Source: a bacterium | GTDB taxonomy: Bacteria > UBA10199 > 2-02-FULL-44-16 > DYJF01 | Direction of reading: 5' to 3' | NCBI GenBank assembly: GCA_041739675.1 | Contig: JBGSNL010000041.1 | Location: 54-64,053, forward strand | DNA length: 64,000 nt | In this document: one piece after another, positions 1 to 64,000 of the stretch | Layout: each line of letters opens with the position of its first letter | Position numbering within the stretch: position 1 is the first letter of the stretch | Translations under genes and position numbers: made by a program | Notes under the pieces: model-generated | The model's input: only the letters and a program-made list of their open reading frames with translations | Databases searched by the model: none | Told to the model about the DNA's origin: nothing

Positions 1-742
1 TAGCGCTTCCAAGATATTCTCAGTTTCCGAACTCGAAACGTATGAACGGTGCCCCCACGAGTATTATCTCAAGTACGTTCTAGGGCTGCCCGCAAACGAC
101 GTCTTCAAAGATGAGGGCAAAAAGCTACCGGCGAACGTGCGCGGATCAATCGTCCACGGCGTCATCCAGAGATACGATCCGTCAAAAGACAAGACAATCG
201 GCGATCTCATAAATTCCGAGTGCATAAATGCTGCAGTCTTTCCAGACAATGACATAGTGCGTGAGATAGAAAAACTTCTCGCGAGATTTGCAAAAAATCC
301 CATAGCGAAGGAGATCGGAACGGGAAAACGCGAGCTCCGCTTCGATTGGAAACTTGAAAATTCGATCATCACCGGCTCGATCGACTGGCTTAAACCTAAA
401 GGTGACGGCTTTGATATAGTGGATTTCAAGACTGACGCAATCGGAGCCGACGAAGTGGAAAAAAGAGCGGCTGAATACGATCTGCAGCTTGTGACGTACG
501 CGCTTGCCGCGGCCGACGCGATGGGAGAAAAGATCAAAGAGACGGCTCTGTATTTTCTCGAGCCTGATGTGATATACACAAAACCCATGGACGAAAAACG
601 GGCAGCAAACAGCCTCTCAAGAATCAAACAGATTATAGAATGCATAGGCAAAGGCGAGTTCAAGCTCGGTGAAAAGAGACCGCCCTGCTACAAATGTCCT
701 TACAGCAGAAATAAAATGTGCAATGAGCGATCAGATAATTAA
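1..742 (+). CDS. PD-(D/E)XK / Cas4-AddB-like nuclease domain, C-terminal fragment (5' end outside window)
   Basis: The frame opens at the window edge (..SELETYERCPHEYYLKYVLGL..). It has one N-terminal Cys plus a C-terminal CYKCPYSRNKMC cluster typical of 4Fe-4S RecB-family nucleases. The stop is at 742. Confidence 0.6.
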   Translation, partial: SASKIFSVSELETYERCPHEYYLKYVLGLPANDVFKDEGKKLPANVRGSIVHGVIQRYDPSKDKTIGDLINSECINAAVFPDNDIVREIEKLLARFAKNPIAKEIGTGKRELRFDWKLENSIITGSIDWLKPKGDGFDIVDFKTDAIGADEVEKRAAEYDLQLVTYALAAADAMGEKIKETALYFLEPDVIYTKPMDEKRAANSLSRIKQIIECIGKGEFKLGEKRPPCYKCPYSRNKMCNERSDN

Positions 743-3131
743 AACACGCTTTGACGAATCATACCTGGAAGCGAAAGGAAGAAAGTTTGACTGGTCGCCC
801 TCTCCCGCGCGCCGCCTCATCTCCATTTTCGAAAACAGCACGGCGCTTTCCGAAAAACTTATAAGAAATCCGCTGTGGGCCGACGGGCTCGTCTCCGATC
901 CGGCGTGGGACAGAAAAAAGACAAAAGAAGAACTCGCCCATGAGTTCGCACGCGCCGTTGAAAATGAGAAACCTTCCGATATCGGCGGCTGGCAAAGGCT
1001 TCTGCGCCATTTCAAATACCGGCAGATGATAAGAATCGTGGCGCGAGATCTTGATAGCTTCCCTCCCGTTCAGGAGATCGTATCCGAATGGAGCGATGTC
1101 GCCGATCTCCTGATATCGGCCGCCTACGACGCCGCGTACGACATATACGCAAGGCAGTTCGGCGCGCCCGACAACTGCGTGGGAACCGTTATCGCACTCG
1201 GAAAACTCGGCGGCTCGGAGCTCAACATGAGCTCGGACGTCGATCTCTTGTGTCTCTACGCCACAGACGACGGCGGAAAAATATCCAACCACGAGTTCTA
1301 CACAAAAGTGATCGCGCTCATGACGCGCCATCTATCCGCCGTCACCGAGGACGGCTTCGCCTTCAGATGCGACCACGACTTGAGACCCGAGGGCCCCAAG
1401 GGACCGCTTGTCAATTCGATCGACGCCGCGGAGAGATATTATGAAACCTTCGGCGCAGACTGGGAGCGGCAGGCACTCATCCGCGCGCGGCCGGTCGCCG
1501 GCGATCTGAAGCTTGGGAACCTCTTCATAGAATTCGTAACTCCCTTCGTCTATCGCAAATCTCTTTTCATCAGCGATCTTTCTCATCTCAGGGAGATGAA
1601 AAAGCTGATGGAGGCCAAGGCAAGGGATTCCGTCCAGGATATAAAACTCGGGCGCGGGGGAATCCGCGAGCTTGAGTTTCTGGTTCAGGCCTTTCAGCAG
1701 GTGTACGGCGGAAAGGTCAAGTCTGTCCGGCGCCCCAACACTTTCGACGCGATCGAAGCGCTTGAAAAAAACAGCCTCATACATCCGCACGGAGCTCTTG
1801 CCCTGAAAGACGCCTACGCGTTCCTCCGGCGCACGGAGAACATGCTGCAGATCGCGGGCGATCAGCAGACGCACGCGCTGCCCTCTGATCTCTCCGGGCT
1901 CGCGCGGTGCATGAAAACAGACGAGACCGCCATCCTTTCCGAATGGCGGCGTTATTCGCGCCTGATCCATCGTCTGTTCAAAGGGCTCTTCGAGGCCGAT
2001 TACGAAAGACTGGAACTTGAAGAAGCGATCGCGGCGAACCTTGCGTCGTGCAAAACCGATGAGGAGTGCGCCGACTCCCTTCCGTGGTTCAAACATCAGG
2101 AGATAAAAAGGCTTTCGCACCTCGATCTCAACTCAAAAATCGCGCTGCCCCATCTTCTTAAGAGGCTGACTTTGGTTGCCGAGGTGGTTCTTCATACCGC
2201 ATGGAGTTTGGCCCTGAAAACGCTCACGCGCCGCTACGGAGAACCCAGACTCGAAAATGGAGCGCGCGCCTCTTTTGCGATCGTCGGTTTCGGACGGTTG
2301 GGCAGCGGCGAGATCGACTACGGAAGCGATCTCGACCTCTGCTTTCTCTATTCGGGCAACGGCCAGACATCGGGGCCGGAGGTGATAGGAAACGCGGAAT
2401 TTTTCACAAAGCTCTCGCAGAGGATCATCTCGCTCGTCTCACTGCATTCCCGGTACGGCCGCGCCTACCAGATCGATTCGGAACTCAGACCTTCGGGAAA
2501 TCAGGGCTCCCTTGTGGCGACCCTGGATTCGTTCCGCGATTACCACACAAACGCCGCAAAGCTGTGGGAGCACCAGTCGCTTTCAAAGGCACGCGTCATA
2601 ACCGGCGACAAGCCGTTCCTGAAGGAAGTGGGAATCACGCTGACCGGCATCGCTTATAAGGGGGAGCTCCCTGACGAAGATGATATGCGCCGCGAAATCG
2701 CCACCCTCCGCGACCGGTTCGAACAGGAGGCGTCGCAGGAAAAAGACGGAGTTTATAATCTGAAAATAGGCCGGGGCGGCACCGCCGACATCGAAGCCGT
2801 GACCCGTTTCCTGCAGCTTAAAAACGCCAAAAAATACCCTGAACTTTGGGTCCAAAACAGCTTCGATTTAATTAAAGCACTACATCATATAAACGCTATA
2901 AATGACGAATTACACGATGCTTTATTTGACTCATATCTTTTCTTCCGCCTGCTCATATCAAGGCTGAGACTCTTCACGTTGAGCGCCACCGACCTTCTTG
3001 ATTTCCATGCGCCGTACATAGGATCTCTCTCAGAGACCCTGGGATTTGACTCGCCTGACATGTTGAGAAGCGAGGTGGAAAAACACCGCACTAGAACAAG
3101 GCTGGTATACGGAAGTTTCTTCGGGCAATAA
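723..3131 (+). CDS. glnE: bifunctional glutamine synthetase adenylyltransferase/deadenylyltransferase
   Basis: About 800 aa with two nucleotidyltransferase modules (GKLGGSELNMSSDVDL..; GRLGSGEIDYGSDLDL..). The chosen start is MSDQII at 723; the longer ORF from 669 overlaps the upstream gene. Confidence 0.85.
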   Translation: MSDQIIKTRFDESYLEAKGRKFDWSPSPARRLISIFENSTALSEKLIRNPLWADGLVSDPAWDRKKTKEELAHEFARAVENEKPSDIGGWQRLLRHFKYRQMIRIVARDLDSFPPVQEIVSEWSDVADLLISAAYDAAYDIYARQFGAPDNCVGTVIALGKLGGSELNMSSDVDLLCLYATDDGGKISNHEFYTKVIALMTRHLSAVTEDGFAFRCDHDLRPEGPKGPLVNSIDAAERYYETFGADWERQALIRARPVAGDLKLGNLFIEFVTPFVYRKSLFISDLSHLREMKKLMEAKARDSVQDIKLGRGGIRELEFLVQAFQQVYGGKVKSVRRPNTFDAIEALEKNSLIHPHGALALKDAYAFLRRTENMLQIAGDQQTHALPSDLSGLARCMKTDETAILSEWRRYSRLIHRLFKGLFEADYERLELEEAIAANLASCKTDEECADSLPWFKHQEIKRLSHLDLNSKIALPHLLKRLTLVAEVVLHTAWSLALKTLTRRYGEPRLENGARASFAIVGFGRLGSGEIDYGSDLDLCFLYSGNGQTSGPEVIGNAEFFTKLSQRIISLVSLHSRYGRAYQIDSELRPSGNQGSLVATLDSFRDYHTNAAKLWEHQSLSKARVITGDKPFLKEVGITLTGIAYKGELPDEDDMRREIATLRDRFEQEASQEKDGVYNLKIGRGGTADIEAVTRFLQLKNAKKYPELWVQNSFDLIKALHHINAINDELHDALFDSYLFFRLLISRLRLFTLSATDLLDFHAPYIGSLSETLGFDSPDMLRSEVEKHRTRTRLVYGSFFGQ

Positions 3132-3162
3132 AAAAGCCCGCCTGAAATTTTCTCAAGCGGGC
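3131..3162 (-). terminator. intrinsic terminator of dksA (hairpin gcccgc/gcgggc followed by a T-run on the minus strand); the T-run overlaps the glnE stop
   Basis: A 6-bp GC stem with a 15-nt loop, followed on the minus strand by TTTTT. It sits between the convergent glnE and dksA genes. Confidence 0.55.
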
Positions 3163-3185
3163 CTAAAAATCCCCCATCGACGAAA

Positions 3186-3551
3186 TTATTCCGCGTAGCC
3201 CTTCTCGATCTTTTCCAGCTCTTCTTTGCACTTGATGCACATCTCCGCCACGGGCCGGGCCTCAAGTCTCTTTACCGATATTTCGTCCCCGCAACGTTCG
3301 CAGACACCAAATGTGCCCTTATCGATCTTTTCCAGGGCCTTGTTGATCTTTTTCCAGAGGACGAGTTCGCGGTCCCTGAGCCTTAAGTTCATGGCCTGAC
3401 CCCACTCCGTGGCCGCCAGATCAACCTCATCCGGCAGATCGGCCTGCTCGAAACCCATCCCCTGCTCCTTCATGGATTCCGCCGCCTGCATCAGGGCCTT
3501 CCTCCGTTCAAGAAGGATCTGCTTGTAACGCTCCACCTCTTTTTTCTTCAT
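3186..3551 (-). CDS. dksA: DksA/TraR family C4-type zinc-finger transcription factor
   Basis: A 121-aa protein with a coiled-coil N-terminus and a C-terminal CxxC..CxxC motif (CERCGDEIS...CIKCK). Confidence 0.85.
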   Translation of the reverse strand: MKKKEVERYKQILLERRKALMQAAESMKEQGMGFEQADLPDEVDLAATEWGQAMNLRLRDRELVLWKKINKALEKIDKGTFGVCERCGDEISVKRLEARPVAEMCIKCKEELEKIEKGYAE

Positions 3552-3638
3552 ATTGGTCCCCTTGTTAAAGACTTTAAATTATCTCCAATGGACGTCCAAC
3601 TTGTCAACAGGAAACATATGTACTAGTGAAGAACGGAC

Positions 3639-4118
3639 ATGAGGAAAAAAGGTAAAAACTGGGTGTCGATGGGCGACGCTTTGAAAAGCGCCGTGAAGCG
3701 CATCGGAATCTCAAAAAAGATGCGCCGCTTCGAAGTCTGGAACATCTGGGAGAAGATCGCCGGGCCGGCAATAGCGGCCCACGCAAAGCCTCAGCGCTGG
3801 CAGGGAACGACACTCGTCGTCGGCGTCCCCCATGCATCGTGGATGCAGGAGCTCTCCTATTTAAAACCGGAAATTTTGAACAACATGCGCGAGGCAGTTC
3901 CCGGCATCGACATTTCTGACATACGATTCGAGATCGGAGCCGGCGCGGAAGATCAACCTCCACCGATCTTATCGGCCAATGATCCCGAAGTCCCGCTCTC
4001 GCCCGACGAGAAGGAGTTCATCGAACAGGCTGCGAAGGAGATCAAGAATGACGACGCCCGCGCCGCCCTGTGCCGCCTCATGACCCGCGACTTTAAGCAG
4101 AAAAAAAGAACGCGATGA
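3639..4118 (+). CDS. DUF721 (DciA-like) domain protein
   Basis: Carries the W..WxxIxGxxIAxH...LxVxVxxxxWxQEL motif. The start is uncertain (3639 or 3669). Confidence 0.6.
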   Translation: MRKKGKNWVSMGDALKSAVKRIGISKKMRRFEVWNIWEKIAGPAIAAHAKPQRWQGTTLVVGVPHASWMQELSYLKPEILNNMREAVPGIDISDIRFEIGAGAEDQPPPILSANDPEVPLSPDEKEFIEQAAKEIKNDDARAALCRLMTRDFKQKKRTR

Positions 4119-4126
4119 GTTTCAAC

Positions 4127-4217
4127 TGCATGTGGCAAGGGGTTTGCCTTGCGTGTGGCCTTGGCCCTTCGTCTTTAGGGCATGTCCTCACGCAAGGCAA
4201 ACCCCTTGCCACATGCA
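4127..4217. repeat. 29-bp perfect inverted repeat hairpin (arms 4127-4155 and 4189-4217, 33-nt spacer); member of a repeat family also present at 40054-40274
   Basis: tgcatgtggcaaggggtttgccttgcgtg ... cacgcaaggcaaaccccttgccacatgca. There is no T-run after it. Confidence 0.8.
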
Positions 4218-4278
4218 CAGAGATACGTATTAACATTCATAATAGTCCGATGGATCATCCGCTGCCATCATCATCGTG

Positions 4279-4499
4279 CGAAAAAAACTTGTTGTCGTAC
4301 GGGCGCGCGCGTCTGGGGATACGCCGTGCGGGGGTGTTTTCGAGCGGCGTCGAGGACGCTGGATACCATAGCCATAAAAAGCCCAGCGCCCGCAGGCGCA
4401 GGCGGCGAGCCGGCGTATGAGGCGAGGCCGCCGTTAGCGAGAAAATTCCCCCGCACGACGTCTCCCCAGACATTGCAGCCCCGAAAGACAACAAGTTTT
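4279..4499. ncRNA. candidate structured RNA or nested inverted-repeat element (16-bp terminal inverted repeat plus a 20-bp inner inverted repeat)
   Basis: aaaaaaacttgttgtc (4279-4294) pairs with gacaacaagttttttt (4484-4499). Inside, ggggatacgccgtgcggggg (4313-4332) pairs with cccccgcacgacgtctcccc (4449-4468). It ends in a T-run. Confidence 0.25.
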
Positions 4500-4503
4500 T
4501 TTA

Positions 4504-5142
4504 TTAGGATCCTTGGAAACAGCGGATGACTTCGTCGGCGGGGATGCGCCCTTCGCGCACTATCCTCATCGTCTCTTCACCGACATCGACGACCGTCGAG
4601 CCGCGGGACGGCTCGCACTCTCCCCCGTCAACGATGCAGGGTATCTTGTCGCCGAAATATTTCTGGATATGCTTGACTGATAGCGAGGGCGGAAACCCCG
4701 AAAGATTGGCGCTCGTCGTCGTGATGGGCTTGCCGAATTTTTTTACGAGGGCTGCGGCCACCGGATGGGACGAAATTCTCATGCCAACGCGGCCCGTGTT
4801 TGTAACGAGCCCTTTTGGAATCTTGTCGCTTGCAGGAAAGAGGATGGTTAGCGCGCCCGGCCAGAATTTGCGCATCAGAGAGAGTGCCTGTTCGGGAACC
4901 TCCTTCACATATTCGCGCAACATCGCGACGTCGGCGACAAGGATGGATATGGGCAGTCCGTAATCGCGGGCCTTCAGGTCGTAAATCTTTTTGACGGCTT
5001 TTCTGGAAAGGACGTCGGCGCCCAGGCCGTAGATCGTCTCGGTCGGATAGGCGATCACCTCGCCCTTTTCTAAAAACTCCACCGCTCGGACGATGTCGCC
5101 CTCGTATGGTTCTTTGGGATCTATGCGAAGCACGACAGACAT
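4504..5142 (-). CDS. tsaC: L-threonylcarbamoyladenylate synthase (YrdC/Sua5 family)
   Basis: 212 aa with the YrdC-domain motifs (..AYPTETIYGLGAD.., ..TTSANLSG..). Confidence 0.8.
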   Translation of the reverse strand: MSVVLRIDPKEPYEGDIVRAVEFLEKGEVIAYPTETIYGLGADVLSRKAVKKIYDLKARDYGLPISILVADVAMLREYVKEVPEQALSLMRKFWPGALTILFPASDKIPKGLVTNTGRVGMRISSHPVAAALVKKFGKPITTTSANLSGFPPSLSVKHIQKYFGDKIPCIVDGGECEPSRGSTVVDVGEETMRIVREGRIPADEVIRCFQGS

Positions 5143-5636
5143 TATTTAAGCCCCTTGTCTTTTTCCTCAACGGCCTTTGCCATCTTCTTGCGCCATTCCC
5201 TTAAAGCATCTGCTATTTTTTCATTGGAGAGAGCAAGTATCTCGGCGGCAAGGATGCCCGCGTTCTTGGCGCCGGCCTTTCCTATCGCGACAGTGGCGAC
5301 CGGAATTCCCGATGGCATCTGTACGGTGGAGAGAAGCGCATCGAGGCCTTGAAGCGATGATCCCTCGAGCGGCACGCCTATGACCGGAAGTATTGTCTGC
5401 GCGGCGACTGCACCGGCCAGATGCGCCGCGTATCCGGCACCCGCTATGATGACGCGGACCCCGTCCTTCTCGGCGTCCTTGATGAGAGAGACGACTTTTT
5501 GCGGCGTGCGGTGCGCCGACGCTATCGCCATACGCGCCTTCACGCCCACCTGCGCCAGCGCCTTCTTGGCCTCTTCCATAACCGACAGATCGGAATCCGA
5601 ACCCATGACTATTAGAACCTTCGGGGCTTCGGTCAT
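5142..5636 (-). CDS. purE: 5-(carboxyamino)imidazole ribonucleotide mutase
   Basis: 164 aa containing VLIVMGSDSDL and AGAGYAAHLAG..VIGVP motifs. Confidence 0.9.
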   Translation of the reverse strand: MTEAPKVLIVMGSDSDLSVMEEAKKALAQVGVKARMAIASAHRTPQKVVSLIKDAEKDGVRVIIAGAGYAAHLAGAVAAQTILPVIGVPLEGSSLQGLDALLSTVQMPSGIPVATVAIGKAGAKNAGILAAEILALSNEKIADALREWRKKMAKAVEEKDKGLK

Positions 5637-5653
5637 CTCTTTCTCCTTTCAAC

Positions 5654-6922
5654 TCATTTCAATGCGCGGCGCCCAATGTCTTTTCTGTAATGCGCGCCTT
5701 CCCACGATATCTTTTCCGCCGCATCGTATGCATTTTTTATCGCCGACGCAATGTCTGTCCCAAGTGCGGTTACGCCAATCACCCTTCCGCCGTTCGTCAG
5801 ATAATCGCCGTCTCTGAAAGTAGTGCCGGCATGGAACACTGTTACGTCCGGTTGCGATTCGGCATCTGCAAGGCCTCGGATGGGTTTTCCCTTTTCATAA
5901 TCTCCGGGATATCCCCCCGACGCCATGACAACGCAGACGGAAGGACGTTTGTCCCACTCGGGTTTCACCTTACCCAGTGTTCCGTCGATCGCGGCTTCGA
6001 TCAAATCTACAAGGTCCGTTTTCAGGCGCATCATTATAGGCTGCGTCTCCGGATCGCCGAAGCGGCAGTTGAACTCAAGCACATTGAAGCGGCCGTCTTT
6101 TATCATGAGGCCGGCATAAAGCACACCGGCGAAAGCTCTGCCCTCTGCCGCCATACCGCGCACGGCGGGTTTCATGACCTCGCTCATAACACGGTCGAAA
6201 ATATCCTGGGTCACAACGTGCGCGGGCGAATATGCCCCCATGCCGCCAGTGTTGGGGCCGCGGTCGTCGTCGAAGACCCGTTTGTGATCCTGCGACGTTG
6301 CAAGCGGAATCACGTTTTCCCCGTCGGATATGGCAATGAACGACGCCTCCTCACCCTCCAGAAATTCCTCGATCACGACTTTTTCTCCGGCGTCGCCGAA
6401 CGTGCGGTCCACCATGATGTCTTCGAGCGCTTCCGAGGCTTCAGATATGTTTTTGCAGATGATAACACCCTTGCCGGCCGCCAACCCGTCCACCTTGATG
6501 ACAATGGGCATTTGCTGTTTTAAAAGATATGTTCCCGCTTCTTTGACGTCGGTGAATGTCGCGGATTTGGCCGTGGGAATATTGTAGCGCTGGCAAAACT
6601 CCTTTGCAAAGACCTTGGAGCCTTCAAGTACGGCCGCTTCCTTTGTGGGGCCGAAAATCTTGAGCCCGCCCCGGCGAAAGATATCGACGATCCCCATCGT
6701 GAGGGGAACTTCAGGGCCCACGATCGTAAGATCGATCGCCTCTTTTTTTGCAAAATTCAGGAGGCCGTCGATATCTTCCGCCTTGACCTGAACGCATGTC
6801 GCATCTTTCGCAATGCCGGCATTTCCCGGCGCACAAAAGATCTGTTTCACGCGGGGGGATTTGGCGAGTTTCCAGACCAATGCGTGTTCACGTCCGCCGC
6901 TGCCGACGACGAGGATCTTCAT
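5654..6922 (-). CDS. purD: phosphoribosylamine--glycine ligase
   Basis: MKILVVGSGGREHALVWKL.. with an ATP-grasp domain. The start is taken at the second ATG, which is preceded by GGGAGG. Confidence 0.9.
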   Translation of the reverse strand: MKILVVGSGGREHALVWKLAKSPRVKQIFCAPGNAGIAKDATCVQVKAEDIDGLLNFAKKEAIDLTIVGPEVPLTMGIVDIFRRGGLKIFGPTKEAAVLEGSKVFAKEFCQRYNIPTAKSATFTDVKEAGTYLLKQQMPIVIKVDGLAAGKGVIICKNISEASEALEDIMVDRTFGDAGEKVVIEEFLEGEEASFIAISDGENVIPLATSQDHKRVFDDDRGPNTGGMGAYSPAHVVTQDIFDRVMSEVMKPAVRGMAAEGRAFAGVLYAGLMIKDGRFNVLEFNCRFGDPETQPIMMRLKTDLVDLIEAAIDGTLGKVKPEWDKRPSVCVVMASGGYPGDYEKGKPIRGLADAESQPDVTVFHAGTTFRDGDYLTNGGRVIGVTALGTDIASAIKNAYDAAEKISWEGAHYRKDIGRRALK

Positions 6923-7160
6923 TTTTTTCCTCCCGAACAGGCGCCTGAATAGACTCATTGTGATGGCGCTCTATACCTTTCGCCCAACTCTCAAATCAAG
7001 GGAAATGCGTCAAGAATCCGGCCATTTTCGGCCGATTATCACTTTGGATGCCGGTTTGATCGACCTACTTGTTTGATATTAAAAGACGTTTATTCGAGTT
7101 AAAGTGGCACATAAATTGCTCATCTAATGCTTGGAATTTAAAGCATATTTCGGAGGTTAT

Positions 7161-8255
7161 ATGAAAAGAACAATATTTGGAATCATTTGCATCATCTTCT
7201 TCGCAGGTTTGGTTCAGAGTGCGCATGGTCAACCTTTTCGTTACAAACCGCCGGCACCGCCTTCGCAACCGCAAATCAGGACTCCTTTCACCTTGAGTCC
7301 GGATTCGGTCACAATCACGGTCACGAGGAGGGGCTCGACCGATGCCGTCGAAGGAGTCGCGGTGGCAATCAGCGGAGTGCCAGCAAGAAGCGGCACGACC
7401 GACAGATTGGGGCACGCCTACTTCAATATGCCGGACGGCAGTTATACTGTGCGTCTTTCAAAGACGGGATATGATCCTTCGACCCGTTCGCTCACAAAAA
7501 GGGGAATAACGAGCGTTGCGTACGAAATGGTGGCGACTTCAACTGTGGGAGCGGTTCCCGCAACTTCATCGCTTCTGGTCATAGTCAAGCAAATCACGCC
7601 ATCAAGAACGGTTGAAATGTTACCCTGCGTCACGATCTCCCTTTTCACCCGTGATTGGCCGATTTCATTCGCAAGAAACGGCCAAACCGCCGGAACCGAC
7701 ACCGATGGAACAATATGCGGCCCGACACCGGAGGCGACAACGCTTGACCTTTCCACGGGGCAGGCAAGCTTTGACATACCCGACGGAGAATACGAAGTGC
7801 TGATTTACAAAGTCGGCTTCATTCCCATCAGACATTTTCTGACCAAACGCGGGGCAGGTTCACTGAACGGAACTCTCAGCGCAATGCAAACATTTGAAAC
7901 AATTTGTCCGCCCGGCGCTTATTACAGCACGGAGACTCGGCCGTTATGTGAAGCACCGGAAGCGACACGGGTCTTCAATATCACAGACACCGCGAGCGGC
8001 AGGGCAATAGAAGGAGCCACTATTATTGCCTTCAACGAATATGAAGCTTCTTATCACATGACTTATAAATACGGCGTTATTGCTGAAACTGACAGCAGCG
8101 GCAACGCAACCGTATCCATAAGGCTGCCACCGACAGATGAATACTACTACTATCTCATTTTCAAGGACGGATATCTACCTACGTACAATTTCATTCGTGC
8201 AACCCCAGGCATCGAAACATTCATCTACACGGAGGGATTGACACCGCTTCCGTAG
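7161..8255 (+). CDS. secreted protein with three carboxypeptidase-regulatory-like (Ig-like beta-sandwich) domains
   Basis: Signal peptide MKRTIFGIICIIFFAGLVQSAHG. Three modules each contain a ..DGSYTV/DGEYEV..GY.. motif. GC is lower than in the flanking DNA. Confidence 0.6.
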   Translation: MKRTIFGIICIIFFAGLVQSAHGQPFRYKPPAPPSQPQIRTPFTLSPDSVTITVTRRGSTDAVEGVAVAISGVPARSGTTDRLGHAYFNMPDGSYTVRLSKTGYDPSTRSLTKRGITSVAYEMVATSTVGAVPATSSLLVIVKQITPSRTVEMLPCVTISLFTRDWPISFARNGQTAGTDTDGTICGPTPEATTLDLSTGQASFDIPDGEYEVLIYKVGFIPIRHFLTKRGAGSLNGTLSAMQTFETICPPGAYYSTETRPLCEAPEATRVFNITDTASGRAIEGATIIAFNEYEASYHMTYKYGVIAETDSSGNATVSIRLPPTDEYYYYLIFKDGYLPTYNFIRATPGIETFIYTEGLTPLP

Positions 8256-8263
8256 GACGCACT

Positions 8264-11200
8264 TTAGTGCGCACTTTCCTGGATTGATTCAACCGTGCCG
8301 TCATGGGAAATGACGGCGACTACGGTTAGAGCGGCGCCGCCCGTATCCACAACTTCAACGATGAGTTTGACGGGCCAGACGCCCAGTGCCTGCGCCGCCT
8401 CCCCTTTCGCCTGAAACTCGATTCCTTTTTGGTCCACCTTTTCTATCCAGTGATCCAGAGAACCGCCGTGCCTGGCAACTATGTGCGCCGTGATATTCAT
8501 CGCGTCGCCGGCGGGATCCGCGAAACTGAATTTCGCCCGTCCGCGACCATCTTCAAACTTGATGTCGCTTATCGTCCCCTGTGGCGGCTCGTTCTCGTTC
8601 CAGTAGAAAAATCCCATCGCGCCTATTTTTGAAGCACCCTGATTGATATCAAAAGCCGCAAAGAGATCGGGACCGCCAAAACCTTTTCCGTGAAAAAAAG
8701 TCACCGCATGCGGGTTAACAAAAGACAGGGGAGCGCTTGGCAGAACATCGTCAAGGGTAGATTGAGGTTCCACAAGTTTTGCCATCTGCCCCGCTTTTCC
8801 CAATTGCGGATTTTCCGTTCCGTGTGTGAGCTCGAATATGGAGCCGTCGTTGGATACGAAAAGATCCGCATCGGTTCCGTATCCTTTCAGAATGGCCAGC
8901 GGTATTTTCATCTCCGCGGCGATGCTCCGCGTGCAGCCCCAGCCCCCGCCGTTTTCCCGGCAAAACGCAAGTGAGGTCTTTTCATCGATCGTTGCGACAA
9001 CTCCGAAACCTTTTTTGCTCAAGGCAAACACGTCCGCGGAATCGATGGGAGCGGCTGCCTCCCAAAGCGGAATGAACAGATACTCGCTCACGCCCTCGGT
9101 CGCCGTTATGATATCCACGCCGAAACCGTATCTCGCCTTTTTGCCGGCGACGTTTGCGAGCGTGCAGACGACACCGCCGGCAATAGTATTTTTTTGGTCG
9201 CGCGCAGGCGCTATCGACGCAACTCTCTCCACCTTGCACGACTCGTTTGTCTCTCCCGCCGTGAGAGACCACGGCCGGCTATCGCCGGAGAGAAAGATGT
9301 CCGCGTTCAAATTACAACGGCCTTTGCCGGCCATGGAAAGCTGTGCTGAAATTTTGGGAAAGCGGTAATATCCCGCAGGCGATGACGCGAACATGTCCTC
9401 GCCGGACGTTACGGTGAGATTTTCAAGTTTGTCTCTTCTTTCAATCTGACAATGGCCGAACGCGATCTGCCCCTTTTCGAAGATCTTGCGCACGGGTATT
9501 GCGGCTATCCCCGCTGAATCGGAGTTGGCGCCCGAGACCAGAAGCCACGAATATTTGTGATCGCCCGGCGTGACCGAAGAGCTGTAAACCTCGGCCCACG
9601 GCAAAATCACGGCACGCGTTTTTTTGAATTCAAACAATCTTTCCAGTTTGGAGGCACCCTCTGTTGAGACTACGGCGATTCCTCCCCTGTCGCAATAATT
9701 GGGAATCAGGTCCGCGTCGTCGTCGGCGGCGTCCGAAGGATTAGCGGCGGCACAGCTCACCACGTTTGAGCCGGCAGGACACTGGAACGTTCCGGGGATG
9801 ATACAGGTTCCAACAGTGACCGGGCACGCCTGGCCCAGTTTTGCGACGTCGTCGACGACACCGTTGCAGTCGTCGTCCGAACCCATGTTTTCACAGGATT
9901 CGATGGACGGTTGTTTTGGAACGCAGCTCTGACTTTTTCCGCCGGCGCAATTTGCTATCGTGACCTCGCAGGCGCCGATGCCGCAGACGGCCTCGCCCAG
10001 ATCCTCGTCGACCTCGCCGTCGCAATCGTCGTCAAGATTGTTGCAAGTCTCTTCTTTTGCAAAGACGGTCTCGACGCACGCAAGATCGCCCTCCGGCATG
10101 CAGCGGTACTCGCCCTTTGCGCAAATTCCCGAAAGGGAAGAGAGGCTGCACGGCGTGCCCGCTACCGCCGCCAGGACATCGCAACTGCCGCATTCATTTT
10201 TGAGGCCGCCGCCGATCGGTTCGTGCGTGCAGCCGATGATAGTATCACATTCGTCCGTGGTGCATGAATTTCCGTCGTTGCAGGCGAGAACCGCCCCTCC
10301 CTTGCAGGAGCCTTCGAGACACAGGTCCGCGGCCGTGCACGCATTGCCGTCATCACAACTCGTCCCTTCGGGAACGGCATCGTGCGAGCAGACCCCCGAT
10401 TTGCAAAAATCTTTCGTGCAGGAATTTCCGTCGTCGGTGCATCTTGTGTTTTCCGAAAGATCGAACCGCGGGCTGCAGATCAAGGCCCCCACTCTATCGG
10501 GATCGCATTGCCAGACACCGGCGCCGCATACATCCGCTCCGGAAACGCGGCATCTGTCGCCTACTTTGGCCGGCAGATCGCCGCAGCCGCCGCAGACGTT
10601 TTTGACGCCTTCGTCTATCCCGCCGTCGCAGTCATTGTCGAGATTGTCGCACTTCTCGGGTTTCGGATCCATCCTCGGCGCCGAACAGACGACCGCGCCC
10701 TTCTTCGCATCGCAGACCGTCGTCCCTTTGCGGAGACACTCCCCCGTCTGCCCGTTGTCGCAGAGCTCCGCCAAACCCGCCGCGTCGTCGACTATTCCGT
10801 TGCAGTCGTCGTCTACACGGTTGCCGCAGATCTCCTGTTTGCCCGCGCCCGGAACCGCGTTGCATTTCAGAGACAGCTTATCCTCCGAACAGACAAAGAC
10901 GCCGGCCCGCTCGCAAAATCCCACGCCATTCTTGCAGGGCTTTGCCAGATTTTCAAAACCTTCGTCCACCCTGCCGTCACAGTCATTGTCTATATTTTCG
11001 CCGCAGAGCTCGGCCACGGGCTTTAGAGGAACGCATTTGTTCGCCTTACCGGAAAGGCAGGCCGGAACCGTCTGTCTGCACGCGCCTATTCCGCATGTCG
11101 TGTCGCCAAGACCGTTATCGATGACACCGTCGCAATCGTTGTCGCTCCCGTCGCAGATCTCCGCTTTTGACGCGCCGGCGACCGCGTCGCAGATAACTCC

Positions 11201-11713
11201 CGACTGATCCGGCGAGCAGCGCCTTTTTCCTTTCCCGACACACTGGCCGCGTCCGACAAAACAGGCGGAACCGATATCGAAACCGTCGTCCTCAATTCCA
11301 TTGCAATCGCTGTCTATGCCGTCGCACTTTTCAACCGCATCGGGATGAATGGCAGCATTCTTGTCGTCGCAATCCCCGCCGCAGGTCGTGTATCCGTCCT
11401 TGTCCTTGTCGAAACCCTCGTCTTTTTCGCCGTCGCAGTCGTCGTCCTCACCGTTGCAGAGTTCCACACGTTCGCCCGGCTTTATCATAACCTCGCAGAC
11501 CACCTGCCCGGAGGTGCAGTTCGTGAGGCCCCGCCCGCACGCACCTTTCAAACCGGTGTCGCAAGGTTTCACGCAGGAAACACATTTACCCAGCTTGGCA
11601 TCCCACAGAAAACCCGGCAGACACGTATCTTTAGACTGTGAATGGAGATCCGCAGCGGAGAGAAAAAATCCGGCGATCACAAAAAAAATAAGAGAGGTTC
11701 GTCTGATAGACAT
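8264..11713 (-). CDS. large secreted cysteine-rich repeat protein (CxxDDDCDGxxDEG putative metal-binding repeats) with an uncharacterised ~400-aa Cys-poor C-terminal domain
   Basis: 1149 aa with a signal peptide MSIRRTSLIFFVIAGFFLSAADLHS. It has at least 9 copies of C..(D/N)DDCDG..DEG modules, followed by a Cys-poor C-terminal region. Confidence 0.7.
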   Translation of the reverse strand: MSIRRTSLIFFVIAGFFLSAADLHSQSKDTCLPGFLWDAKLGKCVSCVKPCDTGLKGACGRGLTNCTSGQVVCEVMIKPGERVELCNGEDDDCDGEKDEGFDKDKDGYTTCGGDCDDKNAAIHPDAVEKCDGIDSDCNGIEDDGFDIGSACFVGRGQCVGKGKRRCSPDQSGVICDAVAGASKAEICDGSDNDCDGVIDNGLGDTTCGIGACRQTVPACLSGKANKCVPLKPVAELCGENIDNDCDGRVDEGFENLAKPCKNGVGFCERAGVFVCSEDKLSLKCNAVPGAGKQEICGNRVDDDCNGIVDDAAGLAELCDNGQTGECLRKGTTVCDAKKGAVVCSAPRMDPKPEKCDNLDNDCDGGIDEGVKNVCGGCGDLPAKVGDRCRVSGADVCGAGVWQCDPDRVGALICSPRFDLSENTRCTDDGNSCTKDFCKSGVCSHDAVPEGTSCDDGNACTAADLCLEGSCKGGAVLACNDGNSCTTDECDTIIGCTHEPIGGGLKNECGSCDVLAAVAGTPCSLSSLSGICAKGEYRCMPEGDLACVETVFAKEETCNNLDDDCDGEVDEDLGEAVCGIGACEVTIANCAGGKSQSCVPKQPSIESCENMGSDDDCNGVVDDVAKLGQACPVTVGTCIIPGTFQCPAGSNVVSCAAANPSDAADDDADLIPNYCDRGGIAVVSTEGASKLERLFEFKKTRAVILPWAEVYSSSVTPGDHKYSWLLVSGANSDSAGIAAIPVRKIFEKGQIAFGHCQIERRDKLENLTVTSGEDMFASSPAGYYRFPKISAQLSMAGKGRCNLNADIFLSGDSRPWSLTAGETNESCKVERVASIAPARDQKNTIAGGVVCTLANVAGKKARYGFGVDIITATEGVSEYLFIPLWEAAAPIDSADVFALSKKGFGVVATIDEKTSLAFCRENGGGWGCTRSIAAEMKIPLAILKGYGTDADLFVSNDGSIFELTHGTENPQLGKAGQMAKLVEPQSTLDDVLPSAPLSFVNPHAVTFFHGKGFGGPDLFAAFDINQGASKIGAMGFFYWNENEPPQGTISDIKFEDGRGRAKFSFADPAGDAMNITAHIVARHGGSLDHWIEKVDQKGIEFQAKGEAAQALGVWPVKLIVEVVDTGGAALTVVAVISHDGTVESIQESAH

Positions 11714-11777
11714 TCCGAACCTCTCTTATCATTGTATATATAAACTTGTAAACCCCGTCACGATCAACCTGGCATTT

Positions 11778-13352
<1,575 letters not shown>

Positions 13353-13373
13353 GACCTTTCCCTTGGTTTGGAA

Positions 13374-14741
13374 TCACTTCAGAACCGTTTTGCTTCCCAT
13401 AGAAAACATACTCTTTATATCGTCGTCAACAAGGCGGAAACCTGCTCCGAAAAAATAATCGACCGGCTGAGCAGGGTTGATGAAGTCGTCCGCGCCGCCC
13501 ATCACGTAGAAATTCTTCGTGAGATTTAAGTCCGCGTGCGCCTTGAGATGCGGCCTCTGCCCGAACTGCGTCGTGAAGTTGAACGCCTCGAACGTCACGC
13601 CCAGGGGGCCTCTGCCGTAGTCCGCGCCCACCCCGCCCGTCGACTCTATGATGCCGCCCCTAAGTTGGAAGTCGTAAAATTTCTTAGCGACCTGCGCGGA
13701 GAATCTGAGCGCATTCTTGTCGATCGTTGCGGTAGTTGTCTTGACGCTCGTCGTGGCCCCGTTAACCGTGACGTCGGTCGTGCGGTCGACGTAGCGCGGC
13801 GGCGGATCCGTATCGGAGACAATATCGAACATGAAGGCCTTGTCAGGCGCCGGCCTCAGAGCGAGAGAGACATAGTTTTTGAAATCGCTCGACCTGACCA
13901 TGTACTCCGTATGGTATCCGATCTCCGTCTCAAGCTTCTTGAAACCGCCCAGCGTTTCGTTCAGGTTGTCCAGCGCGCCGTTCAGCTTCTCGACCGTCTC
14001 TTCGTCGTTGACGAGCGCTCCGACAGTTCCCTTACCCTCGTCTATCTTGCGAGTGATGGATGCGATCCTGTCTATCGACTCCTGAACGTTTGAGCGTCCC
14101 TGGTTCAACATGTCTTTGAGCTGTGTGGTGAAGTCGGCAAGGTTCGAAGCTATCCGGTCCACGTTGTTCTGATTACTAAGCGCCATGGCCTTGATCGACT
14201 CGGTGAATGTATCAAGATTGTTCACAATGCGGTTGATGGGGGCAGTCTCGTCGTTTCCGACCATCGTCTTGAGCGATGAAGTGACAGCCTTGATGTCGCC
14301 TGCGATATCGTTGAACTGATTGATGAGCGTGTTCATATCGCCCGACGTCTGTGTGTCGGCGATCTCGCCCCCCGAGGATAAAACCGCGCCTTCCGGTGAC
14401 CCGGGGATAAGCTCGACGTATGTCTCGCCCAGAAAACCGCGCGTGCGAAGCGAGGCCCGGCTGTCGGCGGAGAGTTTGACCTGGCGGTTCAGAAGAAGAG
14501 TGACCTTTGCGTTTCTCGAATCGAAAAGCTCGATGTTTCTCACAACGCCCACCTGAACTCCGGCGAGCTCCACGGGCGCCTTGATCTTTAGCCCGGTGGC
14601 CTTCTCGAAGACAGCGGTCAGCTCATAGCCGCGGCCGGCTGTGACGGCGCGCTCCGAGACCTTGACAGTTAGGATCGCGGCCACAAGGATAAGCGACGCG
14701 GCAAAGAGCCCGACCTTCATCTCTGTGGTCAGATTTTTCAA
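13374..14741 (-). CDS. MCE-family (MlaD-like) protein with long coiled-coil C-terminal extension
   Basis: An N-terminal TM helix and an MCE domain (..GVQVGVV..), then extended helical repeats. It is adjacent to mlaF and mlaE. Confidence 0.75.
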   Translation of the reverse strand: MKNLTTEMKVGLFAASLILVAAILTVKVSERAVTAGRGYELTAVFEKATGLKIKAPVELAGVQVGVVRNIELFDSRNAKVTLLLNRQVKLSADSRASLRTRGFLGETYVELIPGSPEGAVLSSGGEIADTQTSGDMNTLINQFNDIAGDIKAVTSSLKTMVGNDETAPINRIVNNLDTFTESIKAMALSNQNNVDRIASNLADFTTQLKDMLNQGRSNVQESIDRIASITRKIDEGKGTVGALVNDEETVEKLNGALDNLNETLGGFKKLETEIGYHTEYMVRSSDFKNYVSLALRPAPDKAFMFDIVSDTDPPPRYVDRTTDVTVNGATTSVKTTTATIDKNALRFSAQVAKKFYDFQLRGGIIESTGGVGADYGRGPLGVTFEAFNFTTQFGQRPHLKAHADLNLTKNFYVMGGADDFINPAQPVDYFFGAGFRLVDDDIKSMFSMGSKTVLK

Positions 14742-15490
14742 CTATCCCCCTTCGAGACCGCAGCGCCGGCTGCAGAAAGAAAAGCACGCACGGTTGGATT
14801 TTGCGACTGGTGAAACGCCTTCGGCTCCCCGCACTCGATGATTTTTCCCTTGTCTATCATCGCGATCTGATCGGCAACGCGGAGGGCCGACTCTATGTCG
14901 TGACTTATCACCACCGACGTGATTTTAAGCGCTTGTTGCATGGACAGAATCAGATTGTCAATAGCAACGGACATTATTGGATCGAGCCCGGTCACCGGCT
15001 CGTCGTAGAGCAGGATCTGGGGGGTCAGGACGATCGCGCGCGCAAGCCCCACGCGCTTTTTCATGCCGCCTGAAAGCTCCGATGGCATCTTCTCCTCCGC
15101 ACCCTCCAGGCCGACGAGCTTGAGTTTTTCACGCACAAGGGACGCAATCTTGTCCTCATCCTTCAAAAGTTTGTGCTCGCGAAGCGGGAAGGCAACGTTT
15201 TCAAAAACGGTGAGAGAATCGAAGAGCGCCGCGCTTTGAAAGAGCATGCCGAACCTTTTCCTGAATTCATTGAGTTCAAGGCGGCCGAGCCTTGAAAGAT
15301 CGGTACCGTCCACGACCACCTTTCCGCGATCCGGTTTCAAGAGCCCTATGATATGGCGGAGAAGCACCGTCTTGCCGCAACCGGAGGGTCCAATGATCAC
15401 CGTGATCTTGCCACGCGGGATCGTAAGATTCACGCCGCGAAGAATGGGCTGACCGTTGAAAGATTTGTAGAGTTCCGTGATTTCTATCAT
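14738..15490 (-). CDS. mlaF: ABC transporter ATP-binding protein (MlaF/Mkl family)
   Basis: Walker A GPSGCGKT, signature LSGGMKKRVGLARA, Walker B ILLYDEP. Confidence 0.85.
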   Translation of the reverse strand: MIEITELYKSFNGQPILRGVNLTIPRGKITVIIGPSGCGKTVLLRHIIGLLKPDRGKVVVDGTDLSRLGRLELNEFRKRFGMLFQSAALFDSLTVFENVAFPLREHKLLKDEDKIASLVREKLKLVGLEGAEEKMPSELSGGMKKRVGLARAIVLTPQILLYDEPVTGLDPIMSVAIDNLILSMQQALKITSVVISHDIESALRVADQIAMIDKGKIIECGEPKAFHQSQNPTVRAFLSAAGAAVSKGDS

Positions 15491-16293
15491 CTGATAAAGT
15501 ATTCAAGTATCCAGCTTGTTAAGAAGTAATCCATCACAAGCACGCAAACCGACGAGATGACCACGGCGCGGGTAGTTTTTCGCCCCACTCCTTCCGCGCC
15601 TCCCGTCGTCGTGAAACCCTCGTAGCAACTGATAAGCGAGATGAAAAATCCGAAAATCGCAGCCTTCACGAGCCCGCTTATGAAGTCGTCCCCATCCACG
15701 TAGTAGTAGAGTTTTGTCATGAAGGGGCCTTCGGGTATGTGAAGGACGTAGATGCCGACGAAATACGCGCCGATAATGCCCACAAAGTTGTAGAGCACGG
15801 TGAGAAGCGGGAGCATGAAAACGGACGCCCACAGGCGCGGCACGACCAGAAACTGGATGGGATCGACGGCCATCGTTTCAAGCGCGTCTATCTGCTCGGT
15901 GACACGCATCGTGCCGATCTCGGCCGCCATCGACGAACAGACGCGCGCGATCACCATGAGTGCGGCGAAGACCGGGCCTATCTCGCGCGTGAGCGAGAGG
16001 CCAACCGTGGCGCCGACCATTATCTCCATGTTGAAGAGACCGTAGACCTTGCCTATCTGGAGGGCGAAGACAGCACCCGAGAAAAAGGCCGTGAGGGCTA
16101 TGATGCCCGTGGATCTCACTCCCACAAATTCCATCTGGCGGAAGAGCTGCGCGGTGCGGAACGGGGGCCTGAACGTCCAGGCAATCGCCTCGCCGCAAAA
16201 GACAACCCAGTGGCCGAGCGACCTTGTCTTCTCGATGATGAAGGCACCGAATGGGGTAAATATCGGAGAGATTAGGTTTAAGACACGGTCCAT
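15487..16293 (-). CDS. mlaE: ABC transporter permease (MlaE family)
   Basis: Multi-TM permease. The start is chosen at MDRVLNLI so that it does not overlap the alr stop at 16304; the ORF track extends to 16362. Confidence 0.75.
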   Translation of the reverse strand: MDRVLNLISPIFTPFGAFIIEKTRSLGHWVVFCGEAIAWTFRPPFRTAQLFRQMEFVGVRSTGIIALTAFFSGAVFALQIGKVYGLFNMEIMVGATVGLSLTREIGPVFAALMVIARVCSSMAAEIGTMRVTEQIDALETMAVDPIQFLVVPRLWASVFMLPLLTVLYNFVGIIGAYFVGIYVLHIPEGPFMTKLYYYVDGDDFISGLVKAAIFGFFISLISCYEGFTTTGGAEGVGRKTTRAVVISSVCVLVMDYFLTSWILEYFIR

Positions 16294-16303
16294 TGGCTTA
16301 AAG

Positions 16304-17461
16304 TCATTCTTTATATATTCTGGGCATTCTCTTTGAAATACCACAGAATATTTCGTATGCAATCGTTTCGCACTTCTTTGCCAGCTCGTCCACGCCGACG
16401 ACCTGACTGCCTTGCCCGCCCATCAAAATAACCTCGTCGCCCACCGACACCTTTGGAAGATCGGTCACGTCCACCATGATCATATCCATCGTCACCCTTC
16501 CGACGACCGGCACGCGCCTTCCTCCGATTATAACCTCCGCATTGTTTGAAAGAGCCAGGGGATAACCGTCGGCGTAACCGATCGGGACGATCGCGATATA
16601 GGAGGGCTTTTTTGCAACGAACGTGCAGCCGTAGCTCACCGGCGTGCCCTCGGGGATGTGCTTCAAGAGAGCGATTCTGCTCTCTAAGCCCATCACGGCC
16701 TTGAGAGAGACACCCTTCGGAGGCAAAACGCCGTTCGTACCGCCGTAGAGCGCGATGCCGGGGCGTACCCACGCTTTTTTTGCGCCGGGGATAACGATCG
16801 ACTCACCTTTCAAAATGGCGGCGCTGTTCGCTATATGCCACAGATCGATCGGCCCCAGCTTTTCCTCGATCAACTTTTTTGATTCGATGAATAGTCTGGT
16901 CTGTACAGACGTGAAATCATGCTCGGCCGCGTTTGCAAGGTGGGTCATCACCCCCTCGACATAGATCCACTTGCACTGCGAAAGACGCTCCAAAATTTTA
17001 GGCAGTGCCTCGGGCCTTGCGCCCAGGCGGCTCATGCCCGTGTCCACCTTGAGATGCACGGCAAGTTTCTTCTTTGCAGCTTGAGCAACTGTTTCAAGGG
17101 CATCGATAACTTCGGCAGAATGTACGACCGGCGTCAAATCCGCTCCCACCATCATGCCGGACGCTGGCGAGCCCATGCCCATGAGCCCCCCCATCACGAC
17201 TATTTGCTTTTTGATCCCGGCGTTTCGGAGCTCCAACCCCTCTTCGATAGTTGCAACACCGAGCGCCACGGCTCCGCATTCGACAAGTTTCTTGGAAACT
17301 GGCACAGCGCCGTGGCCGTAACCGTCCGCCTTGACCATCGCGAGTATCCCGACATCTTTCGGCACTATTTTTTTTATGGTCTCAAAGTTTGACGCGAGCG
17401 CGGACAGATTTACCGTCGCGCACGTGGGCCGGAAGAAAGGTGTAGGAACGGGGTTTTGCAT
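16304..17461 (-). CDS. alr: alanine racemase
   Basis: PLP-site motif AMVKADGYGHGA. The start is taken at MQNPVPT (17461). Confidence 0.85.
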   Translation of the reverse strand: MQNPVPTPFFRPTCATVNLSALASNFETIKKIVPKDVGILAMVKADGYGHGAVPVSKKLVECGAVALGVATIEEGLELRNAGIKKQIVVMGGLMGMGSPASGMMVGADLTPVVHSAEVIDALETVAQAAKKKLAVHLKVDTGMSRLGARPEALPKILERLSQCKWIYVEGVMTHLANAAEHDFTSVQTRLFIESKKLIEEKLGPIDLWHIANSAAILKGESIVIPGAKKAWVRPGIALYGGTNGVLPPKGVSLKAVMGLESRIALLKHIPEGTPVSYGCTFVAKKPSYIAIVPIGYADGYPLALSNNAEVIIGGRRVPVVGRVTMDMIMVDVTDLPKVSVGDEVILMGGQGSQVVGVDELAKKCETIAYEIFCGISKRMPRIYKE

Positions 17462-17500
17462 AAATATGCTGCGGGCTTTAACAAGGGGGTGAGGGCTTGT

Positions 17501-17540
17501 CAAAAACAAAAGGCGAAGGGGGTGCCTTCGCCTTTTCAAA
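17501..17540. terminator. bidirectional intrinsic terminator (ggcgaagg / ccttcgcc stem with A/T runs on both sides)
   Basis: The hairpin is at 17512-17534, with TTTT downstream on the plus strand and TTTTGTTTTT on the minus strand. It lies just 3' of the giant minus-strand ORF. Confidence 0.65.
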
Positions 17541-17556
17541 TCTATTGAAGTTTCAA

Positions 17557-20500
17557 CTACTCCATGCCCGATATTTTCGCCAGCAACTCAAGGGTCTTTG
17601 TTTCGTTCATAAAGATGCCGAACAGTGACCGTGTGACACCGTCCAGATCGGGATACCTTACCGAGATCGTGCCGTCTTCGTTCTCAACCGCATGAGCCGA
17701 AGTTCCGATGAGGTAATGATCAGTCGTTGCAGATGAACACAGCGCAACATCGTCTGAATCGCTGTAACCCTCGATCATCGTAAAGAGATCCGTATTCGGA
17801 CCTTCACCGTCAAATATCGGTTGCAGCTTTGCAATCGAATTCAGCGTCTTCTGCAACATCACGGTCTCGATTTTTTCGATGAGGACTGCAGCTTGATCTT
17901 CAGTCATATATGAAAAGCCGAGTTCATCATTCGTAAATTCTTCCAGAATTTCCGCCACAGGCGTTCCGGATTCGAGCTCTTCCATTATGATATCTCTCCT
18001 GCCCTCTTCCTCCTCGCTGAACACGACCTTTCTCGAAAGGCCGGACATGAAATTCTCCATCTTCGAAAGGACCGTGTTTATGAAGAGGGCCGGCTCGTCT
18101 GCGATTCCTTCTGCCTCCGCTTGGGCGGAGTACTGAAGCATCTTTATCTGAAGAACGCCCATGAGCTGCTCTCTTGCCTTGAGCGCGTCTTCCGCGATCA
18201 CACTGTCCACATACGCCCTTGCCGCATATATCTCCTCTGTCGATGCGCTTGTATCAGAATCAATCACTGTGGCGGGATCGATCTGTGCCGACCATGCCGC
18301 CTGTTCCATTTCGGAATTGCCGTTTAAGTGCGCGCGATAGACACCAACCGCCCACGCATCCTTCATGAGCTGGGGAAGATCAGGGCTGTCCATCTCTATC
18401 ATCGATTTCACAGTCTTCAAGCTCTGCAATCCAAAAAGGGCCCAACCTGCCACTGGAATCGCTGTTTCGGACGCAACAGTCAAAGAGCTAAGTGCGGCGC
18501 GCGTGAGTAAACCGGCTGATCCGGCGGCTACACGATCCATAAACATTTTGGTCAGCGATTTCGCCGCGGCGCGGCCAAGCTGCGGCATTGCCCATCCGCC
18601 CACCGCGAAGCGTGTTCCGCCGAATCTCGCTAAATCACCGACATAACCGCCGCCGTTCTCGCCGAACAGCGAATGGACAACACGATCATATATATCCATA
18701 CCGACGATTGCCGTCGGCAGGCCGCGGACCAATGACATCCATGACTCTCCGCCCACCGTTCTTTCAATAAAGTCGGTGAACGTCCTGGCGCCCACGTTAG
18801 CAGCGGCCGTCGTCGTAACATGCATGCCGCCTAAAACCGTCGCCATCGACGCGATCGGGCCCATGTGAGTTGCCTGTGCAATCGCTCCAAAGACCTCGCC
18901 TGCTGCGAAGCCAAGTCCTATGCCGCCCAAGTTCTGCCCAAATCCTTTTGCAAACTCGCCGACGGCGCTTACTGCGCGACGGCCCACGTTGGCAATGCTC
19001 CGACCGATATCGGTCGTCTCGAAGAAATCCACCCAGCTCGCCGCAAGTTCCGCAGCGGGAGGAAGACCGGAAAAATTCCTGCTGAATACTCCAGCATCTA
19101 TAGCTCGACCAAAAGCCCGCTGAGTTACAGTATCGGCATGTCTCCTGACTCTCGCAAAGTCTGTACGACTCCTGAGACGCTTCGCCTCGTCCACAATCTG
19201 TTTGAGTTCATGCTCAATCCTATTTATATTTCTCCAATGTTCACCAATCCACTTATCCCCGTGCACATCTATATCCGTTAACTGGGGGCTCAATTCCGCC
19301 TGTTCAATCATTTTTTTCAGCCGCTCAATTTCTTCATATTCTTGAGTTAATTGATCCCCTAACCGTGTGACCTCTGCCAACGTTGCATCGAGAGTTGCCC
19401 TTGTCTGCCTATCTTCGGGGGTGTCAACCCTGCCGTAAACCGTGCTGGGGTTTTGGGGTCCCGCAGGCGGCGTGCCGCCGGTGGCGCCGTTGCCATGAGT
19501 TCCGCCGAACGGGCGGTCGATGGTCTGCCCTTTCTTTATTTCGCTCTCTAAGACACCTTCCAACCGATCATCTACAAAAGGCCAAGAGTAAGTATCGTTC
19601 AGTGTATTTCGAATTATGCTTGCGACTTCTGCCCTTTCACCATTGCTTAAAGAGGAAGCATGCAAACTTAATGCTATGCGTTCAAGTCGTGCTGCGCTCT
19701 CTTCAGTACGCGGATGCCGATCAGAACTACAAAGCATGCCATTGTCGTGCTCTTGCCAAATATAGGTACGACTCGCCGGCAATCTAGAGCCAAGCTGTTC
19801 CCTTATTTCATTTATCTCCTCTAACAGCTGGGTGAAGGTGGGTCCCATGGTTTGTCTCTCATCAGGATTATCAACCCTGCCGTAAACTGTGCTGGGGTTT
19901 TGGGGCCCCGCAGGCGGTGTGCCGCCGGTGGCGCCGTTGCCGTGGCTCCCGCCGAACGGGCGGTCGATAACAGTCGTCTGCGCGCCTGCAGCAGGCTGCG
20001 TGATAGCCCCTTCAACTTTCGCCTTGAGTTGCTCCAAATACTCGCCGGTCAGGCCGGAGCTTTCCCCTATTGAAATCACGGCCCGAAGTTCGCTTATCGT
20101 GCGCCCGACTGCTGACTGGCCGGCATACACCGCGTCCTCACGAAACATCCGCACATTGGAGTTGGCGGTTTCCCGTGCCGCCTCTTTTTCAACGAACGCA
20201 AGATGTTCACGCATTGTAACGAGAACTCCGCCCAGTCTTTCAACCTCCATCGACAGATCGGTAAGAGTGCTGGTATTGTCAATCGTCTGCGCAATCTTCG
20301 TTTGTAATCGGTCCACCTGATCGCCGGTCAGACCGGCCGTTTTCCCTATTTTGAGCACATCTTGAATTTTGTAGATGGTGTCGCGAACTCCATCTTCAGC
20401 GTGTTGCATATCTTCTTCATTAGGCATTCCCTCACCAGAGTTGCCCGTCGTTCCCTGCGCTATATAACGTTCCCACCTAGCCTGAATTTTGCGCTTGTCT

Positions 20501-21468
20501 ACGAGAACTTTGCCCAGTGTTTCAACCTCCGCTGACAATATGTCAAACGCTTGGTCAGAGAGAATCCGTTCGAACGCTATCAGAGGAAGAGCATTCGGTT
20601 GACCAATTACCCTAAGCGTTGGATGTGAAGCGGCATCCCTCACAAGTTCAGCCGTCCCATCGACAACCATGCTCGGATCTTTTACAAGTTTCTTCGCAAC
20701 CTTAGCGGCATTGGGCGCTATACGCGGATCTGTCACTATAGTGACACGCACCCCTCTGGAAAGCGCCTCACCTATCTCTGAAGCTGAAACAGCCCCGCCT
20801 TTATAATAGATCATCTCGCCATGCGTATCTTCGGCGATCTTCACCATCAACGAGCGCCCGCCCTCTATGACTTCCCAGCTATCGACAGACGTGTCGACAA
20901 AGACCACTAAATCCTGCTTTGCAATTCCCCACTCTGCGGCATTTCTGGAGACTATACCGGCGGTCTTCACATTGGTAAATCCAAGCTCCCTTGCGATCTG
21001 GGGTATCCACTCATACGCCGCGCCGATTCCATCGGACGTTCCGCCGATGACGTACATCGTGTTATTGCCGTCCGCCGCTATCTGCGCCCTGAGATAGGCC
21101 TTCACCACCTCCGGATTTTCATAGCCGAGCCCTGAATATCCACCGAGAACGCGAACTTTGTATCCCGAAGCGTTGTAGACCAGTTCATCATATGTAACCA
21201 CTCTTGTGCCGGTGCCCTGAAGCTTCCCTAGATATGCTGTGAACATGGCGTCACGCGCCACCCTGCGCTCATCCATAGGAGTACTACCGCCGCCTCCACC
21301 TGCAAAATATGGATGACTAAGGTGAGAGCCACCAGAAATATCCCACGGACTATCATCCACCCTGCAAACCTCAAGGGCAGAGCCCGACGCTTGGTCGGCT
21401 GCCTCCCACGGTAAATGATAATAGTCTGCAGGTCTATTCGGATTGACAGTTCTTGCTCCTGCGAACAT
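17557..21468 (-). CDS. giant multidomain protein: N-terminal LOG/SLOG-like Rossmann domain, modular coiled-coil repeats, Gly-rich hydrophobic C-terminal region
   Basis: - Start: the chosen start at 21468 (MFAGARTVNPNRP..) is preceded by AAGGGAG at the usual spacing; the ORF track extends to 21537.
- N-terminal domain: a LOG-like motif pair (..YVIGGTSDGIGAAYE.. and ..YKGGAVSASEIGEAL..) that resembles GGxGxMG and PGGxGTxxE.
- Internal repeats: IG(K/E)xxGLTG modules and two IDRPFGG(S/T)HGNGATGGTPPAGPQNPSTVYGRVD modules.
- C-terminus: many GxxxG stretches.
- Composition: visibly lower GC than the flanking DNA. Confidence 0.6.
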   Translation of the reverse strand: MFAGARTVNPNRPADYYHLPWEAADQASGSALEVCRVDDSPWDISGGSHLSHPYFAGGGGGSTPMDERRVARDAMFTAYLGKLQGTGTRVVTYDELVYNASGYKVRVLGGYSGLGYENPEVVKAYLRAQIAADGNNTMYVIGGTSDGIGAAYEWIPQIARELGFTNVKTAGIVSRNAAEWGIAKQDLVVFVDTSVDSWEVIEGGRSLMVKIAEDTHGEMIYYKGGAVSASEIGEALSRGVRVTIVTDPRIAPNAAKVAKKLVKDPSMVVDGTAELVRDAASHPTLRVIGQPNALPLIAFERILSDQAFDILSAEVETLGKVLVDKRKIQARWERYIAQGTTGNSGEGMPNEEDMQHAEDGVRDTIYKIQDVLKIGKTAGLTGDQVDRLQTKIAQTIDNTSTLTDLSMEVERLGGVLVTMREHLAFVEKEAARETANSNVRMFREDAVYAGQSAVGRTISELRAVISIGESSGLTGEYLEQLKAKVEGAITQPAAGAQTTVIDRPFGGSHGNGATGGTPPAGPQNPSTVYGRVDNPDERQTMGPTFTQLLEEINEIREQLGSRLPASRTYIWQEHDNGMLCSSDRHPRTEESAARLERIALSLHASSLSNGERAEVASIIRNTLNDTYSWPFVDDRLEGVLESEIKKGQTIDRPFGGTHGNGATGGTPPAGPQNPSTVYGRVDTPEDRQTRATLDATLAEVTRLGDQLTQEYEEIERLKKMIEQAELSPQLTDIDVHGDKWIGEHWRNINRIEHELKQIVDEAKRLRSRTDFARVRRHADTVTQRAFGRAIDAGVFSRNFSGLPPAAELAASWVDFFETTDIGRSIANVGRRAVSAVGEFAKGFGQNLGGIGLGFAAGEVFGAIAQATHMGPIASMATVLGGMHVTTTAAANVGARTFTDFIERTVGGESWMSLVRGLPTAIVGMDIYDRVVHSLFGENGGGYVGDLARFGGTRFAVGGWAMPQLGRAAAKSLTKMFMDRVAAGSAGLLTRAALSSLTVASETAIPVAGWALFGLQSLKTVKSMIEMDSPDLPQLMKDAWAVGVYRAHLNGNSEMEQAAWSAQIDPATVIDSDTSASTEEIYAARAYVDSVIAEDALKAREQLMGVLQIKMLQYSAQAEAEGIADEPALFINTVLSKMENFMSGLSRKVVFSEEEEGRRDIIMEELESGTPVAEILEEFTNDELGFSYMTEDQAAVLIEKIETVMLQKTLNSIAKLQPIFDGEGPNTDLFTMIEGYSDSDDVALCSSATTDHYLIGTSAHAVENEDGTISVRYPDLDGVTRSLFGIFMNETKTLELLAKISGME
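19424..19521. repeat. 98-bp direct repeat copy 1 inside the giant ORF (about 93% identical to copy 2)
   Basis: tcaaccctgccgtaaaccgtgctggggttttggggtcccgcaggcgg... It encodes the IDRPFGGSHGNGATGG.. module. Confidence 0.85.
19871..19968. repeat. 98-bp direct repeat copy 2 inside the giant ORF
   Basis: The same sequence with about 7 substitutions; the two copies are 447 bp apart. Confidence 0.85.
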
Positions 21469-21608
21469 ATTTGCTCCCTTCGTTTTAAGATGTCCCCCGT
21501 ACCCGCCCCCGCGGATACTCAACCTAATTATCGTCACATATCAAAAAAAGTTGCGGCTTATTTTTTTTTTTTGAATTTGATAACTTCTTGAATTATATGG
21601 CGTTTTTA

Positions 21609-21938
21609 TCAATGTGCAGGGTGGGCAATGGCGGCGGACTTGGCTTCGTGGTCGTCGATACGGGCCCCGATAGCGTCGATTTTTTCGGAAAGCCGGGATT
21701 CAGTCTCTTCAATTCGTTTCTCCAACTTGCAGATATCCCCTTTGAGCTCGTACTTCAAGTCTTGCATATCATTCTTGAGTCCCTTGCCTAGATCCTGCAT
21801 TTCCTCTCGGAGACCGGTTGCTGCAGCCTTTGCCGATGATTCGACGAGATCTTTGAGATTCTCGAACTGAATCTCAAGCAGGGATTCAAGTCTGCCACTA
21901 GTGAGAATTTCGTCTTTTCTGGATGCGCTCTGTTTCAT
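21609..21938 (-). CDS. small coiled-coil protein (109 aa), hypothetical
   Basis: Heptad-rich (..LKDLVESSAKAAATGLREEMQDLGKGLKNDMQDLKYELKGDICKLEKRIEETESRLSEKIDAIG..). Co-directional with and upstream of the giant ORF. Confidence 0.45.
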   Translation of the reverse strand: MKQSASRKDEILTSGRLESLLEIQFENLKDLVESSAKAAATGLREEMQDLGKGLKNDMQDLKYELKGDICKLEKRIEETESRLSEKIDAIGARIDDHEAKSAAIAHPAH

Positions 21939-21949
21939 AATATCAACGG

Positions 21950-22129
21950 CTAGAATGCCGTCGCCTCCCTTGTCGTTTCCTCTCTAATCTCCGCCATTTT
22001 CTTGAGTATGAGGTCCAATCCTGCGCTTATCTCTTCAAGAAGGCGTGTGTTATGCTGCTTAATTGTCTCTCCCTTCCTGAGGTCGTTGAGATCGGTTCTG
22101 ACCATCGCTTTTTTCGTTTTTTTCAGCAT
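21950..22129 (-). CDS. small ORF (59 aa) with strong RBS, hypothetical coiled-coil peptide
   Basis: Not in the ORF track because it is under 60 aa. AGGAGG lies 6 nt upstream of the ATG. Sequence MLKKTKKAMVRTDLNDLRKGETIKQHNTRLLEEISAGLDLILKKMAEIREETTREATAF. Its stop is 11 nt before the next start. Confidence 0.4.
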   Translation of the reverse strand: MLKKTKKAMVRTDLNDLRKGETIKQHNTRLLEEISAGLDLILKKMAEIREETTREATAF

Positions 22130-22320
22130 GCGCGCCTCCTTATCATGGCAAAAATCTCGCTGGCAAGATTAATGTCACGACAAACTGATTTTCTTCATAG
22201 CAATGAACATGCCAATATCCATTACGTTGCAGCACATTGATATTTAAGGATTTCCGTTTTTGAATAAAAATCAAAATTGCATGAAATTCGTACAGTGTGA
22301 CCGGAAATGCTGCAAGTGCG

Positions 22321-22373
22321 GGGGACACTTCTCGTGTTCACGAGGAGCCCACGCGAAAATGAGAAGTGTCCCC
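22321..22373 (-). terminator. 13-bp inverted-repeat hairpin immediately 3' of the MBL-fold hydrolase gene (terminator-like, no clear T-run)
   Basis: ggggacacttctc ... gagaagtgtcccc, with an inner ctcgtg/cacgag mini-hairpin. Confidence 0.4.
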
Positions 22374-22386
22374 ACCTCTTCAAATA

Positions 22387-23151
22387 TCACTCAATTATGA
22401 TCTCGTCGCCGTGGGGGACGATGTGGATGCGGTCTTTGAGGTCGGGGCGGTCCTCAAGTATCTTATTCAACCTCTCGATCGGCTGACCCATGGGTTCAAG
22501 CGAGAGGGAGAACGATCCCCAGTGGATGGGGATCATGTGGCGCGCATTCAGATCTTCAAAAGCCTGCACCGCTTCCGAGACGGTCATGTGGCGGCCGCGC
22601 ATGAACCAGCGGGGCGAATAGCCTGCTATCGGAATAAGCGCCACATCGATCCTCGCCGTTTGTGCGATTTCCGCAAAATGAGAACCGTAACCGGAGTCAC
22701 ACGCAAAATAGACAGTGCTGTCGTCTTTTTGGATAAGATAGCCGCACGCGCCGGTAAAGCGAAGCTGCGTGTATCTTCCGCCACCGTGTTTTGTGGGGAC
22801 GGCCGTGATCTTCGTTCCGTCCGGCAGCTCATGCGATGCGAAAAGCGAGAGCTCGATTATCGGGTTTTCGACAAATTTGGATATCGCGCCGCCCACCCCT
22901 TCAGGCACAATTACCGGTACATTTTTCGGGATATATTTGAAACTTCCGATATTCAGATGATCGAAATGCGCGTGACTGATCAAAATTGCAGCAAGAGGAG
23001 GCAACTTCGAAGCGTCATATGTCAGAGGCGTATATCTCTTGAAGAAGAGTGTGTGCTTCCCGAAATGGGGATCGGTCAAAAAATTCGCGCCGCCCACGTT
23101 CACGAGAGTCGTTGCGTGTCCGATGTATCTGCATGTGATTTTATGTTTCAT
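22387..23151 (-). CDS. MBL-fold metallo-hydrolase
   Basis: Contains the HAHFDH motif plus downstream His/Asp ligands. The start is taken at MKHKIT. Confidence 0.8.
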   Translation of the reverse strand: MKHKITCRYIGHATTLVNVGGANFLTDPHFGKHTLFFKRYTPLTYDASKLPPLAAILISHAHFDHLNIGSFKYIPKNVPVIVPEGVGGAISKFVENPIIELSLFASHELPDGTKITAVPTKHGGGRYTQLRFTGACGYLIQKDDSTVYFACDSGYGSHFAEIAQTARIDVALIPIAGYSPRWFMRGRHMTVSEAVQAFEDLNARHMIPIHWGSFSLSLEPMGQPIERLNKILEDRPDLKDRIHIVPHGDEIIIE

Positions 23152-23190
23152 GGCGCCTAAATACAGAATCCACAAAAATTTGCAAATTTT

Positions 23191-24822
23191 TTAGCTGGCG
23201 CGCTTGAAAACCGCCACCGATTTTGCGATGAGCCAGACGGCGAGCACGAAAAGGGCGGCGGAGACGACAGCCAGCTGATAATGGCCCGCGGAGATATCCT
23301 TTACAAAGATGGCGACGAGGGCCGACAAAGTTATCGCGAACATTATGATCATCGGGATCTTGAGAAATCCATATTTCATCGCTTTGGCTTTTATCCAGAG
23401 GGCGACCGCCATCAGCGCCAGAGCTGCGAGAAGCTGGTTGGCACTCCCGAAGATCGGCCATATCGCCTTCCATCCGCCGGAAAAGGCAAGAAACGCCGAT
23501 GCCGTAACGGTAACTGCGGTGCCGATGTAGCGGTTAGTGTTCAAAACCGACGCCGGCCTTCCCTCCTTCGGCGCGAAAAATTCCTGAAACGCGAATCTTG
23601 CAAGGCGGGTCGCGGTATCGAGCGTCGTTAGGACGAACGCGGAAACCGCAAGTGCAGCAAAATCGGTTCCGCGCGCGGCATCGATTCCTACCTTTGAAAA
23701 GAAGGCCCCGAGATTTTGGGCGAAGAGCGCAACCGGCCCCACAGTTCCCATCGAAGAAACGTAATCGGTGCGCACAAGCGACATTGCGACAATGATAGCA
23801 AGTACGGAGACAAGCGATTCGACGAGCATCGCGCCGTAGCCGATGGGTCTTGCGTCCGCCTCCCTGTTCAGCTGCTTAGCCGTCGTGCCGCCCGATACGA
23901 CTGAGTGAAAACCGGAGATCGCGCCGCACGCAACAGTCACGAAGAGAATCGGGAAGAGCGGGCCGAGTTCGGGATCGATCCATGCGACGAACGCCGGAAG
24001 CTTCACGTCCGGGCGGGCGGCAAAAATCCCGATGAATGCCATGATGAGAAGCGCATAGAGGAGAAACGAGTTGAGGTAATCGCGCGGCTGCAGAAGTATC
24101 CACACCGGTGCGACCGAAGCCACAAAGATATAAGCAAGAAGAATCCATATCCATGCGTTAACAGAAAGAGAGATCGGCGCGTACCAGCCGATGACCATGC
24201 AGACGGCAAGAAAGATGACGCCGAAGACGGTGGAAATGCCGACCGGAAAGTTCGACCTGTAGATCGCAAAACCGAAGACGACCGCAAGCGGGATGAAGAG
24301 CATCGACGAAGTTGCGGCTTCCGGCTCCGCCTTGAATGTTATGGCGACGACGTTGAGATACGATCCGATGAGAAGAACCAGTGTTGCCCAGAGGAAAAAG
24401 AGAAAAAGCATTTTGCCTGCGCGCCCCATGTATGCGCCCATGACCTCGCCCATCGAGCGCCCGCTGTGGCGGATCGAGGCGATGAGGGCCGCAAAATCGT
24501 GCACTGCCCCCAAAAAAATCCCGCCGAAGATGACCCACAAGATCACCGGCAGCCAGCCGTAAGTTATGGCGATGATGGGACCGACGATCGGCGCCGCGCC
24601 CGCAATCGATGCAAAGTGGTGGCCGAACAGGACCGGCATTTTCGCCGGATAATAATCGATGCCGTCTTTCATTGTATGCGCGGGAGTAGGCCTCGCCGGC
24701 TCCATCCCCAACCTTTTTGCGATGTATGGGCTGTAAAATCTGTACGCGAGCGCGAAGCACACAAGGCTGACAATTAAGATGACAACGCTTTCCATGAGCT
24801 CCTCCAATAAAGCGAGAACCAT
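23191..24822 (-). CDS. cstA: carbon starvation protein A (CstA family peptide/pyruvate transporter)
   Basis: 543 aa, polytopic membrane protein with CstA-like N-terminal motifs. Confidence 0.8.
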   Translation of the reverse strand: MVLALLEELMESVVILIVSLVCFALAYRFYSPYIAKRLGMEPARPTPAHTMKDGIDYYPAKMPVLFGHHFASIAGAAPIVGPIIAITYGWLPVILWVIFGGIFLGAVHDFAALIASIRHSGRSMGEVMGAYMGRAGKMLFLFFLWATLVLLIGSYLNVVAITFKAEPEAATSSMLFIPLAVVFGFAIYRSNFPVGISTVFGVIFLAVCMVIGWYAPISLSVNAWIWILLAYIFVASVAPVWILLQPRDYLNSFLLYALLIMAFIGIFAARPDVKLPAFVAWIDPELGPLFPILFVTVACGAISGFHSVVSGGTTAKQLNREADARPIGYGAMLVESLVSVLAIIVAMSLVRTDYVSSMGTVGPVALFAQNLGAFFSKVGIDAARGTDFAALAVSAFVLTTLDTATRLARFAFQEFFAPKEGRPASVLNTNRYIGTAVTVTASAFLAFSGGWKAIWPIFGSANQLLAALALMAVALWIKAKAMKYGFLKIPMIIMFAITLSALVAIFVKDISAGHYQLAVVSAALFVLAVWLIAKSVAVFKRAS

Positions 24823-25059
24823 TTATAAGAGCAGCGATGCATTATTGCAACATTTCCAAAAGTCGGATGCGTGGGGGCTGTGGGGTTTGGGGGCGTCCCG
24901 GAAGCAGCCGCATCCATGGATATGATAACGCGGCTGCTGAGGGACGAGGTGCGCCCCAATCCCCGTAAGGTTGGGGCGACACCGTACCCCGAACCCCACA
25001 CTCCCTACGCATTCGAGTTTTGAATGATTGACTTCATCAATGTTGCTCTGATACATGGA

Positions 25060-25192
25060 CGAGCAGTCGCTAGGGGTGCGGCGCTGAGACCTTGCCGGAA
25101 GGCAAGGAACCCTGGAACCTGATCCGGATAATTCCGGCGTAGGGAAGCGAAAAAGAGATGAACCGCACCGCTCTTGCGTGCGGTTTTTTTAT
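25060..25192 (+). promoter_or_regulatory. TPP (THI-box) riboswitch with intrinsic terminator expression platform
   Basis: ctaggggtgcggcgctgagaccttgcc..gaaccctggaacctgatccggataattccggcgtagggaagcg matches the THI-element consensus. It is followed by an accgcac/gtgcggt hairpin plus a T7 run (25162-25190), 12 nt before thiS. Confidence 0.85.
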
Positions 25193-25203
25193 TTGGAGCG
25201 TCT

Positions 25204-25404
25204 ATGAAAAAAATCACGATCAACGGACAGGCGGCGGACACGACAAGTGAAACGATTGCGGCTCTCATAAGGGAGCTCGGCATTGCTCCGGCCGGCGTCG
25301 CGGTCGCGGTGAACGAGGAGATCGTCCCCCGCACAGAACATGGCAATCGCATATTAAATGAAGGCGACGTCGTTGAAATCATAAAACCGATAGGCGGTGG
25401 ATAA
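25204..25404 (+). CDS. thiS: sulfur carrier protein ThiS
   Basis: 66 aa ending in GG; MKKITINGQ.. Confidence 0.8.
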
Positions 25405-25405
25405 T

Positions 25406-26173
25406 ATGAATAAACTGATAATCGCAGGAAAAGAGTTCGGCTCAAGGCTCCTTCTGGGGACGGGGAAATTCTCCTCCCACGAAGTCATGCGCGACGCGAT
25501 CAAGTCCTCCGGCTCCGAAATTGTGACCGTCGCTCTGAGGCGCGTCGATCTGGCGGCACCGGAGAACGACATCTTGTCTTTCATCGACCGTTCAAAATAT
25601 CTCCTGCTTCCAAATACCTCCGGTAGCAGAAACGCGAAAGAGGCGGTGATGCAGGCAAGGCTCTCGCGCGAGGCGGGCTTGGGAAACTGGGTAAAACTGG
25701 AAGTCGTTCCGGAACCGAATTATCTCCTGCCCGATCCGGTTGAGACGCTCGAGGCCGCGAAAATTTTAGTCAAAGAGGGATTTGTCGTCCTTCCTTATAT
25801 AAATGCCGATCCGATCCTCGCCAAAAAACTCGAAGACGCGGGCACGGCGACGGTGATGCCACTGGGCTCTCCCATCGGTTCGAACCGCGGGCTCAAGACC
25901 CGCGACTCGATAAGAATAATAATCGAGCAGTCGAACGTGCCGGTCGTGGTCGATGCCGGCCTTGGCGCTCCTTCTCATGCCGCGGAATCGATGGAGCTCG
26001 GGGCGGACGCCGTGCTCGTCAACACGGCGATCGCAACAGCTGCCGACCCCGCCCAAATGGCCGCGGCTTTCAGACAGGGGGTCGAAGCGGGCAGGCGCGC
26101 CTTTCTCGCGGGATGCGCGCCCAAGAAAGAAAAGGCGGAGGCGTCGAGCCCGCTCACCGGATTTATAAGATAA
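25406..26173 (+). CDS. thiG: thiazole synthase
   Basis: [22 protein letters not shown].., a ThiG TIM-barrel. Confidence 0.85.
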
Positions 26174-27231
26174 TGAACGAACATCTTTCAATTGAAGAGG
26201 TGAGCCGGCTCATCTTCGAGGAGATGGATGGTAGGCGCCTGGAAACTCTGGCAAGGGCGGCGCACGACCTCACCGTTCAGCGTTTCGGAAAGACGATAAA
26301 ACTCTACGCACCGGTCTATCTTTCAAACAGCTGCATCAACGCGTGCAAATATTGCGGCTTCAACAGGGCCGCAAAGATAAGCAGGGTCACACTGTCAGCG
26401 GACGAGGCAATTAAGGAAGCGGATTTTCTAATTGCGCAAGGTCATCGCCATATCCTGCTCGTCGCCGGCGAAGATCCGAACTCCGTTCCCCTCTCTTATC
26501 TTGAAAATGTCGCAAGAGAACTTAGGGGACGCGTCGCAAAACTTTCAATCGAAACGCAGCCTTTTGACGAGATCTCCTACAGGCGGCTCTTCGAAGCGGG
26601 CGTCGACGGCGTCACGCTTTATCAGGAGACATACGATCCGGAAACGTACGGGCTCATGCATCCATCGGGGCCAAAGTCGAACTTCGCTTCGCGGCTTGAA
26701 GCCGTCGAAAATGCCGGCAAGGCAGGAATGCGATTTCTGGGAATCGGCGCGCTGCTTGGCCTTCACGATTGGCGAAGCGAGGCAGTATCTCTTGTGCGCC
26801 ACGCGCGCAATCTCAAGAAAAAATTCTGGCAGGCGGCCGTCGCGGTGAGTTTCCCAAGGATCAGAGACTGCGCCTCGGATTTTCACATGCCCTCGCCCAT
26901 TTCCGACAGGGAGCTGGTGCAGATGATCGTGGTATTGAGACTCGCCCTTCCCGACGCCGATCTCGTACTTTCGACGCGCGAACCCGCTGAACTCCGCAAC
27001 CGTTTGATACCGATCGGCATCACGCAGATGAGCGCGGGTTCGGTCACGTCACCAGGTGGCTACACGGATAAAAAACAAGATGAGGGCCCGCCCGCCACGC
27101 GAGCCTCGCGGCATCGCGAGGCGAGGCGGGCGGGCGAGCAATTCCACATCGAAGATTCAAGATCTCCGGCAAAGGTTGCCGAGACGATTTCTCAAACAGG
27201 CTATCAACCGGTATGGAAGGATTGGATATGA
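26173..27231 (+). CDS. thiH: 2-iminoacetate synthase (radical SAM)
   Basis: Its ATG overlaps the thiG stop (TAATG). CxxxCxxC motif CINACKYC. Confidence 0.8.
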
Positions 27232-28508
27232 CACAATTACAAAGTGCCCGGAAAGGTGAGATCACGCCTCAAATGCTCTATGTGGCGCGTGACGAGGGGT
27301 TGGAGACCGAATTCGTGAGAAAGGAAATTGCCGCGGGGCGGCTCATCATCCCTGCGAACATCAATCACAAGAATCTGAAACCCATAGGCATCGGCATCGC
27401 TACGCGCTGCAAGATAAACGCGAACATCGGCAATTCAGCCGTCTCGTCCGACGAAGGCTGCGAGCTAAAAAAACTCAAGACTGCGCTCGAGTGCGGCGCC
27501 GATGCGGTGATGGATCTCTCAACGGGAAAAGAGATAGATTCCATCAGGCAAAAAATCGTTGCCGCGTCGGACCGCCCTGTCGGCACGGTTCCCATGTATG
27601 AAGCGGCGGAGATGGTCGAAAATATCGAAGATCTCTCGGTGGATCAGCTCATGGGCGTTATCGAAAGACACGCGGCGGAAGGAGTGGATTTCATCACTGT
27701 CCACTGCGGGCTCTTGAGAAAACACATCCCCCTCATCGAAAAACGCGTGACGGGAATCGTCTCCCGCGGCGGTGCCCTGCTCGCCCAATGGATGAAAAAA
27801 CGTGGGGAAGAAAACCCTCTTTTCACCCACTTCGACCGCCTCCTTGAAATCTGCCAAAAATACGACCTGTCGTTGAGCTTAGGCGACGGGCTCAGGCCCG
27901 GCTGCCTCGCCGACGCTTCGGATGACGCCCAGTTCGCCGAGCTTAAAACCCTTGGCGAATTGACCCGAAAATCATGGGAAAAAGACGTTCAAGTGATGGT
28001 TGAGGGTCCTGGGCATATCCCCTTTAATCAAATAGAGTTTAATATAAAAAAACAGATCGAGCTCTGCGATGGCGCCCCCTTCTATGTCCTGGGCCCTCTG
28101 GTCACCGATATCGCCGCCGGCTACGACCATATCACCTCAGCCATCGGGGGGACTATGGCGGCATATGCCGGCGCCTCGATGCTCTGCTACGTCACTCCCA
28201 AGGAGCATCTGGGACTTCCCGGGGAGGAAGACGTCCGTCAGGGGGTGATAGCGCACAAGATCGCCGCGCACGCCGCGGACATCGCACGCGGACGAAAAGG
28301 CGCCAGAGATCGCGACGACAATCTCTCCCGCGCCCGCTTCGCGCTCGACTGGGAAAAACAATTTGAGCTGCTGCTCGACCCGAAACGCGCAAGGGAATAT
28401 TGGGAATCCTCAAGGTCTCAGGTCTCAGGTCTCAAGTCTGAGGTTTGCAGCATGTGCGGCCCGAAATTCTGCGCGATGAGGTTATCGCAGGAGTTAATAA
28501 AACCGTAG
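27228..28508 (+). CDS. thiC: phosphomethylpyrimidine synthase
   Basis: Its ATG overlaps the thiH TGA (ATGA). ThiC-specific C-terminal CxxCGxxxC cluster (CSMCGPKFC). The alternative start is 27213. Confidence 0.85.
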
Positions 28509-28523
28509 ACATTATAATTTCTT

Positions 28524-28988
28524 TTGCTAGCATTCGCCGCTATGAAAGAAGCCGGCCTCACAAAACAGGAACGAAGTTTTCTGGCGCTCATGCGCATATT
28601 GATGATCCTCTTTTTTCTTGCGACGCTGCTTTTCATCTTCCTGCCCGACTGGACCCTCAACTACCTGACCGCCATAGGACGCGGCATCTTCGGCTGGCAG
28701 GAGCCGGTGATCGCCCTTGGTGCCGAACGCTTCTGGTGCGTTTTGGCAATCGCGCTCCTTGCATGCCTCACCTTCATAGCCTTCGAGGCCCAGCGCGATT
28801 TTTTGCGCAACATAGACTACGCGCGCCCCATCATCGTGGCCAAACTCGTATCCACGGTCGGTTTTGTGGTCTGCCTTCTGTGGTACGAATACCGCTTCTT
28901 CTATCTGGTCGGCGCTATTGTTGACGGCATAATCTTCGCCACAACTTGGTATTACTACAACGCGGCGATCAAGAGCCGCTCCAGGTGA
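28524..28988 (+). CDS. small integral membrane protein (4 predicted TM), hypothetical
   Basis: Hydrophobic 154-aa protein directly after thiC. Confidence 0.45.
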   Translation: MLAFAAMKEAGLTKQERSFLALMRILMILFFLATLLFIFLPDWTLNYLTAIGRGIFGWQEPVIALGAERFWCVLAIALLACLTFIAFEAQRDFLRNIDYARPIIVAKLVSTVGFVVCLLWYEYRFFYLVGAIVDGIIFATTWYYYNAAIKSRSR

Positions 28989-28992
28989 AAAA

Positions 28993-29907
28993 GTGAACCC
29001 CAGAGAGACTACCCCCTGGATCTCCCGCGAAGTTCTGGAATTTGCATGGGGTGTCATGAAGCAGTGGCTCCCCAAAGAAGCGCTCACGGCAATCGCAAGA
29101 TCGATACAAAAACTCGATTGCGTGCTGAAACCCGGGCCCGTCGACGAGTTCGGCATGGATCCGAATCTTGTTTGGTACTTAAGACCCTTTTTCGAATTTC
29201 TCTATTACCATTATTTCCGCGTCAGCACGGTTGGGGTCTCCAACATCCCAGCTGAAAAACCGGCCATCATCGTTTCCAACCATGCGGGCTCGCTGCCCTA
29301 CGACGGCGTGATGATCAATCTTGCCGTCTTCAACGAGCACAAGAAAAAGCGACCGGTCAGATTTTTGGTCCACGATTTCGCCTTCCGCCTCCCCTTTCTC
29401 GGTTCGTTCATAGAGCGCGCGGGCGGAGTGCGCGCCTCCCCTGAAAACGCCCAGCGCCTTCTGGCTCACAATCAGCTGATTTTGGCATTCCCCGAAGGGA
29501 TCAAAGGCATCGGCAAGCCGTATGATTTGCGCTACAAGCTGCAGAAGTTCGGGCGGGGCGGCTTTGTGAGGCTCGCCATCAGAACACGGACACCGGTTAT
29601 CCCCACGGCAGTGATCGGCTCCGAGGAGATTCATCCCATCGTCTATTCGTCGGACGAACTGGCAAAACCTTTGGGTGTTCCCTTTTTTCCGCTCACACCC
29701 ACGTTCCCGTGGCTGGGCCCGCTGGGCCTCGTGCCTCTTCCCACAAAGTGGAAGATCATTTTCGGAAAACCCATAAGCTTCAACCGCTACAAAAAGGCCG
29801 ACGCCAACAATGATAAACTTGTCTTGAAGCTGGCGGAAGAAGTGCGGAAGAAAATTCAAGCTATGGTGAAGACGGCGCTCGCAAAGAGAAAATCGATCTG
29901 GTTTTAA
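28993..29907 (+). CDS. lysophospholipid acyltransferase (PlsC/LPLAT family)
   Basis: HxxxxD-type motif SNHAGSLPYD and the FPEG motif. Confidence 0.75.
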   Translation: MNPRETTPWISREVLEFAWGVMKQWLPKEALTAIARSIQKLDCVLKPGPVDEFGMDPNLVWYLRPFFEFLYYHYFRVSTVGVSNIPAEKPAIIVSNHAGSLPYDGVMINLAVFNEHKKKRPVRFLVHDFAFRLPFLGSFIERAGGVRASPENAQRLLAHNQLILAFPEGIKGIGKPYDLRYKLQKFGRGGFVRLAIRTRTPVIPTAVIGSEEIHPIVYSSDELAKPLGVPFFPLTPTFPWLGPLGLVPLPTKWKIIFGKPISFNRYKKADANNDKLVLKLAEEVRKKIQAMVKTALAKRKSIWF

Positions 29908-29917
29908 ATCCCGGCAA

Positions 29918-31219
29918 TTATTTATTCAGCAGGATTTCCTTCGTGAGCTTCTTGCCCAGATCCACACCCGGCTGGTCGAAGGGGTTAATACCCGCAAGCG
30001 CGCCGGTGAAGACCGTGTAAATTTCATAGTACATGAAAAGTTCGCCAAGCGTGCGCGGCTCAACTCTGGGAAGCGTTATCGTGACTGTCGGCCTGTGGTT
30101 CGCGACCAGCGCCCGCGTCGAACCCTTTTGCGAGGCGATGATAATTTCATCCAGCGTGTGCCCCTTCAGATATTCAAATGTCTCCACCACCTGTGTTACG
30201 GGAACCGTTTTCTGAAACTCCTCAACGCCTAAAACCGTGATGATCTTGTCGTTGGGCCCGTCGATGAAGAGCTGCATTTGCGAATGCTGATCGGTGGATC
30301 CTACCGCCTTGATGGGCGTTAGGCCCTGGCCGCTTTTTCCCAGACTCTCGGCGACAAGCTGGACGTACCAGTCCGCAAAGAGTGAGAGATGGTCGCAGTA
30401 CGGCATGAGAACGGAAATTCTCTTTCCCTTCCTTGCGTTCAAAAGCTCGTTTATCGCCGCATTCTTGTAAGATGGGTTGGATTCGAGATCAGTGTCGGTT
30501 GAAATCCTTGCCATCGCGCGCGCGCCGTCCAAAATTCCCTCTATGTCTATGCCGAGACAGGCCGCCGGAAAGAGACCCACTGCGGAGAGAACGGAGTAGC
30601 GCCCGCCGAATTTGGAGGGAAGATCAAACGAGGGCAGATCCTCCTCCCTCACCAGTCTTCTTAACGGACCGGCTTCCGGATCGGTCGTGACATAGACATG
30701 CTCTTTCCATTTTCTTCCGAGACGCGCCTTGAGCATAGGAAGCGCCACAAAGAGCTGCGCCATCGTCTCCGTAGTCGTGCCCGATTTCGAGATCACGTTG
30801 AAACATGTCTCTTTGAGATCCACGTATTCAAGAAGATTGCCGAAGGTGTCGGGGTCGATATTGTCGCAGACGAAAAGGCGCGGTGCATTGTTCCTCTTTC
30901 TCCGCTCCATGAGATTTGCGTTAGGGGGAAGAAGCGCGTTCGCGATGCAGCGCAGGCCCAGAGCCGAGCCGCCGATTCCCAGAACGACGAGGTTCTCGAA
31001 TTTCTCCTGAACCTCGCCGGCGGACTTTCTGAATCTTGAGGCAAGGCCCGCTTCGAAAGGATAGTCGATGAAGATCGCGTCCTTCGAGGTGCGCCACCTT
31101 TGAAGCTGATCGTGCGCCGCAATGACGCGGGGCCGGATCGATACAAGTTCGTCGGGCGTCAGCCCGTTTTCCGCGCCCACCGCGTCGGCCATGCAGTTTG
31201 AAAAATCGAAGCGTAGCAT
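29918..31219 (-). CDS. pgi: glucose-6-phosphate isomerase
   Basis: SIS-domain motifs (..VVLGIGGSALG.., ..SKSGTTTET..). Confidence 0.85.
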   Translation of the reverse strand: MLRFDFSNCMADAVGAENGLTPDELVSIRPRVIAAHDQLQRWRTSKDAIFIDYPFEAGLASRFRKSAGEVQEKFENLVVLGIGGSALGLRCIANALLPPNANLMERRKRNNAPRLFVCDNIDPDTFGNLLEYVDLKETCFNVISKSGTTTETMAQLFVALPMLKARLGRKWKEHVYVTTDPEAGPLRRLVREEDLPSFDLPSKFGGRYSVLSAVGLFPAACLGIDIEGILDGARAMARISTDTDLESNPSYKNAAINELLNARKGKRISVLMPYCDHLSLFADWYVQLVAESLGKSGQGLTPIKAVGSTDQHSQMQLFIDGPNDKIITVLGVEEFQKTVPVTQVVETFEYLKGHTLDEIIIASQKGSTRALVANHRPTVTITLPRVEPRTLGELFMYYEIYTVFTGALAGINPFDQPGVDLGKKLTKEILLNK

Positions 31220-31288
31220 AAGACCTCGGATTAAGATTGAGATGTGGTTATGGATTTATGGCGGATATTTGTCAAGATTAGAGGGCGC

Positions 31289-32368
31289 TTAGAAACTTAA
31301 CTCGCCCTTCATCACGACCACGACGCTGGCGTTCGACAAAAACTGGTCGAAGAGATCGTTGCCGGAGGGCTTGTCGGAGAGCGTCGCTTCCAGATGCATC
31401 GTGATCTGGCCCTGGCTCAAGGGTTCTATTGTATCGATCTCGAGACCCGGGACTTCGAAATCTATCATCGAGGCCATGCCGGGCGTGACATCGGCCGCGG
31501 TCGCCTCGCCAAGCACGAAGCGGATGCGGAAGACGACGTCTTTCATCGTAATGCGGCTGCCGTCAAAAGTTCCGGTCGCCGTCTTTCCTACCCCGCCGCT
31601 GATGACAAGCGTTCCGGTAACTCCCTGCGGCATCTGAGGGATCTCGCTGCTTTTGAGGACCATGAGCGCCGCCGGAAAATCGTCCATCCTCATCGTCGCC
31701 TCGCCGCCGCTCAACTGAAACTTTATCGCGCCTGTGAGCGCCAGCTCTCTCGCCCCGTCTGAATAAAGCTGCGGGATGTCGATGGCAAAGCCGCCCGTGT
31801 AGCAGACAACACCGTCTCCCGGTGTGCATTCGCCCGGCTTGCCTCCCGCCTCTATCTCGCCGTTGGGGCCGGCAACCGCCTCTCCCACAAGCTCGATCTG
31901 GATGATGCCGGGTCTCGGATAATCATATGAAGCCTGAAGAATCGCCCTGTGTATTGCGTGGCCGTCGTCTTCCTCAGGAGGGTCATTCGCGTCGTGGGTT
32001 ATGAAGCGGTCGGGCTTGCCGGTCTCCCACCCGCCGTAGTCGGCGTATGGCGTCTCAAGATTCAAAGGCGCGTATGTGACCGTGAACACAACGGCGCCGC
32101 CGGGCGGAACAACGATATCTTTCGTTCCCACCGTCTGCTCGCCCACCTTGACCGAGTCCAGGCGAAAATGGCCGGCCGAGTTGCTTCCCTTGTCAAAACC
32201 TATCGCGCGGACATGCTGCTCGTCCGACGTGTCGTTGTTTGCGACGTATATCTGTTTCTGCGTGCTCATGCTGACGGGGGTAGTCTCAAAGGATTCCACC
32301 TGATAGGCGGAAAACTGGTTGCCGCTGCATGCAGCAAAAAACAGAAGACAGAATACAAAATACTTCAT
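31289..32368 (-). CDS. lipoprotein, hypothetical
   Basis: Signal peptide plus a lipobox-like FFAAC. No recognisable catalytic motif. Confidence 0.5.
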   Translation of the reverse strand: MKYFVFCLLFFAACSGNQFSAYQVESFETTPVSMSTQKQIYVANNDTSDEQHVRAIGFDKGSNSAGHFRLDSVKVGEQTVGTKDIVVPPGGAVVFTVTYAPLNLETPYADYGGWETGKPDRFITHDANDPPEEDDGHAIHRAILQASYDYPRPGIIQIELVGEAVAGPNGEIEAGGKPGECTPGDGVVCYTGGFAIDIPQLYSDGARELALTGAIKFQLSGGEATMRMDDFPAALMVLKSSEIPQMPQGVTGTLVISGGVGKTATGTFDGSRITMKDVVFRIRFVLGEATAADVTPGMASMIDFEVPGLEIDTIEPLSQGQITMHLEATLSDKPSGNDLFDQFLSNASVVVVMKGELSF

Positions 32369-32540
32369 AATTGCATTCTTATTACACAATGGGCGACCCC
32401 TTCAAAAGGTGCGGTGCGTAATCGTTCCAAACACCCACTTATCGCCCGGCTGTCAAAAATGTTGCGTGCAATCTGAGATTCATATAATGAAGGAGACGTT
32501 GGGGCCTTGACCGCTTTAAATTGTGCAGGGAGACAGAAAT

Positions 32541-33023
32541 ATGAAAATCAAAAACACCTTTGTTATCGCCATGTTATTCGCTATTGTCGCGTGTTCGGCG
32601 TGTGGCGGCATGGGCACCGGCGGCGGCACATCGGTCTATCCTGTCAGGTACACGGACGCGAGCGGAGCCGTGATCGCGCCCCAGGCGACAGACGTCCCCG
32701 TCGACACGCTCTTCACGGCCACGTTGTCGGTTCCGCTTGACGGCATCACGTTCGATGGAAATTTCTTCATCGTTGCCGGCACAAAAGATCTCCCGCACGA
32801 CAGCGGCTGGGACGGCGACATCTGCAACAAGGGTAACGCCATTCCTTCCGAGCTTACAAACTGCGACGCCGAACTCTTATACAGCTGCACTCTCACGCCG
32901 ACAGATCCGCTTGCCGGAAACACCGCCTACAGCCTGTGCATAAGCACGGACGCAAAGTACCCCTACAACGGCAGGAGCTATGAGGGTTCCACTCTGAGCT
33001 TTACGACCGCGGCCTCAATCTGA
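32541..33023 (+). CDS. lipoprotein, hypothetical
   Basis: MKIKNTFVIAMLFAIVAC.. lipobox; divergent from the previous lipoprotein gene. Confidence 0.5.
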   Translation: MKIKNTFVIAMLFAIVACSACGGMGTGGGTSVYPVRYTDASGAVIAPQATDVPVDTLFTATLSVPLDGITFDGNFFIVAGTKDLPHDSGWDGDICNKGNAIPSELTNCDAELLYSCTLTPTDPLAGNTAYSLCISTDAKYPYNGRSYEGSTLSFTTAASI

Positions 33024-33962
33024 TTTTTTGAAATGAAGGGCAAATTCGGTGAAGGCGTCGATGCTTGAGCGCGAAGGCGTGAAAAGCTCCCGTTTCATCT
33101 TCGAGTTATCAACGATCCACGGATAGCGCATGAAATAGAGCTGTCCGGGGGGCGACGAGATGAGCCGGCAATTCCACAAAAGCGACGTTACCAAATAGAG
33201 AAGCCAGAAAGGCAGAGCGATTTTCCTTTTGCCCGCGATCCTCGCCAGGTCCGAAAACTTTAGCGTTCCGTCTCCGGCCACGTTGAAAATTCCGCGCACG
33301 TCCTTCTCTATGGATGCGACAAGGCAGTCCGCCATATCGTCTTCGTGTATGAACTGAAAATCGATGTCGCGGATGCCGTCCCGATCGAAGATCTGGGGCA
33401 AGACGGGAAAACCAAGCACCTCGAAAAAGCTGTTGTCGGTGTTGGGACCGACGAAGAGACAAGGGCGAAGTATGGTGAAGGCGCACCCGGCGTGCTCGCC
33501 CATATATTTTTGCGCCATGCGGTCGGTTATCTCTTTCAGGCGCGAGTAACTATAGGAGGCGTTCCCTCTTATGCCCCACGACTCGTCCATGGGCATTTTG
33601 CCGTCCGGATGGGCGCCGTAAGCCGCGGCGCTCGACATGAAAACCACTTTCGGAACTTTGTGGAGGGCGCAATTCTTCAAAAAAAACTCCGTGCCTTTTA
33701 CATCGATCTCTTCTTCTCTCTTTTCATTGTGAAGCGAGTTGACGACAAAGGCCAGATGAACCGCCACGTCGGGTTTGGCCGCCTCGAAGATCTTTTGCAT
33801 CGCGGCTTCGTCGGTGACGGAACCCTTCACGAAACATTTGTAGTCATCCGGATCTTCGGGCATCCTGATATCGATGCCGAAAATATCGTGGCCTTTTTCT
33901 TTGAGGATTGAAACCGCCTTGGAACCCAGGTACCCCGCAGAACCTGTGATGAGAATGCGCAT
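33015..33962 (-). CDS. NAD-dependent epimerase/dehydratase (SDR family)
   Basis: MRILITGSAGYLGS Rossmann motif and a YxxxK (YSYSRLK) motif. Confidence 0.8.
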   Translation of the reverse strand: MRILITGSAGYLGSKAVSILKEKGHDIFGIDIRMPEDPDDYKCFVKGSVTDEAAMQKIFEAAKPDVAVHLAFVVNSLHNEKREEEIDVKGTEFFLKNCALHKVPKVVFMSSAAAYGAHPDGKMPMDESWGIRGNASYSYSRLKEITDRMAQKYMGEHAGCAFTILRPCLFVGPNTDNSFFEVLGFPVLPQIFDRDGIRDIDFQFIHEDDMADCLVASIEKDVRGIFNVAGDGTLKFSDLARIAGKRKIALPFWLLYLVTSLLWNCRLISSPPGQLYFMRYPWIVDNSKMKRELFTPSRSSIDAFTEFALHFKKSD

Positions 33963-33964
33963 AT

Positions 33965-35359
33965 TTACTTTTTTGTGAGTTTCATGATTTCGGGGGCATC
34001 ATCCACATCGACGGGATAGTCCCCCGTGAAACACGCGTCGCAGAACCACTCATTGCCATTTACCTTTTCGAACCAGTAGAGCGCCTCTTTTGAAAGATAG
34101 CCCAGCGAATCCGCCCCGATGTATTTTCTTATCTCTTCAATTGTGTGGGAGCTTGCGATCAGCTCTTCTCTCGTCGGCGTGTCGATGCCGTAAAAGCAGG
34201 GCCATGAAGTCGGCGGAGAGGAGATGCGCATGTGCACCTCTTTCGCTCCCGCATCTTTGAGCATCTTGACGATCTTGAGCGATGTCGTGCCGCGGACGAT
34301 CGAATCGTCGATGCAGACGACCCTCTTCCCCTTCAAAAGTTCGCGGATGGGGTTGAGCTTGACCTTGACGCCGAAATGCCTGATCTCTTTTTTGGGCTCG
34401 ATGAACGTTCTTCCTACGTAATGATTTCTGATGAGCGCCATCTGGAAAGGGATTCCCGATTCCTCGGAATATCCTATCGCCGCGGGGACCCCGGAATCCG
34501 GAACCGGCACCACCATGTCCGCTTCGACCGGATGCTCGCGCGCGAGCTGTCTGCCGAAACCGGTTCTGATCGTGTAGACGTCTCTGCCGAAGATGTTCGA
34601 ATCGGGACGCGCAAAATAAATATATTCAAAAATGCACTGCGCCCTCTTGGTCTCCTTCTCGAAGGGCTTGATGGAACGCATCCCGCACGAATCGAAGATG
34701 AGAATCTCACCGGGCTCCACCTCTCTTATGAACTTGGCGCCTAAGAGATCCAGCGCACATGTCTCGGAGACGACTACGTGGGCCATGCCGCCGCCGTTGA
34801 CCTGCAGTTCGCCCAAGGCAAGCGGACGGATCCCCTTGGGATCCCGGGCGGCGATCATTTTGTCTTCGGAGATGAAGACAAAACAGTACGAACCCTTGAT
34901 CTTTTTGAGAGCGCCTATCAATTTATCTTCAAGCGTGCCTTCACGGCTTTTCGCGACGAGATGCATTACGACTTCAGAATCGACGGAGGCGTTGAAGATG
35001 GAGCCCTCTTTTTCGAGCTCCTTCCTGAGCTTCCTGTAGTTAGTAAGATTGCCGTTGTGCGACACGGCCAGCCATCCACCCGAATAGTTCACAACGAAGG
35101 GGTACGCGTTCTTGAGCGTCGATGCGCCGGACGTGGAATATCTCACGTGGCCTATCGCATTGTGGCCGGGAAGCTTAGCGATCACGTCACGGGTGAAAAT
35201 ATCTGAGATGTGGCCCATCGCGCGGTGCTGATACAACGTTGTGCCGTCAGATGAAACTATACCGCCGCTCTCCTGCCCGCGGTGCTGCTGGGCGTAAAGG
35301 CAGAGGTAGGCCAGGTTCGAAGCTTCAGGATGATTTGCAATTCCCACTATTCCGCACAT
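33965..35359 (-). CDS. purF: amidophosphoribosyltransferase
   Basis: N-terminal MCGIVGI nucleophile plus a PRTase domain. Confidence 0.9.
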   Translation of the reverse strand: MCGIVGIANHPEASNLAYLCLYAQQHRGQESGGIVSSDGTTLYQHRAMGHISDIFTRDVIAKLPGHNAIGHVRYSTSGASTLKNAYPFVVNYSGGWLAVSHNGNLTNYRKLRKELEKEGSIFNASVDSEVVMHLVAKSREGTLEDKLIGALKKIKGSYCFVFISEDKMIAARDPKGIRPLALGELQVNGGGMAHVVVSETCALDLLGAKFIREVEPGEILIFDSCGMRSIKPFEKETKRAQCIFEYIYFARPDSNIFGRDVYTIRTGFGRQLAREHPVEADMVVPVPDSGVPAAIGYSEESGIPFQMALIRNHYVGRTFIEPKKEIRHFGVKVKLNPIRELLKGKRVVCIDDSIVRGTTSLKIVKMLKDAGAKEVHMRISSPPTSWPCFYGIDTPTREELIASSHTIEEIRKYIGADSLGYLSKEALYWFEKVNGNEWFCDACFTGDYPVDVDDAPEIMKLTKK

Positions 35360-35364
35360 TTTAT

Positions 35365-37626
35365 TTACTCTCCCAACATTTTAGGCAACGCACGGCTCCA
35401 CTTCCCGTGGAGGTCCGCGCAATCGACGCACAGTATATTGTTCACGGCGAGCATTCTTCCGCCGACGCGGCCGATCACCTTCGCCGGCGCGCCCTCTTCT
35501 TTCGCGATTGTCAGCATCATGTCGGCGTTTTCAGGTGAGACCGAAATCAATATGCGCGATGCGCTCTCGCCGAAAAGGAGGCAATCCGGGCGCATGTCTT
35601 CTTCAAGAGTGATTGTCGCGCCCAATAGCCCGCCCGGCCTTGTGATGGAACATTCCATCAGCGCCACGGCAAGCCCGCCCTCGGAAACATCATGGGCGGA
35701 TTTGACAAATCCCCGTGAGATTCCGGTGCGGCAGACTTTCTGCACCGCCTTCTCGCGTTTGAAATCAAGTTTGGGCGGCATGCCCACCGTCTTTTTGTGA
35801 ACGACTGAGAGATACTCGCTGCCGCCGATCTCGGCTTCGTTCTTGCCGAGCAGTATGATCACGTCTTTGTCGTCTTTCCACCATGACGTGCAGCGGCGAT
35901 CGACATCATCGATCACGCCCACCATCGCCACGACCGGGGTGGGATAAATAGCGCTCCCCTTCGTTTCGTTGTAAAAGCTCACGTTGCCGGAAACTATGGG
36001 CGTTTGGAATTGTCTGCAGGCCTCCGCCAATCCTTCGACGGCGCGCGCGAATTGCCACATGATCTCCGGTTTTTCCGGATTGCCGAAATTTAAGCAGTCG
36101 GTGACGCCCACGGGTGTGGCGCCGGTGCACGAGAGATTTCTGGCTGCTTCCGCAACGGCCAGCGCCGCGCCCGTCCACGGATCGAGATAACAGAACCGGC
36201 TGTTGCAATCCGACGCAAGCGCCAATCCCTTTTTGATATGCTTTGTCTTCGCCTCTTCTTCGGTCGTGATTTTAGGAATGAACGGCTTGATACGGATCAC
36301 GGCTGCGTCTCCGCCTGGCAGCACCACTGTGTTGGTCATGACCATGTGGTCGTACTGCTCCCAGACCCACCTCTTGCGCGCAAGATTGGGAGAGGTCATG
36401 AGGCGGATGAGCACATCGTTCATATCGCCGGGGATAGGCACGGACTTGAGATCGAGCTTCTGGACCTCGCGCTGCCATGAGGGCTCTTTCGTCGGCCGCT
36501 CGTAGAGCGGGGCATCATGGACGACGGGGCCAACCGGGAGATCGACAACCTTCTTTCCCTGATAATTTATTCTCACGCGCCCATCGTCCGTGACACGGCC
36601 GACGATCGCGCAATCAAGATCCCACTTTTCAAAAATATCCATCACATCTTTTTCGCGCCCTTTTTTCGCGACGAGCAGCATGCGCTCCTGCGACTCGGAG
36701 AGCATGATCTCGTATGGGGTCATCTCAGTTGCGCGTAGCGGAACCTTTTCAAGATCCACTTCCATCCCGCTTCTTGCGCGCGACGCCATTTCGAACGTGG
36801 AACACGTGAGCCCGGCCGCGCCCATGTCCTGAATGCCGACGATCGCGTCGGTGCCCATGAGCTCAAGGCAGGCCTCCATCAAAAGTTTTTCCGTGAAGGG
36901 ATCGCCCACCTGAACAGTTGGGCGTTTCTCCTCTGATGATTCGTCGAATTCGTCGGAGGCCATCGTGGCGCCGTGGATGCCGTCGCGCCCCGTTTTGGAG
37001 CCGACGTAGATCACCGGGTTCCCGATGCCAACCGCTTTGCCAAGGTAGATCCTCTTCGCGTCCATGATTCCTAAAGTGAACGCGTTGACTAGAATGTTTC
37101 CGTTGTAGCATTCGTCGAAAAAGGTTTCGCCGCCAACGGTGGGGATTCCCATCGTGTTGCCGTAGCCGCCTATGCCGCCCACCACACCTTTGACAAGATA
37201 CGGCATCCTCGGCGCGTCGATTGCGCCGAAACGGAGCGAATTCAAATTTGCGATCGGGCGCGCTCCCATCGTGAAGATGTCGCGCATGATGCCGCCAACG
37301 CCTGTTGCCGCCCCCTGATATGGCTCGATGAACGAGGGATGGTTGTGCGATTCCATCTTGAAGGCTATCGCCAGCCCGTCGCCAATGTCTATGATACCGG
37401 CGTTCTCGCCCGGCCCCTGCAACACGTTCGGCCCCTCCGTGGGGAACTCCTTGAAATGGACTCGCGAGCTTTTGTAGGAGCAATGCTCGGACCACATCAC
37501 GGAAAAAATTCCCAGCTCCGTAATGTTTGGCTCACGGCCGATCGCGTCCACGACGCTCTTATATTCCTCCGGCGTGAGACCGTGGTCCTCGACTATCTGC
37601 GGTGTAACTTTTGTATCCTGGTTCAT
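35365..37626 (-). CDS. purL: phosphoribosylformylglycinamidine synthase subunit PurL
   Basis: AIR-synthase-related tandem domains. Its ATG overlaps the purQ stop (ATGA); the longer alternative starts at 37644. Confidence 0.85.
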
Positions 37627-38321
37627 TTGTTTTTCGCCCACCATGAAATTATGGATTCAAATATCTTGATTCCTTCTCTGTTGCCCAAAATCGTCTCGGA
37701 GCATCTTTCTGGATGCGGCATCAGGCCGCAAACGTTGCCCTTCTCGTTTGTCACGCCCGCCACGAACTCCATTGAACCGTTGGGGTTGGAATCTTCGCCC
37801 AGATCGCCGCTCTCATCGCAATAGCGGAAGAGGACCTGATTTTGCCCGGTGATCTTGGTGAGCGCTTTCTTCTCCATGAAGAAGTTGCCGTCCATGTGCG
37901 CGATGGGGATTTTCAGCGTCTGTCCCTGGCGGCACTCGGACGTGAAAGGGCTCGCCGTATGCACCACTTTTATGAAAACTTCCTTGCAGATGAACTTGAG
38001 CGATGAGTTCCGCATCAGTGCGCCGGGGAGTAGGCCCGCCTCCTGCAAAATTTGAAACCCGTTGCAGATGCCCAGAACCAGGCCGCCCTTCTCCGCAAAA
38101 TCCTTGATGGAGGTCATCACCGGCGAACGCGCGGCCATGGCGCCGGAGCGGAGATAATCGCCGTATGAGAATCCGCCCGGGAGAACAAGGCAGTCCGCGC
38201 CCTTGAGGTCGGTGTCCTTGTGCCAGATGAAAAAAGCCTCATGGCCCAAAACGTCGCCCAACACGTGGCGGCAATCGTCGTCGCAGTTGCTTCCGGGAAA
38301 TACTATTATTCCAAATTTCAT
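37623..38321 (-). CDS. purQ: phosphoribosylformylglycinamidine synthase subunit PurQ (glutaminase)
   Basis: GATase1 with the LGICNGFQ active-site Cys. Confidence 0.9.
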
Positions 38322-38323
38322 AA

Positions 38324-38566
38324 TTATGCCGTTATCTCGAATTTGTAGCTTTCAATGACCGTGTTCGCCAAAAGTTTTTCGCACACTTCCTTCACCGTCG
38401 TTTCCGCATCCGCCTGCGGGACATCGTCAAGCTTGAGTTCGATGTACTTGCCGATGCGCACGCCGTCGATGTGGCGGTAGCCCATCGACCCCAATGTGTG
38501 GCGCACCGCCTCGCCCTGCGGATCATGCACGCCCTTCTTCAACGTCACATAAACTTTTGCCAGCAT
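38324..38566 (-). CDS. purS: phosphoribosylformylglycinamidine synthase subunit PurS
   Basis: 80-aa PurS fold; position in the operon. Confidence 0.8.
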   Translation of the reverse strand: MLAKVYVTLKKGVHDPQGEAVRHTLGSMGYRHIDGVRIGKYIELKLDDVPQADAETTVKEVCEKLLANTVIESYKFEITA

Positions 38567-38574
38567 AGATTCTC

Positions 38575-39867
38575 CTAACGAAAGACTCGTTTGAAAATTT
38601 CGTCCACATGGACGAAATGTCGGTTCATATCGAAAAGTTTATCCAGCTCTTCCTGCTGCAGATGTTTTTTCACCTGCGGATCCTTTGAAATCAGCGATGC
38701 GAAATCCTCGCCTTTTTCCCACGCCTGCATAGCGGCCGATTGAACGATCTTGTACGCATCTTCGCGGCTTAAGCCCGCCTGCGTCAGCGCGAGCAGAACG
38801 TCCTGCGACGCGTAAAGGCCGCGGGAGCGCGCCATATTTTCCTTCATGCGCTCCGGAAAAACGTCAAGACGCTCGATGACTCCTGCAAGGCGCGTCAGCA
38901 TGAAATCGACAAGGATCGTGGAATCGGGCGCGATGACGCGCTCGACGGACGAATGGGAAATATCGCGCTCGTGCCAGAGGGCCACGTTTTCAAATGCGGC
39001 CAAAGCGTTCGCGCGAACGATTCTTGCAAGCCCCGTGATATTTTCGCACAGGATGGGATTTCTTTTGTGAGGCATGGCCGACGAACCTTTTTGCCCCTTG
39101 CCGAAAGGTTCAGCCGCCTCGAAGACCTCCGTGCGCTGAAGATGTCTTATCTCCACCGCCACCTTCTCGATTGAAGATGCGATCCCCGCCAGAACCGCAA
39201 AATAGTGGGCGTGCCGGTCGCGCTGGACGATCTGGTTCGAGACGGGATCGGGCTTCAAGCCCAGATTCTTGCAGACATAGGCTTCGACCGACGGCGGGAT
39301 GTGAGCAAAAGTTCCGACGGCGCCGGAGATCTTGCCGACCGCGATATCATTTATAGCATGACTGAGGCGATCGAGATGTCTTTCAAATTCGCCGTGCCAT
39401 ATCGCGAGCTTGAGGCCGAAAGTGATGGGCTCGGCATGAACGCCGTGGGTGCGCCCGATCATCGGCGTCATCTTATATTTTACCGCCTGCGATTTCAGGA
39501 TGCGGCACATCTCTTTCAAATCTTCCGCGATGATTTTGCCTGCGGCTGCGAGCTGGCAGGCGAATGCGGTATCTAAAAGATCAGACGATGTGAGGCCCTG
39601 ATGGATATATCTTGAATCGGGGCCGACAGCTTCATTGATTGTGGTGAGAAACGCGATGACGTCGTGTTTGACTTCGGCTTCTATCTCGGCCATCCGCTTC
39701 AGATCGAATGCGGCCTTTTTCTTGATCGTATCCAGCGCGTCTTTCGGGATTTTGCCTTCTTTGGCCCAACCCTCGCACGCAAGAAGTTCGATCTTAAGCC
39801 ACAGATCGCACTTATAGTTCTCTTCCCAGATTGATGACATTTCAGGGCGTGAATAACGCGGGATCAT
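38575..39867 (-). CDS. purB: adenylosuccinate lyase
   Basis: 430 aa; fumarase/lyase family signature (..SSAMPHKRNP..). Confidence 0.9.
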   Translation of the reverse strand: MIPRYSRPEMSSIWEENYKCDLWLKIELLACEGWAKEGKIPKDALDTIKKKAAFDLKRMAEIEAEVKHDVIAFLTTINEAVGPDSRYIHQGLTSSDLLDTAFACQLAAAGKIIAEDLKEMCRILKSQAVKYKMTPMIGRTHGVHAEPITFGLKLAIWHGEFERHLDRLSHAINDIAVGKISGAVGTFAHIPPSVEAYVCKNLGLKPDPVSNQIVQRDRHAHYFAVLAGIASSIEKVAVEIRHLQRTEVFEAAEPFGKGQKGSSAMPHKRNPILCENITGLARIVRANALAAFENVALWHERDISHSSVERVIAPDSTILVDFMLTRLAGVIERLDVFPERMKENMARSRGLYASQDVLLALTQAGLSREDAYKIVQSAAMQAWEKGEDFASLISKDPQVKKHLQQEELDKLFDMNRHFVHVDEIFKRVFR

Positions 39868-40053
39868 CTTTGACCTACTCCAAAGAAAACACCAATTGAA
39901 TCAGCCGCGAACGCTGTGTTTCAACTAGCTGATATTATTCGGAAATCACCACCGCTTCGAAAGAGAGCCGGACTATATATGAGAGGGCTTGGATATTCAA
40001 GGGGTATTTTAGGGACAAAAGGTCTCCATGTATCTGCGTCAGAGCATTCTGTT

Positions 40054-40274
40054 CATGTGGCATTGGGCTTCCCTTGCGTGAGGACATGCCCGAAAGACGA
40101 GCCGCCAATCGCCATGCTGGCTGGTATCTCATCGCCGGCTCGCCAATTCACAATACGGAGATGATGCCACTTCTGGATGGGCGCCCGGAAGCTTGGCGAT
40201 TAACCGCCAGCATGAGCGTTGGCGGCGAAGGCGAAGGGCCTAGTCCTCATGCAAGGGAAGCCCCATGACACATG
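40054..40274. mobile_element. MITE-like element with 32-bp terminal inverted repeats (3 mismatches) related to the 4127-4217 hairpin, and nested internal inverted repeats
   Basis: Terminal inverted repeats catgtggcattgggcttcccttgcgtgaggac (40054-40085) and gtcctcatgcaagggaagccccatgacacatgg (40243-40274). An inner inverted repeat pairs ccgccaatcgccatgctggc with gccagcatgagcgttggcgg. It shares cgtcttt.gggcatgtcctcacgcaagg with 4170-4217. Confidence 0.5.
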
Positions 40275-40328
40275 GATAAATAGCGCTTGAATATTGGGCG
40301 GATTTCAATAGAATACCGCGAACCGAAT

Positions 40329-41180
40329 ATGAAATATCTGCTGTTCATTTCCCTGTTTGTCACTTCTTTGTCCTTCTATCTCCCGTCCCCCGCATATGCC
40401 CAGGGACAGGGGCAGGGACAGGGCAATCTCGGCGAGACCATTATGGAAGAGGGGCCGATCGCTCCGAGGCGCGAAGAAGCTCCGCCCGAATATGAAGGGG
40501 CGCCGATTCCGCCGGAAGATCTGGAAATGGAGCAGGAAGAGACCGGCGAGCCGGCGGCGGAAGGCCAGCCGCAACCCCCAAAACCTCCCGCCACGGCTGA
40601 AGGCGCGGCGCGCGAAGGCGAAGAGGCGCGCCAGATCGTGATCGACGCGCTCGTGAATTTGAATTACGTCTTCAACAACTCGCCCGACAGCTTCATGCTC
40701 AAGTATCACGTCCATCTTGAAGGCAGAGTCGCGGCCGCAACCGCCGTGCTCAAGGGCAACTCATCCATCAACACCGAGGTGACCGGATTTCTGGCAAAAT
40801 GGCCCACGGGTGAATGCAAGCTCAACGTCACGGTGCCCGACAGCCCGTTTGAGATGACTTTCAGAAAAACGGCGGAAGACAGGGCGATGGTCGATCTCAA
40901 ATTCCCGAATCCCATCTCGGAGAACTGGGATTCTCAATGCAGTTTCAAAGACGCACCGGACGCCAAATTCAACACGAAGGGAGATCCTGAAAAATGGCTA
41001 GCCAAGGCGTTTGAGAAGGCGCGCCCTCCCCTCACCCGTTTGACCGTGAATTTGAATCCCGAGGAATCAACCACAATGAAATTTGAGATTTCAAAACAAA
41101 CTATCAAAGATCCGCCGCTCGGCAGCGCCGAAGTTGACGGCACCGGCGTAATCACAATAAATCCCGGCGCGGGCGGGTAA
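40329..41180 (+). CDS. secreted protein, hypothetical (QG repeats, acidic Pro-rich linker)
   Basis: Signal peptide MKYLLFISLFVTSLSFYLPSPAYA, then QGQGQGQG and an acidic PEP-rich region. Confidence 0.5.
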   Translation: MKYLLFISLFVTSLSFYLPSPAYAQGQGQGQGNLGETIMEEGPIAPRREEAPPEYEGAPIPPEDLEMEQEETGEPAAEGQPQPPKPPATAEGAAREGEEARQIVIDALVNLNYVFNNSPDSFMLKYHVHLEGRVAAATAVLKGNSSINTEVTGFLAKWPTGECKLNVTVPDSPFEMTFRKTAEDRAMVDLKFPNPISENWDSQCSFKDAPDAKFNTKGDPEKWLAKAFEKARPPLTRLTVNLNPEESTTMKFEISKQTIKDPPLGSAEVDGTGVITINPGAGG

Positions 41181-41195
41181 CACAAAGGAGGCTGT

Positions 41196-41987
41196 ATGAA
41201 GAAAAGTTCATGGCTCGTCACGCTCATCCTTGTTATCGCAGCATCTGTGCTGGCGGCAACGAGCATATACGGGTTCGACTGGTTCGGGATGAAAAAAGTC
41301 CAGCCTTCTGTAAAAATTCCCACTCCGGCTGAGGCAGGCATCAAGGCCGTTCAACCCGGCATGTCGCTCGATCCTCTGAAGATGGGCCACATGGCCTGCG
41401 CCGAAGCTTATAAAAAAATAAAAGACGGGCTTGCCGGCACGAAAAGCAGGCTCGACCCGTTCTGCCAATTCACAGCCTTGGGCGGACACGAAGGCGATTA
41501 TTTCACGAGTACTGCATATTGTTTTGCAGCTTCAGCCGCGACGTCCGAACCGGCTTATCCTATATACCAGAGCATCCACGGCAGTCCGGCGCCGACCAGC
41601 CTGGACACATGTATGGAATCGGCTCGCCCGGCGGGATGGTCGCCCGCTTGCGTTAAGACAAGTGACATTGCTGGCATCTTACGTCCCATTTTGACAAATC
41701 TTACCGACGCCGGATGGACGTGGGAATGGCTGATGGGCGAGACGAGCGAAGTAAATAGGGAATCGAATAGTTTTTACGGCCCCTTTTTCGCGCCGCCCCG
41801 CGTTCCTTACTTTGAGCTGGCGCCTTCCAGCGGCATGCTGGGCGCCACCCGTCGCACGGAGATAATGGCCTTCCGCACCATGGCAGGATACGAATGCGCC
41901 CGCGATGCCTATCGGTTCTTGTCGGATGGCAAAGCCATCATCTGCGTCGACGAGAATATTCAGGAATACGAAAGCGGCTGCAGATAA
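41196..41987 (+). CDS. secreted Cys-containing protein, hypothetical
   Basis: Signal peptide MKKSSWLVTLILVIAASVLA. Confidence 0.5.
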   Translation: MKKSSWLVTLILVIAASVLAATSIYGFDWFGMKKVQPSVKIPTPAEAGIKAVQPGMSLDPLKMGHMACAEAYKKIKDGLAGTKSRLDPFCQFTALGGHEGDYFTSTAYCFAASAATSEPAYPIYQSIHGSPAPTSLDTCMESARPAGWSPACVKTSDIAGILRPILTNLTDAGWTWEWLMGETSEVNRESNSFYGPFFAPPRVPYFELAPSSGMLGATRRTEIMAFRTMAGYECARDAYRFLSDGKAIICVDENIQEYESGCR

Positions 41988-41999
41988 TTTTTATCGATC

Positions 42000-42029
42000 A
42001 AAAACCCCCGGCGAACCCGGGGGTTTTTA
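42000..42029 (+). terminator. intrinsic terminator (cccccgg / ccggggg stem + TTTTT)
   Basis: aaaacccccggcgaacccgggggttttt, 13 nt after the stop of the 41196-41987 gene. Confidence 0.8.
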
Positions 42030-42096
42030 CTAGAAGTTGGCACGGACGTTGCTGTATTTACCTATTAGTGAGTCAATCGCCGAAAGTGAGGTTTTT

Positions 42097-42888
42097 ATGA
42101 AATCCATCGCATTGTTCGGCGTTCTGTTTGCGGCGCTGTCGATTTATGCATCAACGGCGGTTGGAGTTGAAAGAGCCGAGGTCAAAGTGAGTGGCCCCTC
42201 ACGATGCGAAACTTCCGGCGGCGATCTGACGGAAGAACACGTAGCAATACCTCCCAATCTCATTCTTCCCGATGCCTATTGTTGTGAGGAAACGAGCGAG
42301 CGAGCCGCATGCCTCGAGAACAAAATTGAAACTATGAACAAGTTAATTTCGTTTCTGCGCGCCGATATCGTATTGAAACTGCACACCGTATACTTGCTGA
42401 CATGTCCTACCGGAGGTCTGTTATCGATCGGCGGAGGATCATCATGTGAAAGCGGGGAACCCTGGTTGGAAACCGGCGCCGAAAAAATACGGCGTTTGGA
42501 AAACCAGTTGGCGTGTCTGATCACGAATTACGGTAAAAATATGGAAAAAGATTTTTCCTCCAGAATTGAAGAAATGGGGGCATGCCTTGACAGAAGAGAA
42601 GAATGTGAACGGGAGAAATTGCATATACGAGAAAGCTATATTGAAGATCTTATGGAACAGATGAGGGAAAGAATCACGTGCTATGATGAAAACGCCGCCC
42701 GAATGACTCAGTATACAAACGAACTCAACAATATCATCACCGGCCTCGCAGGCGGGCCGGCCAGCTGCCGTTTTTGGGACATCGCGTGTTTGTTACGGCG
42801 GTTGACGGTTTCAATACCTCCCCCGCCATCCCTTTCGGCATGTGAAGCACCTTATCCGCTTATGAATGGTGATCCCACCTGCTTTTAA
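42097..42888 (+). CDS. secreted Cys-rich coiled-coil protein, hypothetical
   Basis: Signal peptide MKSIALFGVLFAALSIYASTAVG. Start taken at 42097; lower GC. Confidence 0.45.
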   Translation: MKSIALFGVLFAALSIYASTAVGVERAEVKVSGPSRCETSGGDLTEEHVAIPPNLILPDAYCCEETSERAACLENKIETMNKLISFLRADIVLKLHTVYLLTCPTGGLLSIGGGSSCESGEPWLETGAEKIRRLENQLACLITNYGKNMEKDFSSRIEEMGACLDRREECEREKLHIRESYIEDLMEQMRERITCYDENAARMTQYTNELNNIITGLAGGPASCRFWDIACLLRRLTVSIPPPPSLSACEAPYPLMNGDPTCF

Positions 42889-43559
42889 AGGGGCTTTTCC
42901 AGGAAATTCGGCATGAAGGTCGCCTTTTGGCCTACGACCTTCAAAAAAACGCTTTTTGCCGATCGGCTGAAGAAATAAATTTTGTCTATCCTTTTCCCGG
43001 CTACAAGTTTTCTCAATCTGCTTTTATCAATATCTCTTGCCGTCAAAATCCTGTAGGCCTGCACCTGATTCAATCTTGCGCCCTGTTTTTTCAACCACGC
43101 CGGTAATATCTCACGGGCCTTTTGGGCGGATGGAAAAAGCACACGCTTGTCTTTGAAATCATATTTTTTCAGAACATCGACCAGTCCTTCCGCGCTATAA
43201 TTTTCTTTTCGCGGGATGATCACCTTTTTGATCCCGTGTTTCCTGAGGGCGGAGGCTGTGGCAGGGCCGACGGCGGCGAATTTCGGCTTCGCCGGCGTAT
43301 GACATATGGCATATGGCTTATGGCGCAGCCTGTGAAAGAACTTTTCCACTCCATTCTGACTTGTGAAAATTACCCAGTCGTATTTTTCGAGCTGCGATAT
43401 TGCGCGGTCGAGCGATTTGAAATTGTCGGAGGGATCTGCAATCTCGATGAGAGGAATGTGGATGACCTTCGCGCCAGCCTTCCGCAATCTGGCTATCGTT
43501 TCTTTGGCCTGATTTTTGGGGCGCGTAACGAGGATGCGCTTACCTTTTAAATTTCTCAT
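42885..43559 (-). CDS. hemD: uroporphyrinogen-III synthase
   Basis: GKRILVTRP.. HemD-like duplicated half-domains. Follows hemC. Confidence 0.7.
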   Translation of the reverse strand: MRNLKGKRILVTRPKNQAKETIARLRKAGAKVIHIPLIEIADPSDNFKSLDRAISQLEKYDWVIFTSQNGVEKFFHRLRHKPYAICHTPAKPKFAAVGPATASALRKHGIKKVIIPRKENYSAEGLVDVLKKYDFKDKRVLFPSAQKAREILPAWLKKQGARLNQVQAYRILTARDIDKSRLRKLVAGKRIDKIYFFSRSAKSVFLKVVGQKATFMPNFLEKPL

Positions 43560-44415
43560 TTCTTTCCGTTAATCGTACCGCAAGTTTTCTTCCCAGTTCT
43601 TCGGCATCGGCGACCTTTCCCTCGATCAGATCAACCCGGCCGTGAAGAAATCCCGTCAGCTTCAATTTATCTCCACTCACGGTGGCATGCGCGGCGAGCG
43701 GCGTATAGCAATCGCCGCCGACAGCTTGCAAAAACGCGCGCTCAGCTCCCACCGCAATCCCGCTCTCTTCATGATGACAAGTCTTTTGCAACCTGGCTAT
43801 CAGCTCTTTGTCATCTTTTCTCACTTCAATCGCCAGCGCGCCCTGCCCGACGGACGGGATCATCCGCTCAACCGGAAGATATTCGGCGATCTCATTTTGC
43901 ATTCCAAGGCGGATGAGCCCTGCGGCCGCAAGAATTATCGCATCATATTGCCCCTCGTTTAATTTCCTTATTCTCGTGTCCACGTTTCCGCGAAGAGGTA
44001 AAAGTTCAAGATCGGGGCGGATACCTTGAAGCTCGGCCTGCCGCCTTGGGGATGAGGTCCCGACACGGGCCCCGGCGGGCAGATCGTCCAGCCTTGAATA
44101 TTTCCTCGAGACAAAAACGTCGCGCGCATCTTCACGTTTTGGAATTGCGACGATTGAAAGTTCGTTGGGAATAATTCCGGGCACGTCCTTCATTGAATGA
44201 ACGGCGAGATCGATCTCTCCTGCGGCAAGCGCCTCTTCTATCTCTTTGACGAAGAGCCCCTTGCCCCCTTCTGCGGCCAAAGGTTTGTCGGTCCTGTCCC
44301 CCGACGTTGTAATTGTTTTTATTTCGACGGCCTCGCCCGAGGCCCTTAGAATCGAAGCCACAAACTCCGCCTGAACAATGGCAAGCTTTGAACCGCGGGA
44401 ACCGATTGTTATCAT
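43540..44415 (-). CDS. hemC: hydroxymethylbilane synthase (porphobilinogen deaminase)
   Basis: MITIGSRGSKLA..; the start at 44415 is ATGA-coupled to the upstream gene. Confidence 0.85.
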   Translation of the reverse strand: MITIGSRGSKLAIVQAEFVASILRASGEAVEIKTITTSGDRTDKPLAAEGGKGLFVKEIEEALAAGEIDLAVHSMKDVPGIIPNELSIVAIPKREDARDVFVSRKYSRLDDLPAGARVGTSSPRRQAELQGIRPDLELLPLRGNVDTRIRKLNEGQYDAIILAAAGLIRLGMQNEIAEYLPVERMIPSVGQGALAIEVRKDDKELIARLQKTCHHEESGIAVGAERAFLQAVGGDCYTPLAAHATVSGDKLKLTGFLHGRVDLIEGKVADAEELGRKLAVRLTERNEKFKR

Positions 44416-45239
44416 ATTTCTTCCACTACACCGCGTAGCACCTTGACGAGTTTCGGCTGGATCTTCGCCATCGCGCGCAAGACTTCTTCGTGATGCATTT
44501 CGCCCTTGTGGATGTCGGCTGCCGAATTGGCGATGCAATTGAACGTGAGAATTTTCATCTTCAAAAAGTTGCAGGCGATCACCTCGAAAACCGTGGACAT
44601 GCCGATGGCGTCCGCGCCCATCTGACGGTACGCCTTGATCTCAGCCTTCGTTTCATACGACGGCCCGGTGACCGCCATGTAGGTTCCAATCTTGAGATCG
44701 ATCCCCTCTTTTCTTGCGACCTTGAAAGCTATCTCGCGAAGGCCCGGATCGTAGGCGTCGGTCATCCCCGTGAACTGATCGGTCTTGCACTGGACCGCGA
44801 TTCCAATGAGAGGGTTCGTGCCCATCATATTTATATGATCTGAAACGACCATCATGTCGCCGGGTTTGAACGACGAATTGATCCCGCCTACCGCATTCGT
44901 CGTGACGACGGCTTTGACGCCGAGTTTTTCAAAGACGAAATACGGGAAGACGACAGCCTGCGGTGTGTGCCCTTCATAATAATGGTAGCGCCCCTGCATC
45001 ACCGCGAGCGGAATGTCCTTCCACTTTCCGAAAACGATCCTCCCCGCATGGCCCTCTACGTGCGTTTTTGGAAAATGGGGGATCTCGCTCGACATGAAGG
45101 TGCGCGCACCTTCCAGCCCCTGCACGAATTCGTCAAGGCCGCCGGTGAGCACCGTGAGAATTTTCGGCTGAATTGAAATCTGCTGCTTTAAAAAAGCGGC
45201 CGCCTCGTCAACCTGCGGAAAAAAAGTGTCGTAATCCAT
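44412..45239 (-). CDS. purine nucleoside phosphorylase (PNP/MTAP family)
   Basis: PNP family I fold (..VFPYFVFEKLGVKAVVTTNAVGG.., ..GMSTVFEV..). Confidence 0.8.
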   Translation of the reverse strand: MDYDTFFPQVDEAAAFLKQQISIQPKILTVLTGGLDEFVQGLEGARTFMSSEIPHFPKTHVEGHAGRIVFGKWKDIPLAVMQGRYHYYEGHTPQAVVFPYFVFEKLGVKAVVTTNAVGGINSSFKPGDMMVVSDHINMMGTNPLIGIAVQCKTDQFTGMTDAYDPGLREIAFKVARKEGIDLKIGTYMAVTGPSYETKAEIKAYRQMGADAIGMSTVFEVIACNFLKMKILTFNCIANSAADIHKGEMHHEEVLRAMAKIQPKLVKVLRGVVEEI

Positions 45240-45247
45240 TTATCCCC

Positions 45248-45886
45248 CTAACTTGCTATGGCGATTCCGGAGCTCGTGCCGATTCTTGAAGCGCCCGCCT
45301 CGATCATTGCAAGCGCCTGCTCTTTAGTTTTGATCCCACCGCTCGCCTTTATCTTGCAGCGGTTACCAACCGCGGCTCTGATAATTTTAACATCCTCAAC
45401 CGTTGCGCCGCGGCTTCCGAAACCGGTAGAGGTTTTCACATATGTCGCTCCCGCATCGGCCGCGATGAGAGACGCCTTCGTGATCTCTTCGGGCGTGAGA
45501 TAGCAAGTTTCGATTATCACCTTCACCGGCTTTCCCGCCGCCACGCGCACGACCTCTCTGATATCATCTTCCACGCGTTTGTAGTTGCCGCTCTTGAAAA
45601 AACCGATCGCCATCACCATGTCGATTTCGGTCGCGCCGTTTTTTATCGCCTCTTCAGTCTCTCTCACCTTGACCGCGATGGTCGTGGCGCCAAGCGGGAA
45701 GCCTACAACCGTGGCCAGCCCCACGCCGGACCCTTTCAAACGAGAGGCCGCTTGGGCCACAAAACATGGATTCACGCATACCGCAGCGAATTTATGCCTG
45801 GCCGCCTCGTCACACACTTTTTCAATATCGGAGAGCGCCGCATCCGCCTTGAGAATCGTATGGTCTATATATGATGCAAGGTCCAT
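45248..45886 (-). CDS. deoC: deoxyribose-phosphate aldolase
   Basis: Start at 45886 with AAGGAGG upstream. DeoC motifs (..AAVCVNP.., ..KASGGI..). Confidence 0.85.
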   Translation of the reverse strand: MDLASYIDHTILKADAALSDIEKVCDEAARHKFAAVCVNPCFVAQAASRLKGSGVGLATVVGFPLGATTIAVKVRETEEAIKNGATEIDMVMAIGFFKSGNYKRVEDDIREVVRVAAGKPVKVIIETCYLTPEEITKASLIAADAGATYVKTSTGFGSRGATVEDVKIIRAAVGNRCKIKASGGIKTKEQALAMIEAGASRIGTSSGIAIAS

Positions 45887-46083
45887 AAAAACCTCCTTAT
45901 ATTTCAAGAGCTTAGCCAATAAGAGACGGCCGACATTCATTCTTATTCCGCCCTGACGAAAAAGTGAACATTTTTTTCTTAGGGGACGCAACTTCGGGTA
46001 TCGGCCCAACCGATAATTAAGATGAGAGGGACGACAGAATAGATTGATAGTTTAAAACAGTTTTCTTACCCCCCCTTTTTGGG

Positions 46084-46117
46084 CCCTTCCACAATAGTGT
46101 GGGAGGGTCTTTTTTTA
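46084..46117 (+). terminator. orphan plus-strand intrinsic terminator (cccttccaca/tgtgggaggg + T7) with no annotated upstream plus-strand gene
   Basis: The hairpin is followed by tcttttttt. The upstream 200 bp is non-coding, so this may be a small-RNA 3' end. Confidence 0.4.
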
Positions 46118-46121
46118 TGTA

Positions 46122-46150
46122 TTGACCGCCTGAAAACCCTCCTTTATATC
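46122..46150 (+). promoter_or_regulatory. sigma70-like promoter (TTGACC-N17-TATATC) for the FHA-domain gene
   Basis: Correct spacing, and GGAGGA lies 9 nt before the ATG at 46179. Confidence 0.45.
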
Positions 46151-46178
46151 TACTGGCTACAATCGGAGGAGCAGACAA

Positions 46179-47144
46179 ATGGACGAGAAATCAGATAGCC
46201 TGGAATTCCCTATAAATCAGGAACTTTTGAGCGAGGCCACACACGTCAAGGAACAGTGGAAGCTCACGAAAGACCGCCTCCAGAAGATAGAAGAACACAG
46301 GGAAAAAGTGAGCCCGCCGGTCTATGACAGGGTCCTCTCTGACTACAGGGAAAAGCTGAAGGAAGTCACTGATGCGGTGCTGGAAAAAAAGCGCTCGATC
46401 GACCGCGAGCTCGTCTCCCTCTACGAAACGCAGAAAAAAATCGCCTCTCAGCTTGAAACTCACCGCCATGCGTTGGAAGAGATAAAGTTCAGAAACATCC
46501 TGGGCGAGTTCGCCGAAGAGGAATATCAGCGCAAGGCCAAAGAGGAGCAGGAAAAGATCAGCAAGTTTGAAACGGTATTGGCCGCGGTGAACACAAATAT
46601 CAGCAGATATGAGGACCTCTTCCGCGAGGAAGTGGATCTTTTCGCGGCGGGCGAACGGGTTCTCGAAGGTGAAGAAGAGGAGATCAGGCCGCGCACCTCC
46701 CAGGTTCTTGAAACGACCTCCGAGGAATTTTTAGGCGAGCTTGAAGGGCCGGATTATTTTTCCGCCCCCACCTCCGAGACAACAACGCCGGGCGAGGAAC
46801 ATTTCGAGACGTCTAAAACGCTCAAGGGAAAACCGGGCCGCGCTTCGGCAGGCGCTTCCCACCGCGCGCGCATAGTGATCATCAGCGGCGATGACGCCGG
46901 CGCAACATATCCCATCAAGGAAACGGTCTCGTTCGGGAGGGCGGAGGTCAACACCGTCGTGCTCCGCGACGCCAAGGTTTCAAGGCAGCACGCGAAGATC
47001 ATCCAGAAAGGCGAGGAGTTCGTCCTTCAGGATCTTCACAGCTCAAATGGAACCTACGTGAACGGCGAGCGCATCGACGAACACGTCCTGGCCAATAACG
47101 ACGAGTTCCAGATCGGCGACACGGTCCTTCAATTCCAGGCGTAG
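46179..47144 (+). CDS. FHA-domain protein with long N-terminal coiled coil
   Basis: C-terminal FHA motif (..GRA.EVNTVVLRDAKVSRQHAKI...NGTYVNGERI). Confidence 0.7.
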   Translation: MDEKSDSLEFPINQELLSEATHVKEQWKLTKDRLQKIEEHREKVSPPVYDRVLSDYREKLKEVTDAVLEKKRSIDRELVSLYETQKKIASQLETHRHALEEIKFRNILGEFAEEEYQRKAKEEQEKISKFETVLAAVNTNISRYEDLFREEVDLFAAGERVLEGEEEEIRPRTSQVLETTSEEFLGELEGPDYFSAPTSETTTPGEEHFETSKTLKGKPGRASAGASHRARIVIISGDDAGATYPIKETVSFGRAEVNTVVLRDAKVSRQHAKIIQKGEEFVLQDLHSSNGTYVNGERIDEHVLANNDEFQIGDTVLQFQA

Positions 47145-47211
47145 GCCCGGGGCAATTTTTCTAGCAACAAATTTTACGGCTCACCGATAAAAGCCTCAAA
47201 AGGAGTCTTTT

Positions 47212-48207
47212 ATGGATACATGCACGGTTCGCAGAATTGAAGGCAGCAACGGGGCTTATGATGTTCAAATCTGCCGTACGGACGATCTCCCGGTTCGGCA
47301 GAGCGAAAATGCCGACAGTTACACTTTGGCAGACAGCGGAGCGCCTCAGGGAGCGCAGCCGAGATTTATAAACCCCCTCGCCCCCGTCGACGAGTTTTCG
47401 GCCGACGCATATCTCTCAAGACTTGAAGAAGAGATGGAAAGCATCGATCAGGAAGAAAGAGAAACGTCGCTGCTGCAGTACGTGCAGTTTCTCGGAAATC
47501 TACCCTATGAAAAATCATTTGAGCGGCTGACAAACGTTGAGAGGCTCTTTCTCGATTCAAGCGATCAGGTCAGATTGAGCGCGGCGAGTTCGTTTATAAC
47601 TTTTAACACTGAGACGGCGGAAACCCTTGAATTGAATCACGCGCAACTGCCGGAGCTTATTAAGCGTGTCGACGACCACCGCACCGCGAAGCTTCTTCAA
47701 ACACTTGCCGAGAAAATAGGTCAATGCATCGAATCGCAAAACGACGAAGCCCCCGGGCAAATTGCAGCGGCCGATCTTGGACGGATGAGGCAACTCTTCG
47801 CCCATCCCGATCACTATGTCAGAGAGCTCGCCTTGCAGATGTATCTTGTGTCGGCGCAGTTCGCCGATCCGCAGGCGGGCGGTCAGGAGTTAAGGACGTT
47901 GCGCCGGGATTATATAGAAAGCACAAATCTTGAAATCCGCCGCGCGCAGGCCCACGCATATGGAGACGGCGCGGAGCTTCTTGATCTGAGGCAGACGTCC
48001 GAGGCGGAAGAGGCCTTCAGCGGGGACGAGTTTCCGATCGCGGCAAGGTTGAGCGCGGCCACGGCATATATAAGAATCTTCAGCCTTGCGGGCCGTCCGG
48101 CCGTTCGAGGTGAAAAGAGAGTTCTTCAAAACACGGCGCAGGATCTATCCGATCCCTCCGGCTTCGCGGCTTATGTCATCCTGAAACGACTCGATCTGCT
48201 ACGATAA
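47212..48207 (+). CDS. hypothetical helical-repeat protein
   Basis: 331 aa; no diagnostic motif recognised. Confidence 0.4.
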   Translation: MDTCTVRRIEGSNGAYDVQICRTDDLPVRQSENADSYTLADSGAPQGAQPRFINPLAPVDEFSADAYLSRLEEEMESIDQEERETSLLQYVQFLGNLPYEKSFERLTNVERLFLDSSDQVRLSAASSFITFNTETAETLELNHAQLPELIKRVDDHRTAKLLQTLAEKIGQCIESQNDEAPGQIAAADLGRMRQLFAHPDHYVRELALQMYLVSAQFADPQAGGQELRTLRRDYIESTNLEIRRAQAHAYGDGAELLDLRQTSEAEEAFSGDEFPIAARLSAATAYIRIFSLAGRPAVRGEKRVLQNTAQDLSDPSGFAAYVILKRLDLLR

Positions 48208-48237
48208 GTTTGACTAACCCCCACCGCGGGATTAGAG

Positions 48238-49602
48238 TTGGCCGGACAATTTCATAGGACTATGATGAGAAAAAAGAAGATCCTCCTGATTTCAGTGGCT
48301 CAAGGTTATACGAACGGACACAAAGCAAAGACAACGCCCTGCGCCGCTCTTGGAATTATCGCCGCCTACACCCCGTCACATTACGACGTGCAGCTCATAA
48401 ACGAACAGAACAAAGAAAGCGTGTATCGTGAAGACGTCGACCTGGTCGGTTTTTCAGCCATGACCTGTCAGATAAAAAGGGCCATAGAAGTTGCAAAGTT
48501 CTACAGGGCACGGGGCGTTCCAACGGTAATAGGCGGCATTCACGCCACAGTGAGACCTGAGGATGTTTGCGATCATTTTGATGCCGCGGTGATAGGCGAA
48601 GGCGATCTGGTATGGAAAAATATTCTCGCCGATTTTGAAAAAGGGGAATTACAAAAGATCTACAAATCCGACGTGCTCGTCGATATGGAAAATGTGCCCG
48701 CCTTCCGTCACGACCTTCTTTACAGGAAGAAAACAACCCTTTCACATGCGATCGTCCAGACTTCAAGAGGTTGTCCGCACAATTGTGAATTCTGTTCCGT
48801 TACAAATCTCTTCGGCAACCATTACCGAACCAGGCCGGTTAAAAATGTCATAAAGGAAGTTGGCGGTCTTAAACAAAAATTCATCTTTTTCATTGATGAC
48901 AACATCATGGGCAATCACGACTATGCCTATCCCCTGTTTGAACAATTAATACCGCTGAAAAAAGCGTGGGTGGGCCAGGCATCGCTTAATCTGTCGGTGA
49001 AAGATCTGCAGCTCTTGAAGCTGGCCAAGAAATCCGGCTGCCAGGGCCTTTTCATCGGCATTGAATCGGTGACCAAAGCAAATCCGTACTCAAAATTGGG
49101 CTCAGTCAATCTCAAGGAGATATCCAAGAAATTAAAAATCCTCCGCGATCACGGTCTTGTTGTAAATACATCCACCATATTCGGGTTCGATCACGATGAT
49201 AAATACTGTTTTGAAAAGACAGTTGAATTCTTGCTGAAAAACCGCGTTGCCATAGGCAATTTTCCCAACCTCACCCCGTATCCGGGCTCGGCACTTTTTG
49301 CCCGTTTTGAAAAAGAAGGGCGAATGCTTCATTATGACTGGGAAAAATACAACAACCACCACCCGACCTTCAAATTGAAAAATCTCACTTCGGAAGAGCT
49401 TATAGCAGGCGGCTATTGGAGCTCTTATTATTTCTACAAAACCGGTAATATACTTAAACGTCTGCCCGCCAACCTGCGCAATATTTTCAAGTATTCTTAT
49501 ATGAATTACCAATACAATCGGATCTCCAGATTGCATAAGAACAAGGCCCACATCGTCAAAATGCCTCCCGCCATGCTAAAAAAATGGCTGAAACAGTTTT
49601 AG
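48238..49602 (+). CDS. B12-binding domain radical SAM protein
   Basis: N-terminal cobalamin-binding-like domain and a CPHNCEFC radical-SAM cluster. Lower GC. The start may be 48262 or 48265. Confidence 0.7.
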   Translation: MAGQFHRTMMRKKKILLISVAQGYTNGHKAKTTPCAALGIIAAYTPSHYDVQLINEQNKESVYREDVDLVGFSAMTCQIKRAIEVAKFYRARGVPTVIGGIHATVRPEDVCDHFDAAVIGEGDLVWKNILADFEKGELQKIYKSDVLVDMENVPAFRHDLLYRKKTTLSHAIVQTSRGCPHNCEFCSVTNLFGNHYRTRPVKNVIKEVGGLKQKFIFFIDDNIMGNHDYAYPLFEQLIPLKKAWVGQASLNLSVKDLQLLKLAKKSGCQGLFIGIESVTKANPYSKLGSVNLKEISKKLKILRDHGLVVNTSTIFGFDHDDKYCFEKTVEFLLKNRVAIGNFPNLTPYPGSALFARFEKEGRMLHYDWEKYNNHHPTFKLKNLTSEELIAGGYWSSYYFYKTGNILKRLPANLRNIFKYSYMNYQYNRISRLHKNKAHIVKMPPAMLKKWLKQF

Positions 49603-49784
49603 TCAGGAACAGTTTTAAATTCTCGGTCACAGAGCGTGAAACGGCAACCTGATGATCCTGCCGTCGACCGCGAAGACTCCCCTTCCCAGATGATGGATCG
49701 TTTTCGCGCGCTTCTTTGATGGCGCGATCCACGCGCGGAAAGGATTTTTTCTTCATGGCGGTCCCCTTCTTCATTTAACTTGGT

Positions 49785-50447
49785 TCAAGGCAACAGTTCG
49801 ACCTTACCCGTATCGAGATCGTAATAGGCACCGATGACGGACAATTTTCCCTTCTTTACGAGATGCGAGAGGATGGGGTCCGAATCTTTGAGCGCTTTGA
49901 CCGCCCGCTCGACGTTGATATGGGAGGCCCTCTCGACAAGGTCGCATCCCCTGCTGCACTTCCTGGCTTCCGCGACCGCGGGAGCAATTGCATCCACGAT
50001 GCTCGCGATATGCCCCGGCGCCTCGCCTCCCTTTACAGCCTCGGTCACAGCGCCACAGCGCTTGTGGCCCATGACGACTACAAGCGGAACGTCAAAGTGC
50101 TCGGCGGCATATTCGACGGAACCGATATTCACGTCGTTCAAGACGTTTCCCGCCACGCGAACGACAAAGAGATCGCCCAGTCCCTGATCGAATATTATCT
50201 CGGGCGGGACGCGGGAGTCGGAACATGAAACTACGATCGCGCCCGGATGCTGCGACAAGGCGACGTCTTTCATGCGCTCCGCCCCCTGCCGCGGATGAGC
50301 CAGCTCTCCGCCCGTATATCGCGAATTGCCGGCCATGAGCGAGTCAAGGTTACGCTTCGCCTTCGCGTTCATATCCTTGGCGGAAGCCGTGAACGAAAAC
50401 ACAAGTAAACACGCGAGAGCGACTGTGAAAGTGCCGAAAGTTTTTTT
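49785..50447 (-). CDS. beta-class carbonic anhydrase, secreted
   Basis: Signal peptide MKKTFGTFTVALACLLVFSFTASA; zinc ligands CSDSR...HKRCG. Confidence 0.8.
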   Translation of the reverse strand, partial: KKTFGTFTVALACLLVFSFTASAKDMNAKAKRNLDSLMAGNSRYTGGELAHPRQGAERMKDVALSQHPGAIVVSCSDSRVPPEIIFDQGLGDLFVVRVAGNVLNDVNIGSVEYAAEHFDVPLVVVMGHKRCGAVTEAVKGGEAPGHIASIVDAIAPAVAEARKCSRGCDLVERASHINVERAVKALKDSDPILSHLVKKGKLSVIGAYYDLDTGKVELLP

Positions 50448-50576
50448 CATTTTTTCCCCCATTTCTTTCTTCGCTTCTAGAAAATCGGGCAACTTAAATC
50501 AAGCTATTGATAAAAAACGGTTATGATTATGATTAAAATCGCCGCCCGCCCTGCACCCATTTTCCGCAAAGCGATT

Positions 50577-50650
50577 TAGTTGTAATAATCATAAATAGTA
50601 GTTGTAATATAGTTGTAATAATCATATAATAACGTTGTAATTAGGTTGTT
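50577..50650. promoter_or_regulatory. iterated GTTGTAAT boxes (5 copies, two as longer AGTTGTAATAATCATA units) in the AT-rich promoter region of the HTH-ATPase-STAS gene
   Basis: tagttgtaataatcataaatagtagttgtaatatagttgtaataatcatataataacgttgtaattaggttgttATG. Confidence 0.5.
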
Positions 50651-51682
50651 ATGGAATCACTTAAAACATTGATATTAAATGAGTTTAAGAAACGGAAACG
50701 GCTTAAAACGGCCGATTTGGCACGGGTGTATAATGTGACCTATCAAGCCATACAAAAGCATCTATCCGCTTTGGCAAAAGAAGGTCGAATTCTGAAATTG
50801 GGAAGCTCTAAAAGAAACACCTATTATGTCCTCAACACGTCGCGGGCTCTTGGCCAGATTTTTAAGGGCGCAAGAAAGTTTACGAAGAGCATCAAGGCGG
50901 ATGGCGCAAACGAGAATGATTTGCTTCTGGAGTTGGCCATGCAAGCGGGGATTCTTAACGGACTGTCAAGAAACGCCAGAATAAATTTTGATTACGCGTT
51001 CACTGAAATGATCAACAATGCGATAGATCATTCCGGGACCCGCCTCATCGATGTTAACGTTGATATCAATGAAGGACTGGTTTCATTCTGTGTTTCAGAT
51101 ACGGGCGTGGGAATATTCCAAAACCTTTGTGAGAAGCGAAATCTAAAAACTGAAATGGAGGCAATTCAAGATCTTCTGAAGGGCAAACAGACAACAATGC
51201 CGGAAAGGCATACCGGTGAGGGTATATTCTTCACATCAAAAATAGCCGATCGTTTTGTCATCGAAAGTCATAACAAACGTTTGATAATAGATAACAGTAT
51301 AAACGACATATTCATAGAGGACATTCGCTTTAATCAGGGAACATCTGTTTTTTTCGAAATGAGATCGGGTTCGACTAAACAATTGGGAGAGCTTTTCAGC
51401 CAATTTACAAAGGAGAATTTCAAATTTGACAAGAGCCAGGTCAAAGTAAAAATGTTTGCGACCGGCGAGTTGTATATTTCACGTTCGCAGGCAAAGCGGC
51501 TTGTTCATGCATTGGACCAGTTTGCCGAGATAGTGCTGGATTTCAAAGATATTGATACAATTGGGCAAGCGTTCGCAGATGAGGTATTCAGGATCTTTCA
51601 GGCGGATCATCCGAATATAAAAATCACACCGATCAACTGTAACGAGAACGTCGAATTCATGATCAAAAGAGCGAAATCCTGA
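50651..51682 (+). CDS. fusion protein: N-terminal winged HTH + GHKL/HATPase_c-like ATPase + C-terminal STAS-like (DUF4325-like) domain
   Basis: wHTH (..LKTADLARVYNVTYQAIQKHLSALAKEGRI..), an N-box NAIDHS, a G1 box DTGVGI, and a roughly 100-aa STAS-like C-terminal tail. The gene is AT-rich. Confidence 0.55.
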   Translation: MESLKTLILNEFKKRKRLKTADLARVYNVTYQAIQKHLSALAKEGRILKLGSSKRNTYYVLNTSRALGQIFKGARKFTKSIKADGANENDLLLELAMQAGILNGLSRNARINFDYAFTEMINNAIDHSGTRLIDVNVDINEGLVSFCVSDTGVGIFQNLCEKRNLKTEMEAIQDLLKGKQTTMPERHTGEGIFFTSKIADRFVIESHNKRLIIDNSINDIFIEDIRFNQGTSVFFEMRSGSTKQLGELFSQFTKENFKFDKSQVKVKMFATGELYISRSQAKRLVHALDQFAEIVLDFKDIDTIGQAFADEVFRIFQADHPNIKITPINCNENVEFMIKRAKS

Positions 51683-51702
51683 TCACTATATGCCGCCGAA
51701 CA

Positions 51703-51803
51703 CCCCAAAACGCCTGCCATGTCCGAATGTTCGCCCGCCCTGGCCCATCGCTAAATGGCTAAAATTGGAGAATTGTTCAGCCATTGCTACGTTAGCGGTG
51801 GTT
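51703..51803. repeat. palindromic intergenic repeat, copy A (family with 53382-53403 and 54320-54400)
   Basis: ccccaaaacgcc...cgctaaatggctaaaattggagaattgttcagccattgctacgttagcggtggtt. An imperfect palindrome; it ends 13 nt before the catalase stop. Confidence 0.75.
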
Positions 51804-51815
51804 TCGCTTCCGCGA

Positions 51816-53270
51816 TCACTCGCCTTTCACGCCCTTGACGATGCGGCAGCCGGTCTCCTCATCGATGTTGCGCCAATATTCGAACGCGCGTTTCAGTACG
51901 GGCCCGGACACGCCGTTTTTCAAGTGCCCCACCACGTTTGAAACCAGCCGGCTGCGAGCCGCATCGTCCATGACCTTGCGCACGAGGGCGCCGGGTTGTC
52001 CGAAATCGTCGTCGTCTTTGCGCTTGGTGTAGGCAGCTCGGATGAAGTCGCCGCTGGCGTTCCAGATATCTGCCTGAGGATAGTGCTCCGAGTCGGGCTT
52101 GGGGCCGCCCTTTGAATTGGGCGCATAGACCGGATCGGAAGCGTGATCGATCCGCATCGTACCGCCCTTGCCATAGTTGTGCACCGGCACCTTCGGCCGG
52201 TTGACCGGGATCTGCTTGTAGTTGACCCCCAAGCGCGCACGGTGCGCGTCGGAGTAGGAAACAAGGCGGGCGAGCAGCATCTTGTCGGGGCTGGGACCGA
52301 TCCCCGGCACTAGGTTATTCGGCTCGAATGCAGCCTGCTCGATCTCGCTGTGAAAATCGCTTGGATTACGGTTCAGGGTGAGCCGGCCCACTTCATGCGG
52401 AGGGTAGTCGCCGTGGGGCCAGACCTTGGTCAGATCAAAGGGGTTGAAGCGGTAGGTCCTGGCATCTTCAAACGGCATTATTTGGACTTCCAATGTCCAG
52501 CTGGGATAATCCTCCTGTTTGATCGCCTCGCAAAGATCGCGGCGGTGGTAATCGGCATCAACTCCGGCGATCCGGTCGGCCTCCTCCTGCGTAAGAAATT
52601 CTATGCCTTGGTTAGTCTTGAAGTGGTATTTCACCCAAAAGCGTTCGCCTTTGGCATTGATCCACATGTAAGTATGGCTAGTGTAGCCGTTCATGTGCCG
52701 ATAGCTTTTGGGGACCCCGCGATCGCTCATCAGAATGGTGACTTGATGGGCCGTCTCGGGCGACAGGGTCCAGAAATCCCACTGCATGTCGTTGTCGCGA
52801 AGGCCGTTGTCCGCCCTGCGCTTCTGGGAGTGGATGAAGTGCTGAAACTTCATCGGATCGCGCACGAAAAAAACGGGCGTGTTATTTCCCACCATATCGT
52901 AGTTGCCTTCGGTGGTGTAGAACTTGAGTGCAAATCCGCGCACGTCACGCCATGTGTCGGGACTGCCGCCTTCACCGGCCACCGTGGAGAACCGGGCCAG
53001 CACATCGGTCTTCGTGCCCGGCTGGAACAGAGCCGCCTTGGTGTAGGCGCTGATGTTCTTGGTTACCTCGAAGTGGCCAAAGGCCCCGGAACCCTTTGCG
53101 TGGGGCTGGCGGTCGGGAATCATCTCTCTGTTGAAGTTGGCCATCTGCTCCAAGAGATAATGGTCGTGCAGCAGGATGGGGCCGTCGGGCCCGACGGTCA
53201 GCGAAAACTCATCGCTGGATACCGGGATCCCGGCATCGGTTGTCGTGAATTTGCGGTCGTCGTTTTTCAT
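51816..53270 (-). CDS. katA: monofunctional heme catalase
   Basis: 484 aa with catalase core motifs (..RERIPERVVHAKG-like [22 protein letters not shown].., ..RLFSYSDAHR-like [10 protein letters not shown]). Confidence 0.9.
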
Positions 53271-53381
53271 TGGGGTACCTCCTTTGAAAGCGATTGAAGC
53301 AGATTATCGGTCATGTTTACTCCTGTACGCACTCGATTGCAAGCGGAGGGAAAGTGGCATAAAGACAAGTGATGACGATGA

Positions 53382-53403
53382 TTCAGCCATTGCTCCGTTA
53401 CCC
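53382..53403. repeat. partial copy B of the palindromic repeat (20/20 identity with copy C half-site)
   Basis: ttcagccattgctccgttac; upstream of both catalase and the DJ-1 gene. Confidence 0.5.
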
Positions 53404-53504
53404 GCTAGTTCGGGGTTTACGCACCCATTTTTTCCGGTTGTTAAAAAATCATAAAATGTAGTAACGAAACGGGTGAACAACTTCCCGAGAAAAGACGGAT
53501 TGAT

Positions 53505-54275
53505 ATGCTGAAAAGATGCTTCATTTTATTGGCGGCCGCGGGTCTCTTTTCTTTGAATGCCCATGTCGTTTGGGCTGGGCAATCCGCAAAAGAGATCGGA
53601 AAGGACGATATGAAAAAGATATTGTTTGTGGTCACAAGCCACGCCGAGATGGGCAACACAGGGCTAAAAACCGGTTTTTACGTCCCCGAGCTCGCGCACC
53701 CGTACAATGTGCTGAGCAAAAAAGGATTTGCAATCGATATAGCGAGCCCCAAAGGGGGCGAGGCTCCGATAGACGGCATGGACCAGGCCGATGAGGCCAG
53801 CCGCGCATTTCTGAAGGAACATTCAAGGGAAATCCAGAACACCAAGAAGCTGAGCGATGTAAAGGCGTCGGACTACTCGGCCGTCTTGCTGGTCGGCGGC
53901 CACGGCACGATGTGGGATTTTCCGGACAACTCAAGTCTGGCAGGACTGATACGCTCGATATATGAAAACGGCGGAGTCGTGGCGGCAGTCTGCCATGGCC
54001 CTTCAGGGCTCGTGAACGTAAAACTCGCTGATGGGAAATATCTTGTGTCCGGCAAAAACGTGACCGGTTTTACAAACGGAGAAGAGAAGGAAATCAAACT
54101 CGATTCCGTGGTCCCCTTCCTTTTGGAGTCAAAACTCACTCAAGACGGGGCAAAGTTTAAGGGAGCCCCGAACTGGCAGGTCAATGTCGTTGTCGACAGG
54201 CGACTGGTCACGGGCCAGAATCCGGCATCTGCAGAGGAAGTGGGAACCGAAGTCGCAAAGCTTCTCTCACGATAG
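53505..54275 (+). CDS. DJ-1/PfpI (class I glutamine amidotransferase-like) family protein, secreted
   Basis: Signal peptide, a nucleophile elbow AAVCHGP, and similarity to Hsp31-like proteins. Confidence 0.7.
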   Translation: MLKRCFILLAAAGLFSLNAHVVWAGQSAKEIGKDDMKKILFVVTSHAEMGNTGLKTGFYVPELAHPYNVLSKKGFAIDIASPKGGEAPIDGMDQADEASRAFLKEHSREIQNTKKLSDVKASDYSAVLLVGGHGTMWDFPDNSSLAGLIRSIYENGGVVAAVCHGPSGLVNVKLADGKYLVSGKNVTGFTNGEEKEIKLDSVVPFLLESKLTQDGAKFKGAPNWQVNVVVDRRLVTGQNPASAEEVGTEVAKLLSR

Positions 54276-54319
54276 GAAGGCCGATCATTTCGCCCGTCGC
54301 CGCCGAAGGGCCTAAACCT

Positions 54320-54400
54320 CCCCAAAACGCCCGCCGTGCCCCCACCGCTAAATGGCTAACATTAGAGAATTATTCAGCCATTGCTCCGTTACGGGTGGTT
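54320..54400. repeat. palindromic intergenic repeat, copy C
   Basis: ccccaaaacgcccgccgtgcccccaccgctaaatggctaacattagagaattattcagccattgctccgttacgggtggtt. Confidence 0.75.
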
Positions 54401-54484
54401 CTTTTTTGCGCACAAAATTGGGAACCGCGCTGCCATTCTCGCCGAAATAATATAGTTAGCTCAGTTTTGCTGCGCTACTGATGG

Positions 54485-54558
54485 TTGAAACGCCTATTCG
54501 CTGCAAAGTGACATTCAATAATTTCAACTACTTATCTATATGGGGACTGTCCCCTTTA
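54485..54558. repeat. 74-bp REP-like direct repeat R1 ending in the palindrome ggggactgtcccc
   Basis: 71/74 identical to R2 (54813-54886). Confidence 0.85.
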
Positions 54559-54839
54559 AAGGGACCTGTCCCCGTGCTCCTCACTGGGCCGCGTGTGGCA
54601 GATACATTGAACTGAATCCCATCAGAGCAAACATCTGTAAACGGCCGGAAAAGTTTCCGTGGAGCAGCTATCATTATTATGCATCAGGCAAAGAAGATCC
54701 TTTGTTGCAACCGATCAAAGGAATGGCCGGCTGTGAAAAATGGGTGAAAGGCGTGGGAGCGCCTGATTATCGTAGTTTTATTCTGGAGGGGCTAAAAATG
54801 GACCAAAATGCCTTGAAACGCCTATTCTCTGCAAAGTGA
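54540..54839 (+). pseudogene. truncated IS200/RAYT-like (REP-associated tyrosine transposase) gene: C-terminal fragment only
   Basis: ..RAPHWAACGRYIELNPIRANICKRPEKFPWSSYHYY.. matches the Y1-transposase C-terminal region. The N-terminal HUH half is absent, and REP-like palindromes flank the fragment. Confidence 0.55.
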
Positions 54840-54886
54840 CATTCAATGATTTCAACTACTTATCTATACGGGGACTGTCCCCTTTA
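54813..54886. repeat. 74-bp REP-like direct repeat R2
   Basis: Lies 6 nt 3' of the stop of the minus-strand membrane-protein gene. Confidence 0.85.
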
Positions 54887-54891
54887 TCAGT

Positions 54892-55845
54892 TTACCGCAC
54901 GTCAAGCATGCGCCATAACGCATATAGTGAACTGTTGGCAGTAACAAGATCTATTCTCGTCCTCGCGGCACGTGGTTTCGGAGAGGCCGGGAGATAAACG
55001 GACATCTCACGGACTAAGGATGTTTTTGCTGGAACAATCTGGTCAATCAGAGAATCGTCTGCTCCAACGACGTGGCCAGCATCTTGCGCAGTGCTCGAGA
55101 GTATTGCCGAGACTGTCAACCATTCAGTCGTCGTATTATTTAGGGTTACCGAATATCTGACAAAATCCCCTTTGCGACCAACATACTCGAACTTCACGGG
55201 AAACTCACCCGGACCATAACTTTGACCGAGCAGCGAATTTGCAAATTTTTCAGCTCCCTGCCATCCATCGAGAGCCAGCAGATGGGCGCGATGCGCTCTC
55301 TCACCACTTATCATGTCCAACATCAATTCTGGGTGCCCCCCACTTGTAATAGTGTAGTAAAGTCCGTACAACGGAAATGCAAGAAAGACCAAAAGCGCTA
55401 GAATAATAACGGGCATCTGAGCTGGCGTTGGCGGAAGGTCTTCCGAACGTCTTTGGATCTTTCCTTTCGTCTCTCTTGAGATTAAGGAGACAATGTTATC
55501 GTTGTCAAAATCACCACCTTCAACAAGAACTACTGCATTCAGATCGTCAGTACCTGAGAGACGCTTAACTGTAAGAAGATTGTTGTCAACACTTAACTCA
55601 GGAATCGAACTCGCCAAGAGTGTGTATCTACGAGCAGGATCAAGCTCCAAAACTATATCTTTTTCCGATCTGACCCCACGATTGAAAATTGTTATTGTAA
55701 CTGTCTTTCCGCTGTCAGACAATGTTGAATACTGCAAGTACTTCGTAACAACATACAATCGTCGATGAAACCAGTAGTAGCCAAACAGAGCAACAATACC
55801 TGTCGAAACAACACCAATGAGGATCTGAAAGATGATCGTCATCAC
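54892..55845 (-). CDS. orphan membrane protein (N-terminal TM + central TM pair), hypothetical
   Basis: 317 aa with clearly lower GC. No recognisable domain. Confidence 0.45.
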   Translation of the reverse strand: MMTIIFQILIGVVSTGIVALFGYYWFHRRLYVVTKYLQYSTLSDSGKTVTITIFNRGVRSEKDIVLELDPARRYTLLASSIPELSVDNNLLTVKRLSGTDDLNAVVLVEGGDFDNDNIVSLISRETKGKIQRRSEDLPPTPAQMPVIILALLVFLAFPLYGLYYTITSGGHPELMLDMISGERAHRAHLLALDGWQGAEKFANSLLGQSYGPGEFPVKFEYVGRKGDFVRYSVTLNNTTTEWLTVSAILSSTAQDAGHVVGADDSLIDQIVPAKTSLVREMSVYLPASPKPRAARTRIDLVTANSSLYALWRMLDVR

Positions 55846-56017
55846 TTGACTCCGAAACAGCCATTAAACAGCTTTTAACCTAGCAAAACCAGAATAACAT
55901 TTGTGTTCCAATATCTACTCCCCTCCCCACCGCATTGCAAGATACTAGCTCAAAGCTCAAAGGTGAAAGGTCAAAGGAAGGCGGTGCGGGCCCGTGCGGG
56001 ACGGGGCTGCCAGCAAG

Positions 56018-56136
56018 GCCGATTGGCGAGGGACGATTACGACTATCGATTAACGATTAGCGATTTGACGATTATCGGTAATCATTAATCAGTAATCGAC
56101 AATCGTTAGTCGTAATCGATTATCGGTTAATCGGCT
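56018..56136. repeat. CGATTA/TAATCG-rich imperfect palindromic satellite, copy 1 (3' of the four-helix-bundle gene)
   Basis: gccgatt...aatcggc termini. The left half is CGATT-rich and the right half AATCG-rich. It shares the 3' block aatcgttagtcgtaatcgattatcggttaatcggct with copies 2 and 3. Confidence 0.8.
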
Positions 56137-56143
56137 TTAGAAG

Positions 56144-56476
56144 CTACGGCAGCAACCTAATTTCGCTATAGCTATGCAACACCGCTTCCTTGAATTCCGC
56201 TATTTCCAGTGGTTTGAAGAGGGAGAAAGAAGAGCAGAGATCAAGACAGGCGGAGACTTCCGCTAGTGAGCCAAGGGAAATCTGGAAGAAGCGCTTGCGC
56301 TCGGGAGTGCTGCGTTTGGCATTACCTTCAGCCAGATTCAGCACCGCCGACGTGAGTGCGCGCCTGAGCTGATCGGCCAGATTGCCATATCCCCGCGGCC
56401 AGCGGATCATCAGCCGCGCAATGCGTTCAGTAATCCCGACTAGGCGGTTGTAGCAATTGAGCTTTTCGTGGTTCAT
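56144..56476 (-). CDS. four-helix-bundle protein (TIGR02436-like)
   Basis: 110 aa (..ADQLRRALTSAVLNLAEGNAKRS..SLGSLAE..), typical of the family. Confidence 0.6.
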   Translation of the reverse strand: MNHEKLNCYNRLVGITERIARLMIRWPRGYGNLADQLRRALTSAVLNLAEGNAKRSTPERKRFFQISLGSLAEVSACLDLCSSFSLFKPLEIAEFKEAVLHSYSEIRLLP

Positions 56477-56594
56477 TTTTGCCCTCCTTTGTTTTGGTTG
56501 CCGTTTTCCGTCCTCTCACCCAAGGGAGGAGGACGAAAACGGCGACCAAACATGTGGAGGGCAACAGTGGCCACGAAAAGCGAAATTGCCGACA

Positions 56595-56712
56595 AGCCGA
56601 TTCGCGATGAACGATTACGACTATCGATGAACGATTGACGATTTGACGATCGATAATCGATGATCGGTAATCGCTAATCGTTAGTCGTAATCGATTATCG
56701 ATCAATCGGCTT
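56595..56712. repeat. CGATTA/TAATCG-rich palindromic satellite, copy 2 (3' of the ORF6N gene, overlapping its last codons)
   Basis: gccgattcgcgatgaacgattacgactatcgat...cgttagtcgtaatcgattatcgatcaatcggct. Confidence 0.8.
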
Positions 56713-57247
56713 TTCGCTCGCTTTTGTCCGCTACCGCAAACCCAATCTCCCTTTTCTTCGTTTCCGGCGGAATCATCATTTGCCTGATCGCATCGAATAG
56801 CGAGCAGATCGCTTTATCGTGGGTCGACAGTCTTTGCTCCAATTCGATAAGCTTTTGGGCCAGTTCCTTATGGGTTGCGAGCAATTCGCGGAGTTTGACA
56901 AAGGCGCGGACGACAAAAACGCTGGCTTCCACAGCACGCTCACTATTCAGGACATTCGCCGCCATTATGGCACCATGTTCGGTGAAGGCATAGGGTAACC
57001 ATGCGGAATACTTGATCTTTCTGAGGTGGTCACAATTTGTGACCACCTCGCCACGTTCACTCTCCGTCAGTTGAAACATAAAATCAGGGGGGAAACGGGC
57101 TATATTACGTCGAACAGCCTGATTCAGAGCCTTCGTTGTAACCCCATAGAGAGCAGCAAGGTCCGCATCGACGATAACCTTTTGTCCCCGAATCAGCAAA
57201 ATGCAGCTTTCGGCTCTTTCAATGGGAATGAGAGATCTTTCTTCCAT
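56702..57247 (-). CDS. ORF6N (KilA-N-like) domain protein
   Basis: ..IRGQKVIVDADLAALYGVTTKALNQAVRRNIARFPPDFMFQLT.. is a hallmark ORF6N N-terminus. Confidence 0.7.
   Translation of the reverse strand: MEERSLIPIERAESCILLIRGQKVIVDADLAALYGVTTKALNQAVRRNIARFPPDFMFQLTESERGEVVTNCDHLRKIKYSAWLPYAFTEHGAIMAANVLNSERAVEASVFVVRAFVKLRELLATHKELAQKLIELEQRLSTHDKAICSLFDAIRQMMIPPETKKREIGFAVADKSERKAD
57025..57049. promoter_or_regulatory. perfect 25-bp palindrome aggtggtcacaATTtgtgaccacct inside the ORF6N coding region
   Basis: 11-bp arms with a 3-nt spacer. A second, 7-8-bp-arm copy lies at 57278-57300. Confidence 0.5.
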
Positions 57248-57277
57248 AAGAACTCCGATCTAAATCGAGTTTATGAA

Positions 57278-57300
57278 CCGGTCACAATTTGTGACCACCT
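57278..57300. promoter_or_regulatory. palindrome ccggtcacaATTtgtgaccacct about 31 nt upstream of the ORF6N start codon: candidate operator
   Basis: Same core as 57025-57049. Located in the AT-rich promoter region. Confidence 0.45.
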
Positions 57301-57420
57301 TGACAATAGCAAGCGCTATGCCAATTTGCGGAATGTATAATTTATTGATTATTGGTGAGAATTTTTTGGAGTGGGTTTTAGGTAGTGCACGATTTTCGTG
57401 CAAGCTGCATGAAAACGCTG

Positions 57421-57486
57421 CAATCGATAATCGTCAAATCGTTAATCATTAATCGTTAGTCGTAATCGATTATCGGTTAATCGGCT
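57421..57486. repeat. CGATTA/TAATCG-rich satellite, copy 3 (short), ending 2 nt from the polA stop codon
   Basis: caatcgataatcgtcaaatcgttaatcattaatcgttagtcgtaatcgattatcggttaatcggct. Confidence 0.8.
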
Positions 57487-57487
57487 C

Positions 57488-60187
57488 TTAATGCGCTTCG
57501 GCCCAATTTGCGCCGATCCCGACATCGACGATGAGAGGAACATCGAGGGATACAACATTTTCCATCTTTGCTTTGACATATTCTCCAAGTTCTTTCGCCG
57601 CCTTTTCCGGAACTTCAAACAAAAGCTCATCGTGCACCTGCATTATCATCCTTGCATCCGGGAATTTCTTTGGCAGTTCATTATGTATCTCTACCATCGC
57701 CTTCTTTATGATGTCTGCGGCAGTTCCCTGGAATACCGCGTTGAAGGCCATCCGCTCCGTCATCTGCTTTACCATCGCATTCTGGCTCAGGATGTCTGGT
57801 ACATATCGCCGCCTTCCGAAAAGCGTTTCGATGAAACCCTTTTTTCGCGCTTTCTCCAGAATTTGATCGCGATATTTCGCCACCGCCGGATATCGTTCGA
57901 AATAGGAGTCGATATATTTTGCCGCCACCCCGACTTCGATCTTTAGCTGCTTTGAAAGTCCGAATGCGGTCTGCCCGTAGATCGTGGCGAAGTTTACAGT
58001 TTTTCCGACTGCTCGCTGTTCGTCGGTTACGTTTTCAGGTTTTACCCCAAAAATTCCCGCCGCCGTGATCCGGTGAACATCGTCTCCTCGTTTGAAGGCC
58101 TCAAGTAACGCTTCGTCGCGCGACAGGTGGGCCAGAACCCTAAGCTCGATCTGCGAATAATCGCCTGAGATCAGAACATTTCCCTTTTCCGCTATAAAGG
58201 CCTCGCGGATCCTTCCTCCCTCTTTCGAACGGACGGGAATATTTTGCAAATTGGGATCTGAAGACGAGAGCCTGCCGGTGGACGCCACAGCCTGGTTCAA
58301 AGAGGTATGGATCCTTCCTGTTTTTTTGTCCACAATCTCCCTGAGCGCATCGATGAAAGTGGATTTGAGTTTTGACAGCGAACGATACTCAAGGATCAAG
58401 GCAGGCAAGTGATGCTTGAGCGAGAGATCCTCTAAAATCCCCACATCGGTGGAATAGCCGGTCTTCGTGCGTCTGGGAGTTCCGAGCTTCAATTTGTCGA
58501 AGAGAATGACTCCAAGCTGGCGCGGAGAGTTTATATTGAACTCCTCTTTTGCCTCGCTGTGGATCCTTTTTTCAAGCTCGCCCAGTTTTTCCTCATACTC
58601 TCTGGAGAGTAACGCGAGTTTTTTCGTGTCGATTTTCATCCCCGCCTGCTCCATATCGAGAAGGACGACAAGGAGCGGCATCTCAAGATTGAAAAAAAGA
58701 TCGTCCAGTTTTTCTTCTTTGAGTTTCGGGACGAAGATATCGGCGAGCCTCAGCGCTACGTCGGCGTCTTCGCATGAATAATCGCGCGCGACGTCTATCG
58801 CCACCTCCGAAAAATTGAGCTGCTTCTTGCCCTTGCCCACGACTTCTTCGTACCTGATCGTCTTGTGGTCCAGATGCTGCTGCGCCAGCGCGTCCAGGCC
58901 GTGGCTGCCCGACGGGTTCAGAAGATAGGAGGCGATCATTGTGTCGCAGTAGAGGCCCGCCACATCGACGTCGTATCTTTTCAAAACCGCAAGATCGTAT
59001 TTCAGATTCTGCCCGATTTTTTTGATCTTTGGATCCGCAAGGATCGGCTCCAGTTCCTCTATGACCTCTGTGAGCGGCAGCTGGCCCTTGGCTAGTTTCG
59101 TCTGCGTCCCGAAAAGGTCGGGCGCTGCCTGCCCCGTGACGTGGCCCACAGGGATATAGAAGGCGATGCCCGGGGCCGTGGCCACCGAGATTCCCACGAT
59201 TTCGGCTACCATCACGTCTAGGGAGGTCGTTTCAAGATCGAAGGACACTTTTCCCGCGGATCTTATTTCGGCCGTCAGTTTTTTCAGCTCATCAAGGCTC
59301 TGGATGAGAAGATATTTCTCGCGCCCGAGGGTTTCCTTGGGCGATAGCTCGGAGAGGAGCCTGGTGAACTCGAACTCGCGGAAAAGATCGTGGAGTTTTT
59401 TGTCGTTTGGGGCCGTGACCGCAAAATCTTCAAAATTGTATTTGACCGGCACATCCGTCTTGATGGTCGCGAGCTCCCTTGAAAGCCGCGCCTTATCCAC
59501 GTCCTTTTCGATCCTTTCGGCCAACCCCTTTGAGAGCTCTTTTGCGTGTTCGATGACGCCTTCAACGGAGCCGTACTGGGCGATGAGCTTGGAGGCGGTG
59601 ACCATCCCGATGCCGGAAACGCCCGGGATATTGTCCGAGGCATCGCCGGCGAGACCCAGGACATCTATCACCTGCCTTGGTTTCACTCCGAACTGCGCCT
59701 CGACTTCTTTTTCGCCGATGCGGCGGTCCTTCATGGAGTCGAACATCTTCACGGAATCGCCCACGAGCTGCATGAGATCTTTGTCGCCCGAGACGATCAC
59801 AACTTCAAGTTCGTCCGAGGCGAGTTTTTTTGCCAGCGTGCCGATGATGTCGTCGGCCTCGAAGCCCGGCAACTCAAGCACGAAAATGCTCAGCGCTTCG
59901 AGGATCGGTTTGAAATACGGGAACTGCTGGACGAGATCGTCAGGCGGCGCGGTGCGGTTGGCCTTGTAGTCTTCGTACATCTCGTCTCTGAAAGTGGGCT
60001 CCGCGGTGTCGAAGACAACCGCGAGATGGTCCGGCTTTTCGTCGCGCATGAGTTTTAAGATCATCTGCGTGAAGCCGTAGAGCGCGTTTGTGGGAAAGCC
60101 CTTGGAATTGGACAGCGAACGGATCGCGTAATAGGCGCGAAAGACGTAATTGGCCCCGTCGATAAGATAGAGGGTCTTCTTGGCCAT
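57488..60187 (-). CDS. polA: DNA polymerase I
   Basis: 5'-nuclease, 3'-5' exonuclease and polymerase domains. Start at MAKKTLYLIDG. Confidence 0.9.
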   Translation of the reverse strand: MAKKTLYLIDGANYVFRAYYAIRSLSNSKGFPTNALYGFTQMILKLMRDEKPDHLAVVFDTAEPTFRDEMYEDYKANRTAPPDDLVQQFPYFKPILEALSIFVLELPGFEADDIIGTLAKKLASDELEVVIVSGDKDLMQLVGDSVKMFDSMKDRRIGEKEVEAQFGVKPRQVIDVLGLAGDASDNIPGVSGIGMVTASKLIAQYGSVEGVIEHAKELSKGLAERIEKDVDKARLSRELATIKTDVPVKYNFEDFAVTAPNDKKLHDLFREFEFTRLLSELSPKETLGREKYLLIQSLDELKKLTAEIRSAGKVSFDLETTSLDVMVAEIVGISVATAPGIAFYIPVGHVTGQAAPDLFGTQTKLAKGQLPLTEVIEELEPILADPKIKKIGQNLKYDLAVLKRYDVDVAGLYCDTMIASYLLNPSGSHGLDALAQQHLDHKTIRYEEVVGKGKKQLNFSEVAIDVARDYSCEDADVALRLADIFVPKLKEEKLDDLFFNLEMPLLVVLLDMEQAGMKIDTKKLALLSREYEEKLGELEKRIHSEAKEEFNINSPRQLGVILFDKLKLGTPRRTKTGYSTDVGILEDLSLKHHLPALILEYRSLSKLKSTFIDALREIVDKKTGRIHTSLNQAVASTGRLSSSDPNLQNIPVRSKEGGRIREAFIAEKGNVLISGDYSQIELRVLAHLSRDEALLEAFKRGDDVHRITAAGIFGVKPENVTDEQRAVGKTVNFATIYGQTAFGLSKQLKIEVGVAAKYIDSYFERYPAVAKYRDQILEKARKKGFIETLFGRRRYVPDILSQNAMVKQMTERMAFNAVFQGTAADIIKKAMVEIHNELPKKFPDARMIMQVHDELLFEVPEKAAKELGEYVKAKMENVVSLDVPLIVDVGIGANWAEAH

Positions 60188-60189
60188 AG

Positions 60190-61164
60190 TTATTTGAACG
60201 AGCGTGCGAAATCGCGCGCGAAATACGTGAGAATCAAGTCCGCGCCGGCGCGGCGAATGGAGGTGAGCGATTCCACCATCGCGCGCTTCTCGTCTATCCA
60301 TCCCTTCTCTGCGGCCGCCTTGATCATCGAAAATTCACCCGACACCTGATAGGCCGCGATGGGGACGTCGAAGGCGTCCTTCGCCCTTGCGATGACGTCA
60401 AGATATGGAAGCGCCGGCTTCACCATCACCATGTCCGCCCCTTCGTCAATGTCCAGCGCAATTTCTTTCAGCGCCTCGCGGACGTTTGGCGGATCCATCT
60501 GATACGTCTTTCTGTCCCCCGACTGCGGCGCTGAATGGGCGGCGTCGCGGAAGGGGCCGTAGAAACATGAGGCGTACTTTGCCGAATAGGAAAGGATCGC
60601 GGTATCTTCAAAACCTTCCGCGTCAAGCGTTGTGCGGATGGCGGCCACGCGCCCGTCCATCATGTCGGATGGCGCAACAATATCGGCGCCCGCTCTTGCA
60701 TGCGAGAGGGCCATCTTGGAAATAAGTTCGAGCGACGGATCGTTCAATATCCTTCCCTTCGAGTCGATGACACCGCAGTGGCCGTGAGATGTATAGGCGC
60801 AAAGGCAGACGTCGGTGATGATTAAAAGATCCGGGGCGGCGTTTTTTGCCTCTTTGATTGCGCGCTGAACGATGCCGTCGGGATCGTAGGCGGCTGACGC
60901 CTTTTCGTCTTTTTTATCCGGCACTCCGAAGACGAGCATGGCGCCGACCCCTTCATTATATATAGCGCGTGCCTGCTCGGCTAAATTGTCGGCCGAATAG
61001 TGGTAATTTCCCGGCATGGAAGATATCGGCTCCGCCACACCTTTGCCCGGGACGACAAAGGTTGGGAAGATGAGATCGTCGGGTGTCACTTTCGTTTCGG
61101 CGACCATCCGCCTCAAGGTCTGATTGACGCGAAGACGCCTCGGTCTTGTAACTGGAAACGACAT
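60190..61164 (-). CDS. hemB: porphobilinogen synthase
   Basis: 324-aa ALAD fold with active-site lysines. Confidence 0.9.
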
Positions 61165-61178
61165 GGTTCACCCCTCCA

Positions 61179-62384
61179 CTATTTCTTTTTTGAAAAATAT
61201 TTTTTAGCGGCGCCCACGGTGACGAGCGAGCCCGAAATGATGAGGGTGTCCTTGGAGCCCAATTTCCCCATCCACTTTGAAATCGCCTCGCCTATATCAC
61301 CTTCCTGATGGACCTCCGCGCCGAACGAGCGCGCGCGGGCCGCGATGTCCTTGGGCGATGCGCCGTGCTCCGAGGGCACGCTGACACAGATCACCTCGCG
61401 AACCTTGGGAACGAGAAAGCGGCAGATGCCACGGATATCCTTGTCGGCCTTGATGCCCAGCATCAAAACCGCGTTGTTGCGTTTGATCTCTTTGCCTATG
61501 AACTGCGCCAGCGCATCGGCGCCGGCGGGGTTGTGCGCACCGTCCAAAATGACGCGCGGAGAATCTTTGACCTTTTCTATCCTGCCGTCCCAGCGCGTGC
61601 CGGCAAGCGCCTTATTTATACCCTCAATTTTGAAATTGGCGTCGGCCAGAAGATGGGCCGCCTCCACTGCGCACGCGGCGTTCTGTTTCTGATGCTCGCC
61701 CATGAGACCCAGCTTTTGCGTGATCTCATCCGGCTGGGCCTCGATCAGAGGAGAGCCCATCTCGTCGCACCATTTTCTGATGACGTCCATCACCTCCGGC
61801 GGCTGGGCCGCGACGACCGTGGGCACTCCGCGTTTTATCACTCCGCATTTTTCAGTCGCTATCTCCGTGAGCGTGCGGCCGAGATGCCTTGTGTGATCGA
61901 GAGAGATTGGGGTGATGACGACCACCTGCGGAACGATGACGTTCGTTGCGTCAAGGCGGCCGCCCATCCCGGTTTCGACTACGGCGAAGTCCACCTTCTG
62001 CTCCTGAAAATAGAGAAAGGCGAGCAAGGTGAGAAATTCAAAATATGTGAGCGCCTTCTCGTCGGGCAGGGAATCTTTTATTCTTGCAGCGTGAAAGGCC
62101 AGCGCATCTTCAGGAATGGGAAGGCGGTCTATCTGTATGCGCTCGCGCACGTTTAAGAGATGCGGCGAAGTGTAGAGGCCCACGCGGTACCCGCTGTGCA
62201 TGAGAATGGATGTGAGAAACGCCGCGGTGGAGCCCTTGCCGTTCGTTCCCGCGATGTGGATGGTGGGGAACGCGAGCTGAGGATTATCGAACATGTTGCA
62301 CGTCTCGCGGATCTGCCCCAGCTCCAGCCGAAAATCGCGCGGGATGAGTGACTCGAGATATTCTACCGTCTGTTCGTAGTCCAT
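61179..62384 (-). CDS. folC: bifunctional folylpolyglutamate synthase / dihydrofolate synthase
   Basis: P-loop AGTNGKGST; Mur-ligase family. Confidence 0.85.
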   Translation of the reverse strand: MDYEQTVEYLESLIPRDFRLELGQIRETCNMFDNPQLAFPTIHIAGTNGKGSTAAFLTSILMHSGYRVGLYTSPHLLNVRERIQIDRLPIPEDALAFHAARIKDSLPDEKALTYFEFLTLLAFLYFQEQKVDFAVVETGMGGRLDATNVIVPQVVVITPISLDHTRHLGRTLTEIATEKCGVIKRGVPTVVAAQPPEVMDVIRKWCDEMGSPLIEAQPDEITQKLGLMGEHQKQNAACAVEAAHLLADANFKIEGINKALAGTRWDGRIEKVKDSPRVILDGAHNPAGADALAQFIGKEIKRNNAVLMLGIKADKDIRGICRFLVPKVREVICVSVPSEHGASPKDIAARARSFGAEVHQEGDIGEAISKWMGKLGSKDTLIISGSLVTVGAAKKYFSKKK

Positions 62385-62388
62385 AGTT

Positions 62389-63651
62389 TTATATGATCTT
62401 CAGCACCAGGGCCGTCACGTCGTCGTGCGGCACTTTGGGCTCCACGAAAGACGCGGTCGCGTCGACTATCGCGTCCACAATTTCGCGCGGCCCCTTTTCG
62501 ACCGACGACTTCAGGACTTCGTAGAGCCTCTGCTTGCCGAATCTCTCCCCCTTCGTGTTGACCGCTTCAGTAACGCCGTCCGTGTACAAGACGACAACGT
62601 CTCCCTTGGCAACGACGACCTGCTTGTCGTGATAGATGCTCATCGGCTCGATCCCCAAAAGAGGATCGGAGGTGATGAGCTCTTCAAATTGTTTTGTCGC
62701 CTTGCGCCAGACGATCGGCGGCGGATGGCCCGCGTTGGTGAACTGTATGAGCTGGCGCGATTTGACATATTTGACGAACGCCATCGAGATGAACTGCTCC
62801 GCCTGAAAGAGATCTTCGTAGAGGATCTGGTTCAAACGCTGGACCAAAATTGACGGCGTGTATTCCGCGTCCATCTGGGATTTCATCGCCGAACGGAACG
62901 CCGCCATGATGAGCGCCGCGCCGATTGAGTGGCCGGACACGTCCGCGACCACGAACGACGGGCGCTTCGTGCGCGATAAGAAAAAATCGTAGTAGTCGCC
63001 GCCGACGCGTTCCGCGGTTATCACGCGGCCCGCCGCCTCGACGCCGTCCATCCGCGGCGGCTCAACCGGCAAGAGCCGGTACTGGATCTGCCGCGCGATC
63101 TCTAACTGCTGACGCAACTGCTCGGACCTTGCAACCTCGGCGGAAAGCTGGAGCATGCGAAGATAAGAGGCGACCTGATTCGACAAAGTCGTTAGAAGTT
63201 TCAGATCGTGGTCGGTGAACGGTGTTCCGTCCGCGCGGTCGGTGACGTTGATGACGCCGATGGATTCTTTGCCGACCTTCATTGGAAAACAGGTGACGGG
63301 CGCCGACATGAGAGATGCGGTCTTGTAACGGTCCGATCCCGAGCCAAGGCCCGCCACTTTGATATCTTCGACGAGCAAAGGTTCATTGCTGCGAAAAACT
63401 TTTCCGCTGATGCCTTCGCCAACGCGCACAACCGCCTGACTCTGGATCTTGGGGTCCAGCCCGCGCGCTGCGGCGATCCTTAAACCCTCTATCGCGGGGT
63501 CGTAGATCATGATCGACGCCTTCTCCACTCCGAAGAGTTCCACGACCTTATCAAGAATCAGGTCATAGACCTCGGAGAGTTCTCTTGCCTGCGCGATGGC
63601 GTCGCTCAAGGAGTGGACCGCCTCGATTGCTTTCCTGTCAGCCTGACTCAT
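62389..63651 (-). CDS. GAF-domain PP2C-type (SpoIIE/RsbU-like) serine phosphatase
   Basis: N-terminal GAF, then a PPM domain (..GGDYYDF.., ..YTDGVTEA..). Confidence 0.8.
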   Translation of the reverse strand: MSQADRKAIEAVHSLSDAIAQARELSEVYDLILDKVVELFGVEKASIMIYDPAIEGLRIAAARGLDPKIQSQAVVRVGEGISGKVFRSNEPLLVEDIKVAGLGSGSDRYKTASLMSAPVTCFPMKVGKESIGVINVTDRADGTPFTDHDLKLLTTLSNQVASYLRMLQLSAEVARSEQLRQQLEIARQIQYRLLPVEPPRMDGVEAAGRVITAERVGGDYYDFFLSRTKRPSFVVADVSGHSIGAALIMAAFRSAMKSQMDAEYTPSILVQRLNQILYEDLFQAEQFISMAFVKYVKSRQLIQFTNAGHPPPIVWRKATKQFEELITSDPLLGIEPMSIYHDKQVVVAKGDVVVLYTDGVTEAVNTKGERFGKQRLYEVLKSSVEKGPREIVDAIVDATASFVEPKVPHDDVTALVLKII

Positions 63652-63656
63652 AAATT

Positions 63657-64000
63657 TTAGACGTTCAATGTGAGGACGAGTTCGTGGCCCTCGGGTGTCT
63701 GCCTGCTCTCCACGCTGTCCATCAGGCGGTCCATCATATAAAGCCCCCTCCCTTTCGTTGCAACAAGTTTGGGCGCGTGGATGGCCGGGTGATCCAGCCC
63801 CGGACCGCGGTCTCCGACAGTCATCACGATATGGCCCTTTTCGGCTTTGATAGCCACGTCTACGGGCATGTTCGCGCGCTGACGGTGTGCATGGAAGATT
63901 GCATTATCGACGGCTTCGATCAAGGCCAAAGTGCAGGCCCTGAGGGCCCTTTTCGGAAGGTGGCGCCTGCCCGCAACCTTAAATATGGCGGCCACAAGCT
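63657..64000 (-). CDS. RsbW-like anti-sigma factor / serine kinase (HATPase), 5' end beyond window
   Basis: ..EAVDNAIFHA.. N-box and DRGPGL G1-box. The ORF runs off the window end. Confidence 0.65.
   Translation of the reverse strand, partial: LVAAIFKVAGRRHLPKRALRACTLALIEAVDNAIFHAHRQRANMPVDVAIKAEKGHIVMTVGDRGPGLDHPAIHAPKLVATKGRGLYMMDRLMDSVESRQTPEGHELVLTLNV

Follow-up and report, generated by a model that had tools for sequence, protein, structure and literature searches.

A perfect inverted repeat of 29 bp stands directly behind the dciA gene of the window (the whole stretch of 64,000 nucleotides that was analysed). Is it a local regulatory hairpin of the gene that it follows, or one copy of a dispersed family, either MITE-like or of structured RNA, as a preliminary description of this DNA had proposed? 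We compared this hairpin (element A) with a second element of the same window (element B) and with the corresponding loci of relatives. On balance, A is probably a truncated member of a small non-coding foldback family of ~220-225 bp, MITE/REPIN-like and non-autonomous, which is mobile now or was formerly. Together with B and a third member found in a relative (E11), it represents an ordinary kind of small mobile DNA, and the family itself is undescribed.

The relatives that we fetched were 87-92% identical in TsaC and 76-83% in PurB and showed the gene order of the window; their loci are given below by L numbers. The closest named relatives of the source lineage were labelled 'Deltaproteobacteria/Pseudomonadota bacterium'. 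A Logan contig from SRR28170473 was 100% identical to window positions 4405-6029.

The hairpin downstream of dciA

The features between dciA and the next gene are the following:

3639..4118, + strand: dciA (Pfam DciA, 1.9e-20), with the stop codon 8 nt before A
4127..4217, (-) as polarity relative to B: element A, a 91-bp foldback and putatively core-deleted family member
4127..4155, no strand: left arm of A, perfect 29-bp inverted repeat, sequence TGCATGTGGCAAGGGGTTTGCCTTGCGTG
4156..4188, no strand: asymmetric tip of A, GCCC-TAAAGACGAA-GGGC, corresponding to the subterminal stem plus purine-rich internal loop of B, joined where the B core is missing
4189..4217, no strand: right arm of A, perfect 29-bp inverted repeat, exact complement of 4127-4155
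4275..4503, no strand: second nested palindromic element, unrelated to A, with inverted repeats 4281-4303/4480-4502 (91%) and 4311-4341/4441-4471 (87%)
4504..5142, - strand: tsaC/yciO-family gene, convergent with dciA (Pfam Sua5_yciO_yrdC, 1.6e-58)

The perfect inverted repeat was confirmed, with 29 of the 29 nt complementary between 4127-4155 and 4189-4217. It extends imperfectly to arms of 40 nt (4127-4166 / 4178-4217, 90%) around an 11-nt tip. The 27-nt core of the arms occurred at those two positions only, with 0 occurrences expected (100 shuffles). When folded as RNA, A reached -76.1 kcal/mol (z = -11.1), and as DNA -45.5 kcal/mol (z = -10.8); none of the 200 shuffles equalled it. A is not a symmetric palindrome: the inner 11 nt of each arm differ, and they are polarity-specific in the same way as the two ends of B.

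We also agree with the preliminary description that the hairpin has no T-run. None was present at either end of A on either strand, and the terminator scan displayed no terminator-like site at A or at B. A lacks the T-run that follows the GC-rich stem-loop of an intrinsic terminator, and it is presumably not one. The spacer between dciA and the tsaC/yciO-family gene measures 385 bp, and A ends 286 nt before the stop of the latter. Within this spacer, the outer hairpin of the element at 4275-4503 (AAAAAAACTTGTTGTC...GACAACAAGTTTTTTT) has A7 and T7 runs on its two sides and a palindromic element of ~190 bp in its loop. This outer hairpin is probably the real bidirectional terminator of the spacer, and A would be transcribed within the dciA 3′ UTR. 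In the relatives, the outer hairpin stands alone in L008, and a homologue of the inner element stands alone in L007; the interior of this homologue is conserved, and its outer arms differ.

Between the two palindromic elements, a short spacer (4222-4274; ..ATTCATAATAGTCCGATGGATCATCCGCTGCC..) was conserved in the window, L007, L008, and L072. It holds a -10-like box (CATAAT / TACAAT / CGCAAT), then AGTCCGATGG, and then the terminator hairpin, and it may give a small transcript antisense to the 3′ end of tsaC. An ATG-initiated peptide in this spacer was not conserved.

Collinearity of A with a full-length element

The second element lies upstream of purB, in the following setting:

39972..40000, - strand: promoter-like site of purB, left of B (TTGAAT-17-TATAGT), kept in relatives
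40052..40276, + strand: element B, full-length foldback with ends TTCATGTGG...CACATGGA
40052..40085, + strand: outer left arm of B, 31/36 complementary to the right arm; varies among members (56% identical to the E11 left arm)
40101..40234, + strand: core of B, missing from A, with the inner helix GCCAATCGCCATGCTGGC / GCCAGCATGAGCGTTGGC, the apical AATTCA..ATACGG and CTTnTGGATGGGC, and the loop strand AGGCGAAGG
40243..40276, + strand: outer right arm of B, pairs with 40052-40085
40287..40314, + strand: promoter-like site of a downstream secreted hypothetical gene, ~10 nt right of B (TTGAAT-16-TAGAAT), kept in relatives

According to the preliminary description, the loop and right arm of A recur as the terminal inverted repeats of an element at 40054-40274, which is the CATG..CATG span within B. 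The relation is real, since the 53 nt of 4169-4221 are 88.7% identical to 40100-40048 (E = 2e-11), and identity at the opposite end of B is 81-84%. It goes beyond the mere reuse of an arm, because A, in reverse orientation, follows B from end to end with only 40101-40234 left out. The right arm of A resembles the left end of B and the left arm of A its right end; accordingly, the reverse complement of A is collinear with the first 51 nt of B (44/52 identical) and with its last 42 nt (30/42). At the junction, A joins GACGA (B 40096-40100) to AGGGCC (B 40235-40240), so that A equals B without the 134 nt in between. Divergence between A and B is greater in the terminal 29 nt than in the subterminal 29 nt.

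The missing 134 nt are bordered on each side by a CGA triplet, and the two triplets mirror each other in their position within the arms. The instability of palindromes is well established, and on this basis we infer that the CGA-flanked loss of the core is the signature of replication slippage across the base of a hairpin. A would derive from a B-like copy in which replication bypassed the hairpin and the core was lost between the symmetric CGA triplets.

The predicted fold of B is a long rod (-136.3 kcal/mol, z = -10.4). From its base to its tip, it consists of the outer arms, a purine-rich internal loop (CCCGAAAGACGA / GAAGGCGAAGGG), the inner helix (40101-40126 / 40201-40226), and an asymmetric apical domain of ~75 nt. 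B lies between two divergent promoter-like sites and outside both mRNAs. No promoter-like or terminator-like site belonging to B or E11 was found.

We also considered A and B as the two ends of a 36-kb composite element and rejected it: the interval consists of syntenic housekeeping genes, which are linked in the relatives too.

A third member and the pattern of conservation

Using blast of B against the loci of the relatives, we found a homologue of its interior at L011:20298-20515 (E11). It lies downstream of addB on a JGI metagenome contig, at a locus that is not orthologous to that of B. The interiors of B and E11 were 76% identical (120/157), with perfect blocks that include GCCAGCATGAGCGTTGGCGG (20/20), GCCATGCTGGCTG (13/13), and the loop strand of the B core. 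The outer arms of the two elements were 56% identical, yet self-complementary within each element (31/36 in B and 28/33 in E11). Thus, the full-length element presents self-complementary and variable outer arms of ~35 nt, a purine-rich loop, an invariant inner helix of 18 bp, and an asymmetric, partly conserved apical domain. Indels of 1-2 nt between B and E11 interrupt every reading frame, and therefore both are non-coding. A 146-aa gene called across E11 in the L011 record is probably spurious. Directly 3′ of E11 (L011:20536-20613), there is a 25-codon ORF for a hydrophobic peptide, MTFSLTLISVLAFLALLALLSTTQL.

E11 folds at -133.6 kcal/mol (z = -11.7), and the fold z scores of A, B, and E11 all fell between -10 and -12. 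The consensus fold of B and E11 has 49 pairs, nine of them compensatory, and a conserved U-G wobble. Folding of both strands, a check proposed in the preliminary description, was performed for B and E11; the plus polarity was somewhat more stable (-132.4 vs. -127.7 kcal/mol in B, and -118.4 vs. -106.8 kcal/mol in E11). A covariance model of the core of B and E11 matched A at 4152-4193 on the minus strand (E = 0.0046).

At the fourfold-degenerate sites of tsaC, the two genomes that carry B and E11 were 36% identical (p = 0.64). Compared with the 76% identity of the element interior, this indicates that the interior is constrained or was shared more recently than the split of the genomes.

Filled, empty, and scarred sites in relatives

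The site of A differs among the relatives. The tsaC and dciA genes overlap by 4-6 bp in L074 and L013 and are 9-23 bp apart in L073 and L011, so these are empty A sites. L007 and L008 present at the position of A an unrelated terminator-like hairpin, with an A-run, a 19-bp stem, and a T-run. L072, the closest relative (TsaC 92.5% identical in amino acids and 86% in nucleotides), retains the conserved spacer and the dciA stop. Exactly at the position of A (L072:1341-1355), it contains only the 15-mer TTCATGTGGCATGGA. This 15-mer is B 40052-40063 (TTCATGTGGCAT) followed by B 40274-40276 (GGA), that is, both termini of the element with everything between the CAT triplets gone. Judging from its sequence, it reads as a deletion scar or excision footprint of a former element, and an event similar to the one proposed for A, here between the CAT triplets, could have left only these 15 nt.

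We considered the 15-mer as a preferred target site and rejected this option. The empty purB sites of the relatives have no such sequence, and the 12-14-nt terminus recurs in B, whose locus is unrelated.

At the site upstream of purB, B was absent in L061 and in L075/L076, and L065 displayed a different, unrelated palindrome. The conserved flanks of this site set the right boundary of B at ~40276-40278. After addB, where E11 is located, the spacer of L007 and L013 measures 92-93 bp and holds no family member. The family has been gained and lost at single sites between close relatives, and these filled, empty, and scarred sites in syntenic genomes are operational evidence that it is mobile.

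These results support the proposal of a dispersed MITE-like or structured-RNA family instead of a local regulatory hairpin: the homology of A and B spans their full length, E11 is a third member, and the sites are empty or differently occupied in relatives. The preliminary description had stated that the proposal would fail if only the two loci of the window existed and both were ordinary 3′ UTR terminators. Here, E11 exists and B lies between divergent promoters.

The scar also bears on the age of A. Between A and the scar in L072, 13 of the 15 shared terminal nt were identical, which is close to the 86% found for tsaC at the nucleotide level. The fourfold-site divergence between the genomes of the window and L072 was 0.38, or ~0.53 substitutions per site after Jukes-Cantor correction. 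If A and the scar represent one insertion, the neutral expectation is ~15 substitutions in the 58 stem nt along the lineage of the window, and the pairing is disrupted by none. Thus, an A as old as the split from L072 would need active maintenance of its perfect stem, which is not expected of a passive relic. The stem may have been maintained (through selection on an RNA or DNA hairpin or through hairpin-templated correction) or renewed by conversion, or it may reflect independent insertions at a hot spot.

Other intergenic hairpins of the source lineage also show rapid turnover, with several nested palindromic types at the same intergenic sites. The palindromic element upstream of purB in L065 (9553-10000) reads ACAGAGGCGCACAGGACACAGAGA.../...TCTCCGTGCCTGTGCGTCTCTGT. 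In L072, a nested hairpin follows tsaC (1159-1300; TTGCAAAACTCGGAGGC...GCCTCCTCGTTTTGCAA).

Searches for copies, enzymes, and known families

To retrieve further copies, we applied nhmmer and the covariance model to the window and ~185 kb of the relatives (248,880 bases, partly redundant). They displayed only A, B, and E11, plus the one scar. The exact terminus pattern CATGTGNCANNGGGNTTNCCTTGCNTG gave 0 matches in the genome contig collection, and the looser CATGTGNCANNGGGNTTNCCTTGC gave five matches in metagenome contigs, all of them chance matches inside coding sequence. The core 18-mer GCCAGCATGAGCGTTGGC had 47 matches in genome contigs and five in viral contigs, with no similarity beyond the 18-mer. 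There was no blastn match in the PLSDB plasmids. When the longest frame of B was compared to 1.84 billion protein representatives, the four matches were tandem-repeat proteins and represent artefacts.

Among the known RNA families, Rfam at gathering thresholds detected in the window only a TPP riboswitch located elsewhere, and B and E11 gave nothing relevant even at E <= 10. In E-value mode, the sole matches of A were hairpin models of animal miRNAs, with scores no higher than half of the cut-offs, which reflects hairpin shape in general. No transposase was found in the window ORFs tested nor in the ~185 kb of the relatives' loci. One candidate was the extra 422-aa gene of L008 (compared to L007); it was rejected as a transposase, being a secreted protein.

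Target-site duplications were another check suggested by the preliminary description, and no direct repeat was seen beside A, B, or E11; this result rests on three copies and is still compatible with a duplication of 1-2 bp. The flanks are CTGT and TAAA for B, CTCTG and GTTGA for A (reverse complement), and GTTGC and AGCAA for E11. Both ends of A and B carry CATG, a self-complementary tetranucleotide, and the CAGT...ACTG of E11 is an inverted and not a direct repeat, so these are parts of the inverted repeat.

Comparison with known element types

Bacterial MITEs are short, have terminal inverted repeats around a core, form long RNA stem-loops, and can be co-transcribed with effects on mRNA stability (Delihas, PMC3184786). 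In agreement with the size and coding content of MITEs, A and B measure 91 bp and 225 bp and contain no conserved ORF or transposase. Terminal inverted repeats are present in the three members (29/29 in A, or 40 nt at 90%; 31/36 in B; 28/33 in E11). The family is also dispersed: two members lie within the 64 kb of the window and another at a different locus of a relative, L072 retains a scar, and orthologous sites are empty in further relatives. The closest likeness is to MITEs in which the palindrome spans the entire element (ERIC/IRU, YPAL, Correia/NEMIS, RUP, and Nezha/Chunjie), which are likewise short, non-coding, and intergenic, with terminal inverted repeats around a core. Other features shared with ERIC/IRU-type MITEs are stable predicted RNA stem-loops (~-130 kcal/mol), possible co-transcription, presence/absence differences, and internally deleted variants. 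However, A, B, and E11 differ from them in having no visible target-site duplication, an interior more conserved than the termini, and a low copy number in the available DNA. They also lack similarity in the scanned collections and a known cognate insertion sequence. Since neither a target-site duplication nor a partner transposase was detected, the term MITE applies to the family by analogy only.

REPINs are another relevant comparison. In these elements, the REPs are conserved and the spacer is variable, and central excisions that leave short palindromes have been documented (PMC3337134). Like a REPIN, A is a hairpin of two inverted halves in the range of 89-110 bp and lacks a target duplication. 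The hairpin also persists as part of the sequence drifts, and the central excision of REPINs is analogous to the scar of L072 and to A itself. Unlike in REPINs, the halves are not palindromic REPs, the core is conserved and the ends are variable (76% in the interior and 56% in the outer arms of B and E11), the full length is ~225 bp, and no intact RAYT was seen. When folded alone as DNA, the arms gave z scores of -0.5 and -2.1 (A), +0.5 and +0.3 (B), and +1.2 and +0.7 (E11); single arms form no significant hairpins, and therefore they are not REPs.

A shares with Rho-independent terminators and with REP-type 3′ stabiliser hairpins its location directly after a stop codon, between convergent genes, and a GC-rich stem. 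It differs from both in a stem of 29-40 bp, in the missing U-tract, and in a sequence common to elements outside 3′ UTRs. The absence of target-site duplication and the dependence on a hairpin recall IS200/IS605-derived PATEs and other elements that move as single-stranded DNA. As in PATEs, the conserved imperfect helix (a bulged C plus a wobble) could be a protein recognition site. PATEs have two different subterminal hairpins, whereas A, B, and E11 are one long foldback, with no TnpA/TnpB nearby and no conserved target tetranucleotide demonstrable. Regarding integron attC sites, the left flank TTTCAAC matches RYYYAAC in 6/7 positions, with no GTTRRRY opposite and no cassette array or integrase nearby.

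Alternative explanations and proposed mechanism

The explanation that we favour, a mobile or formerly mobile foldback family, has to be weighed against several observations. There is no target-site duplication at A, B, or E11 and no transposase in the window or the fetched loci, and only three copies and one scar were present in ~250 kb, with no copy in public collections by exact pattern. Conservation is highest in the interior and lowest at the termini, unlike in typical MITEs or REPINs. The nine compensatory pairs, the G-U wobbles, and the steadier fold of the plus polarity would also fit a functional RNA. As a rival reading, the family could be a non-coding structured RNA: a small-RNA gene, or else a mobile module that encodes an RNA. 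The inner helix and apical domain would be functional, nothing but pairing would be required of the outer stem, and A would be a dead derivative that lost its core. An interior kept at 76% while the outer arms diverged to 56% and remained complementary, compensatory changes in 9 of the 49 consensus pairs with a conserved U-G wobble, the more stable plus-polarity fold of both B and E11, and indels that rule out coding are all consistent with it. We consider it unlikely, however, as the elements have no promoter-like or terminator-like sites of their own, B lies between promoters that face outward, no Rfam family matched even at E <= 10, and the elements are absent from the orthologous sites of close relatives and occupy a different locus in each genome. 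Moreover, the covariation is weak evidence, because it comes from only two full-length sequences and palindromic DNA gives the same pattern without any RNA. A terminator or mRNA-stabilising hairpin that evolved locally behind dciA, with an incidental likeness to B, would explain why A starts 8 nt after the stop codon and why L007 and L008 have a genuine terminator-like hairpin there. It is very improbable: 53 nt match B at 88.7% (E = 2e-11), including polarity-specific asymmetric positions, there is no T-run, and the scar of L072 has B-type termini. The homology of A to B and E11 effectively refutes a local origin.

Two further options keep the mobility and change the mechanism. The elements could be REPINs: REP doublets whose movement depends on a RAYT (HUH Y1) transposase. 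The missing target-site duplication is in line with this, as are the 91 bp and hairpin shape of A (similar to an 89-bp REPIN), GT[AG]G-like tetranucleotides at all ends (GTGG in A and B, GTAG in E11), the central-excision scars known in REPINs (PMC3337134), and a weak remnant of a RAYT C-terminus at ~54.6 kb. We regard it as quite unlikely, considering that single arms do not fold significantly, conservation is lowest at the termini, B and E11 have twice the usual size and a conserved core, and the apparent copy number is low. Besides, the RAYT remnant falls far under the cut-off (18.7 vs. 80 bits) and is flanked by a different palindrome, GGGGACTGTCCCC. There is also an outside chance that the family is a new mobile structured element, a rod-like foldback in which the bulged inner helix and the asymmetric apical domain are the functional module. 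This module could be the recognition site of a single-strand-specific recombinase or a mobile small-RNA gene, and selection or hairpin-templated correction may keep the outer stem solely for its pairing. Such an element would explain the inverted conservation, the missing target duplication, and the perfect stem of A, whose insertion seems older than a split with a fourfold-site divergence of 38%.

If A, B, and E11 are members of a non-autonomous foldback family, as we favour, their copies would have been mobilised in trans by an enzyme that is not encoded nearby. Movement would probably pass through a single-stranded hairpin intermediate, as suggested by the lack of a visible target-site duplication and by the complementarity kept despite the change of the arms. 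A follows the dciA stop by 8 nt and precedes the probable terminator, a position in which it would be co-transcribed with the gene. It would then form an RNA duplex of 29-40 bp, which could block 3′ exonucleases or attract RNase III.

In itself, the finding is routine. Small palindromic repeats are common in the intergenic DNA of bacteria, and the annotation changes for two intergenic regions only. However, the full-length element type, the core-deleted hairpin, and the 15-nt scar form a natural series that documents the decay of a long palindrome by hairpin-bypass deletion. In addition, very long terminator-like stems after genes can be relics of mobile DNA. The unusual features are the conserved core with freely co-varying outer arms and the apparent upkeep of a perfect 29-bp stem over substantial divergence.

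Other repeats in the window

Several other repeats were present in the window. The RAYT C-terminus remnant (54560-54812; ..YIELNPIRANICKRPEKFPWSSYHYY..) was detected with NCBIfam NF047646 (E = 0.0012, 18.7 bits vs. a cut-off of 80), and Pfam gave nothing. It is flanked by direct repeats of 74 nt (54485-54558 / 54813-54886), 96% identical, each ending in the palindrome GGGGACTGTCCCC. In the same part of the window, a dispersed repeat (51744-51803, 54341-54400, and 53378-53401; 88% identical) consists of a terminator-like hairpin, CCCACCGCTAAATGGCTAA...CAGCCATTGCTCCGTTACGGGTGG, followed by a T-run and preceded by CCCCAAAACGCC. Its copies lie downstream of DUF4325/ATPase and DJ-1/PfpI genes.

A palindromic element of ~165 bp (24857-25022) has 36-nt arms that are 83% complementary, with 94 nt between them, and is located directly upstream of the TPP riboswitch (25062-25162; Rfam RF00059, 69.3 bits). 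At 22314-22380, an intergenic hairpin presents 32-nt arms, 78% complementary, and a 3-nt loop (AAGTGCGGGGGACACTTCTCG...CGAAAATGAGAAGTGTCCCCAC).

Dense direct and inverted ATCG-rich repeats (CGATTA / TAATCG units, with 44-65-nt copies 72-93% identical) occupy 56018-57488, where the GC content is lower (0.47-0.48). They surround a gene with an ORF6N domain (56702-57247, minus strand) and include a further inverted repeat of 34 nt (57011-57044 / 57280-57313); the region looks like an array of binding sites. Finally, a minus-strand ORF of 1149 aa (8264-11713) contains many copies of a 31-nt CGTCGTCGACGACACCGTTGCAGTCGTCGTC-like repeat. It is annotated in relatives as a MopE-like Cu-binding repeat protein, and represents a coding repeat and not a mobile element.

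Follow-up and report, generated by a model that had tools for sequence, protein, structure and literature searches.

A rare mosaic bacterial protein with a very probable SLOG-superfamily head and a C-terminal module shared with proteins carrying other heads

SLOG domains serve as nucleotide sensors or processors, as stated in the part of PMC6459960 that cites Burroughs et al. (2015). Described proteins related to the one analyzed here include the LSDAT/TRPM branch, whose N-terminal domain in TRPM channels is MHR1/2 and whose Pfam families are LSDAT_prok and LSDAT_euk, the LOG/PpnN/TM1055-type proteins, and ThsA of the Thoeris system along with other SLOG-sensor effectors of nucleotide-signaling defense, and our protein resembles each of them in part. 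As in LSDAT/TRPM proteins, a SLOG head stands at the N terminus of a very large protein and is followed by a long nonenzymatic region, and members of the head family give weak LSDAT_prok matches. However, the sequence identity is 11 to 15%, the protein itself has no Pfam match, it has neither TRP-type transmembrane (TM) helices nor a demonstrated channel, and its downstream modules are unrelated. Its Gly-rich loops are placed as in LOG/PpnN/TM1055-type proteins, and it keeps their glutamate in the GG....E motif (E231), whereas the motifs of LOG (PF03641, Lysine_decarbox) are degenerate in the head (KGGAVSASE for PGGxGTxxE, with the Pro and the second Gly missing, and GGTSDGIG for GGGxxGxMG). 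ThsA also fuses SLOG to a non-SLOG output region in one chain, with the logic of a ligand-sensing head and an effector, but our protein has no SIR2, Macro, or other known effector domain, and its locus has no ThsB/TIR partner, PADLOC match, or defense island.

The protein is encoded in a window of 64,000 nucleotides, which is the whole stretch of contig JBGSNL010000041.1 that was analyzed. The locus encodes a single intact mosaic protein of 1303 amino acids (aa), in which everything but the head consists of rare shuffled modules, namely, a leader, a duplicated helical pair, near-identical Gly/Pro linkers, and a 500-aa C-terminal module (C-module). In window coordinates, the features are:

17508-17536, minus strand: terminator-like intrinsic hairpin at the 3' end of the large ORF (12-bp stem, 6 GC pairs, T-rich tail)
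17560-19071, minus strand: C-module, residues 800-1303, common to proteins with other heads
19072-19398, minus strand: module H4, residues 691-799
19399-19533, minus strand: linker L2 IDRPFGGTHGNGATGGTPPAGPQNPSTVYGRVD, residues 646-690, a 124-nt repeat, 90% identical to L1
19534-19848, minus strand: module H3, residues 541-645, charge-rich, called helical from composition only
19849-19983, minus strand: linker L1 IDRPFGGSHGNGATGGTPPAGPQNPSTVYGRVD, residues 496-540
19984-20583, minus strand: tandem helical modules H1 and H2, residues 296-495
20584-21276, minus strand: very probable SLOG-superfamily (LSDAT/TRPM-like) Rossmannoid domain, residues 65-295
21277-21468, minus strand: N-terminal leader/junction module, residues 1-64, MxxGA[RK]...YYxLxW...PSxWDxxxG....PYF and then a Gly run
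21609-21938, minus strand: 109-aa acidic ORF, upstream and co-directional, with compositional coiled-coil-type matches only
21950-22129, minus strand: 59-aa ORF, AGGAGG ribosome-binding site (RBS) 6 nt before its ATG
22188-22215, minus strand: weak sigma-70-like promoter match (9 of 12 consensus positions) upstream of the 59-aa ORF

The large minus-strand ORF spans 17557-21537, and its 3.9-kb reading frame is unbroken. Starting at the ATG at 21468, it yields the 1303-aa product (17557-21468) that a sequence-only reading had proposed. Gene callers place the start at M65 (P0001; locus L032) and so omit residues 1-64, but the upstream ATG is the better choice because a GGGAG RBS lies 5 nt before it and residues 1-58 match the extreme N termini of two relatives (MFAGARTVNP against MLSGARTVNP in P0049 and MLSGAK in P0052). 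The same reading was right that the protein lacks a signal peptide (N-terminal hydropathy peak, 0.75) and that the gene lies between an alr-mla-purH operon and an MBL hydrolase gene; the flanks are alr-mlaEFD-purH, with alr directly after the terminator downstream of the large gene, and MBL hydrolase-cstA-thiSGHC. Its bidirectional terminator closing the unit corresponds to a strong hairpin (17536-17508) with a T run on one side and an A run on the other. The idea of a low-GC cassette holds for 21538-22313, which comprises the small ORFs and intergenic DNA (43.7%, clearly below the window), but not for the large ORF (53.2%, against 53.8% for the whole window). GC3 is 0.52 to 0.60, compared with 0.62 to 0.69 in six adjacent genes, and the gene was probably acquired horizontally. 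All scanned window genes are housekeeping genes, with no defense, phage, or secretion genes among them; the window contains no tRNA gene, and Rfam matched neither a riboswitch nor any other RNA in the cassette. The host genome has no close relatives in the databases; even its PurH and MlaF are singleton clusters at 90% identity.

The head has the three-layer alpha/beta Rossmannoid fold of the SLOG type, and its structural matches include the SLOG domain of ThsA with 3'cADPR, TRPM2 with ADPR, PpnN, and LOG. Its loops are GGYSGLGY (109-116), GGTSDGIG (142-149), GIVS (171-174), W198, and GGAVSASE (224-231). Among 7 close and 17 diverse family members, G110, G142/T144/G147/G149, G224/G225, and E231 are invariant, and the window copy keeps all of these residues, including the glutamate of GGx[VI][SA]xxE (E231), which argues for a predicted working ligand pocket. 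Profile matches are weak: LSDAT_prok (PF18171) is weakly matched by 3 of the 7 and 3 of the 17 members (sub-threshold, E 4.7e-4 in close and 1.8e-7 in distant members) and not by the window copy, for which no Pfam SLOG match was found at an E value of 1 or better. An LDcluster4 match among the relatives is sub-threshold as well (E 1.9e-4; 17.7 bits against a cutoff of 26.3), and BLAST aligned residues 120-253 with the LSDAT_prok-bearing segment of P0003 (E 2e-4). The head alignment had no meaningful match when PDB was searched by sequence and by profile, there was no Pfam LOG match, and hhalign gave the head profile a probability of 0.2%, which is not significant, against a single LOG sequence. 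Both the fold and the weak LSDAT_prok/LDcluster4 matches of relatives support the LOG/SLOG-like domain suggested from the letters, and the two Gly-rich loops singled out there are both invariant in the family; it was a SLOG match and not a tape-measure match that emerged. We therefore consider it very probable that the head belongs to the SLOG superfamily and is structurally closest to the TRPM-channel/LSDAT and PpnN branch. Neither Pfam nor NCBIfam has a model for this family, which adds a structurally clear SLOG clade that is not captured by the profile libraries.

This family comprises approximately 105 to 113 cluster representatives (50% identity) among 1.84 billion proteins, about 105 of which have only the SLOG-like domain in common with the window protein. 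They are spread over more than 10 phyla and are mostly stand-alone proteins of ca. 220 aa, a size as compatible with an enzyme as with a sensor. In others, the domain is joined to a zeta-toxin kinase, LSDAT_prok, or an NMNAT-like domain, partners that hint at nucleotide chemistry. P0003 and P0004 combine Zeta_toxin/AAA_33, LSDAT_prok, and the SLOG-like domain, and P0005 combines an NMNAT-like with the SLOG-like domain. This domain is 47 to 62% identical to the window copy, but these proteins share nothing else with ours: they have signal or TM N termini and kinase or nucleotidyltransferase partners, and their SLOG-like domain is C-terminal or in tandem instead of N-terminal. Clustering of neighbors over 28 loci encoding the domain found no recurrent partner gene and no conserved synteny, and no viral loci emerged when viral sequences were scanned with the head, the C-module, and the linker.

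The remaining modules have far fewer relatives. The leader matches the N termini of P0049 and P0052, and in P0087/P0115 its counterpart is internal. H1 and H2 each open with LSxEVExLGxVLV and close with IGxxxGLTGxxxxxLxxKxxxxI; H1 (ca. 310-400) and H2 (404-490) are 37% identical over 86 aa (E 2e-14; z 19 against shuffles), the duplication is also seen as DNA repeat D3, and homologous modules occur in P0052 and P0087/P0115. Linkers L1 and L2 (IDRPFGG[ST]HGNGATGG...) are 90% identical over 40 aa, and their DNA forms 124-nt copies with 86% identity (the L1 copy at 19845-19968). The L1 motif is kept in P0087/P0115 and P0111, and L2 is 73% identical to residues 111-136 of P0111. The recurring modules described earlier are thus real for H1/H2 and L1/L2, in two copies each, but do not extend to H3 and H4. 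H3 is not significantly similar to H1/H2 (Smith-Waterman z of 0 or below) and falls partly within the P0111 and P0087 alignments; H4, also not significantly similar to H1/H2, is 41% identical to residues 71-195 of P0049 (E 6e-20) and gives a weak HR1_TOCA match. In all, counterparts of the leader, the helical modules, and the DRPFGGSHGNG-TGGTPPAGP linker occur in three or four further orphan proteins. A metagenome scan with the linker motif gave no confirmed loci, and nothing in PDB meaningfully matched the stalk by sequence or profile. Reading the LSxEVExLGG module starts as double-glycine leaders was rejected on their unfit spacing, as was an RTX reading of GGSHGNG, which is not GGxGxD.

The C-module recurs in only two other protein lineages, which is thin evidence of constraint. 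It is 49% identical over 517 aa to P0006 (E 2e-133), which consists of a TM helix, a Clp D1-like AAA+ domain, and the C-module, and 28% identical over 409 aa to P0026/P0114, of which P0114 joins a transglutaminase core to the C-module. Beyond this module, the heads are wholly different, and since P0006 and P0114 are uncharacterized metagenomic proteins, they provide no functional information. Four moderately hydrophobic segments lie at conserved positions in all three C-modules, the last reaching a KD of 1.58 to 1.73 in P0006 and P0114. The sequence-only reading had described a roughly 450-aa C-terminal region packed with GxxxG/Gly-zipper hydrophobic stretches that could be membrane-active. 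The Gly/Ala-rich, moderately hydrophobic part spans about 190 aa (residues 830-1020; 18409-18981), and residues 1076-1303 are acidic (20% D+E). Hydropathy peaks in 830-1020 are 1.15 to 1.33 (maximum KD over 19 residues, 1.33), below the usual TM-helix value, and residues 800-1030 show no enrichment over composition-preserving shuffles (GxxxG, 6 versus 4.8; small-xxx-small, 12 versus 10.8). AF2 (3-sequence alignment) predicted an all-alpha C-module with low confidence (pLDDT 38). A glycine-zipper membrane-active protein was rejected on the missing motif enrichment and the KD maximum. PDB sequence and profile searches with the C-module gave no meaningful match, and a metagenome scan gave no confirmed loci. 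The relatives of C-module and stalk were found by an exhaustive phmmer run only; a word-index search with the C-terminal 973 aa found the window protein alone, and one with C-module alignment A2 missed even P0001 in the same database, which reflects insensitivity and not absence.

Scans of Pfam, NCBIfam, PADLOC, and PHROGs gave nothing significant for the full-length protein or the small ORFs; for the large protein, PADLOC returned 0 families, and the best PHROG (E 0.008) is a family of unknown function. Known anti-phage defense systems (Thoeris, CBASS, and others in PADLOC) were rejected, with no model match and housekeeping genes on the flanks. A phage tape-measure or tail protein found no support either, with no significant PHROG/Pfam TMP match, no viral loci for the head, the C-module, or the linker, and no phage genes among the window genes scanned.

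As for the upstream ORFs, their sizes, the AGGAGG RBS, and the 11 nt between the stop of the 59-aa ORF and the start of the 109-aa ORF were all as first described. The spacing is tight between these two but not before the large ORF, which is preceded by a 140-nt AT-rich gap. The coiled coils of the sequence-only reading have only sub-threshold Pfam matches as a basis (ZapB, E 0.017). The 109-aa ORF is a singleton cluster with sub-threshold, compositional matches (e.g., CCDC90-like, E 1.8e-4), compositional in PADLOC as well, and the best PHROG of the 59-aa ORF is phrog_14622 (E 3.1e-5), of unknown function. The promoter call is a consensus match only. Neither ORF has a homolog in any fetched locus of a relative, a comparison that included L030 and L031 (leader/helical/linker relatives) but no locus of the two C-module relatives; their membership in the same unit as the large gene is unproven.

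Tentatively, we favor a single chain in which a part that senses or processes nucleotides is coupled to an exchangeable output module that possibly associates with membranes. The protein would act alone, from sensor to output: the SLOG head may bind, and possibly hydrolyze, a ribonucleotide-type ligand (ADP-ribose, NMP, or (p)ppGpp class), and its ligand state would control the C-module, a putative common output or localization part, via the long stalk, assumed to be helical. Such logic would be like that of TRPM2, where SLOG gates a pore, or ThsA, where it gates an effector. This reading is supported by the same C-module following SLOG, a Clp-like AAA+ (P0006), and a transglutaminase core (P0114), and standalone action by the absence of conserved partner genes. 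Membrane association would be the most likely output because of the conserved Gly/Ala-rich, moderately hydrophobic segments, although the sub-TM hydropathy and the lack of GxxxG enrichment in the window protein weaken it. The sensor-to-output reading is itself weakened by the lack of confident structure outside the head (C-module pLDDT 38), of a PADLOC match, and of a defense-island context.

A different possibility, which we regard as rather unlikely, is a delivered mosaic effector or toxin, with the variable heads as payloads (the SLOG head degrading nucleotides like LOG/PpnN) and the leader and/or C-module serving export, translocation, or target-membrane anchoring. A constant C-module with variable heads does recall effector families with a common delivery module, a conserved N-terminal leader is common to three proteins, zeta-toxin kinase and NMNAT-like domains are among the fusion partners, and 17 of the 22 long SLOG-like relatives (e.g., P0002 and P0003) have a signal- or TM-like N terminus. 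Relatives are also found in lineages with a predatory or epibiotic life (Oligoflexia, Bdellovibrionota, Halobacteriovoraceae, and Saccharibacteria), an integrase adjoins P0002, and P0005 has a glutamine deamidase gene nearby. However, a signal peptide is missing from the window protein, the window genes examined include no secretion system, chaperone, or immunity gene, and the gene is followed by a terminator and alr. In classical polymorphic toxins, the variable toxin part is C-terminal. Here, the arrangement is the opposite, with a constant C terminus and a variable head, and Pfam shows no known trafficking or pre-toxin domain, so a polymorphic toxin was rejected. Improbable, in our estimation, is the three-gene nucleotide-centered conflict system proposed from sequence, in which the 59-aa and 109-aa products would be regulators or antitoxin-like partners of a SLOG effector. 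The three ORFs are co-directional, the small ones have their 11-nt link and the 59-aa ORF a strong RBS, the set is bracketed by an upstream promoter-like site and a downstream terminator, the small-ORF stretch has the lower GC, and the arrangement was also recovered in an independent raw-read assembly. Nevertheless, the small ORFs have no homolog in the fetched loci of relatives, where the neighbors are unrelated, the 140-nt gap precedes the large ORF, PADLOC and PHROGs are blank for the large protein, and the cassette encodes no nucleotide cyclase, TIR, or SMODS-type generator.

Very improbable is a housekeeping scaffold or enzyme, i.e., a LOG/PpnN-like phosphoribohydrolase of purine homeostasis tethered to a large structural protein. 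Purine genes abound in the window (purD, purH, a purF-type amidophosphoribosyltransferase, a purL-type FGAM synthase, and purB), PpnN and LOG are among the structural matches, and one stand-alone relative adjoins a canonical LOG gene, but the family is extremely sparse among the proteins searched, the codon usage is atypical, synteny is unconserved, and the LOG comparisons above (profiles and the PGGxGTxxE motif) speak against it. We give slightly less credit still to a lineage-specific ORF that is decaying or has no function, or to what remains of a structural gene such as a phage tape-measure gene. Its extreme rarity, the relative broken by frameshifts in L030 (P0049 plus P0111), the low AF2 confidence of the C-module, and a weak TMP_3 match (E 0.25) would fit; against this, the frame is intact, the invariant SLOG residues are all retained, the C-module is 49% identical to that of a distant protein, P0006, and neither viral relatives, a significant PHROG match, nor phage genes in the scanned window were found.

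Returning to the one-chain sensor and output, it is doubtful, if conceivable, that the protein represents an undescribed class of head-swapping devices in which a common membrane-acting C-module, with leader, stalk, and linker, would be combined with alternative regulatory heads, be it an LSDAT-like SLOG domain of a new family, a Clp-type AAA+, or a transglutaminase; the SLOG form would be a bacterial functional analogue of TRPM channels for nucleotide-gated membrane permeabilization, and the highly conserved linker would serve for processing or for binding a partner. Were a membrane-acting C-module under the control of the head, the protein would provide a simple bacterial model of LSDAT ligand gating and a new effector type for nucleotide-sensing immunity. 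Little evidence bears on what the protein does outside its head, the family is very rare, and the practical value at present lies mainly in the corrected annotation (start codon and domain identity) and in having a candidate for experimental work. The C-module behind three unrelated heads and the linker motif that recurs in otherwise divergent proteins are concrete, testable parts.

We found that the protein encoded on the minus strand at 17557-21468 is a mosaic of 1303 aa whose N-terminal part (the head, residues 65-295) is a genuine new clade of SLOG domains, followed by a stalk (H1 to H4 with the linkers L1 and L2) and a C-terminal module (the C-module, residues 800-1303). The full-length protein matched nothing in Pfam, NCBIfam, PADLOC or PHROGs, and the first homologue search retrieved four non-self proteins matching only residues ~66-297, at 47-62% identity. 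P0002, a protein with a signal peptide, carries two tandem copies of the SLOG-like domain; in P0003 and P0004 the domain follows Zeta_toxin/AAA_33 and LSDAT_prok, and in P0005 it is preceded by a cytidylyltransferase-like domain. An AlphaFold model of the head, built from an alignment of seven copies (pLDDT 88.4, pTM 0.88), gave structural matches to TM1055 (score 14.8), MHR1/2 of TRPM5 and TRPM2 (14.3), the MoCo carrier protein (14.1), a PpnN-like protein (13.5), LOG (12.5), DprA (12.2), ShosA (12.1), YpsA (11.3) and the ThsA SLOG domain bound to 3'cADPR (9.5). Foldseek returned TRPM2/4/5/8, PpnN and the MoCo carrier at probability 1.00 (TMq 0.41-0.57). The longest structural alignments (180-183 residues) were those with TRPM channels and PpnN, which puts the head nearest the LSDAT/PpnN branch.

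At the sequence level, support is weak but consistent: LSDAT_prok was matched by three of the seven close copies (E 4.7e-4), distant stand-alone members matched LSDAT_prok (E 1.8e-7) and LDcluster4 (E 1.9e-4), and BLAST aligned residues 120-253 with 501-622 of P0003 (E 2e-4), taken to be the LSDAT_prok region of that protein, whose record carries a faint match to this family. A direct profile comparison of the head with canonical LOG was not significant. The loops GGYSGLGY (109-116), GGTSDGIG (142-149) and KGGAVSASE (223-231, including E231) are invariant, and the window copy keeps 17/17 invariant columns of a 17-member alignment. The domain assignment is solid. The sequence-only reading, which had called a SLOG domain from its Gly-rich loops, was right in that call, and the loops it pointed to are among the invariant ones. 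What is new is the SLOG family and its architecture; the superfamily and the design logic were already known. SLOG domains are described in PMC6459960, where it summarises Burroughs et al. 2015, as nucleotide- or ligand-binding and nucleotide-processing domains and as sensors in conflict systems.

An exhaustive phmmer search with residues 104-1303 against 1.84 billion representatives (E 1e-3 or better) found 113 proteins, ~105 of which match the SLOG-like domain only; the family is very rare and the mosaic architecture unusual. Among GTDB species genomes, 28 loci carried the domain, in taxa including Oligoflexia, Acidobacteriota, Spirochaetota, Bdellovibrionota, Verrucomicrobiota, Planctomycetota (with Rhodopirellula baltica), Accumulibacter, Azohydromonas, Zoogloea, Shewanella, Saccharibacteria and Chloroflexota. 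In most cases the domain makes up a stand-alone protein of 200-260 aa. Signal- or TM-like N-termini were predicted in 17/22 long members, 10/82 short members and 0/18 control proteins from the window, and none was found in the 1303-aa protein; export of a SLOG domain is unusual. In 30 longer members the partner domains were Zeta_toxin/AAA_33 (4), LSDAT_prok (3), and CTP_transf_like, DUF6829, nSTAND_NTPase5 and LDcluster4 (1 each). Neighbour clustering across the 28 loci revealed no recurrent partner gene, individual neighbourhoods being heterogeneous. At one locus (L006, 6286-11948), a CotH kinase, a 393-aa unknown protein, a GNAT, a stand-alone SLOG-like gene and a GntR/UTRA regulator form a tight run, and a canonical LOG gene (Lysine_decarbox/LDcluster4) runs convergently to the SLOG-like gene.

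The C-module (residues 800-1299) is 49% identical over 517 aa (E 2e-133) to P0006, a protein whose own head combines a TM helix with a Clp D1-like AAA+ module (PDB phmmer E 1e-10). P0026/P0114 match it at 28% identity over 409 aa, and P0114, with 1916 aa, contains a transglutaminase core. One C-module therefore stands behind three unrelated heads (SLOG, AAA+ and transglutaminase). Overall, a few orphan proteins share modules in shuffled combinations. These relatives surfaced only in the exhaustive HMMER search, a word-index search with the C-module alignment having returned nothing even though the deposited protein (P0001) was in that database. We found no sequence similarity to the PDB for the C-module or stalk, no viral relatives of the head, C-module or linker in our scans, and no loci in JGI metagenome scans. 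The AlphaFold model of the C-module was of too low confidence (pLDDT 38, all-alpha) to count as evidence of a fold. The membrane-active Gly-zipper proposed from sequence was not borne out: residues 800-1030 contain GxxxG and small-xxx-small motifs no more often than composition-preserving shuffles do, and the C-terminal hydropathy maxima (1.15-1.33) lie under the usual level for transmembrane helices. The Gly/Ala-rich part spans ~190 aa, followed by ~230 acidic residues, and four Gly/Ala-rich hydrophobic segments are positionally conserved, the last reaching KD 1.58-1.73 in homologues.

In the stalk, H1 and H2 are repeats (37% identity, 86 aa, E 2e-14, z 19), while H3 and H4 showed no significant similarity to them. 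The two linkers IDRPFGG[ST]HGNGATGGTPPAGPQNPSTVYGRVD are 90% identical over 40 aa, and at the DNA level they are 124-nt copies with 86% identity, 447 nt apart. H1/H2 match repeated modules in P0052 and P0087/P0115, and P0049 matches residues 688-802. The linker motif DR[PL][FL]GGSHGNG.T[GS]GTPPA is kept in P0087/P0115 and P0111, on unrelated contigs. Because the linkers (residues 496-540 and 646-690, and those of P0087, P0115 and P0111) are ~70-90% identical whereas the surrounding modules are only 30-40% so, this conservation suggests that the motif may be a dedicated site of processing, modification or binding. P0049 and P0111 are fragments of the same frameshifted gene (contig L030, 10001-11500), where the linker motif runs on in yet another, third frame; the split reflects a pseudogene or, alternatively, indel errors in long reads. 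This gene neighbours a 23S_rRNA_IVP gene and an island of tiny ORFs. On contig L031 (8276-11564), a PhdYeFM antitoxin gene and a DUF6036 gene lie directly upstream of P0115, a DUF7790 protein precedes it, and a radical-SAM gene and then a T2SS cluster come after. Neither neighbourhood has anything in common with the window.

The cassette itself comprises the following features:

17557-21537, minus strand: open frame of the big protein, 1303 aa from the ATG at 21468
21276 (M65) versus 21468, minus strand: competing starts, judged by RBS spacing and N-terminal homology
21609-21938, minus strand: upstream, co-directional 109-aa ORF, starting 11 nt past the 59-aa stop
21950-22129, minus strand: upstream, co-directional 59-aa ORF, with AGGAGG 6 nt before its ATG
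17536-17508, minus strand: terminator-like hairpin (12-bp GC-rich stem, T tail) closing the big gene
22314-22380: inverted repeat (32-nt arms, 78% complementary, 3-nt loop) immediately past the stop of the MBL hydrolase gene

Public gene calls (P0001 at NCBI, 1239 aa, and Logan contig L032) place the start at M65. However, GGGAG lies 5 nt upstream of the ATG at 21468, whereas the GGAGG ahead of M65 is 16 nt off, and residues 1-58 can be aligned with the very beginnings of P0049 (MFAGARTVNP versus MLSGARTVNP) and P0052 (MLSGAK), all three having a PSxWDxxxG....PYF motif that recurs internally in P0087/P0115. We accepted the 1303-aa version on these two grounds, and the deposited protein therefore lacks a conserved 64-aa leader. 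Between the 109-aa stop and the big ORF there is an AT-rich spacer of 140 nt, and ~180 nt of AT-rich DNA lies between the 59-aa ORF and the inverted repeat. This repeat is probably the terminator of the MBL gene, and it delimits the cassette on its upstream side. The ORFs, the RBS of the small ORF, the two repeats and the terminator reported in the sequence-only reading all held up, but low GC proved marginal: the big ORF has 53.2% against 53.8% for the window, and a clear drop, to 43.7%, is confined to 21538-22313. The codon usage deviates mildly from the surroundings (GC3 0.52-0.60 versus 0.62-0.69 in six neighbouring genes). An Rfam search of the cassette found no regulatory RNA. On one side, alr begins directly after the hairpin and is followed by mlaE, mlaF, mlaD and purH; on the other are the MBL-fold hydrolase, cstA and thiS/G/H/C. 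The big protein is located in a core chromosomal region without conserved partners.

Everything we infer about function beyond the head is conditional. Considering the head-swapping pattern, the C-module would be a common output or localisation part and the heads alternative regulatory or enzymatic inputs, the SLOG head sensing or processing a nucleotide. Precedents for the control of an output by a SLOG domain are TRPM2 and ThsA, and by analogy with them, together with the known SLOG roles and the conserved hydrophobic segments, we tentatively propose that the big protein might be a self-contained nucleotide sensor whose output would be membrane association or perturbation. The main rival, which we hold somewhat less likely, would be a delivered effector with the heads as payloads. 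The export or kinase fusion of many relatives, and their presence in predatory or epibiotic lineages, would fit it; against it, the big protein has no signal peptide and its locus no secretion system or immunity gene (no phage, secretion-system or defence gene was found among ~25 window genes scanned).

The three-gene system proposed earlier (the big ORF with the 59-aa and 109-aa ORFs) seems improbable: its SLOG component stood, but the arrangement had no conservation support, and no homologue of either small protein was found in any fetched locus. That lack weighs less because this genome stands alone in the databases, where PurH and MlaF, too, fall in one-member clusters at 90% identity. A tape-measure protein or a decaying gene is also unlikely, given that PHROGs was silent, our scans found no viral relatives of the head or C-module, and all invariant SLOG columns are kept. 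Compared with these alternatives, the nucleotide sensor with a membrane output is the reading we prefer.

The remaining scanned genes of the window, which has no tRNA gene, belong to the core chromosome (glnE, purD, purF-type amidophosphoribosyltransferase, purL-type FGAM synthase, purB, pgi, catalase, polA and a folC-like ligase). Purine-biosynthesis genes are unusually dense (5654-6958, 11778-13352, 33965-35359, 35365-37644 and 38575-39867), the set being purD, purH, the purF-type and purL-type genes and purB. Between purD and purH there is a second large uncharacterised protein (1149-aa ORF, 8264-11713, minus strand), which had no NCBIfam match and contains six MopE-type putative Cu-binding motifs and a Dicty_CTDC repeat.

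Follow-up and report, generated by a model that had tools for sequence, protein, structure and literature searches.

Pairs of a GHKL kinase and a STAS protein are classically known as the partner switches that act on sigma factors. Since 2026 a second role has been known: the CapKS and VapKSC systems respond to DNA damage and control immune operons and toxins (Chambers et al., EMBO J; PMC13373217). CapS, which combines a STAS domain with a winged helix-turn-helix (wHTH), is a cooperative repressor of its own promoter and is released upon phosphorylation by the anti-sigma-like kinase CapK; CapK senses single-stranded DNA (ssDNA) in a groove between STAS and GHKL, and VapK controls VapS (PMC13373217). 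Matelska et al. (2017; PMC5499597) describe a PIN.4 group of VapC proteins whose genes are coupled with DUF4325 genes. A fused single-chain form is not described in the CapKS paper (PMC13373217), and the searchable literature yielded passing mentions of DUF4325 in only three papers and no experimental study of the family considered here, whose members carry the database labels "DUF4325 domain-containing protein" or "anti-sigma regulatory factor".

The locus analyzed here lies in a 64-kb stretch of bacterial DNA, referred to below as the window, in which a forward-strand open reading frame at 50651-51682 encodes a 343-aa protein with a wHTH, a GHKL domain and a STAS-like DUF4325 domain. Taken as a whole, the locus is best explained as a one-component autorepressor of wHTH-GHKL-DUF4325 architecture with nucleotide- or signal-gated release, forming a compact, horizontally mobile, self-regulating one-gene unit, a combined reading to which we assign a probability of roughly 0.6.

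Domain architecture and the phospho-acceptor site

The first-pass annotation of this DNA had proposed that the three domains reside in a single chain, and this was borne out by Pfam and by Foldseek, in which the central and C-terminal parts matched SpoIIAB/RsbW and STAS structures, respectively. Both of the expected Pfam profiles were matched: HATPase_c_2 (PF13581) over residues 103-209 (E 2.1e-8, 34.7 bits, gathering threshold 27.4), with the related HATPase_c profile scoring 28.9 bits against a cutoff of 26.4, and the STAS-like DUF4325 (PF14213) over residues 280-334 (E 2.6e-14, 53.1 bits, gathering threshold 23). The wHTH (residues ~4-61; 50660-50833, plus strand) was delimited by a sub-cutoff match to HTH_24 (residues 6-47, E 1.4e-3), by a family profile that matched the AdcR/MarR/AspA wHTH structures (E 3e-4), and by an AF2 model with the secondary structure H-H-H-E-E; its recognition helix spans approximately residues 30-43, TYQAIQKHLSAL. 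Searches of PADLOC, NCBIfam and PDB sequences with the 343-aa protein gave no informative full-length match.

The GHKL ATP-binding domain (residues ~85-253; 50903-51409, plus strand) was assigned to the SpoIIAB/RsbW class by Pfam and Foldseek, its nearest structures being SpoIIAB 1tid_A (E 1.2e-5, TM 0.77) and RsbW (TM 0.82-0.84; 0.82 for 6m36), with TM taken on the target. The hallmarks of SpoIIAB/RsbW-type kinases are present, namely the fold, the N box (E..N..; E119-H127, 51005-51031), G1 (DxGxG; D150-G154, 51098-51112), and the ATP lid with G2 (K177-S196, 51179-51238), all on the plus strand. E119, N122, N123, H127, D150, G152, G154, KGKxTT and HxGxG were invariant in 250 homologues, and the motifs picked out in the first pass, NNAIDHS in the N box and DTGVGI in G1, were found as quoted and are likewise invariant family-wide. 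The lid motif TTxPE...SGxGxxF is common to the window family and to SpoIIAB.

The tail (residues ~262-343; 51434-51679, plus strand), as delimited by Pfam, AF2 and Foldseek, is predicted to adopt a STAS fold, for which support is moderate: modelled alone by AF2 it forms three beta-alpha repeats, and Foldseek placed nothing but STAS domains (prestin STAS, RsbS) at the top of its matches, at weak E-values of ~1e-2 and TM of ~0.6. The full-length AF2 model reached a pTM of 0.57, with pLDDT below 50 in the ATP lid and in the GHKL-STAS linker. Partners of SpoIIAB and RsbW characteristically carry a conserved phosphorylatable serine at the N-terminus of helix alpha-2, and no such residue is conserved here. 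This helix begins at residue 306 in both AF2 models, hhalign places Ser48 of VapS opposite Gln306, and its alignment with a stand-alone DUF4325 protein likewise puts the acceptor opposite residues 305-307; at these three positions the family has Gly (248/250 members), Gln (249/250), and Gly or Ala (244/250). The invariant G305-Q306 pair (51563-51568, plus strand) thus occupies the site of the phospho-serine in VapS, CapS and SpoIIAA, and phosphorylation in the manner of RsbW acting on RsbV cannot operate at that site. Thr303 had been paired by hand with Ser58 of SpoIIAA ("DIDTIGQ" against "MDSSG"), an equivalence that was rejected since the residue is Thr or Ser in only 61% of the 250 members, and also on account of the helix start at 306 and the hhalign placement. 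Judging from the conserved residues, Thr/Ser303 in those members that have it, or Ser277 or Ser279 of an invariant S277-R278-S279 stretch (51479-51487, plus strand; 250-member conservation), may serve as a non-canonical phosphorylation site.

These observations bear directly on the view that the protein works with the phosphatase and kinase encoded nearby as a conventional partner switch of the RsbW/RsbV type and thereby sequesters a sigma factor. The GHKL domain is indeed structurally nearest to SpoIIAB/RsbW, and the separate RsbU-like and RsbW-like pair that had been noted at 62.4-64.0 kb was confirmed as two minus-strand ORFs, a GAF-SpoIIE phosphatase (62389-63651) and an RsbW-like HATPase_c_2 protein (63657-63995). 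However, the phospho-serine position is Gly-Gln-(Gly/Ala) throughout the family, and no sigma-factor gene was adjacent in the window, at 87 related loci, or among 145 immediate neighbours of homologues. The gene also belongs to a horizontally acquired cassette that lies 11 kb from the Rsb-like pair and occurs elsewhere in entirely different contexts, and its DNA-binding domain and dedicated operator array point to direct transcriptional control, leaving the conventional switch scarcely credible. The original description of a partner-switching module collapsed into one chain therefore holds for the fusion of a kinase-type GHKL domain to a STAS-like domain but not for the canonical phospho-serine, which is absent, nor for a linked sigma factor.

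A putative operator array that co-varies with the recognition helix

The region upstream of the gene contains four exact plus-strand copies of GTTGTAAT, at 50579-50586 (box 1, -72 from the ATG), 50601-50608 (box 2, -50), 50612-50619 (box 3, -39) and 50634-50641 (box 4, -17), followed on the same strand by GTTGTTAT at 50645-50652 (box 5, -6), which overlaps the ATG (50651-50653). The five iterated boxes reported earlier are therefore four exact copies and one single-mismatch variant, with start-to-start spacings of 22, 11, 22 and 11 nt. The exact GTTGTAAT sequence occurs six times in the 64-kb window against 0.88 expected, a count reached in none of 100 shuffles. The two 16-nt AGTTGTAATAATCATA units described with the boxes are real (50578-50593 and 50611-50626) and belong to a 33-nt plus-strand tandem duplication (50574-50606 and 50607-50639, 79% identical), each copy of which contains one unit. 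No Rfam family matched within 50300-51900.

A promoter-like pair is embedded in the array. Box 2 contains a -35-like TTGTAA (50602-50607) and is followed after 17 nt by a -10-like TATAAT (50625-50630, plus strand), a combination with 10/12 matches in which the -10-like hexamer is kept as TATAAT or TATAGT in aligned orthologues; box 3 falls within the spacer and box 4 covers the expected transcription start. From inspection of the sequence, the TTGTAA in box 3 (50613-50618) could act as the -35 of another promoter shifted by 11 nt, and the TGTAAT inside box 4 is a possible alternative -10. Because the boxes hold sigma-70-like hexamers (TTGACA, TACAAT, TGTAAT), part of their conservation could reflect promoter rather than operator function.

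Comparison across the family, using a phased-array criterion defined in the present analysis, places these boxes in a wider pattern. Each 136-nt upstream region holds on average 2.69 TT[GT]ACAA boxes, compared with 0.065 for the remainder of the loci and 0.083 for shuffled sequence, box spacing peaks at 11, 21-22 and 32-33 nt, and the phased 8-9-nt boxes occupy conserved positions at about -50, -39, -17 and -6 from the ATG, a layout into which the window array (-72, -50, -39, -17, -6) fits. Intermediate homologues show the same layout with GTTGACATA or GTTGATA boxes. The box sequence follows the recognition helix of the adjacent protein: members of the SRQ class are associated with ACAAT direct repeats (34 vs 5) and those of the SR[AVT]Y class with ACAAC boxes and an inverted copy (23 vs 3), giving a Fisher p of 7.8e-10 in which kinship among loci is ignored. 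Four outliers (L079, L044, L082 and L065) have different recognition helices and different iterated boxes, and the window clade has TYQ instead of SRQ together with its GTTGTAAT boxes. Autoregulation through the protein's own wHTH had been suspected from the sequence alone, and autorepression by this route is strongly supported by the comparative evidence of a family-wide phased array and helix/box co-variation.

The repeats might instead be duplicated promoter hexamers, plasmid-type iterons, or recombination sites at the boundary of the cassette. Such readings can draw on the -35-like and -10-like hexamers inside the boxes, on the iteron-like 11/22-nt spacing, and on the fact that homology with orthologues begins exactly at box 1, but boxes at -72 and at -6, over the ATG, cannot be promoter elements of this gene, and the co-variation of box sequence with the recognition helix would not be expected of them. 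The iteron or plasmid-origin variant was rejected because family loci lie on large chromosomal contigs of up to 2.5 Mb and because a Rep gene, like integrase and transposase genes, was not found linked to them. A non-operator role for the repeats is accordingly very unlikely.

A further question is whether the own promoter is the only target. The protein could be a CapK-like sensor kinase and repressor whose C-terminal STAS-like domain senses a ligand such as ssDNA and which governs a distal regulon bearing the same boxes, the own promoter being one of several targets. CapK likewise has HTH, STAS and GHKL domains and senses ssDNA between the last two (PMC13373217); the invariant S277-R278-S279 and K282/R283 are basic and polar residues that might contact phosphate or nucleic acid; and at one related locus, L015, the EcsC-family gene that follows closely downstream has a complete operator/promoter unit in front of it, the second at that locus. 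Against this, the 64-kb window holds no other phased GTTGTAAT cluster that would signal a regulon, only 3 of ~80 loci have a further box cluster in the 5 kb to either side, the domain order differs from that of CapK, with which only the N-box/G1 region shows sequence similarity (hhalign probability 38%), and in type the STAS-like domain agrees with the substrate VapS rather than with the internal STAS of CapK. We regard this CapK-like arrangement as rather improbable.

Family distribution, mobility and genomic context

The wHTH-GHKL-DUF4325 architecture is not confined to the source genome but represents a very large, uncharacterised family. A homology search returned 6462 matches; full-length relatives cover 100% of the query at 43-87% identity and fall into 656 clusters at 50% identity (E<1e-30), nearly all of 335-355 aa and collinear with the query, and the window protein has every residue that is invariant in the family. 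The genome matches comprised 80/80 metagenome-assembled genomes (MAGs), 44/80 of them CPR/Patescibacteria.

The gene is AT-rich, as had been observed, with 41.5% GC and 35-38% in the box region, whereas the window as a whole has 53.7%. The DNA directly on either side, with genes for carbonic anhydrase and catalase on the opposite strand, reaches ~60%. MAFFT alignment with three orthologues (L001, L002/L003 and L004; 74-87% identical) defined a conserved plus-strand cassette of operator/promoter array plus gene at 50578-51687, since DNA homology starts at box 1 and fades ~5 nt past the stop codon. Box 1 is conserved and box 5 identical in L001, L002 and L004, and the neighbouring genes are wholly different from one of these loci to another. 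The GTTGTAAT boxes are thus conserved upstream of orthologues in unrelated genomic contexts, and the box array moves together with the gene. A catalase-flanking palindrome, one copy of which was said to sit immediately 3' of the gene, proved to be a 19-nt direct repeat (51776-51794 and 53382-53400) whose first copy begins 94 nt past the stop; lying outside the conserved cassette and unrelated to the gene, it was rejected as part of the element.

No conserved operon partner was found over 87 loci by ORF calling and all-against-all BLAST, nor did one emerge when the 145 genes immediately next to homologues were scanned with Pfam and PADLOC, and the vicinity holds no toxin gene. The commonest neighbour was a Fic/SoFic-type family gene (7/87 loci), and at one of these loci, L063, the Fic gene is preceded by three copies of CTTTACAA phased at 11 nt, the same box type as that of the fused gene. 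Boxes are not found on all neighbouring Fic genes, but the L063 arrangement suggests that wHTH and operator form a portable autoregulatory module.

A solitary, AT-rich, mobile gene set among unrelated housekeeping genes also invites interpretation as a fused one-gene toxin-antitoxin or abortive-infection module, in which the GHKL domain would be a Ser/Thr kinase effector acting on a host or phage protein, the STAS-like domain a tethered, non-phosphorylatable pseudo-substrate acting in cis as "antitoxin", and the wHTH a source of tight autorepression as in type II toxin-antitoxin systems. DUF4325 is the antitoxin domain of VapKSC and is coupled to PIN.4 VapC genes (PMC5499597), multi-operator autorepression recalls hipBA, the commonest neighbour is of Fic/SoFic type with shared wHTH and box types at L063, and relatives occur on 39 viral or prophage contigs in IMG/VR; contig ranges read by eye place roughly half of these relatives within ~5 kb of a contig end. 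On the other hand, PADLOC defence models had no match to the protein outside its HTH. The immediate neighbours of homologues are heterogeneous and for the most part housekeeping genes rather than defence islands. Curated phage and plasmid collections contained nothing that tblastn could match. The gene's distribution across tiny CPR genomes is also extremely wide, whereas one would expect a purely selfish module to occur there more patchily. A toxin-antitoxin role therefore seems unlikely.

A proposed one-component switch and its relation to known systems

Our preferred reading, which we infer from the combined evidence, is that an intramolecular, non-phosphorylatable kinase-STAS switch gates the wHTH repressor, so that the family is probably a self-contained, ATP-dependent genetic switch. 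As is strongly supported by the comparative data, the N-terminal wHTH would bind the 8-bp boxes, whose phasing puts them all on the same side of the DNA helix. With the -35, the spacer, the start of transcription and the start codon all covered by boxes, several adjacent protein copies on the DNA would shut the gene's own promoter. The GHKL domain would then bind ATP, and the tethered STAS-like domain would dock on it as SpoIIAA does on SpoIIAB and VapS on VapK; since Gly-Gln-(Gly/Ala) replaces the acceptor serine, the STAS-like domain is probably a non-phosphorylatable pseudo-substrate or gamma-phosphate sensor rather than a substrate. A change in nucleotide state, or a signal at the GHKL/STAS interface, might alter the oligomeric state or the wHTH geometry such that the repressor leaves the DNA, by analogy with the release of CapS by CapK phosphorylation. 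A regulator governing only itself has no obvious selective value, and the model thus still wants an output, which could be a distal regulon or another target of the kinase/ATPase.

A bolder version is possible but doubtful, namely that these proteins form a new class of single-chain, ATP-driven switch in which a VapS-type STAS domain became fused to its kinase and the substrate turned into a permanent pseudo-substrate or gamma-phosphate sensor, with the nucleotide state of the GHKL domain gating the wHTH, a portable wHTH-operator module shared with Fic proteins, and the whole cassette spreading horizontally as a self-contained stress or conflict sensor. This version rests on the invariant Gly-Gln and on a family-specific Ser-Arg-Ser loop.

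CPR/Patescibacteria possess very few regulators, and a family of at least 650 clusters at 50% identity is prominent among these uncultured, genome-reduced bacteria. Its sequence-predictable operator, helix co-variation and family-wide loss of the acceptor make it tractable for studying STAS signalling without phosphorylation and the signal that is sensed, and it represents a ready-made source of orthogonal repressor-operator pairs.

With CapK/CapS the window protein shares the same three domain types for transcription control (HTH, anti-sigma-like GHKL kinase and STAS), a "DHSxS"-type GHKL N box, a kinase-STAS interaction modelled on SpoIIAB-SpoIIAA, and a wHTH repressor with repeated sites in its own promoter, bound cooperatively by CapS and predicted to be bound here. 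CapKS, however, comprises two proteins (HTH-STAS-GHKL and STAS-wHTH) rather than one wHTH-GHKL-STAS chain, and CapS has an absolutely conserved Ser54 where the present family has Gly-Gln-(Gly/Ala). The STAS domains of CapS and CapK do not match DUF4325 and show nil or weak hhalign similarity to the family, CapS operators are TTAA palindromes rather than phased 8-9-nt direct repeats, and capKS lies upstream of immune operons whereas the window gene is solitary among housekeeping genes.

VapKSC is related at the domain level, in that VapS matches DUF4325 in Pfam (E 2.7e-17), the domain family of the window tail, and the GHKL domain of VapK is detectably related (hhalign probability 71%, E 3.6e-5). 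At locus L019 a split GHKL protein and a stand-alone DUF4325 protein (hhalign probabilities 95% and 88%, respectively) lie beside a fused copy, which supports GHKL and DUF4325 as a working pair. The pairing is shared at the domain level only: VapKSC has an adjacent PIN/VapC gene, of which there is no counterpart next to the window gene or among the immediate neighbours of homologues; VapK has an N-terminal STAS sensor domain absent from the window protein, VapS has a conserved Ser/Thr48 phosphorylated by VapK in place of Gln306, and VapKS is without the DNA-binding domain and operator array of the window locus.

A homologous wHTH (32% identity over 53 aa, E 8e-6) is found in SoFic-like Fic-wHTH enzymes of the same genomes, but there it is C-terminal and the enzymatic part is a Fic AMP-transferase. 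SpoIIAB and RsbW offer the best structural match to the GHKL domain and act on a partner with a STAS fold; in contrast to SpoIIAB-SpoIIAA and RsbW-RsbV, the window family lacks sigma-factor linkage and the acceptor serine, has kinase and STAS fused, and has gained a wHTH and an operator array. The locus thus represents a third layout of the GHKL/STAS theme, in which repressor, kinase-like domain and STAS domain reside in one chain together with their own conserved operator array.

The window protein and its family

ORF calling places a 343-aa coding sequence at 50651-51682 (+), whose product is matched by Pfam to HATPase_c_2 (residues 103-209, E 2.1e-8), HATPase_c (E 1.7e-6) and the 'STAS-like' domain DUF4325 (residues 280-334, E 2.6e-14), with a sub-threshold HTH_24 winged helix at residues 6-47 (E 1.4e-3). 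A profile of 40 family members matches solved wHTH proteins of the MarR/AdcR/AspA type (E ~3e-4) as well as SpoIIAB. The single chain of wHTH, GHKL ATPase and STAS-like domain proposed in the first-pass annotation is borne out by these matches, and most of its interpretation stands, with corrections. The gene is indeed AT-rich (41.5% GC versus 53.7% for the whole window and ~60% for the immediate flanks). A second AT-richer stretch, a B12-binding radical SAM gene with a GC content of 0.41-0.49, below its surroundings, lies just upstream (48238-49602, +). An Rfam scan of the window-gene region gave no match.

A word-indexed search with the window protein returned 6462 matches, and an exhaustive search 2305 clusters at 50% identity; 656 of the latter have E<1e-30, nearly all of them 335-355 aa long and collinear with the window protein. 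Sources name members only as 'DUF4325 domain-containing protein' or as 'anti-sigma regulatory factor (Ser/Thr protein kinase)'. At least 561 loci were confirmed in species-representative genomes, the best 80 of which all derive from MAGs (80/80), 44 of them from CPR/Patescibacteria going by record titles and the remainder from Omnitrophota, Planctomycetota, delta- and gamma-proteobacteria, Actinomycetota and others. This comparative evidence supports membership of the window protein in a large wHTH-GHKL-DUF4325 family. Rather than being unique to the window, the architecture defines a very large, unstudied family.

A phased box array that travels with the gene

Five boxes had been recognized ahead of the gene, four of which are exact copies of GTTGTAAT (at 50579, 50601, 50612 and 50634); the fifth proved to be a variant with one mismatch (GTTGTTAT, 50645-50652), overlapping the ATG. 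Start-to-start steps are 22, 11, 22 and 11 nt, and all copies therefore fall on the same side of the helix. GTTGTAAT occurs six times in the window versus 0.88 expected, a count reached in 0/100 shuffles. The array is made up of a 33-nt tandem duplication (50574-50606 and 50607-50639), each copy containing one of the two 16-nt AGTTGTAATAATCATA units already remarked on in the first pass. Within it lies a sigma-70-like promoter, TTGTAA-17-TATAAT (50602-50630); a second candidate, read by eye, lies 11 nt further on (TTGTAA at 50613, 17 nt, TGTAAT at 50636), and the leader is very short whichever is used.

The same layout recurs across the family. Upstream regions of distant homologues (38-45% identical) almost always contain between 3 and 6 iterated boxes (GTTTACAAT, CTTGACAAT and GTTGACAACTT, for example). 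Counted on both strands, TT[GT]ACAA averages 2.69 copies per 136-nt upstream region, compared with 0.065 elsewhere in the loci and 0.083 after shuffling of the upstream sequence. Spacings peak at 11 nt (38 cases), 21-22 nt (35 cases) and 32-33 nt, and conserved boxes stand about -50, -39, -17 and -6 from the ATG, with extra ones at -72/-83 in some loci; the window boxes, at -72, -50, -39, -17 and -6, match this template. Intermediate homologues retain the layout with other boxes (GTT(G/T)AC(G/A)TA at 62% identity, GTTGACATA at 61%, GTTGATA at 54%), such that across clades the 5' GTTG is constant and the 3' half varies. The suggestion that the repeats are something other than operators, third among four ranked alternatives, is very improbable.

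Of the orthologues whose contigs were usable, the three closest, P0002 (87% identical, locus L001), P0003 (85%, L002/L003) and P0008 (74%, L004), lie in wholly different neighborhoods: PLD-like and ORF6N genes; NYN/YacP and ArsP; and pyruvate-ferredoxin oxidoreductase and HGD-D. The window gene is flanked by carbonic anhydrase and catalase. Aligned at the DNA level, the window and these loci are unrelated up to exactly box 1; conservation then runs from the five boxes through the -10 and the coding sequence, and ends ~5 nt past the stop codon. The boxes are thus conserved upstream of orthologues, whose genes are also AT-biased relative to their hosts (40-43% versus 50-54% GC). Homology with these limits among differing neighbors defines a compact operator/promoter-plus-gene cassette of ~1.1 kb that has come to lie in different genomic contexts, and the comparative evidence supports its being mobile. 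The sequence GGTTATGATTATGATTAAAAT (50519-50540) lies 40-60 nt ahead of box 1, beyond the strictly conserved cassette, and exactly reverse-complements the ATAATCATAA portion of the 16-nt units (10 nt, 100%). A similar GATTAAGATTAAG stands at the corresponding position in L001; L002 and L004 have none.

Predicted autorepression and the wider context

Strong comparative evidence suggests that the boxes are recognized by the protein's own wHTH. A predicted S-R-Q recognition helix accompanies ACAAT-type direct repeats (34 loci versus 5), and an S-R-[A/V/T]-Y helix accompanies ACAAC-type boxes and, past the -10, an inverted copy (23 loci versus 3); Fisher p values, uncorrected for kinship of the loci, are 7.8e-10 for helix/box co-variation and 9e-7 for whether the inverted copy is present. 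Where outlier proteins have unusual helices, their iterated boxes are unusual too, in the same phasing (e.g., ACTATTAA x4, TAACACTA x4, TTACGATTC x3), and in the window clade, with GTTGTAAT boxes, T-Y-Q replaces S-R-Q. Together with the boxes traveling with the gene, this co-variation makes the protein's own wHTH the predicted binder, and comparison supports a conserved phased operator array over the gene's own promoter. Because the boxes cover the -35, spacer, start site and ATG, binding should repress the gene; several copies of the protein would bind the array cooperatively. At locus L063, a gene for a Fic protein with a C-terminal wHTH (1143-2174, -; Pfam Fic E 3.5e-16, HTH_24 E 7.9e-7) is preceded by CTTTACAA x3 at 11-nt spacing (2175-2215), and its wHTH is 32% identical to that of the window protein over 53 aa (E 8e-6). 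With homologous wHTH and phased boxes, the wHTH and operator look like a portable autoregulatory module common to two enzyme families.

An extra box cluster lies nearby in only 3 of ~80 loci, and the window has no further phased GTTGTAAT cluster anywhere; a CapK-like sensor controlling a distal regulon, the second alternative, accordingly seems improbable. At L015, a second complete operator/promoter unit (GTTTACAACTT GTTGACAACT ... AAGTTGTCAAC, 6014-6057) directly past the family gene's stop precedes an EcsC-family gene (6218-6997, Pfam E 1e-27) that may be an additional regulated target. At L040, TTTACA-type boxes, direct and inverted (8322-8371), stand ahead of ORFs for an 88-aa HTH protein (8380-8646) and a 138-aa protein (8646-9062) that is Doc-like by eye only; the two could form a TA pair under a related operator.

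No neighbor gene is conserved among 87 loci (the commonest family, a Fic enzyme, occurs in 7), and Pfam and PADLOC searches of 145 immediate neighbors found Fic/SoFic (4 proteins) as the only recurrent match; most are housekeeping genes, e.g., enolase, LeuRS, RuvB, PolA and SHMT. PADLOC gave no match to the window protein outside its HTH, and tblastn against curated phage and plasmid sets gave none. Relatives are encoded on 39 IMG/VR predicted viral/prophage contigs (L089-L127), roughly half within ~5 kb of a contig end by our by-eye reading of contig ranges, and represent either prophage-border cargo or host flank included in the prediction. A fused kinase toxin-antitoxin or abortive-infection module, first of the four alternatives, is unlikely.

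The catalase gene (51816-53270, -) is bracketed by a 19-nt direct repeat, TTCAGCCATTGCT(A/C)CGTTA (51776-51794 and 53382-53400), copy A of which contains a short AATGGCT...AGCCATT inverted repeat; the first-pass annotation had placed copy A immediately 3' of the window gene, but the repeat has no link to that gene and is not part of the cassette. The Rsb-like genes noted at 62-64 kb are present: a GAF-SpoIIE (PP2C) phosphatase gene (62389-63651, -; E 3.5e-48) adjoins an RsbW-like HATPase_c_2 ORF running to the window edge (63657-63995, -; E 5.3e-20). This is a conventional partner-switching pair ~11 kb from the window gene, to which no link was found.

Comparison with GHKL kinase/STAS systems

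The full-length AF2 model (pLDDT 77.9, pTM 0.57), disordered at the lid (residues 180-189) and in the linker between GHKL and STAS, has as best PDB matches SpoIIAB (1tid_A, E 1.2e-5, TM 0.77 on target) and RsbW (6m36, TM 0.82-0.84). Invariant in 250 full-length members are the ATP-binding motifs E119, N122, N123, H127, D150, G152 and G154 and the lid-region motifs K177-G178-K179-x-T181-T182 and H187-x-G189-x-G191, supporting an intact ATP site; the lid aligns with 'TTKPELERSGMGF' of SpoIIAB. Residues 249-343 modeled alone (pLDDT 76) form a beta-alpha x3 unit whose top Foldseek matches are all STAS domains (prestin STAS, RsbS, stressosome proteins, SLC26 transporters), with modest scores (E ~1e-2, TM ~0.6).

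Single-stranded DNA reportedly activates CapK (HTH-STAS-GHKL), which phosphorylates CapS (STAS-wHTH) at Ser54, dissociating the CapS dimer and de-repressing the capS promoter and a downstream immune operon, and VapK phosphorylates the antitoxin VapS at Ser48, freeing the toxin VapC (Chambers et al., EMBO J 2026, PMC13373217). Using sequences from the supplements of that study, VapS was found to be a DUF4325 protein (E 2.7e-17), which explains the coupling of PIN.4 VapC genes to DUF4325 genes (PMC5499597); unlike the family tail, the CapS and CapK STAS domains have no DUF4325 match. By hhalign, the family GHKL domain matches VapK at 71% probability, CapK at 38% and SpoIIAB at 86%; the tail matches VapS weakly (E 1.8e-3) and CapS not at all.

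In the VapS alignment, the acceptor Ser48 lies opposite Gln306, and among 250 members position 305 is Gly in 248, 306 Gln in 249 and 307 Gly/Ala in 244; the canonical phospho-acceptor is therefore missing across the family. An earlier hand alignment equating Thr303 with Ser58 was wrong. Every family member retains Ser277-Arg278-Ser279, a loop that caps the N-terminus of the first STAS helix and is unconserved in VapS and in a stand-alone DUF4325 protein at L019. Phosphorylation at the canonical acceptor, as in the partner switch initially envisaged, is contradicted by the replaced residue, and a classical sigma-factor switch, for all the SpoIIAB- and RsbW-like fold, is hardly credible and ranks last. 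In the autorepression that we favor, the tethered STAS-like domain would instead dock on GHKL as a non-phosphorylatable pseudo-substrate or nucleotide sensor, and, by analogy with CapK/CapS, ATP state or another signal would alter oligomerization or wHTH geometry and relieve repression.

L019 offers a natural fused/split comparison pair: a fused member (4989-5999) is followed by a split version (6214-7215 and 7212-7502), comprising a 333-aa HATPase_c_2 protein, its stop overlapping the start of the 96-aa stand-alone DUF4325 protein (E 1.9e-15), and then by a putative protein kinase gene. The family GHKL domain and tail match the split proteins at 95% and 88% probability, respectively (hhalign). 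Compared with known GHKL-kinase/STAS regulatory pairs, the window locus is novel in being a single chain of permuted domain order, acceptor-less and self-contained.

Follow-up and report, generated by a model that had tools for sequence, protein, structure and literature searches.

Behind polA, a large gene, and two small genes downstream of it, related CGATT-rich repeats (satellites) begin at the stop codon or a few nucleotides past it, and the question is whether they are recombination sites of gene cassettes, a mobile repeat family, RNA elements, protein-binding arrays or something else. The window analysed is a stretch of 64,000 nucleotides of contig JBGSNL010000041.1, in which a variable island (47145-57487) lies between polA (57488-60187, minus strand), a conserved anchor gene encoding a protein of 899 aa, and an FHA-deoC-PNP-hemC-hemD block. 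The positions of stop codons and repeats confirm the predicted order on the minus strand: polA, sat3, the gene of an ORF6N-domain protein, sat2, the gene of a four-helix-bundle (4HB) protein and sat1. The satellites mark the seams of small portable modules (ORF6N; structured leader plus 4HB) in the hypervariable polA/FHA-deoC island. The explanation preferred here, given about an even chance, is that the satellites form a narrow, lineage-restricted family of extragenic palindromes built of heptamer arrays, and that this family marks, and probably mediates, recombination joints in a defence-type island.

Structure of the satellite repeats

Three related CGATT/AATCG-rich elements with a conserved block had been predicted, and three were found. 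Two are full palindromes: sat1 (56018-56137), consisting of arms A1 (56078-56137) and A1' (56018-56077), and sat2 (56596-56711), consisting of A2 (56651-56711) and A2' (56596-56650). The third, sat3 (57420-57487, minus strand), is a half satellite with the gene-proximal arm only (A3), the apex of which matches the distal arm of sat1. An exact 25-mer, AATCGTTAGTCGTAATCGATTATCG, which includes the 10-bp dyad TAATCGATTA, is common to all of them, with three occurrences in 64 kb versus 0.00 expected by chance. sat3 starts 2 nt past the polA stop codon, the ORF6N stop codon lies within the foot of sat2 (..AAA GCC GAT TGA), and sat1 begins 6-8 nt beyond the 4HB stop codon.

The arms are degenerate arrays with a period of 7 (8.6-13.9 copies according to TRF, with 13.9 in sat1 and the same period in sat2). 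Each contains about 8 degenerate CGATTAN heptamers. In a full hairpin, such an array continues into its inverse, so that the stem is made up of successive 5-bp CGATT/AATCG helices. Six arms could all be aligned in one register. A1, A2 and A3 are 86-87% identical to each other, and the reverse complements of A1' and A2' (rcA1' and rcA2') are 89% alike, whereas either of the latter is only 77-85% identical to the A arms. From this pattern of identity, sat1 and sat2 are judged to be copies of one imperfect palindrome, and since the two arm types are distinct, the imperfections occur at the same places in both full copies. An origin of sat1 and sat2 as local inverted duplications was rejected, the A and rcA' arms being distinct types. 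The foot GCCGATTAAC is common to A1 and A3, which share an exact repeat of 35 nt, and the foot GCCGATTGAT is common to A2 and the arm of a metagenome contig (L005).

Heptameric repeats are over-represented in intergenic DNA, near the 3' end of the upstream ORF (PMC4692102). The satellites are similar to the STRR repeats of cyanobacteria and the GGGAATC repeats of Xanthomonas in being tandem 7-nt units located in intergenic regions just 3' of the upstream ORF, and in varying in length and sequence between close relatives (PMC4692102). In contrast to those repeats, the satellite units are degenerate, with only the CGATT core kept, the array together with its own inverse makes a palindrome of 115-120 nt, and an invariant 25-mer is present in all copies.

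Folding of the satellites

On both strands, sat1 and sat2 form long imperfect hairpins of 42-46 pairs (RNA -51 to -59 kcal/mol, z -5.3 to -7.7). The RNA z-scores were -7.7 and -7.5 for sat1 and -5.3 and -5.8 for sat2, while DNA folding gave -7.1 and -5.2, respectively. sat3, the partner arm of which is absent, did not fold significantly on the gene strand (z +0.1); the expectation that each satellite is one long hairpin thus holds for the two full copies and fails for the half copy.

It is conceivable, though rather unlikely, that the satellites operate at the RNA level. As long stem-loops in the 3' UTRs of the polA, ORF6N and 4HB genes, they would make the upstream message more stable, end or insulate transcription with no need for a U-tract, or be cleaved by RNase III. 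In the last variant, suggested by analogy with the 23S rRNA intervening-sequence stem around a 4HB ORF, a polycistronic ORF6N-4HB transcript might be cut. A stop codon lies 0-8 nt ahead of every arm, the 42-46 pair hairpins are stable (z -5 to -8), the adjoining leader hairpin hp2 (see below) is clearly a conserved structure with covariation, and the 4HB ORFs of rRNA intervening sequences reside in stems processed by RNase III (PMC4990558). REP-type hairpins are generally known to stabilise mRNA. However, folding has no strand asymmetry, the antisense strand folding equally or slightly better, and hence G-U pairing shows no selection on the transcript; the pairing of the arms stems from the repeated CGATT core rather than from compensatory change; no canonical intrinsic terminator was detected; two copies, sat3 and the one in L005, are mere half sites that form no hairpin; and a 4HB gene with 93% protein identity (L006) has no satellite 3' of it.

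Comparison with integrons and mobile repeats

The original prediction regarded gene plus palindrome as a unit similar to an integron cassette. The satellites do share features with integron attC sites and with cassette arrays, among them CALIN clusters that lack an integrase: an imperfect palindrome, the length of which varies, stands behind the gene, mismatches are conserved across both full copies, and modules are gained and lost in relatives. The half site that comes first after polA resembles a simple attI-like site. A non-canonical integron-like system, with attC-like palindromes in its gene-plus-palindrome cassettes and a site-specific recombinase encoded outside the window, is nevertheless very improbable. 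GTTRRRY and RYYYAAC cores were absent from both strands of the satellites and the 15 nt around them, leaving no R or L (R'/R'') core sites, and no recombinase, tyrosine recombinases included, was found among about 50 ORFs scanned in the 64 kb. Modules own their upstream regions, the one brought by ORF6N being conserved; A3 shares ~60 nt of homology with the other arms, unlike the junction expected from attI x attC recombination; and the best-matching arms place the joint at the hairpin apex, not at its foot. Half sites occur, and satellite-free 4HB and ORF6N genes exist elsewhere. As a mechanism, the cassette idea found no support in view of the missing cores and recombinase, the upstream region of ORF6N and the half copy among the supposed sites, and the notion of gene and palindrome as one unit conflicts with the 93%-identical 4HB gene that has no satellite behind it.

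The satellites resemble REP, BIME and REPIN elements in being extragenic, hairpin-forming and repeated after stop codons, with a RAYT-type remnant nearby. A REP/REPIN- or MITE-like palindrome moved in trans, for instance by a Y1 (RAYT-type) enzyme such as the one whose remnant lies 1.2 kb away, would account for such a multi-copy repeat; moreover, L006 has an intact RAYT start downstream of its 93%-identical 4HB gene, and the arm is present in two further metagenome contigs. This explanation nevertheless seems improbable. The satellites are three to five times longer than REP, are built of heptamers and have no GTAG-like head; they show no sign of high copy number or RAYT flanking, a different repeat bracketing the remnant; and all three copies are confined to 1.5 kb, with none elsewhere in the 64 kb. 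Exact 19-mers of the arm gave only chance matches in 185,579 species-representative genomes and the JGI metagenome collection. The proposal of a new MITE family likewise found no support: target-site duplications and a unique internal sequence were missing, and the 64 kb contained no dispersed copies. CGATTA satellites are available from three loci (the window, L005 and L011), and the history reconstructed below rests on these few sequences.

The ORF6N and 4HB modules

The ORF6N gene (56702-57247, minus strand) encodes a protein of 181 aa with a KilA-N-like DNA-binding domain (Pfam PF10543, E 1.2e-27), which matches the PADLOC candidate defence family PDC-S05 (E 2.4e-52) and a PHROG anti-repressor. 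It has more than 7700 homologues, the majority on contigs of 1-3 kb, and ORF6N genes without satellites exist in other loci. The conserved upstream region (57248-57419, minus strand) has homologous regions in L005, L014 and L040-L042. It contains the dyad GGTCACAATTTGTGACC (57270-57305), which occurs a second time inside the ORF6N CDS (57018-57053), and in L014 the deletion in ORF6N runs exactly from one dyad to the other.

The 4HB gene (56144-56476, minus strand) encodes a protein of 110 aa belonging to the 23S rRNA intervening-sequence protein/Avd-like family (Pfam PF05635, E 1.9e-16; TIGR02436, E 4.8e-15). Its leader hairpin of ~55 bp, hp2 (56440-56600, minus strand; -85.7 kcal/mol, z -10.4), encloses the Shine-Dalgarno sequence, the ATG and about the first 8 codons, and its loop (..GGGTGAGAGG..) is conserved. 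Compensatory changes were found in 10 of the 27 consensus pairs across six loci, and the same palindrome is located between head-to-head 4HB gene pairs in L010, L037 and L039. In the predicted fold, this covarying hairpin locks the start site of the 4HB gene.

The 23S rRNA intervening-sequence element with its 4HB ORF is regarded as a selfish element spread by horizontal transfer (PMC4990558). The element found here is similar in its PF05635 protein, in carrying the ORF within a very stable stem-loop RNA with flanking inverted repeats, and in translation initiation that looks disabled or sequestered. Unlike the intervening sequences, it is located outside rRNA genes, the flanking inverted arms A2' and A1 are the poorest-matching pair, and its excision by RNase III is only putative.

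CGAT-core arrays also adjoin 4HB genes with 52-74% protein identity (L007, L010, L011, L037-L039), the array of L011 being of the CGATTA type and located upstream of the leader and 4HB gene. This recurrence, as well as the DNA-binding domain of ORF6N, would fit iterons or operators, in which the CGATT cores or the dyad block TAATCGATTA bind a regulator, e.g. ORF6N or the Avd-like 4HB protein. The three window copies carry the 25-mer unchanged, and 24 of its 25 positions are retained in L005 despite 58% identity of the flanking ORF6N coding DNA; that it could be a binding site under selection counts against the recombination reading. Binding arrays are, however, quite improbable: with a 7-bp period successive sites would face different sides of the helix, the identity of the arm (82%) is below that of the adjacent 4HB leader and 5' coding half (~76-94%), so that extra constraint is not needed, the dyad GGTCACAATTTGTGACC in the promoter of ORF6N itself is a better candidate operator, and close homologues do without satellites.

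Island turnover and probable recombination joints

In relatives with 76-81% identical polA, both flanks are kept (hemB-folC-spoIIE on one side and FHA-deoC-PNP-hemC-hemD on the other), whereas the genes and repeats in between differ. The island comprises ~2 kb in L014, 5.3 kb in L013 and 10.3 kb in the window, with different content in each, which bears out the predicted modular gain and loss. CGATTA satellites are absent from these polA relatives, each of which has its own, different repeat 0-3 nt past the polA stop codon. L014 carries an ORF6N remnant at the same post-polA position, and also HicAB. Defence-type cargo of the island and related loci includes PDC-S05, an AriA/GajA/Old-like ATPase and a TIR-like protein.

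L005 contains a homologous ORF6N/4HB block with a half satellite in a different genomic context, A2' being absent. DNA identity between the window and L005 is 58% in the ORF6N CDS, 82% in the A arm and 76% in the leader region, and 86-94% in 50-column windows across the leader and the 5' half of the 4HB gene (~76-94% for this part as a whole). Because identity jumps at the satellite, a recombination breakpoint is placed there by the alignment. Module boundaries and this identity breakpoint coincide with satellites.

The outermost arms, sat3 and A1', are the best hairpin partners: a chimeric fold of A3 and A1' reached -69.2 kcal/mol with a perfect 16-bp apex, versus -49.9 for the real neighbours A1 and A1', and A2 with A1' reached -60.4 versus -50.8 for A2 with A2'. 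Since the outer arms fit best (-69 vs -50 kcal/mol), the simplest reading of the present layout is that a single hairpin, A3.A1', once stood behind polA and was split at its apex by insertion of a ~1.35-kb block (1346 nt; ORF6N promoter region, ORF6N, sat2, leader hairpin, 4HB and A1). Such a split would need no dedicated integrase. The arms probably act as recombination joints, supplying 25-35 nt of perfect identity, about the minimum for RecA-type recombination, in addition to hairpin-prone and breakage-prone DNA. If A3 and A1, which are direct repeats, recombined with each other, the block would be excised and a single hairpin left again; neither kind of recombination product, an empty site or a circle, was observed. 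The hairpins will also be carried in transcripts as 3' stem-loops, here as a consequence, any function of these being putative. The location of A1 beside A1' counts against the split hairpin, as it is not explained unless the inserted block ended in its own A arm. If recombination is indeed the explanation, the satellites are joints at the seams of portable defence-type modules.

IS1397 and ISKpn1 insert into the loop of palindromic units of enterobacteria. Here too, foreign DNA would sit at the apex of an extragenic palindrome, but the inserted block has neither a transposase nor IS terminal inverted repeats.

The better pairing of A1' with A3 than with A1 would also be expected if the contig had been misthreaded through the arms, with the ORF6N-4HB block located elsewhere or being tandem or circular and polA followed by a single hairpin; a Logan unitig break (k=31) falls exactly at the 35-mer of A1 and A3. 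Such an assembly artefact is extremely unlikely, as the 35-nt shared repeat is shorter than the read length and the larger k of metagenome assemblers, and the ORF6N remnant of L014 occupies the same place after polA. The arrangement A3-ORF6N-sat2-hp2-4HB-A1 foot was also recovered, with 100% identity, in an independent Logan unitig.

Other elements of the island

A recurring module (55905-55980, minus strand), consisting of heptamers (CCTTTGA four times on the gene strand), the dyad CTTGCAATGCGG and then GGGGAGGGGAG-TAGATAT, is located upstream of an orphan membrane gene, and very similar modules precede unrelated cargo genes in L005 (two copies), L015 and L040-L042. The membrane gene (54892-55845, minus strand; 317 aa, low GC of 0.42-0.49) is variable cargo behind this module; its product matched phrog_17621 (E 6e-13) and gave no match in the Pfam search.

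The region 54485-54886 (plus strand) carries a C-terminal remnant (54540-54839) of a Y1 (RAYT-like) transposase between two 74-nt direct repeats (54485-54558 and 54813-54886), 328 nt apart and the only two in the window. The predicted truncated RAYT is retained on a weak match to NCBIfam REP_Tyr_transpos (E 0.0012), which is limited to the final 27 positions of the profile; the C-terminal end of the remnant is encoded by the beginning of the second 74-nt unit. The repeats, previously described as REP-like, proved to be direct repeats with only a small hairpin (GGGGACnGTCCCC), the second unit having no significant fold. A secreted DJ-1/PfpI-family gene (53505-54275, within 53378-54392, plus strand) has on both sides a 24-nt direct repeat (53378-53401 and 54369-54392), the copies of which are identical at 23 of 24 positions.

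Organisation of the locus downstream of polA

The repeat feature downstream of polA is real, and its form is unusual. On the minus strand, polA (57488-60187) is followed by a half satellite (sat3, 57420-57487), a gene of the ORF6N family (56702-57247, PF10543), a full palindromic satellite (sat2, 56596-56711), a four-helix-bundle (4HB) gene of the 23S rRNA IVS/Avd-like type (56144-56476; PF05635, E 1.9e-16; TIGR02436, E 4.8e-15), a second full palindrome (sat1, 56018-56137) and a low-GC orphan membrane gene (54892-55845). In the preferred reading, to which we give an even chance, the satellites are a narrow family of palindromes built of heptamer arrays. They would mark the recombination joints between ORF6N and 4HB modules, which are portable and lie in a defence-type island, and would probably also mediate the recombination. 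Two 74-nt units that had been described as REP-like enclose what remains, at the C-terminal side, of a Y1/RAYT-like transposase (54540-54839, plus). They are instead direct repeats, 328 nt apart. The C-terminus of this RAYT remnant is encoded by the beginning of the second unit, so the units are not palindromes of the REP type.

Outside the island, the genes of the window are housekeeping ones (purine, thiamine and haem synthesis, Mla transport etc.; Pfam, ~50 ORFs). Several other repeats were noted. A 24-nt direct repeat with a ATTCAGCCATTGCTCCGTTAC core (53378-53401 and 54369-54392, 23/24 identical) brackets a secreted DJ-1/PfpI gene that falls within the originally described stretch (53300-57490), and an AT-rich tandem array of AGTTGTAATAA units with 33-nt and 11-nt periods (50576-50649) has the HATPase-DUF4325 gene (50651) directly downstream. 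Two further long palindromes, unrelated in sequence, were found directly after dciA (4127-4217; 40-nt arms, 90% complementary) and near 22.3 kb (22314-22380; 32-nt arms).

Structure of the satellites

An exact 25-mer is common to all three satellites (3 found versus 0.00 expected) and occurs nowhere else in the 64 kb; the three copies in the window all lie inside 1.5 kb. The full palindromes sat1 and sat2, 115-120 nt in length, fold on both strands into hairpins with 42-46 pairs, whether treated as RNA or as DNA (z -5.2 to -7.7), while sat3 consists of the gene-proximal half only and its gene-strand fold is not significant (z +0.1). The original prediction that each satellite folds as one long imperfect hairpin holds for sat1 and sat2, but not for sat3.

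Tandem Repeats Finder detected a period of 7 in every arm (13.9, 8.6 and 8.7 copies, 65-77% matches), and all six arms could be aligned in one register, GCCGATT-(CGATTNN)n. As the CGATT core alone is retained, the hairpin consists of successive 5-bp helices with small internal loops between them. The gene-proximal arms of sat1, sat2 and sat3 (A1, A2 and A3) start 0-8 nt past each stop codon on the gene strand. The palindrome foot of the satellites is AAGCCGATT, and at ORF6N the last codons (GCC GAT TGA) themselves form the foot of the palindrome. A foot GCCGATTAAC is common to A1 and A3, and GCCGATTGAT to A2 and the arm of L005, a metagenome contig from ENA.

When 185,579 species-representative genomes and the JGI metagenomes were scanned for exact 19-mers of the arm, all matches were chance ones inside unrelated genes, indicating that the satellite family is rare. 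In IMG/VR, CGATTAN x3 arrays were found in 20 viral contigs as plain tandem repeats, with neither ORF6N nor 4HB nearby. The classic heptameric repeats are the STRRs of cyanobacteria, and the satellites, being tandem 7-nt units in intergenic DNA, are of this heptameric SSR/STRR type, from which they differ as a degenerate, palindromised version with an invariant core. Heptameric repeats are over-represented in bacterial intergenic DNA and, in Xanthomonas, their mean distance to the upstream ORF is 28 nt (PMC4692102).

Relation to known repeats and mobile elements

A non-canonical cassette system was one of the explanations first considered. The modular gain and loss of genes agrees with it, but attC cores, a recombinase and promoterless cassettes were all looked for in vain, so that none of the feasible tests came out in favour of integrons. 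Neither GTTRRRY (R') nor RYYYAAC (R'') was matched in the three satellites or in the 15 nt around them on either strand, and a Pfam scan revealed no Phage_integrase or other recombinase among the ~50 ORFs of the 64-kb window, in agreement with the original observation that GTTRRRY cores and intI are lacking there. This locus is not built of promoterless ORFs each with its own attC: ORF6N has its own conserved upstream region of ~170 nt in four contexts, both sat3 and the satellite of L005 amount to half sites, and the 4HB gene of L006 lacks a palindrome, unlike attC-ended cassettes. The satellites resemble attC sites only in the order of gene and palindrome. No tRNA or tmRNA gene that might act as an integration target was found in the window, and only a short piece of ORF6N was matched in plasmid and phage collections.

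REP/RAYT systems are recognised by palindromes of ~20-40 nt with a conserved 5' GTAG-like tetranucleotide, many dispersed copies, and REPs flanking the RAYT gene. In their position and in forming hairpins, the satellites are similar to REP/BIME elements, from which they differ in length (115-120 nt), in head motif (no GTAG head on any satellite) and in the copy number known from the 64 kb (three); the RAYT remnant is flanked by the 74-nt repeat, which is different from the satellites. The suggestion of a new MITE family is not supported, as each satellite is a palindromic array throughout, without a unique core, no target-site duplication is present at the flanks, which instead prolong the palindrome by 3-4 bp, and there are no dispersed copies in the 64 kb.

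Roles of the satellites at the RNA level, the main rival explanation, would accord with the folding of sat1 and sat2 as RNA and less well with the lack of a significant gene-strand fold in sat3, and are considered rather unlikely. No canonical Rho-independent terminator (a GC-rich stem with a U-tract) lies at any satellite: no T-run follows the hairpins, and the single site that a consensus scan for intrinsic terminators gave in the region is inside ORF6N. At the gathering score, the only match of Rfam 15 in the window was an ordinary TPP riboswitch (25062-25162, plus; 69 bits) that precedes thiG, a ThiH-like radical-SAM/BATS gene and thiC, and the satellites and the leader hairpin of the 4HB gene (hp2) gave only sub-threshold miRNA-hairpin noise.

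Arm relationships and possible origin of the layout

The arms A1, A2 and A3 are mutually 86-87% alike. A1' and A2', the distal arms of sat1 and sat2, are 89% alike when reverse-complemented and share only 77-85% with the A arms. Given these two arm types, sat1 and sat2 are copies of one imperfect palindrome rather than two independent local inversions. Local inverted duplication of each satellite's own arm was rejected, the distal arms being 89% alike versus 77-78% to their own partners.

When arms were joined in silico, the most stable pair was A3 with A1' (-69.2 kcal/mol, with a perfect 16-bp apex), followed by A2 with A1' (-60.4 kcal/mol), while the true neighbours A1 with A1' and A2 with A2' gave -49.9 and -50.8 kcal/mol, and A1 with A2' was the poorest pair (-45.4 kcal/mol). 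In the simplest reading, a single A3.A1' hairpin would originally have followed polA, and its apex would then have been split by a 1346-nt block comprising the ORF6N upstream region, ORF6N, sat2, the leader hairpin, 4HB and A1. A1 and A3 share 35 nt of identity, and all three A arms share 25 nt. Both are close to the shortest length that RecA-type exchange needs, so deletion or re-insertion of the block via arm recombination seems plausible. The order A3-ORF6N-sat2-hp2-4HB-A1 foot was found again, with 100% identity, in a Logan k=31 unitig of SRR28170473 that breaks off where the 35-mer common to A1 and A3 lies; mis-threaded assembly is therefore an unlikely origin of the layout.

Should the proposed function of the joints be correct, the small modules of defence islands could be shuffled without a dedicated recombinase, arrays of ~60 nt built of heptamers providing both portable homology and fragile hairpins. 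Such shuffling would cost less than an integron and would explain why metagenome assemblies break at such islands.

ORF6N and 4HB modules in other contexts

In L005, the ORF6N upstream region and ORF6N follow Mrp/Nuo-type antiporter genes, and are themselves followed by a half satellite that consists of the A arm alone, and then by a 4HB gene with the same leader hairpin in front of it. DNA identity between the window and L005 is 58% in the ORF6N coding sequence, 82% in the A arm and 76% in the leader region, reaching 86-94% in 50-column windows across the leader and the 5' half of 4HB, and the A2' arm is absent from L005. This mosaic alignment places a recombination breakpoint at the satellite, and the A arm goes with the leader-4HB unit. 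Stronger constraint on the satellite than on its neighbours was rejected, the 4HB leader and 5' half being equally or more conserved.

Other loci show varying combinations of these parts. In L011 (4HB 74% identical in protein), a CGATTA-type array lies upstream of the leader-4HB unit too, and in L006 (4HB 93% identical in protein) no satellite follows the gene. In L040-L042, an ORF6N gene (84% identical) is located after urocanase with direct repeats of ~150 nt on both sides, the stop codon again lying at the junction. The ORF6N family counts >7700 close homologues, most of which lie on 1-3 kb contigs, and close 4HB homologues are likewise mostly on contigs of ~1-3 kb (protein match tables); 4HB has no relatives in IMG/VR. 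Short contigs are typical of multi-copy DNA that breaks assemblies, which suggests that 4HB and ORF6N genes are generally flanked by repeats at which short-read assemblies break.

A dyad, GGTCACAAATTGTGACC, is present in the ORF6N promoter region (57270-57305) and within the ORF6N coding sequence (57018-57053), where it encodes ..VVTNCDH.., as well as in the polA relative L014 (9990-10030), in which ORF6N was deleted exactly between two GGTCACAAATTGTGACC copies. It may be an autoregulatory operator doubling as a deletion hotspot. Another recurring module, composed of short heptamer arrays, a dyad CCGCTTGCAATGCGG and GGGGAGGGGAGTAAATA, lies directly upstream of unrelated cargo genes (window 55905-55980, minus; L005 6385-6470 and 6720-6800; L015 4025-4100; L040 2270-2370). 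The cargo behind it includes the membrane orphan, a TIR-like protein, an AriA/GajA-like ATPase and a 226-aa protein, and the module may supply defence effectors with a promoter or operator that is portable.

Leader hairpin of the 4HB gene

The leader of the 4HB gene contains a 161-nt hairpin, hp2 (56440-56600, minus; -85.7 kcal/mol, z -10.4; ~55 bp), whose predicted stem buries the Shine-Dalgarno sequence, the ATG and the first ~8 codons. It was also located in L005 (5897-6003), L007 (5897-6003), L010 (2897-3020), L011 (84-190), L037 and L039 (~1400-1520 in both). In six loci, with 4HB proteins 55-74% identical to that of the window, 10 of the 27 predicted consensus pairs show compensatory changes, and the loop GGGTGAGAGG is conserved. 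In L010, L037 and L039 the hp2 palindrome sits between two head-to-head 4HB genes, only 61% identical in L010, and arrays with CGAT or TCGG cores are again present after the stop codon of 4HB. Of the left-hand gene of the pair, ~25 nt are left in the window. For a translational-coupling switch between A2' and hp2, no complementarity was seen by inspection.

A 4HB-type ORF is known from intervening sequences (IVSs) of 23S rRNA, selfish and horizontally moved elements in which it lies inside an RNase III-processed stem (PMC4990558). A PF05635/S23p ORF is also present in the window locus, but the IVS sits in an rRNA helix and the window element between protein genes, with no rRNA in the window according to Rfam. 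The unit of heptamer array, covarying leader hairpin, 4HB and heptamer array could conceivably be a free-living form of this selfish element, which as a whole is judged unlikely. It would be a small module inserting at hairpin apexes, in rRNA helices or, here, in extragenic palindromes, with the flanking array palindromes and the leader hairpin acting as sites of recombination or RNase III processing, and the Avd-like 4HB protein being translationally locked until the RNA is processed.

A by-product that may outweigh the main finding is the conserved, covarying hairpin over the ribosome-binding site of 4HB/Avd-like genes, which are very widespread yet uncharacterised and frequently occur in head-to-head pairs with this palindrome in common. 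It ties the free-standing 4HB copies to structured rRNA intervening sequences and offers a testable handle on their expression.

Turnover of the island in polA relatives

Relatives with polA 76-81% identical keep hemB-folC-spoIIE upstream of polA, and also the FHA-deoC-PNP-hemC-hemD block (42885-47144 in the window) as the far-side anchor. The island of the window comprises 10.3 kb with an unknown gene and genes of a radical-SAM enzyme, carbonic anhydrase, HATPase-DUF4325, catalase and DJ-1, as well as the RAYT remnant, the membrane orphan, 4HB and ORF6N. The corresponding stretch measures 5.3 kb with different genes in L013 (polA 77%) and 2 kb in L014 (polA 76%), where an ORF6N remnant directly after polA is accompanied by HicAB. 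In L015 (polA 81%), whose contig ends short of the far anchor, an AAA_15 ATPase resembling AriA/GajA/Old was found. The comparison suggested by the original prediction has thus borne out gain and loss of content between constant anchors, making the region a hotspot of turnover whose cargo is of the defence type. ORF6N itself has a PADLOC match, to the candidate family PDC-S05 (E 2e-52).

The CGATTA satellite occurs in none of the polA relatives examined. Each of them has a different repeat, starting 0-3 nt past the polA stop codon: GTCATTGCGAG..GAAGCAATCCC units in L015 and L016, CACCCTGAGCTTGTCGAAGGG with other heptamer arrays in L014, and a plain hairpin in L013. The GTCATTGCGAG...GAAGCAATCCC unit is a widespread REP-like element located beside heptamer arrays and 4HB or ORF6N genes on several unrelated contigs (L015 3668-3760; L016 3640-3722; L005 4940-4975 and 6264-6300; L007 5670-5830; L014 10325-10440; L032 ~1270-1390), and on one viral contig it abuts a (CGATTAA)n array.
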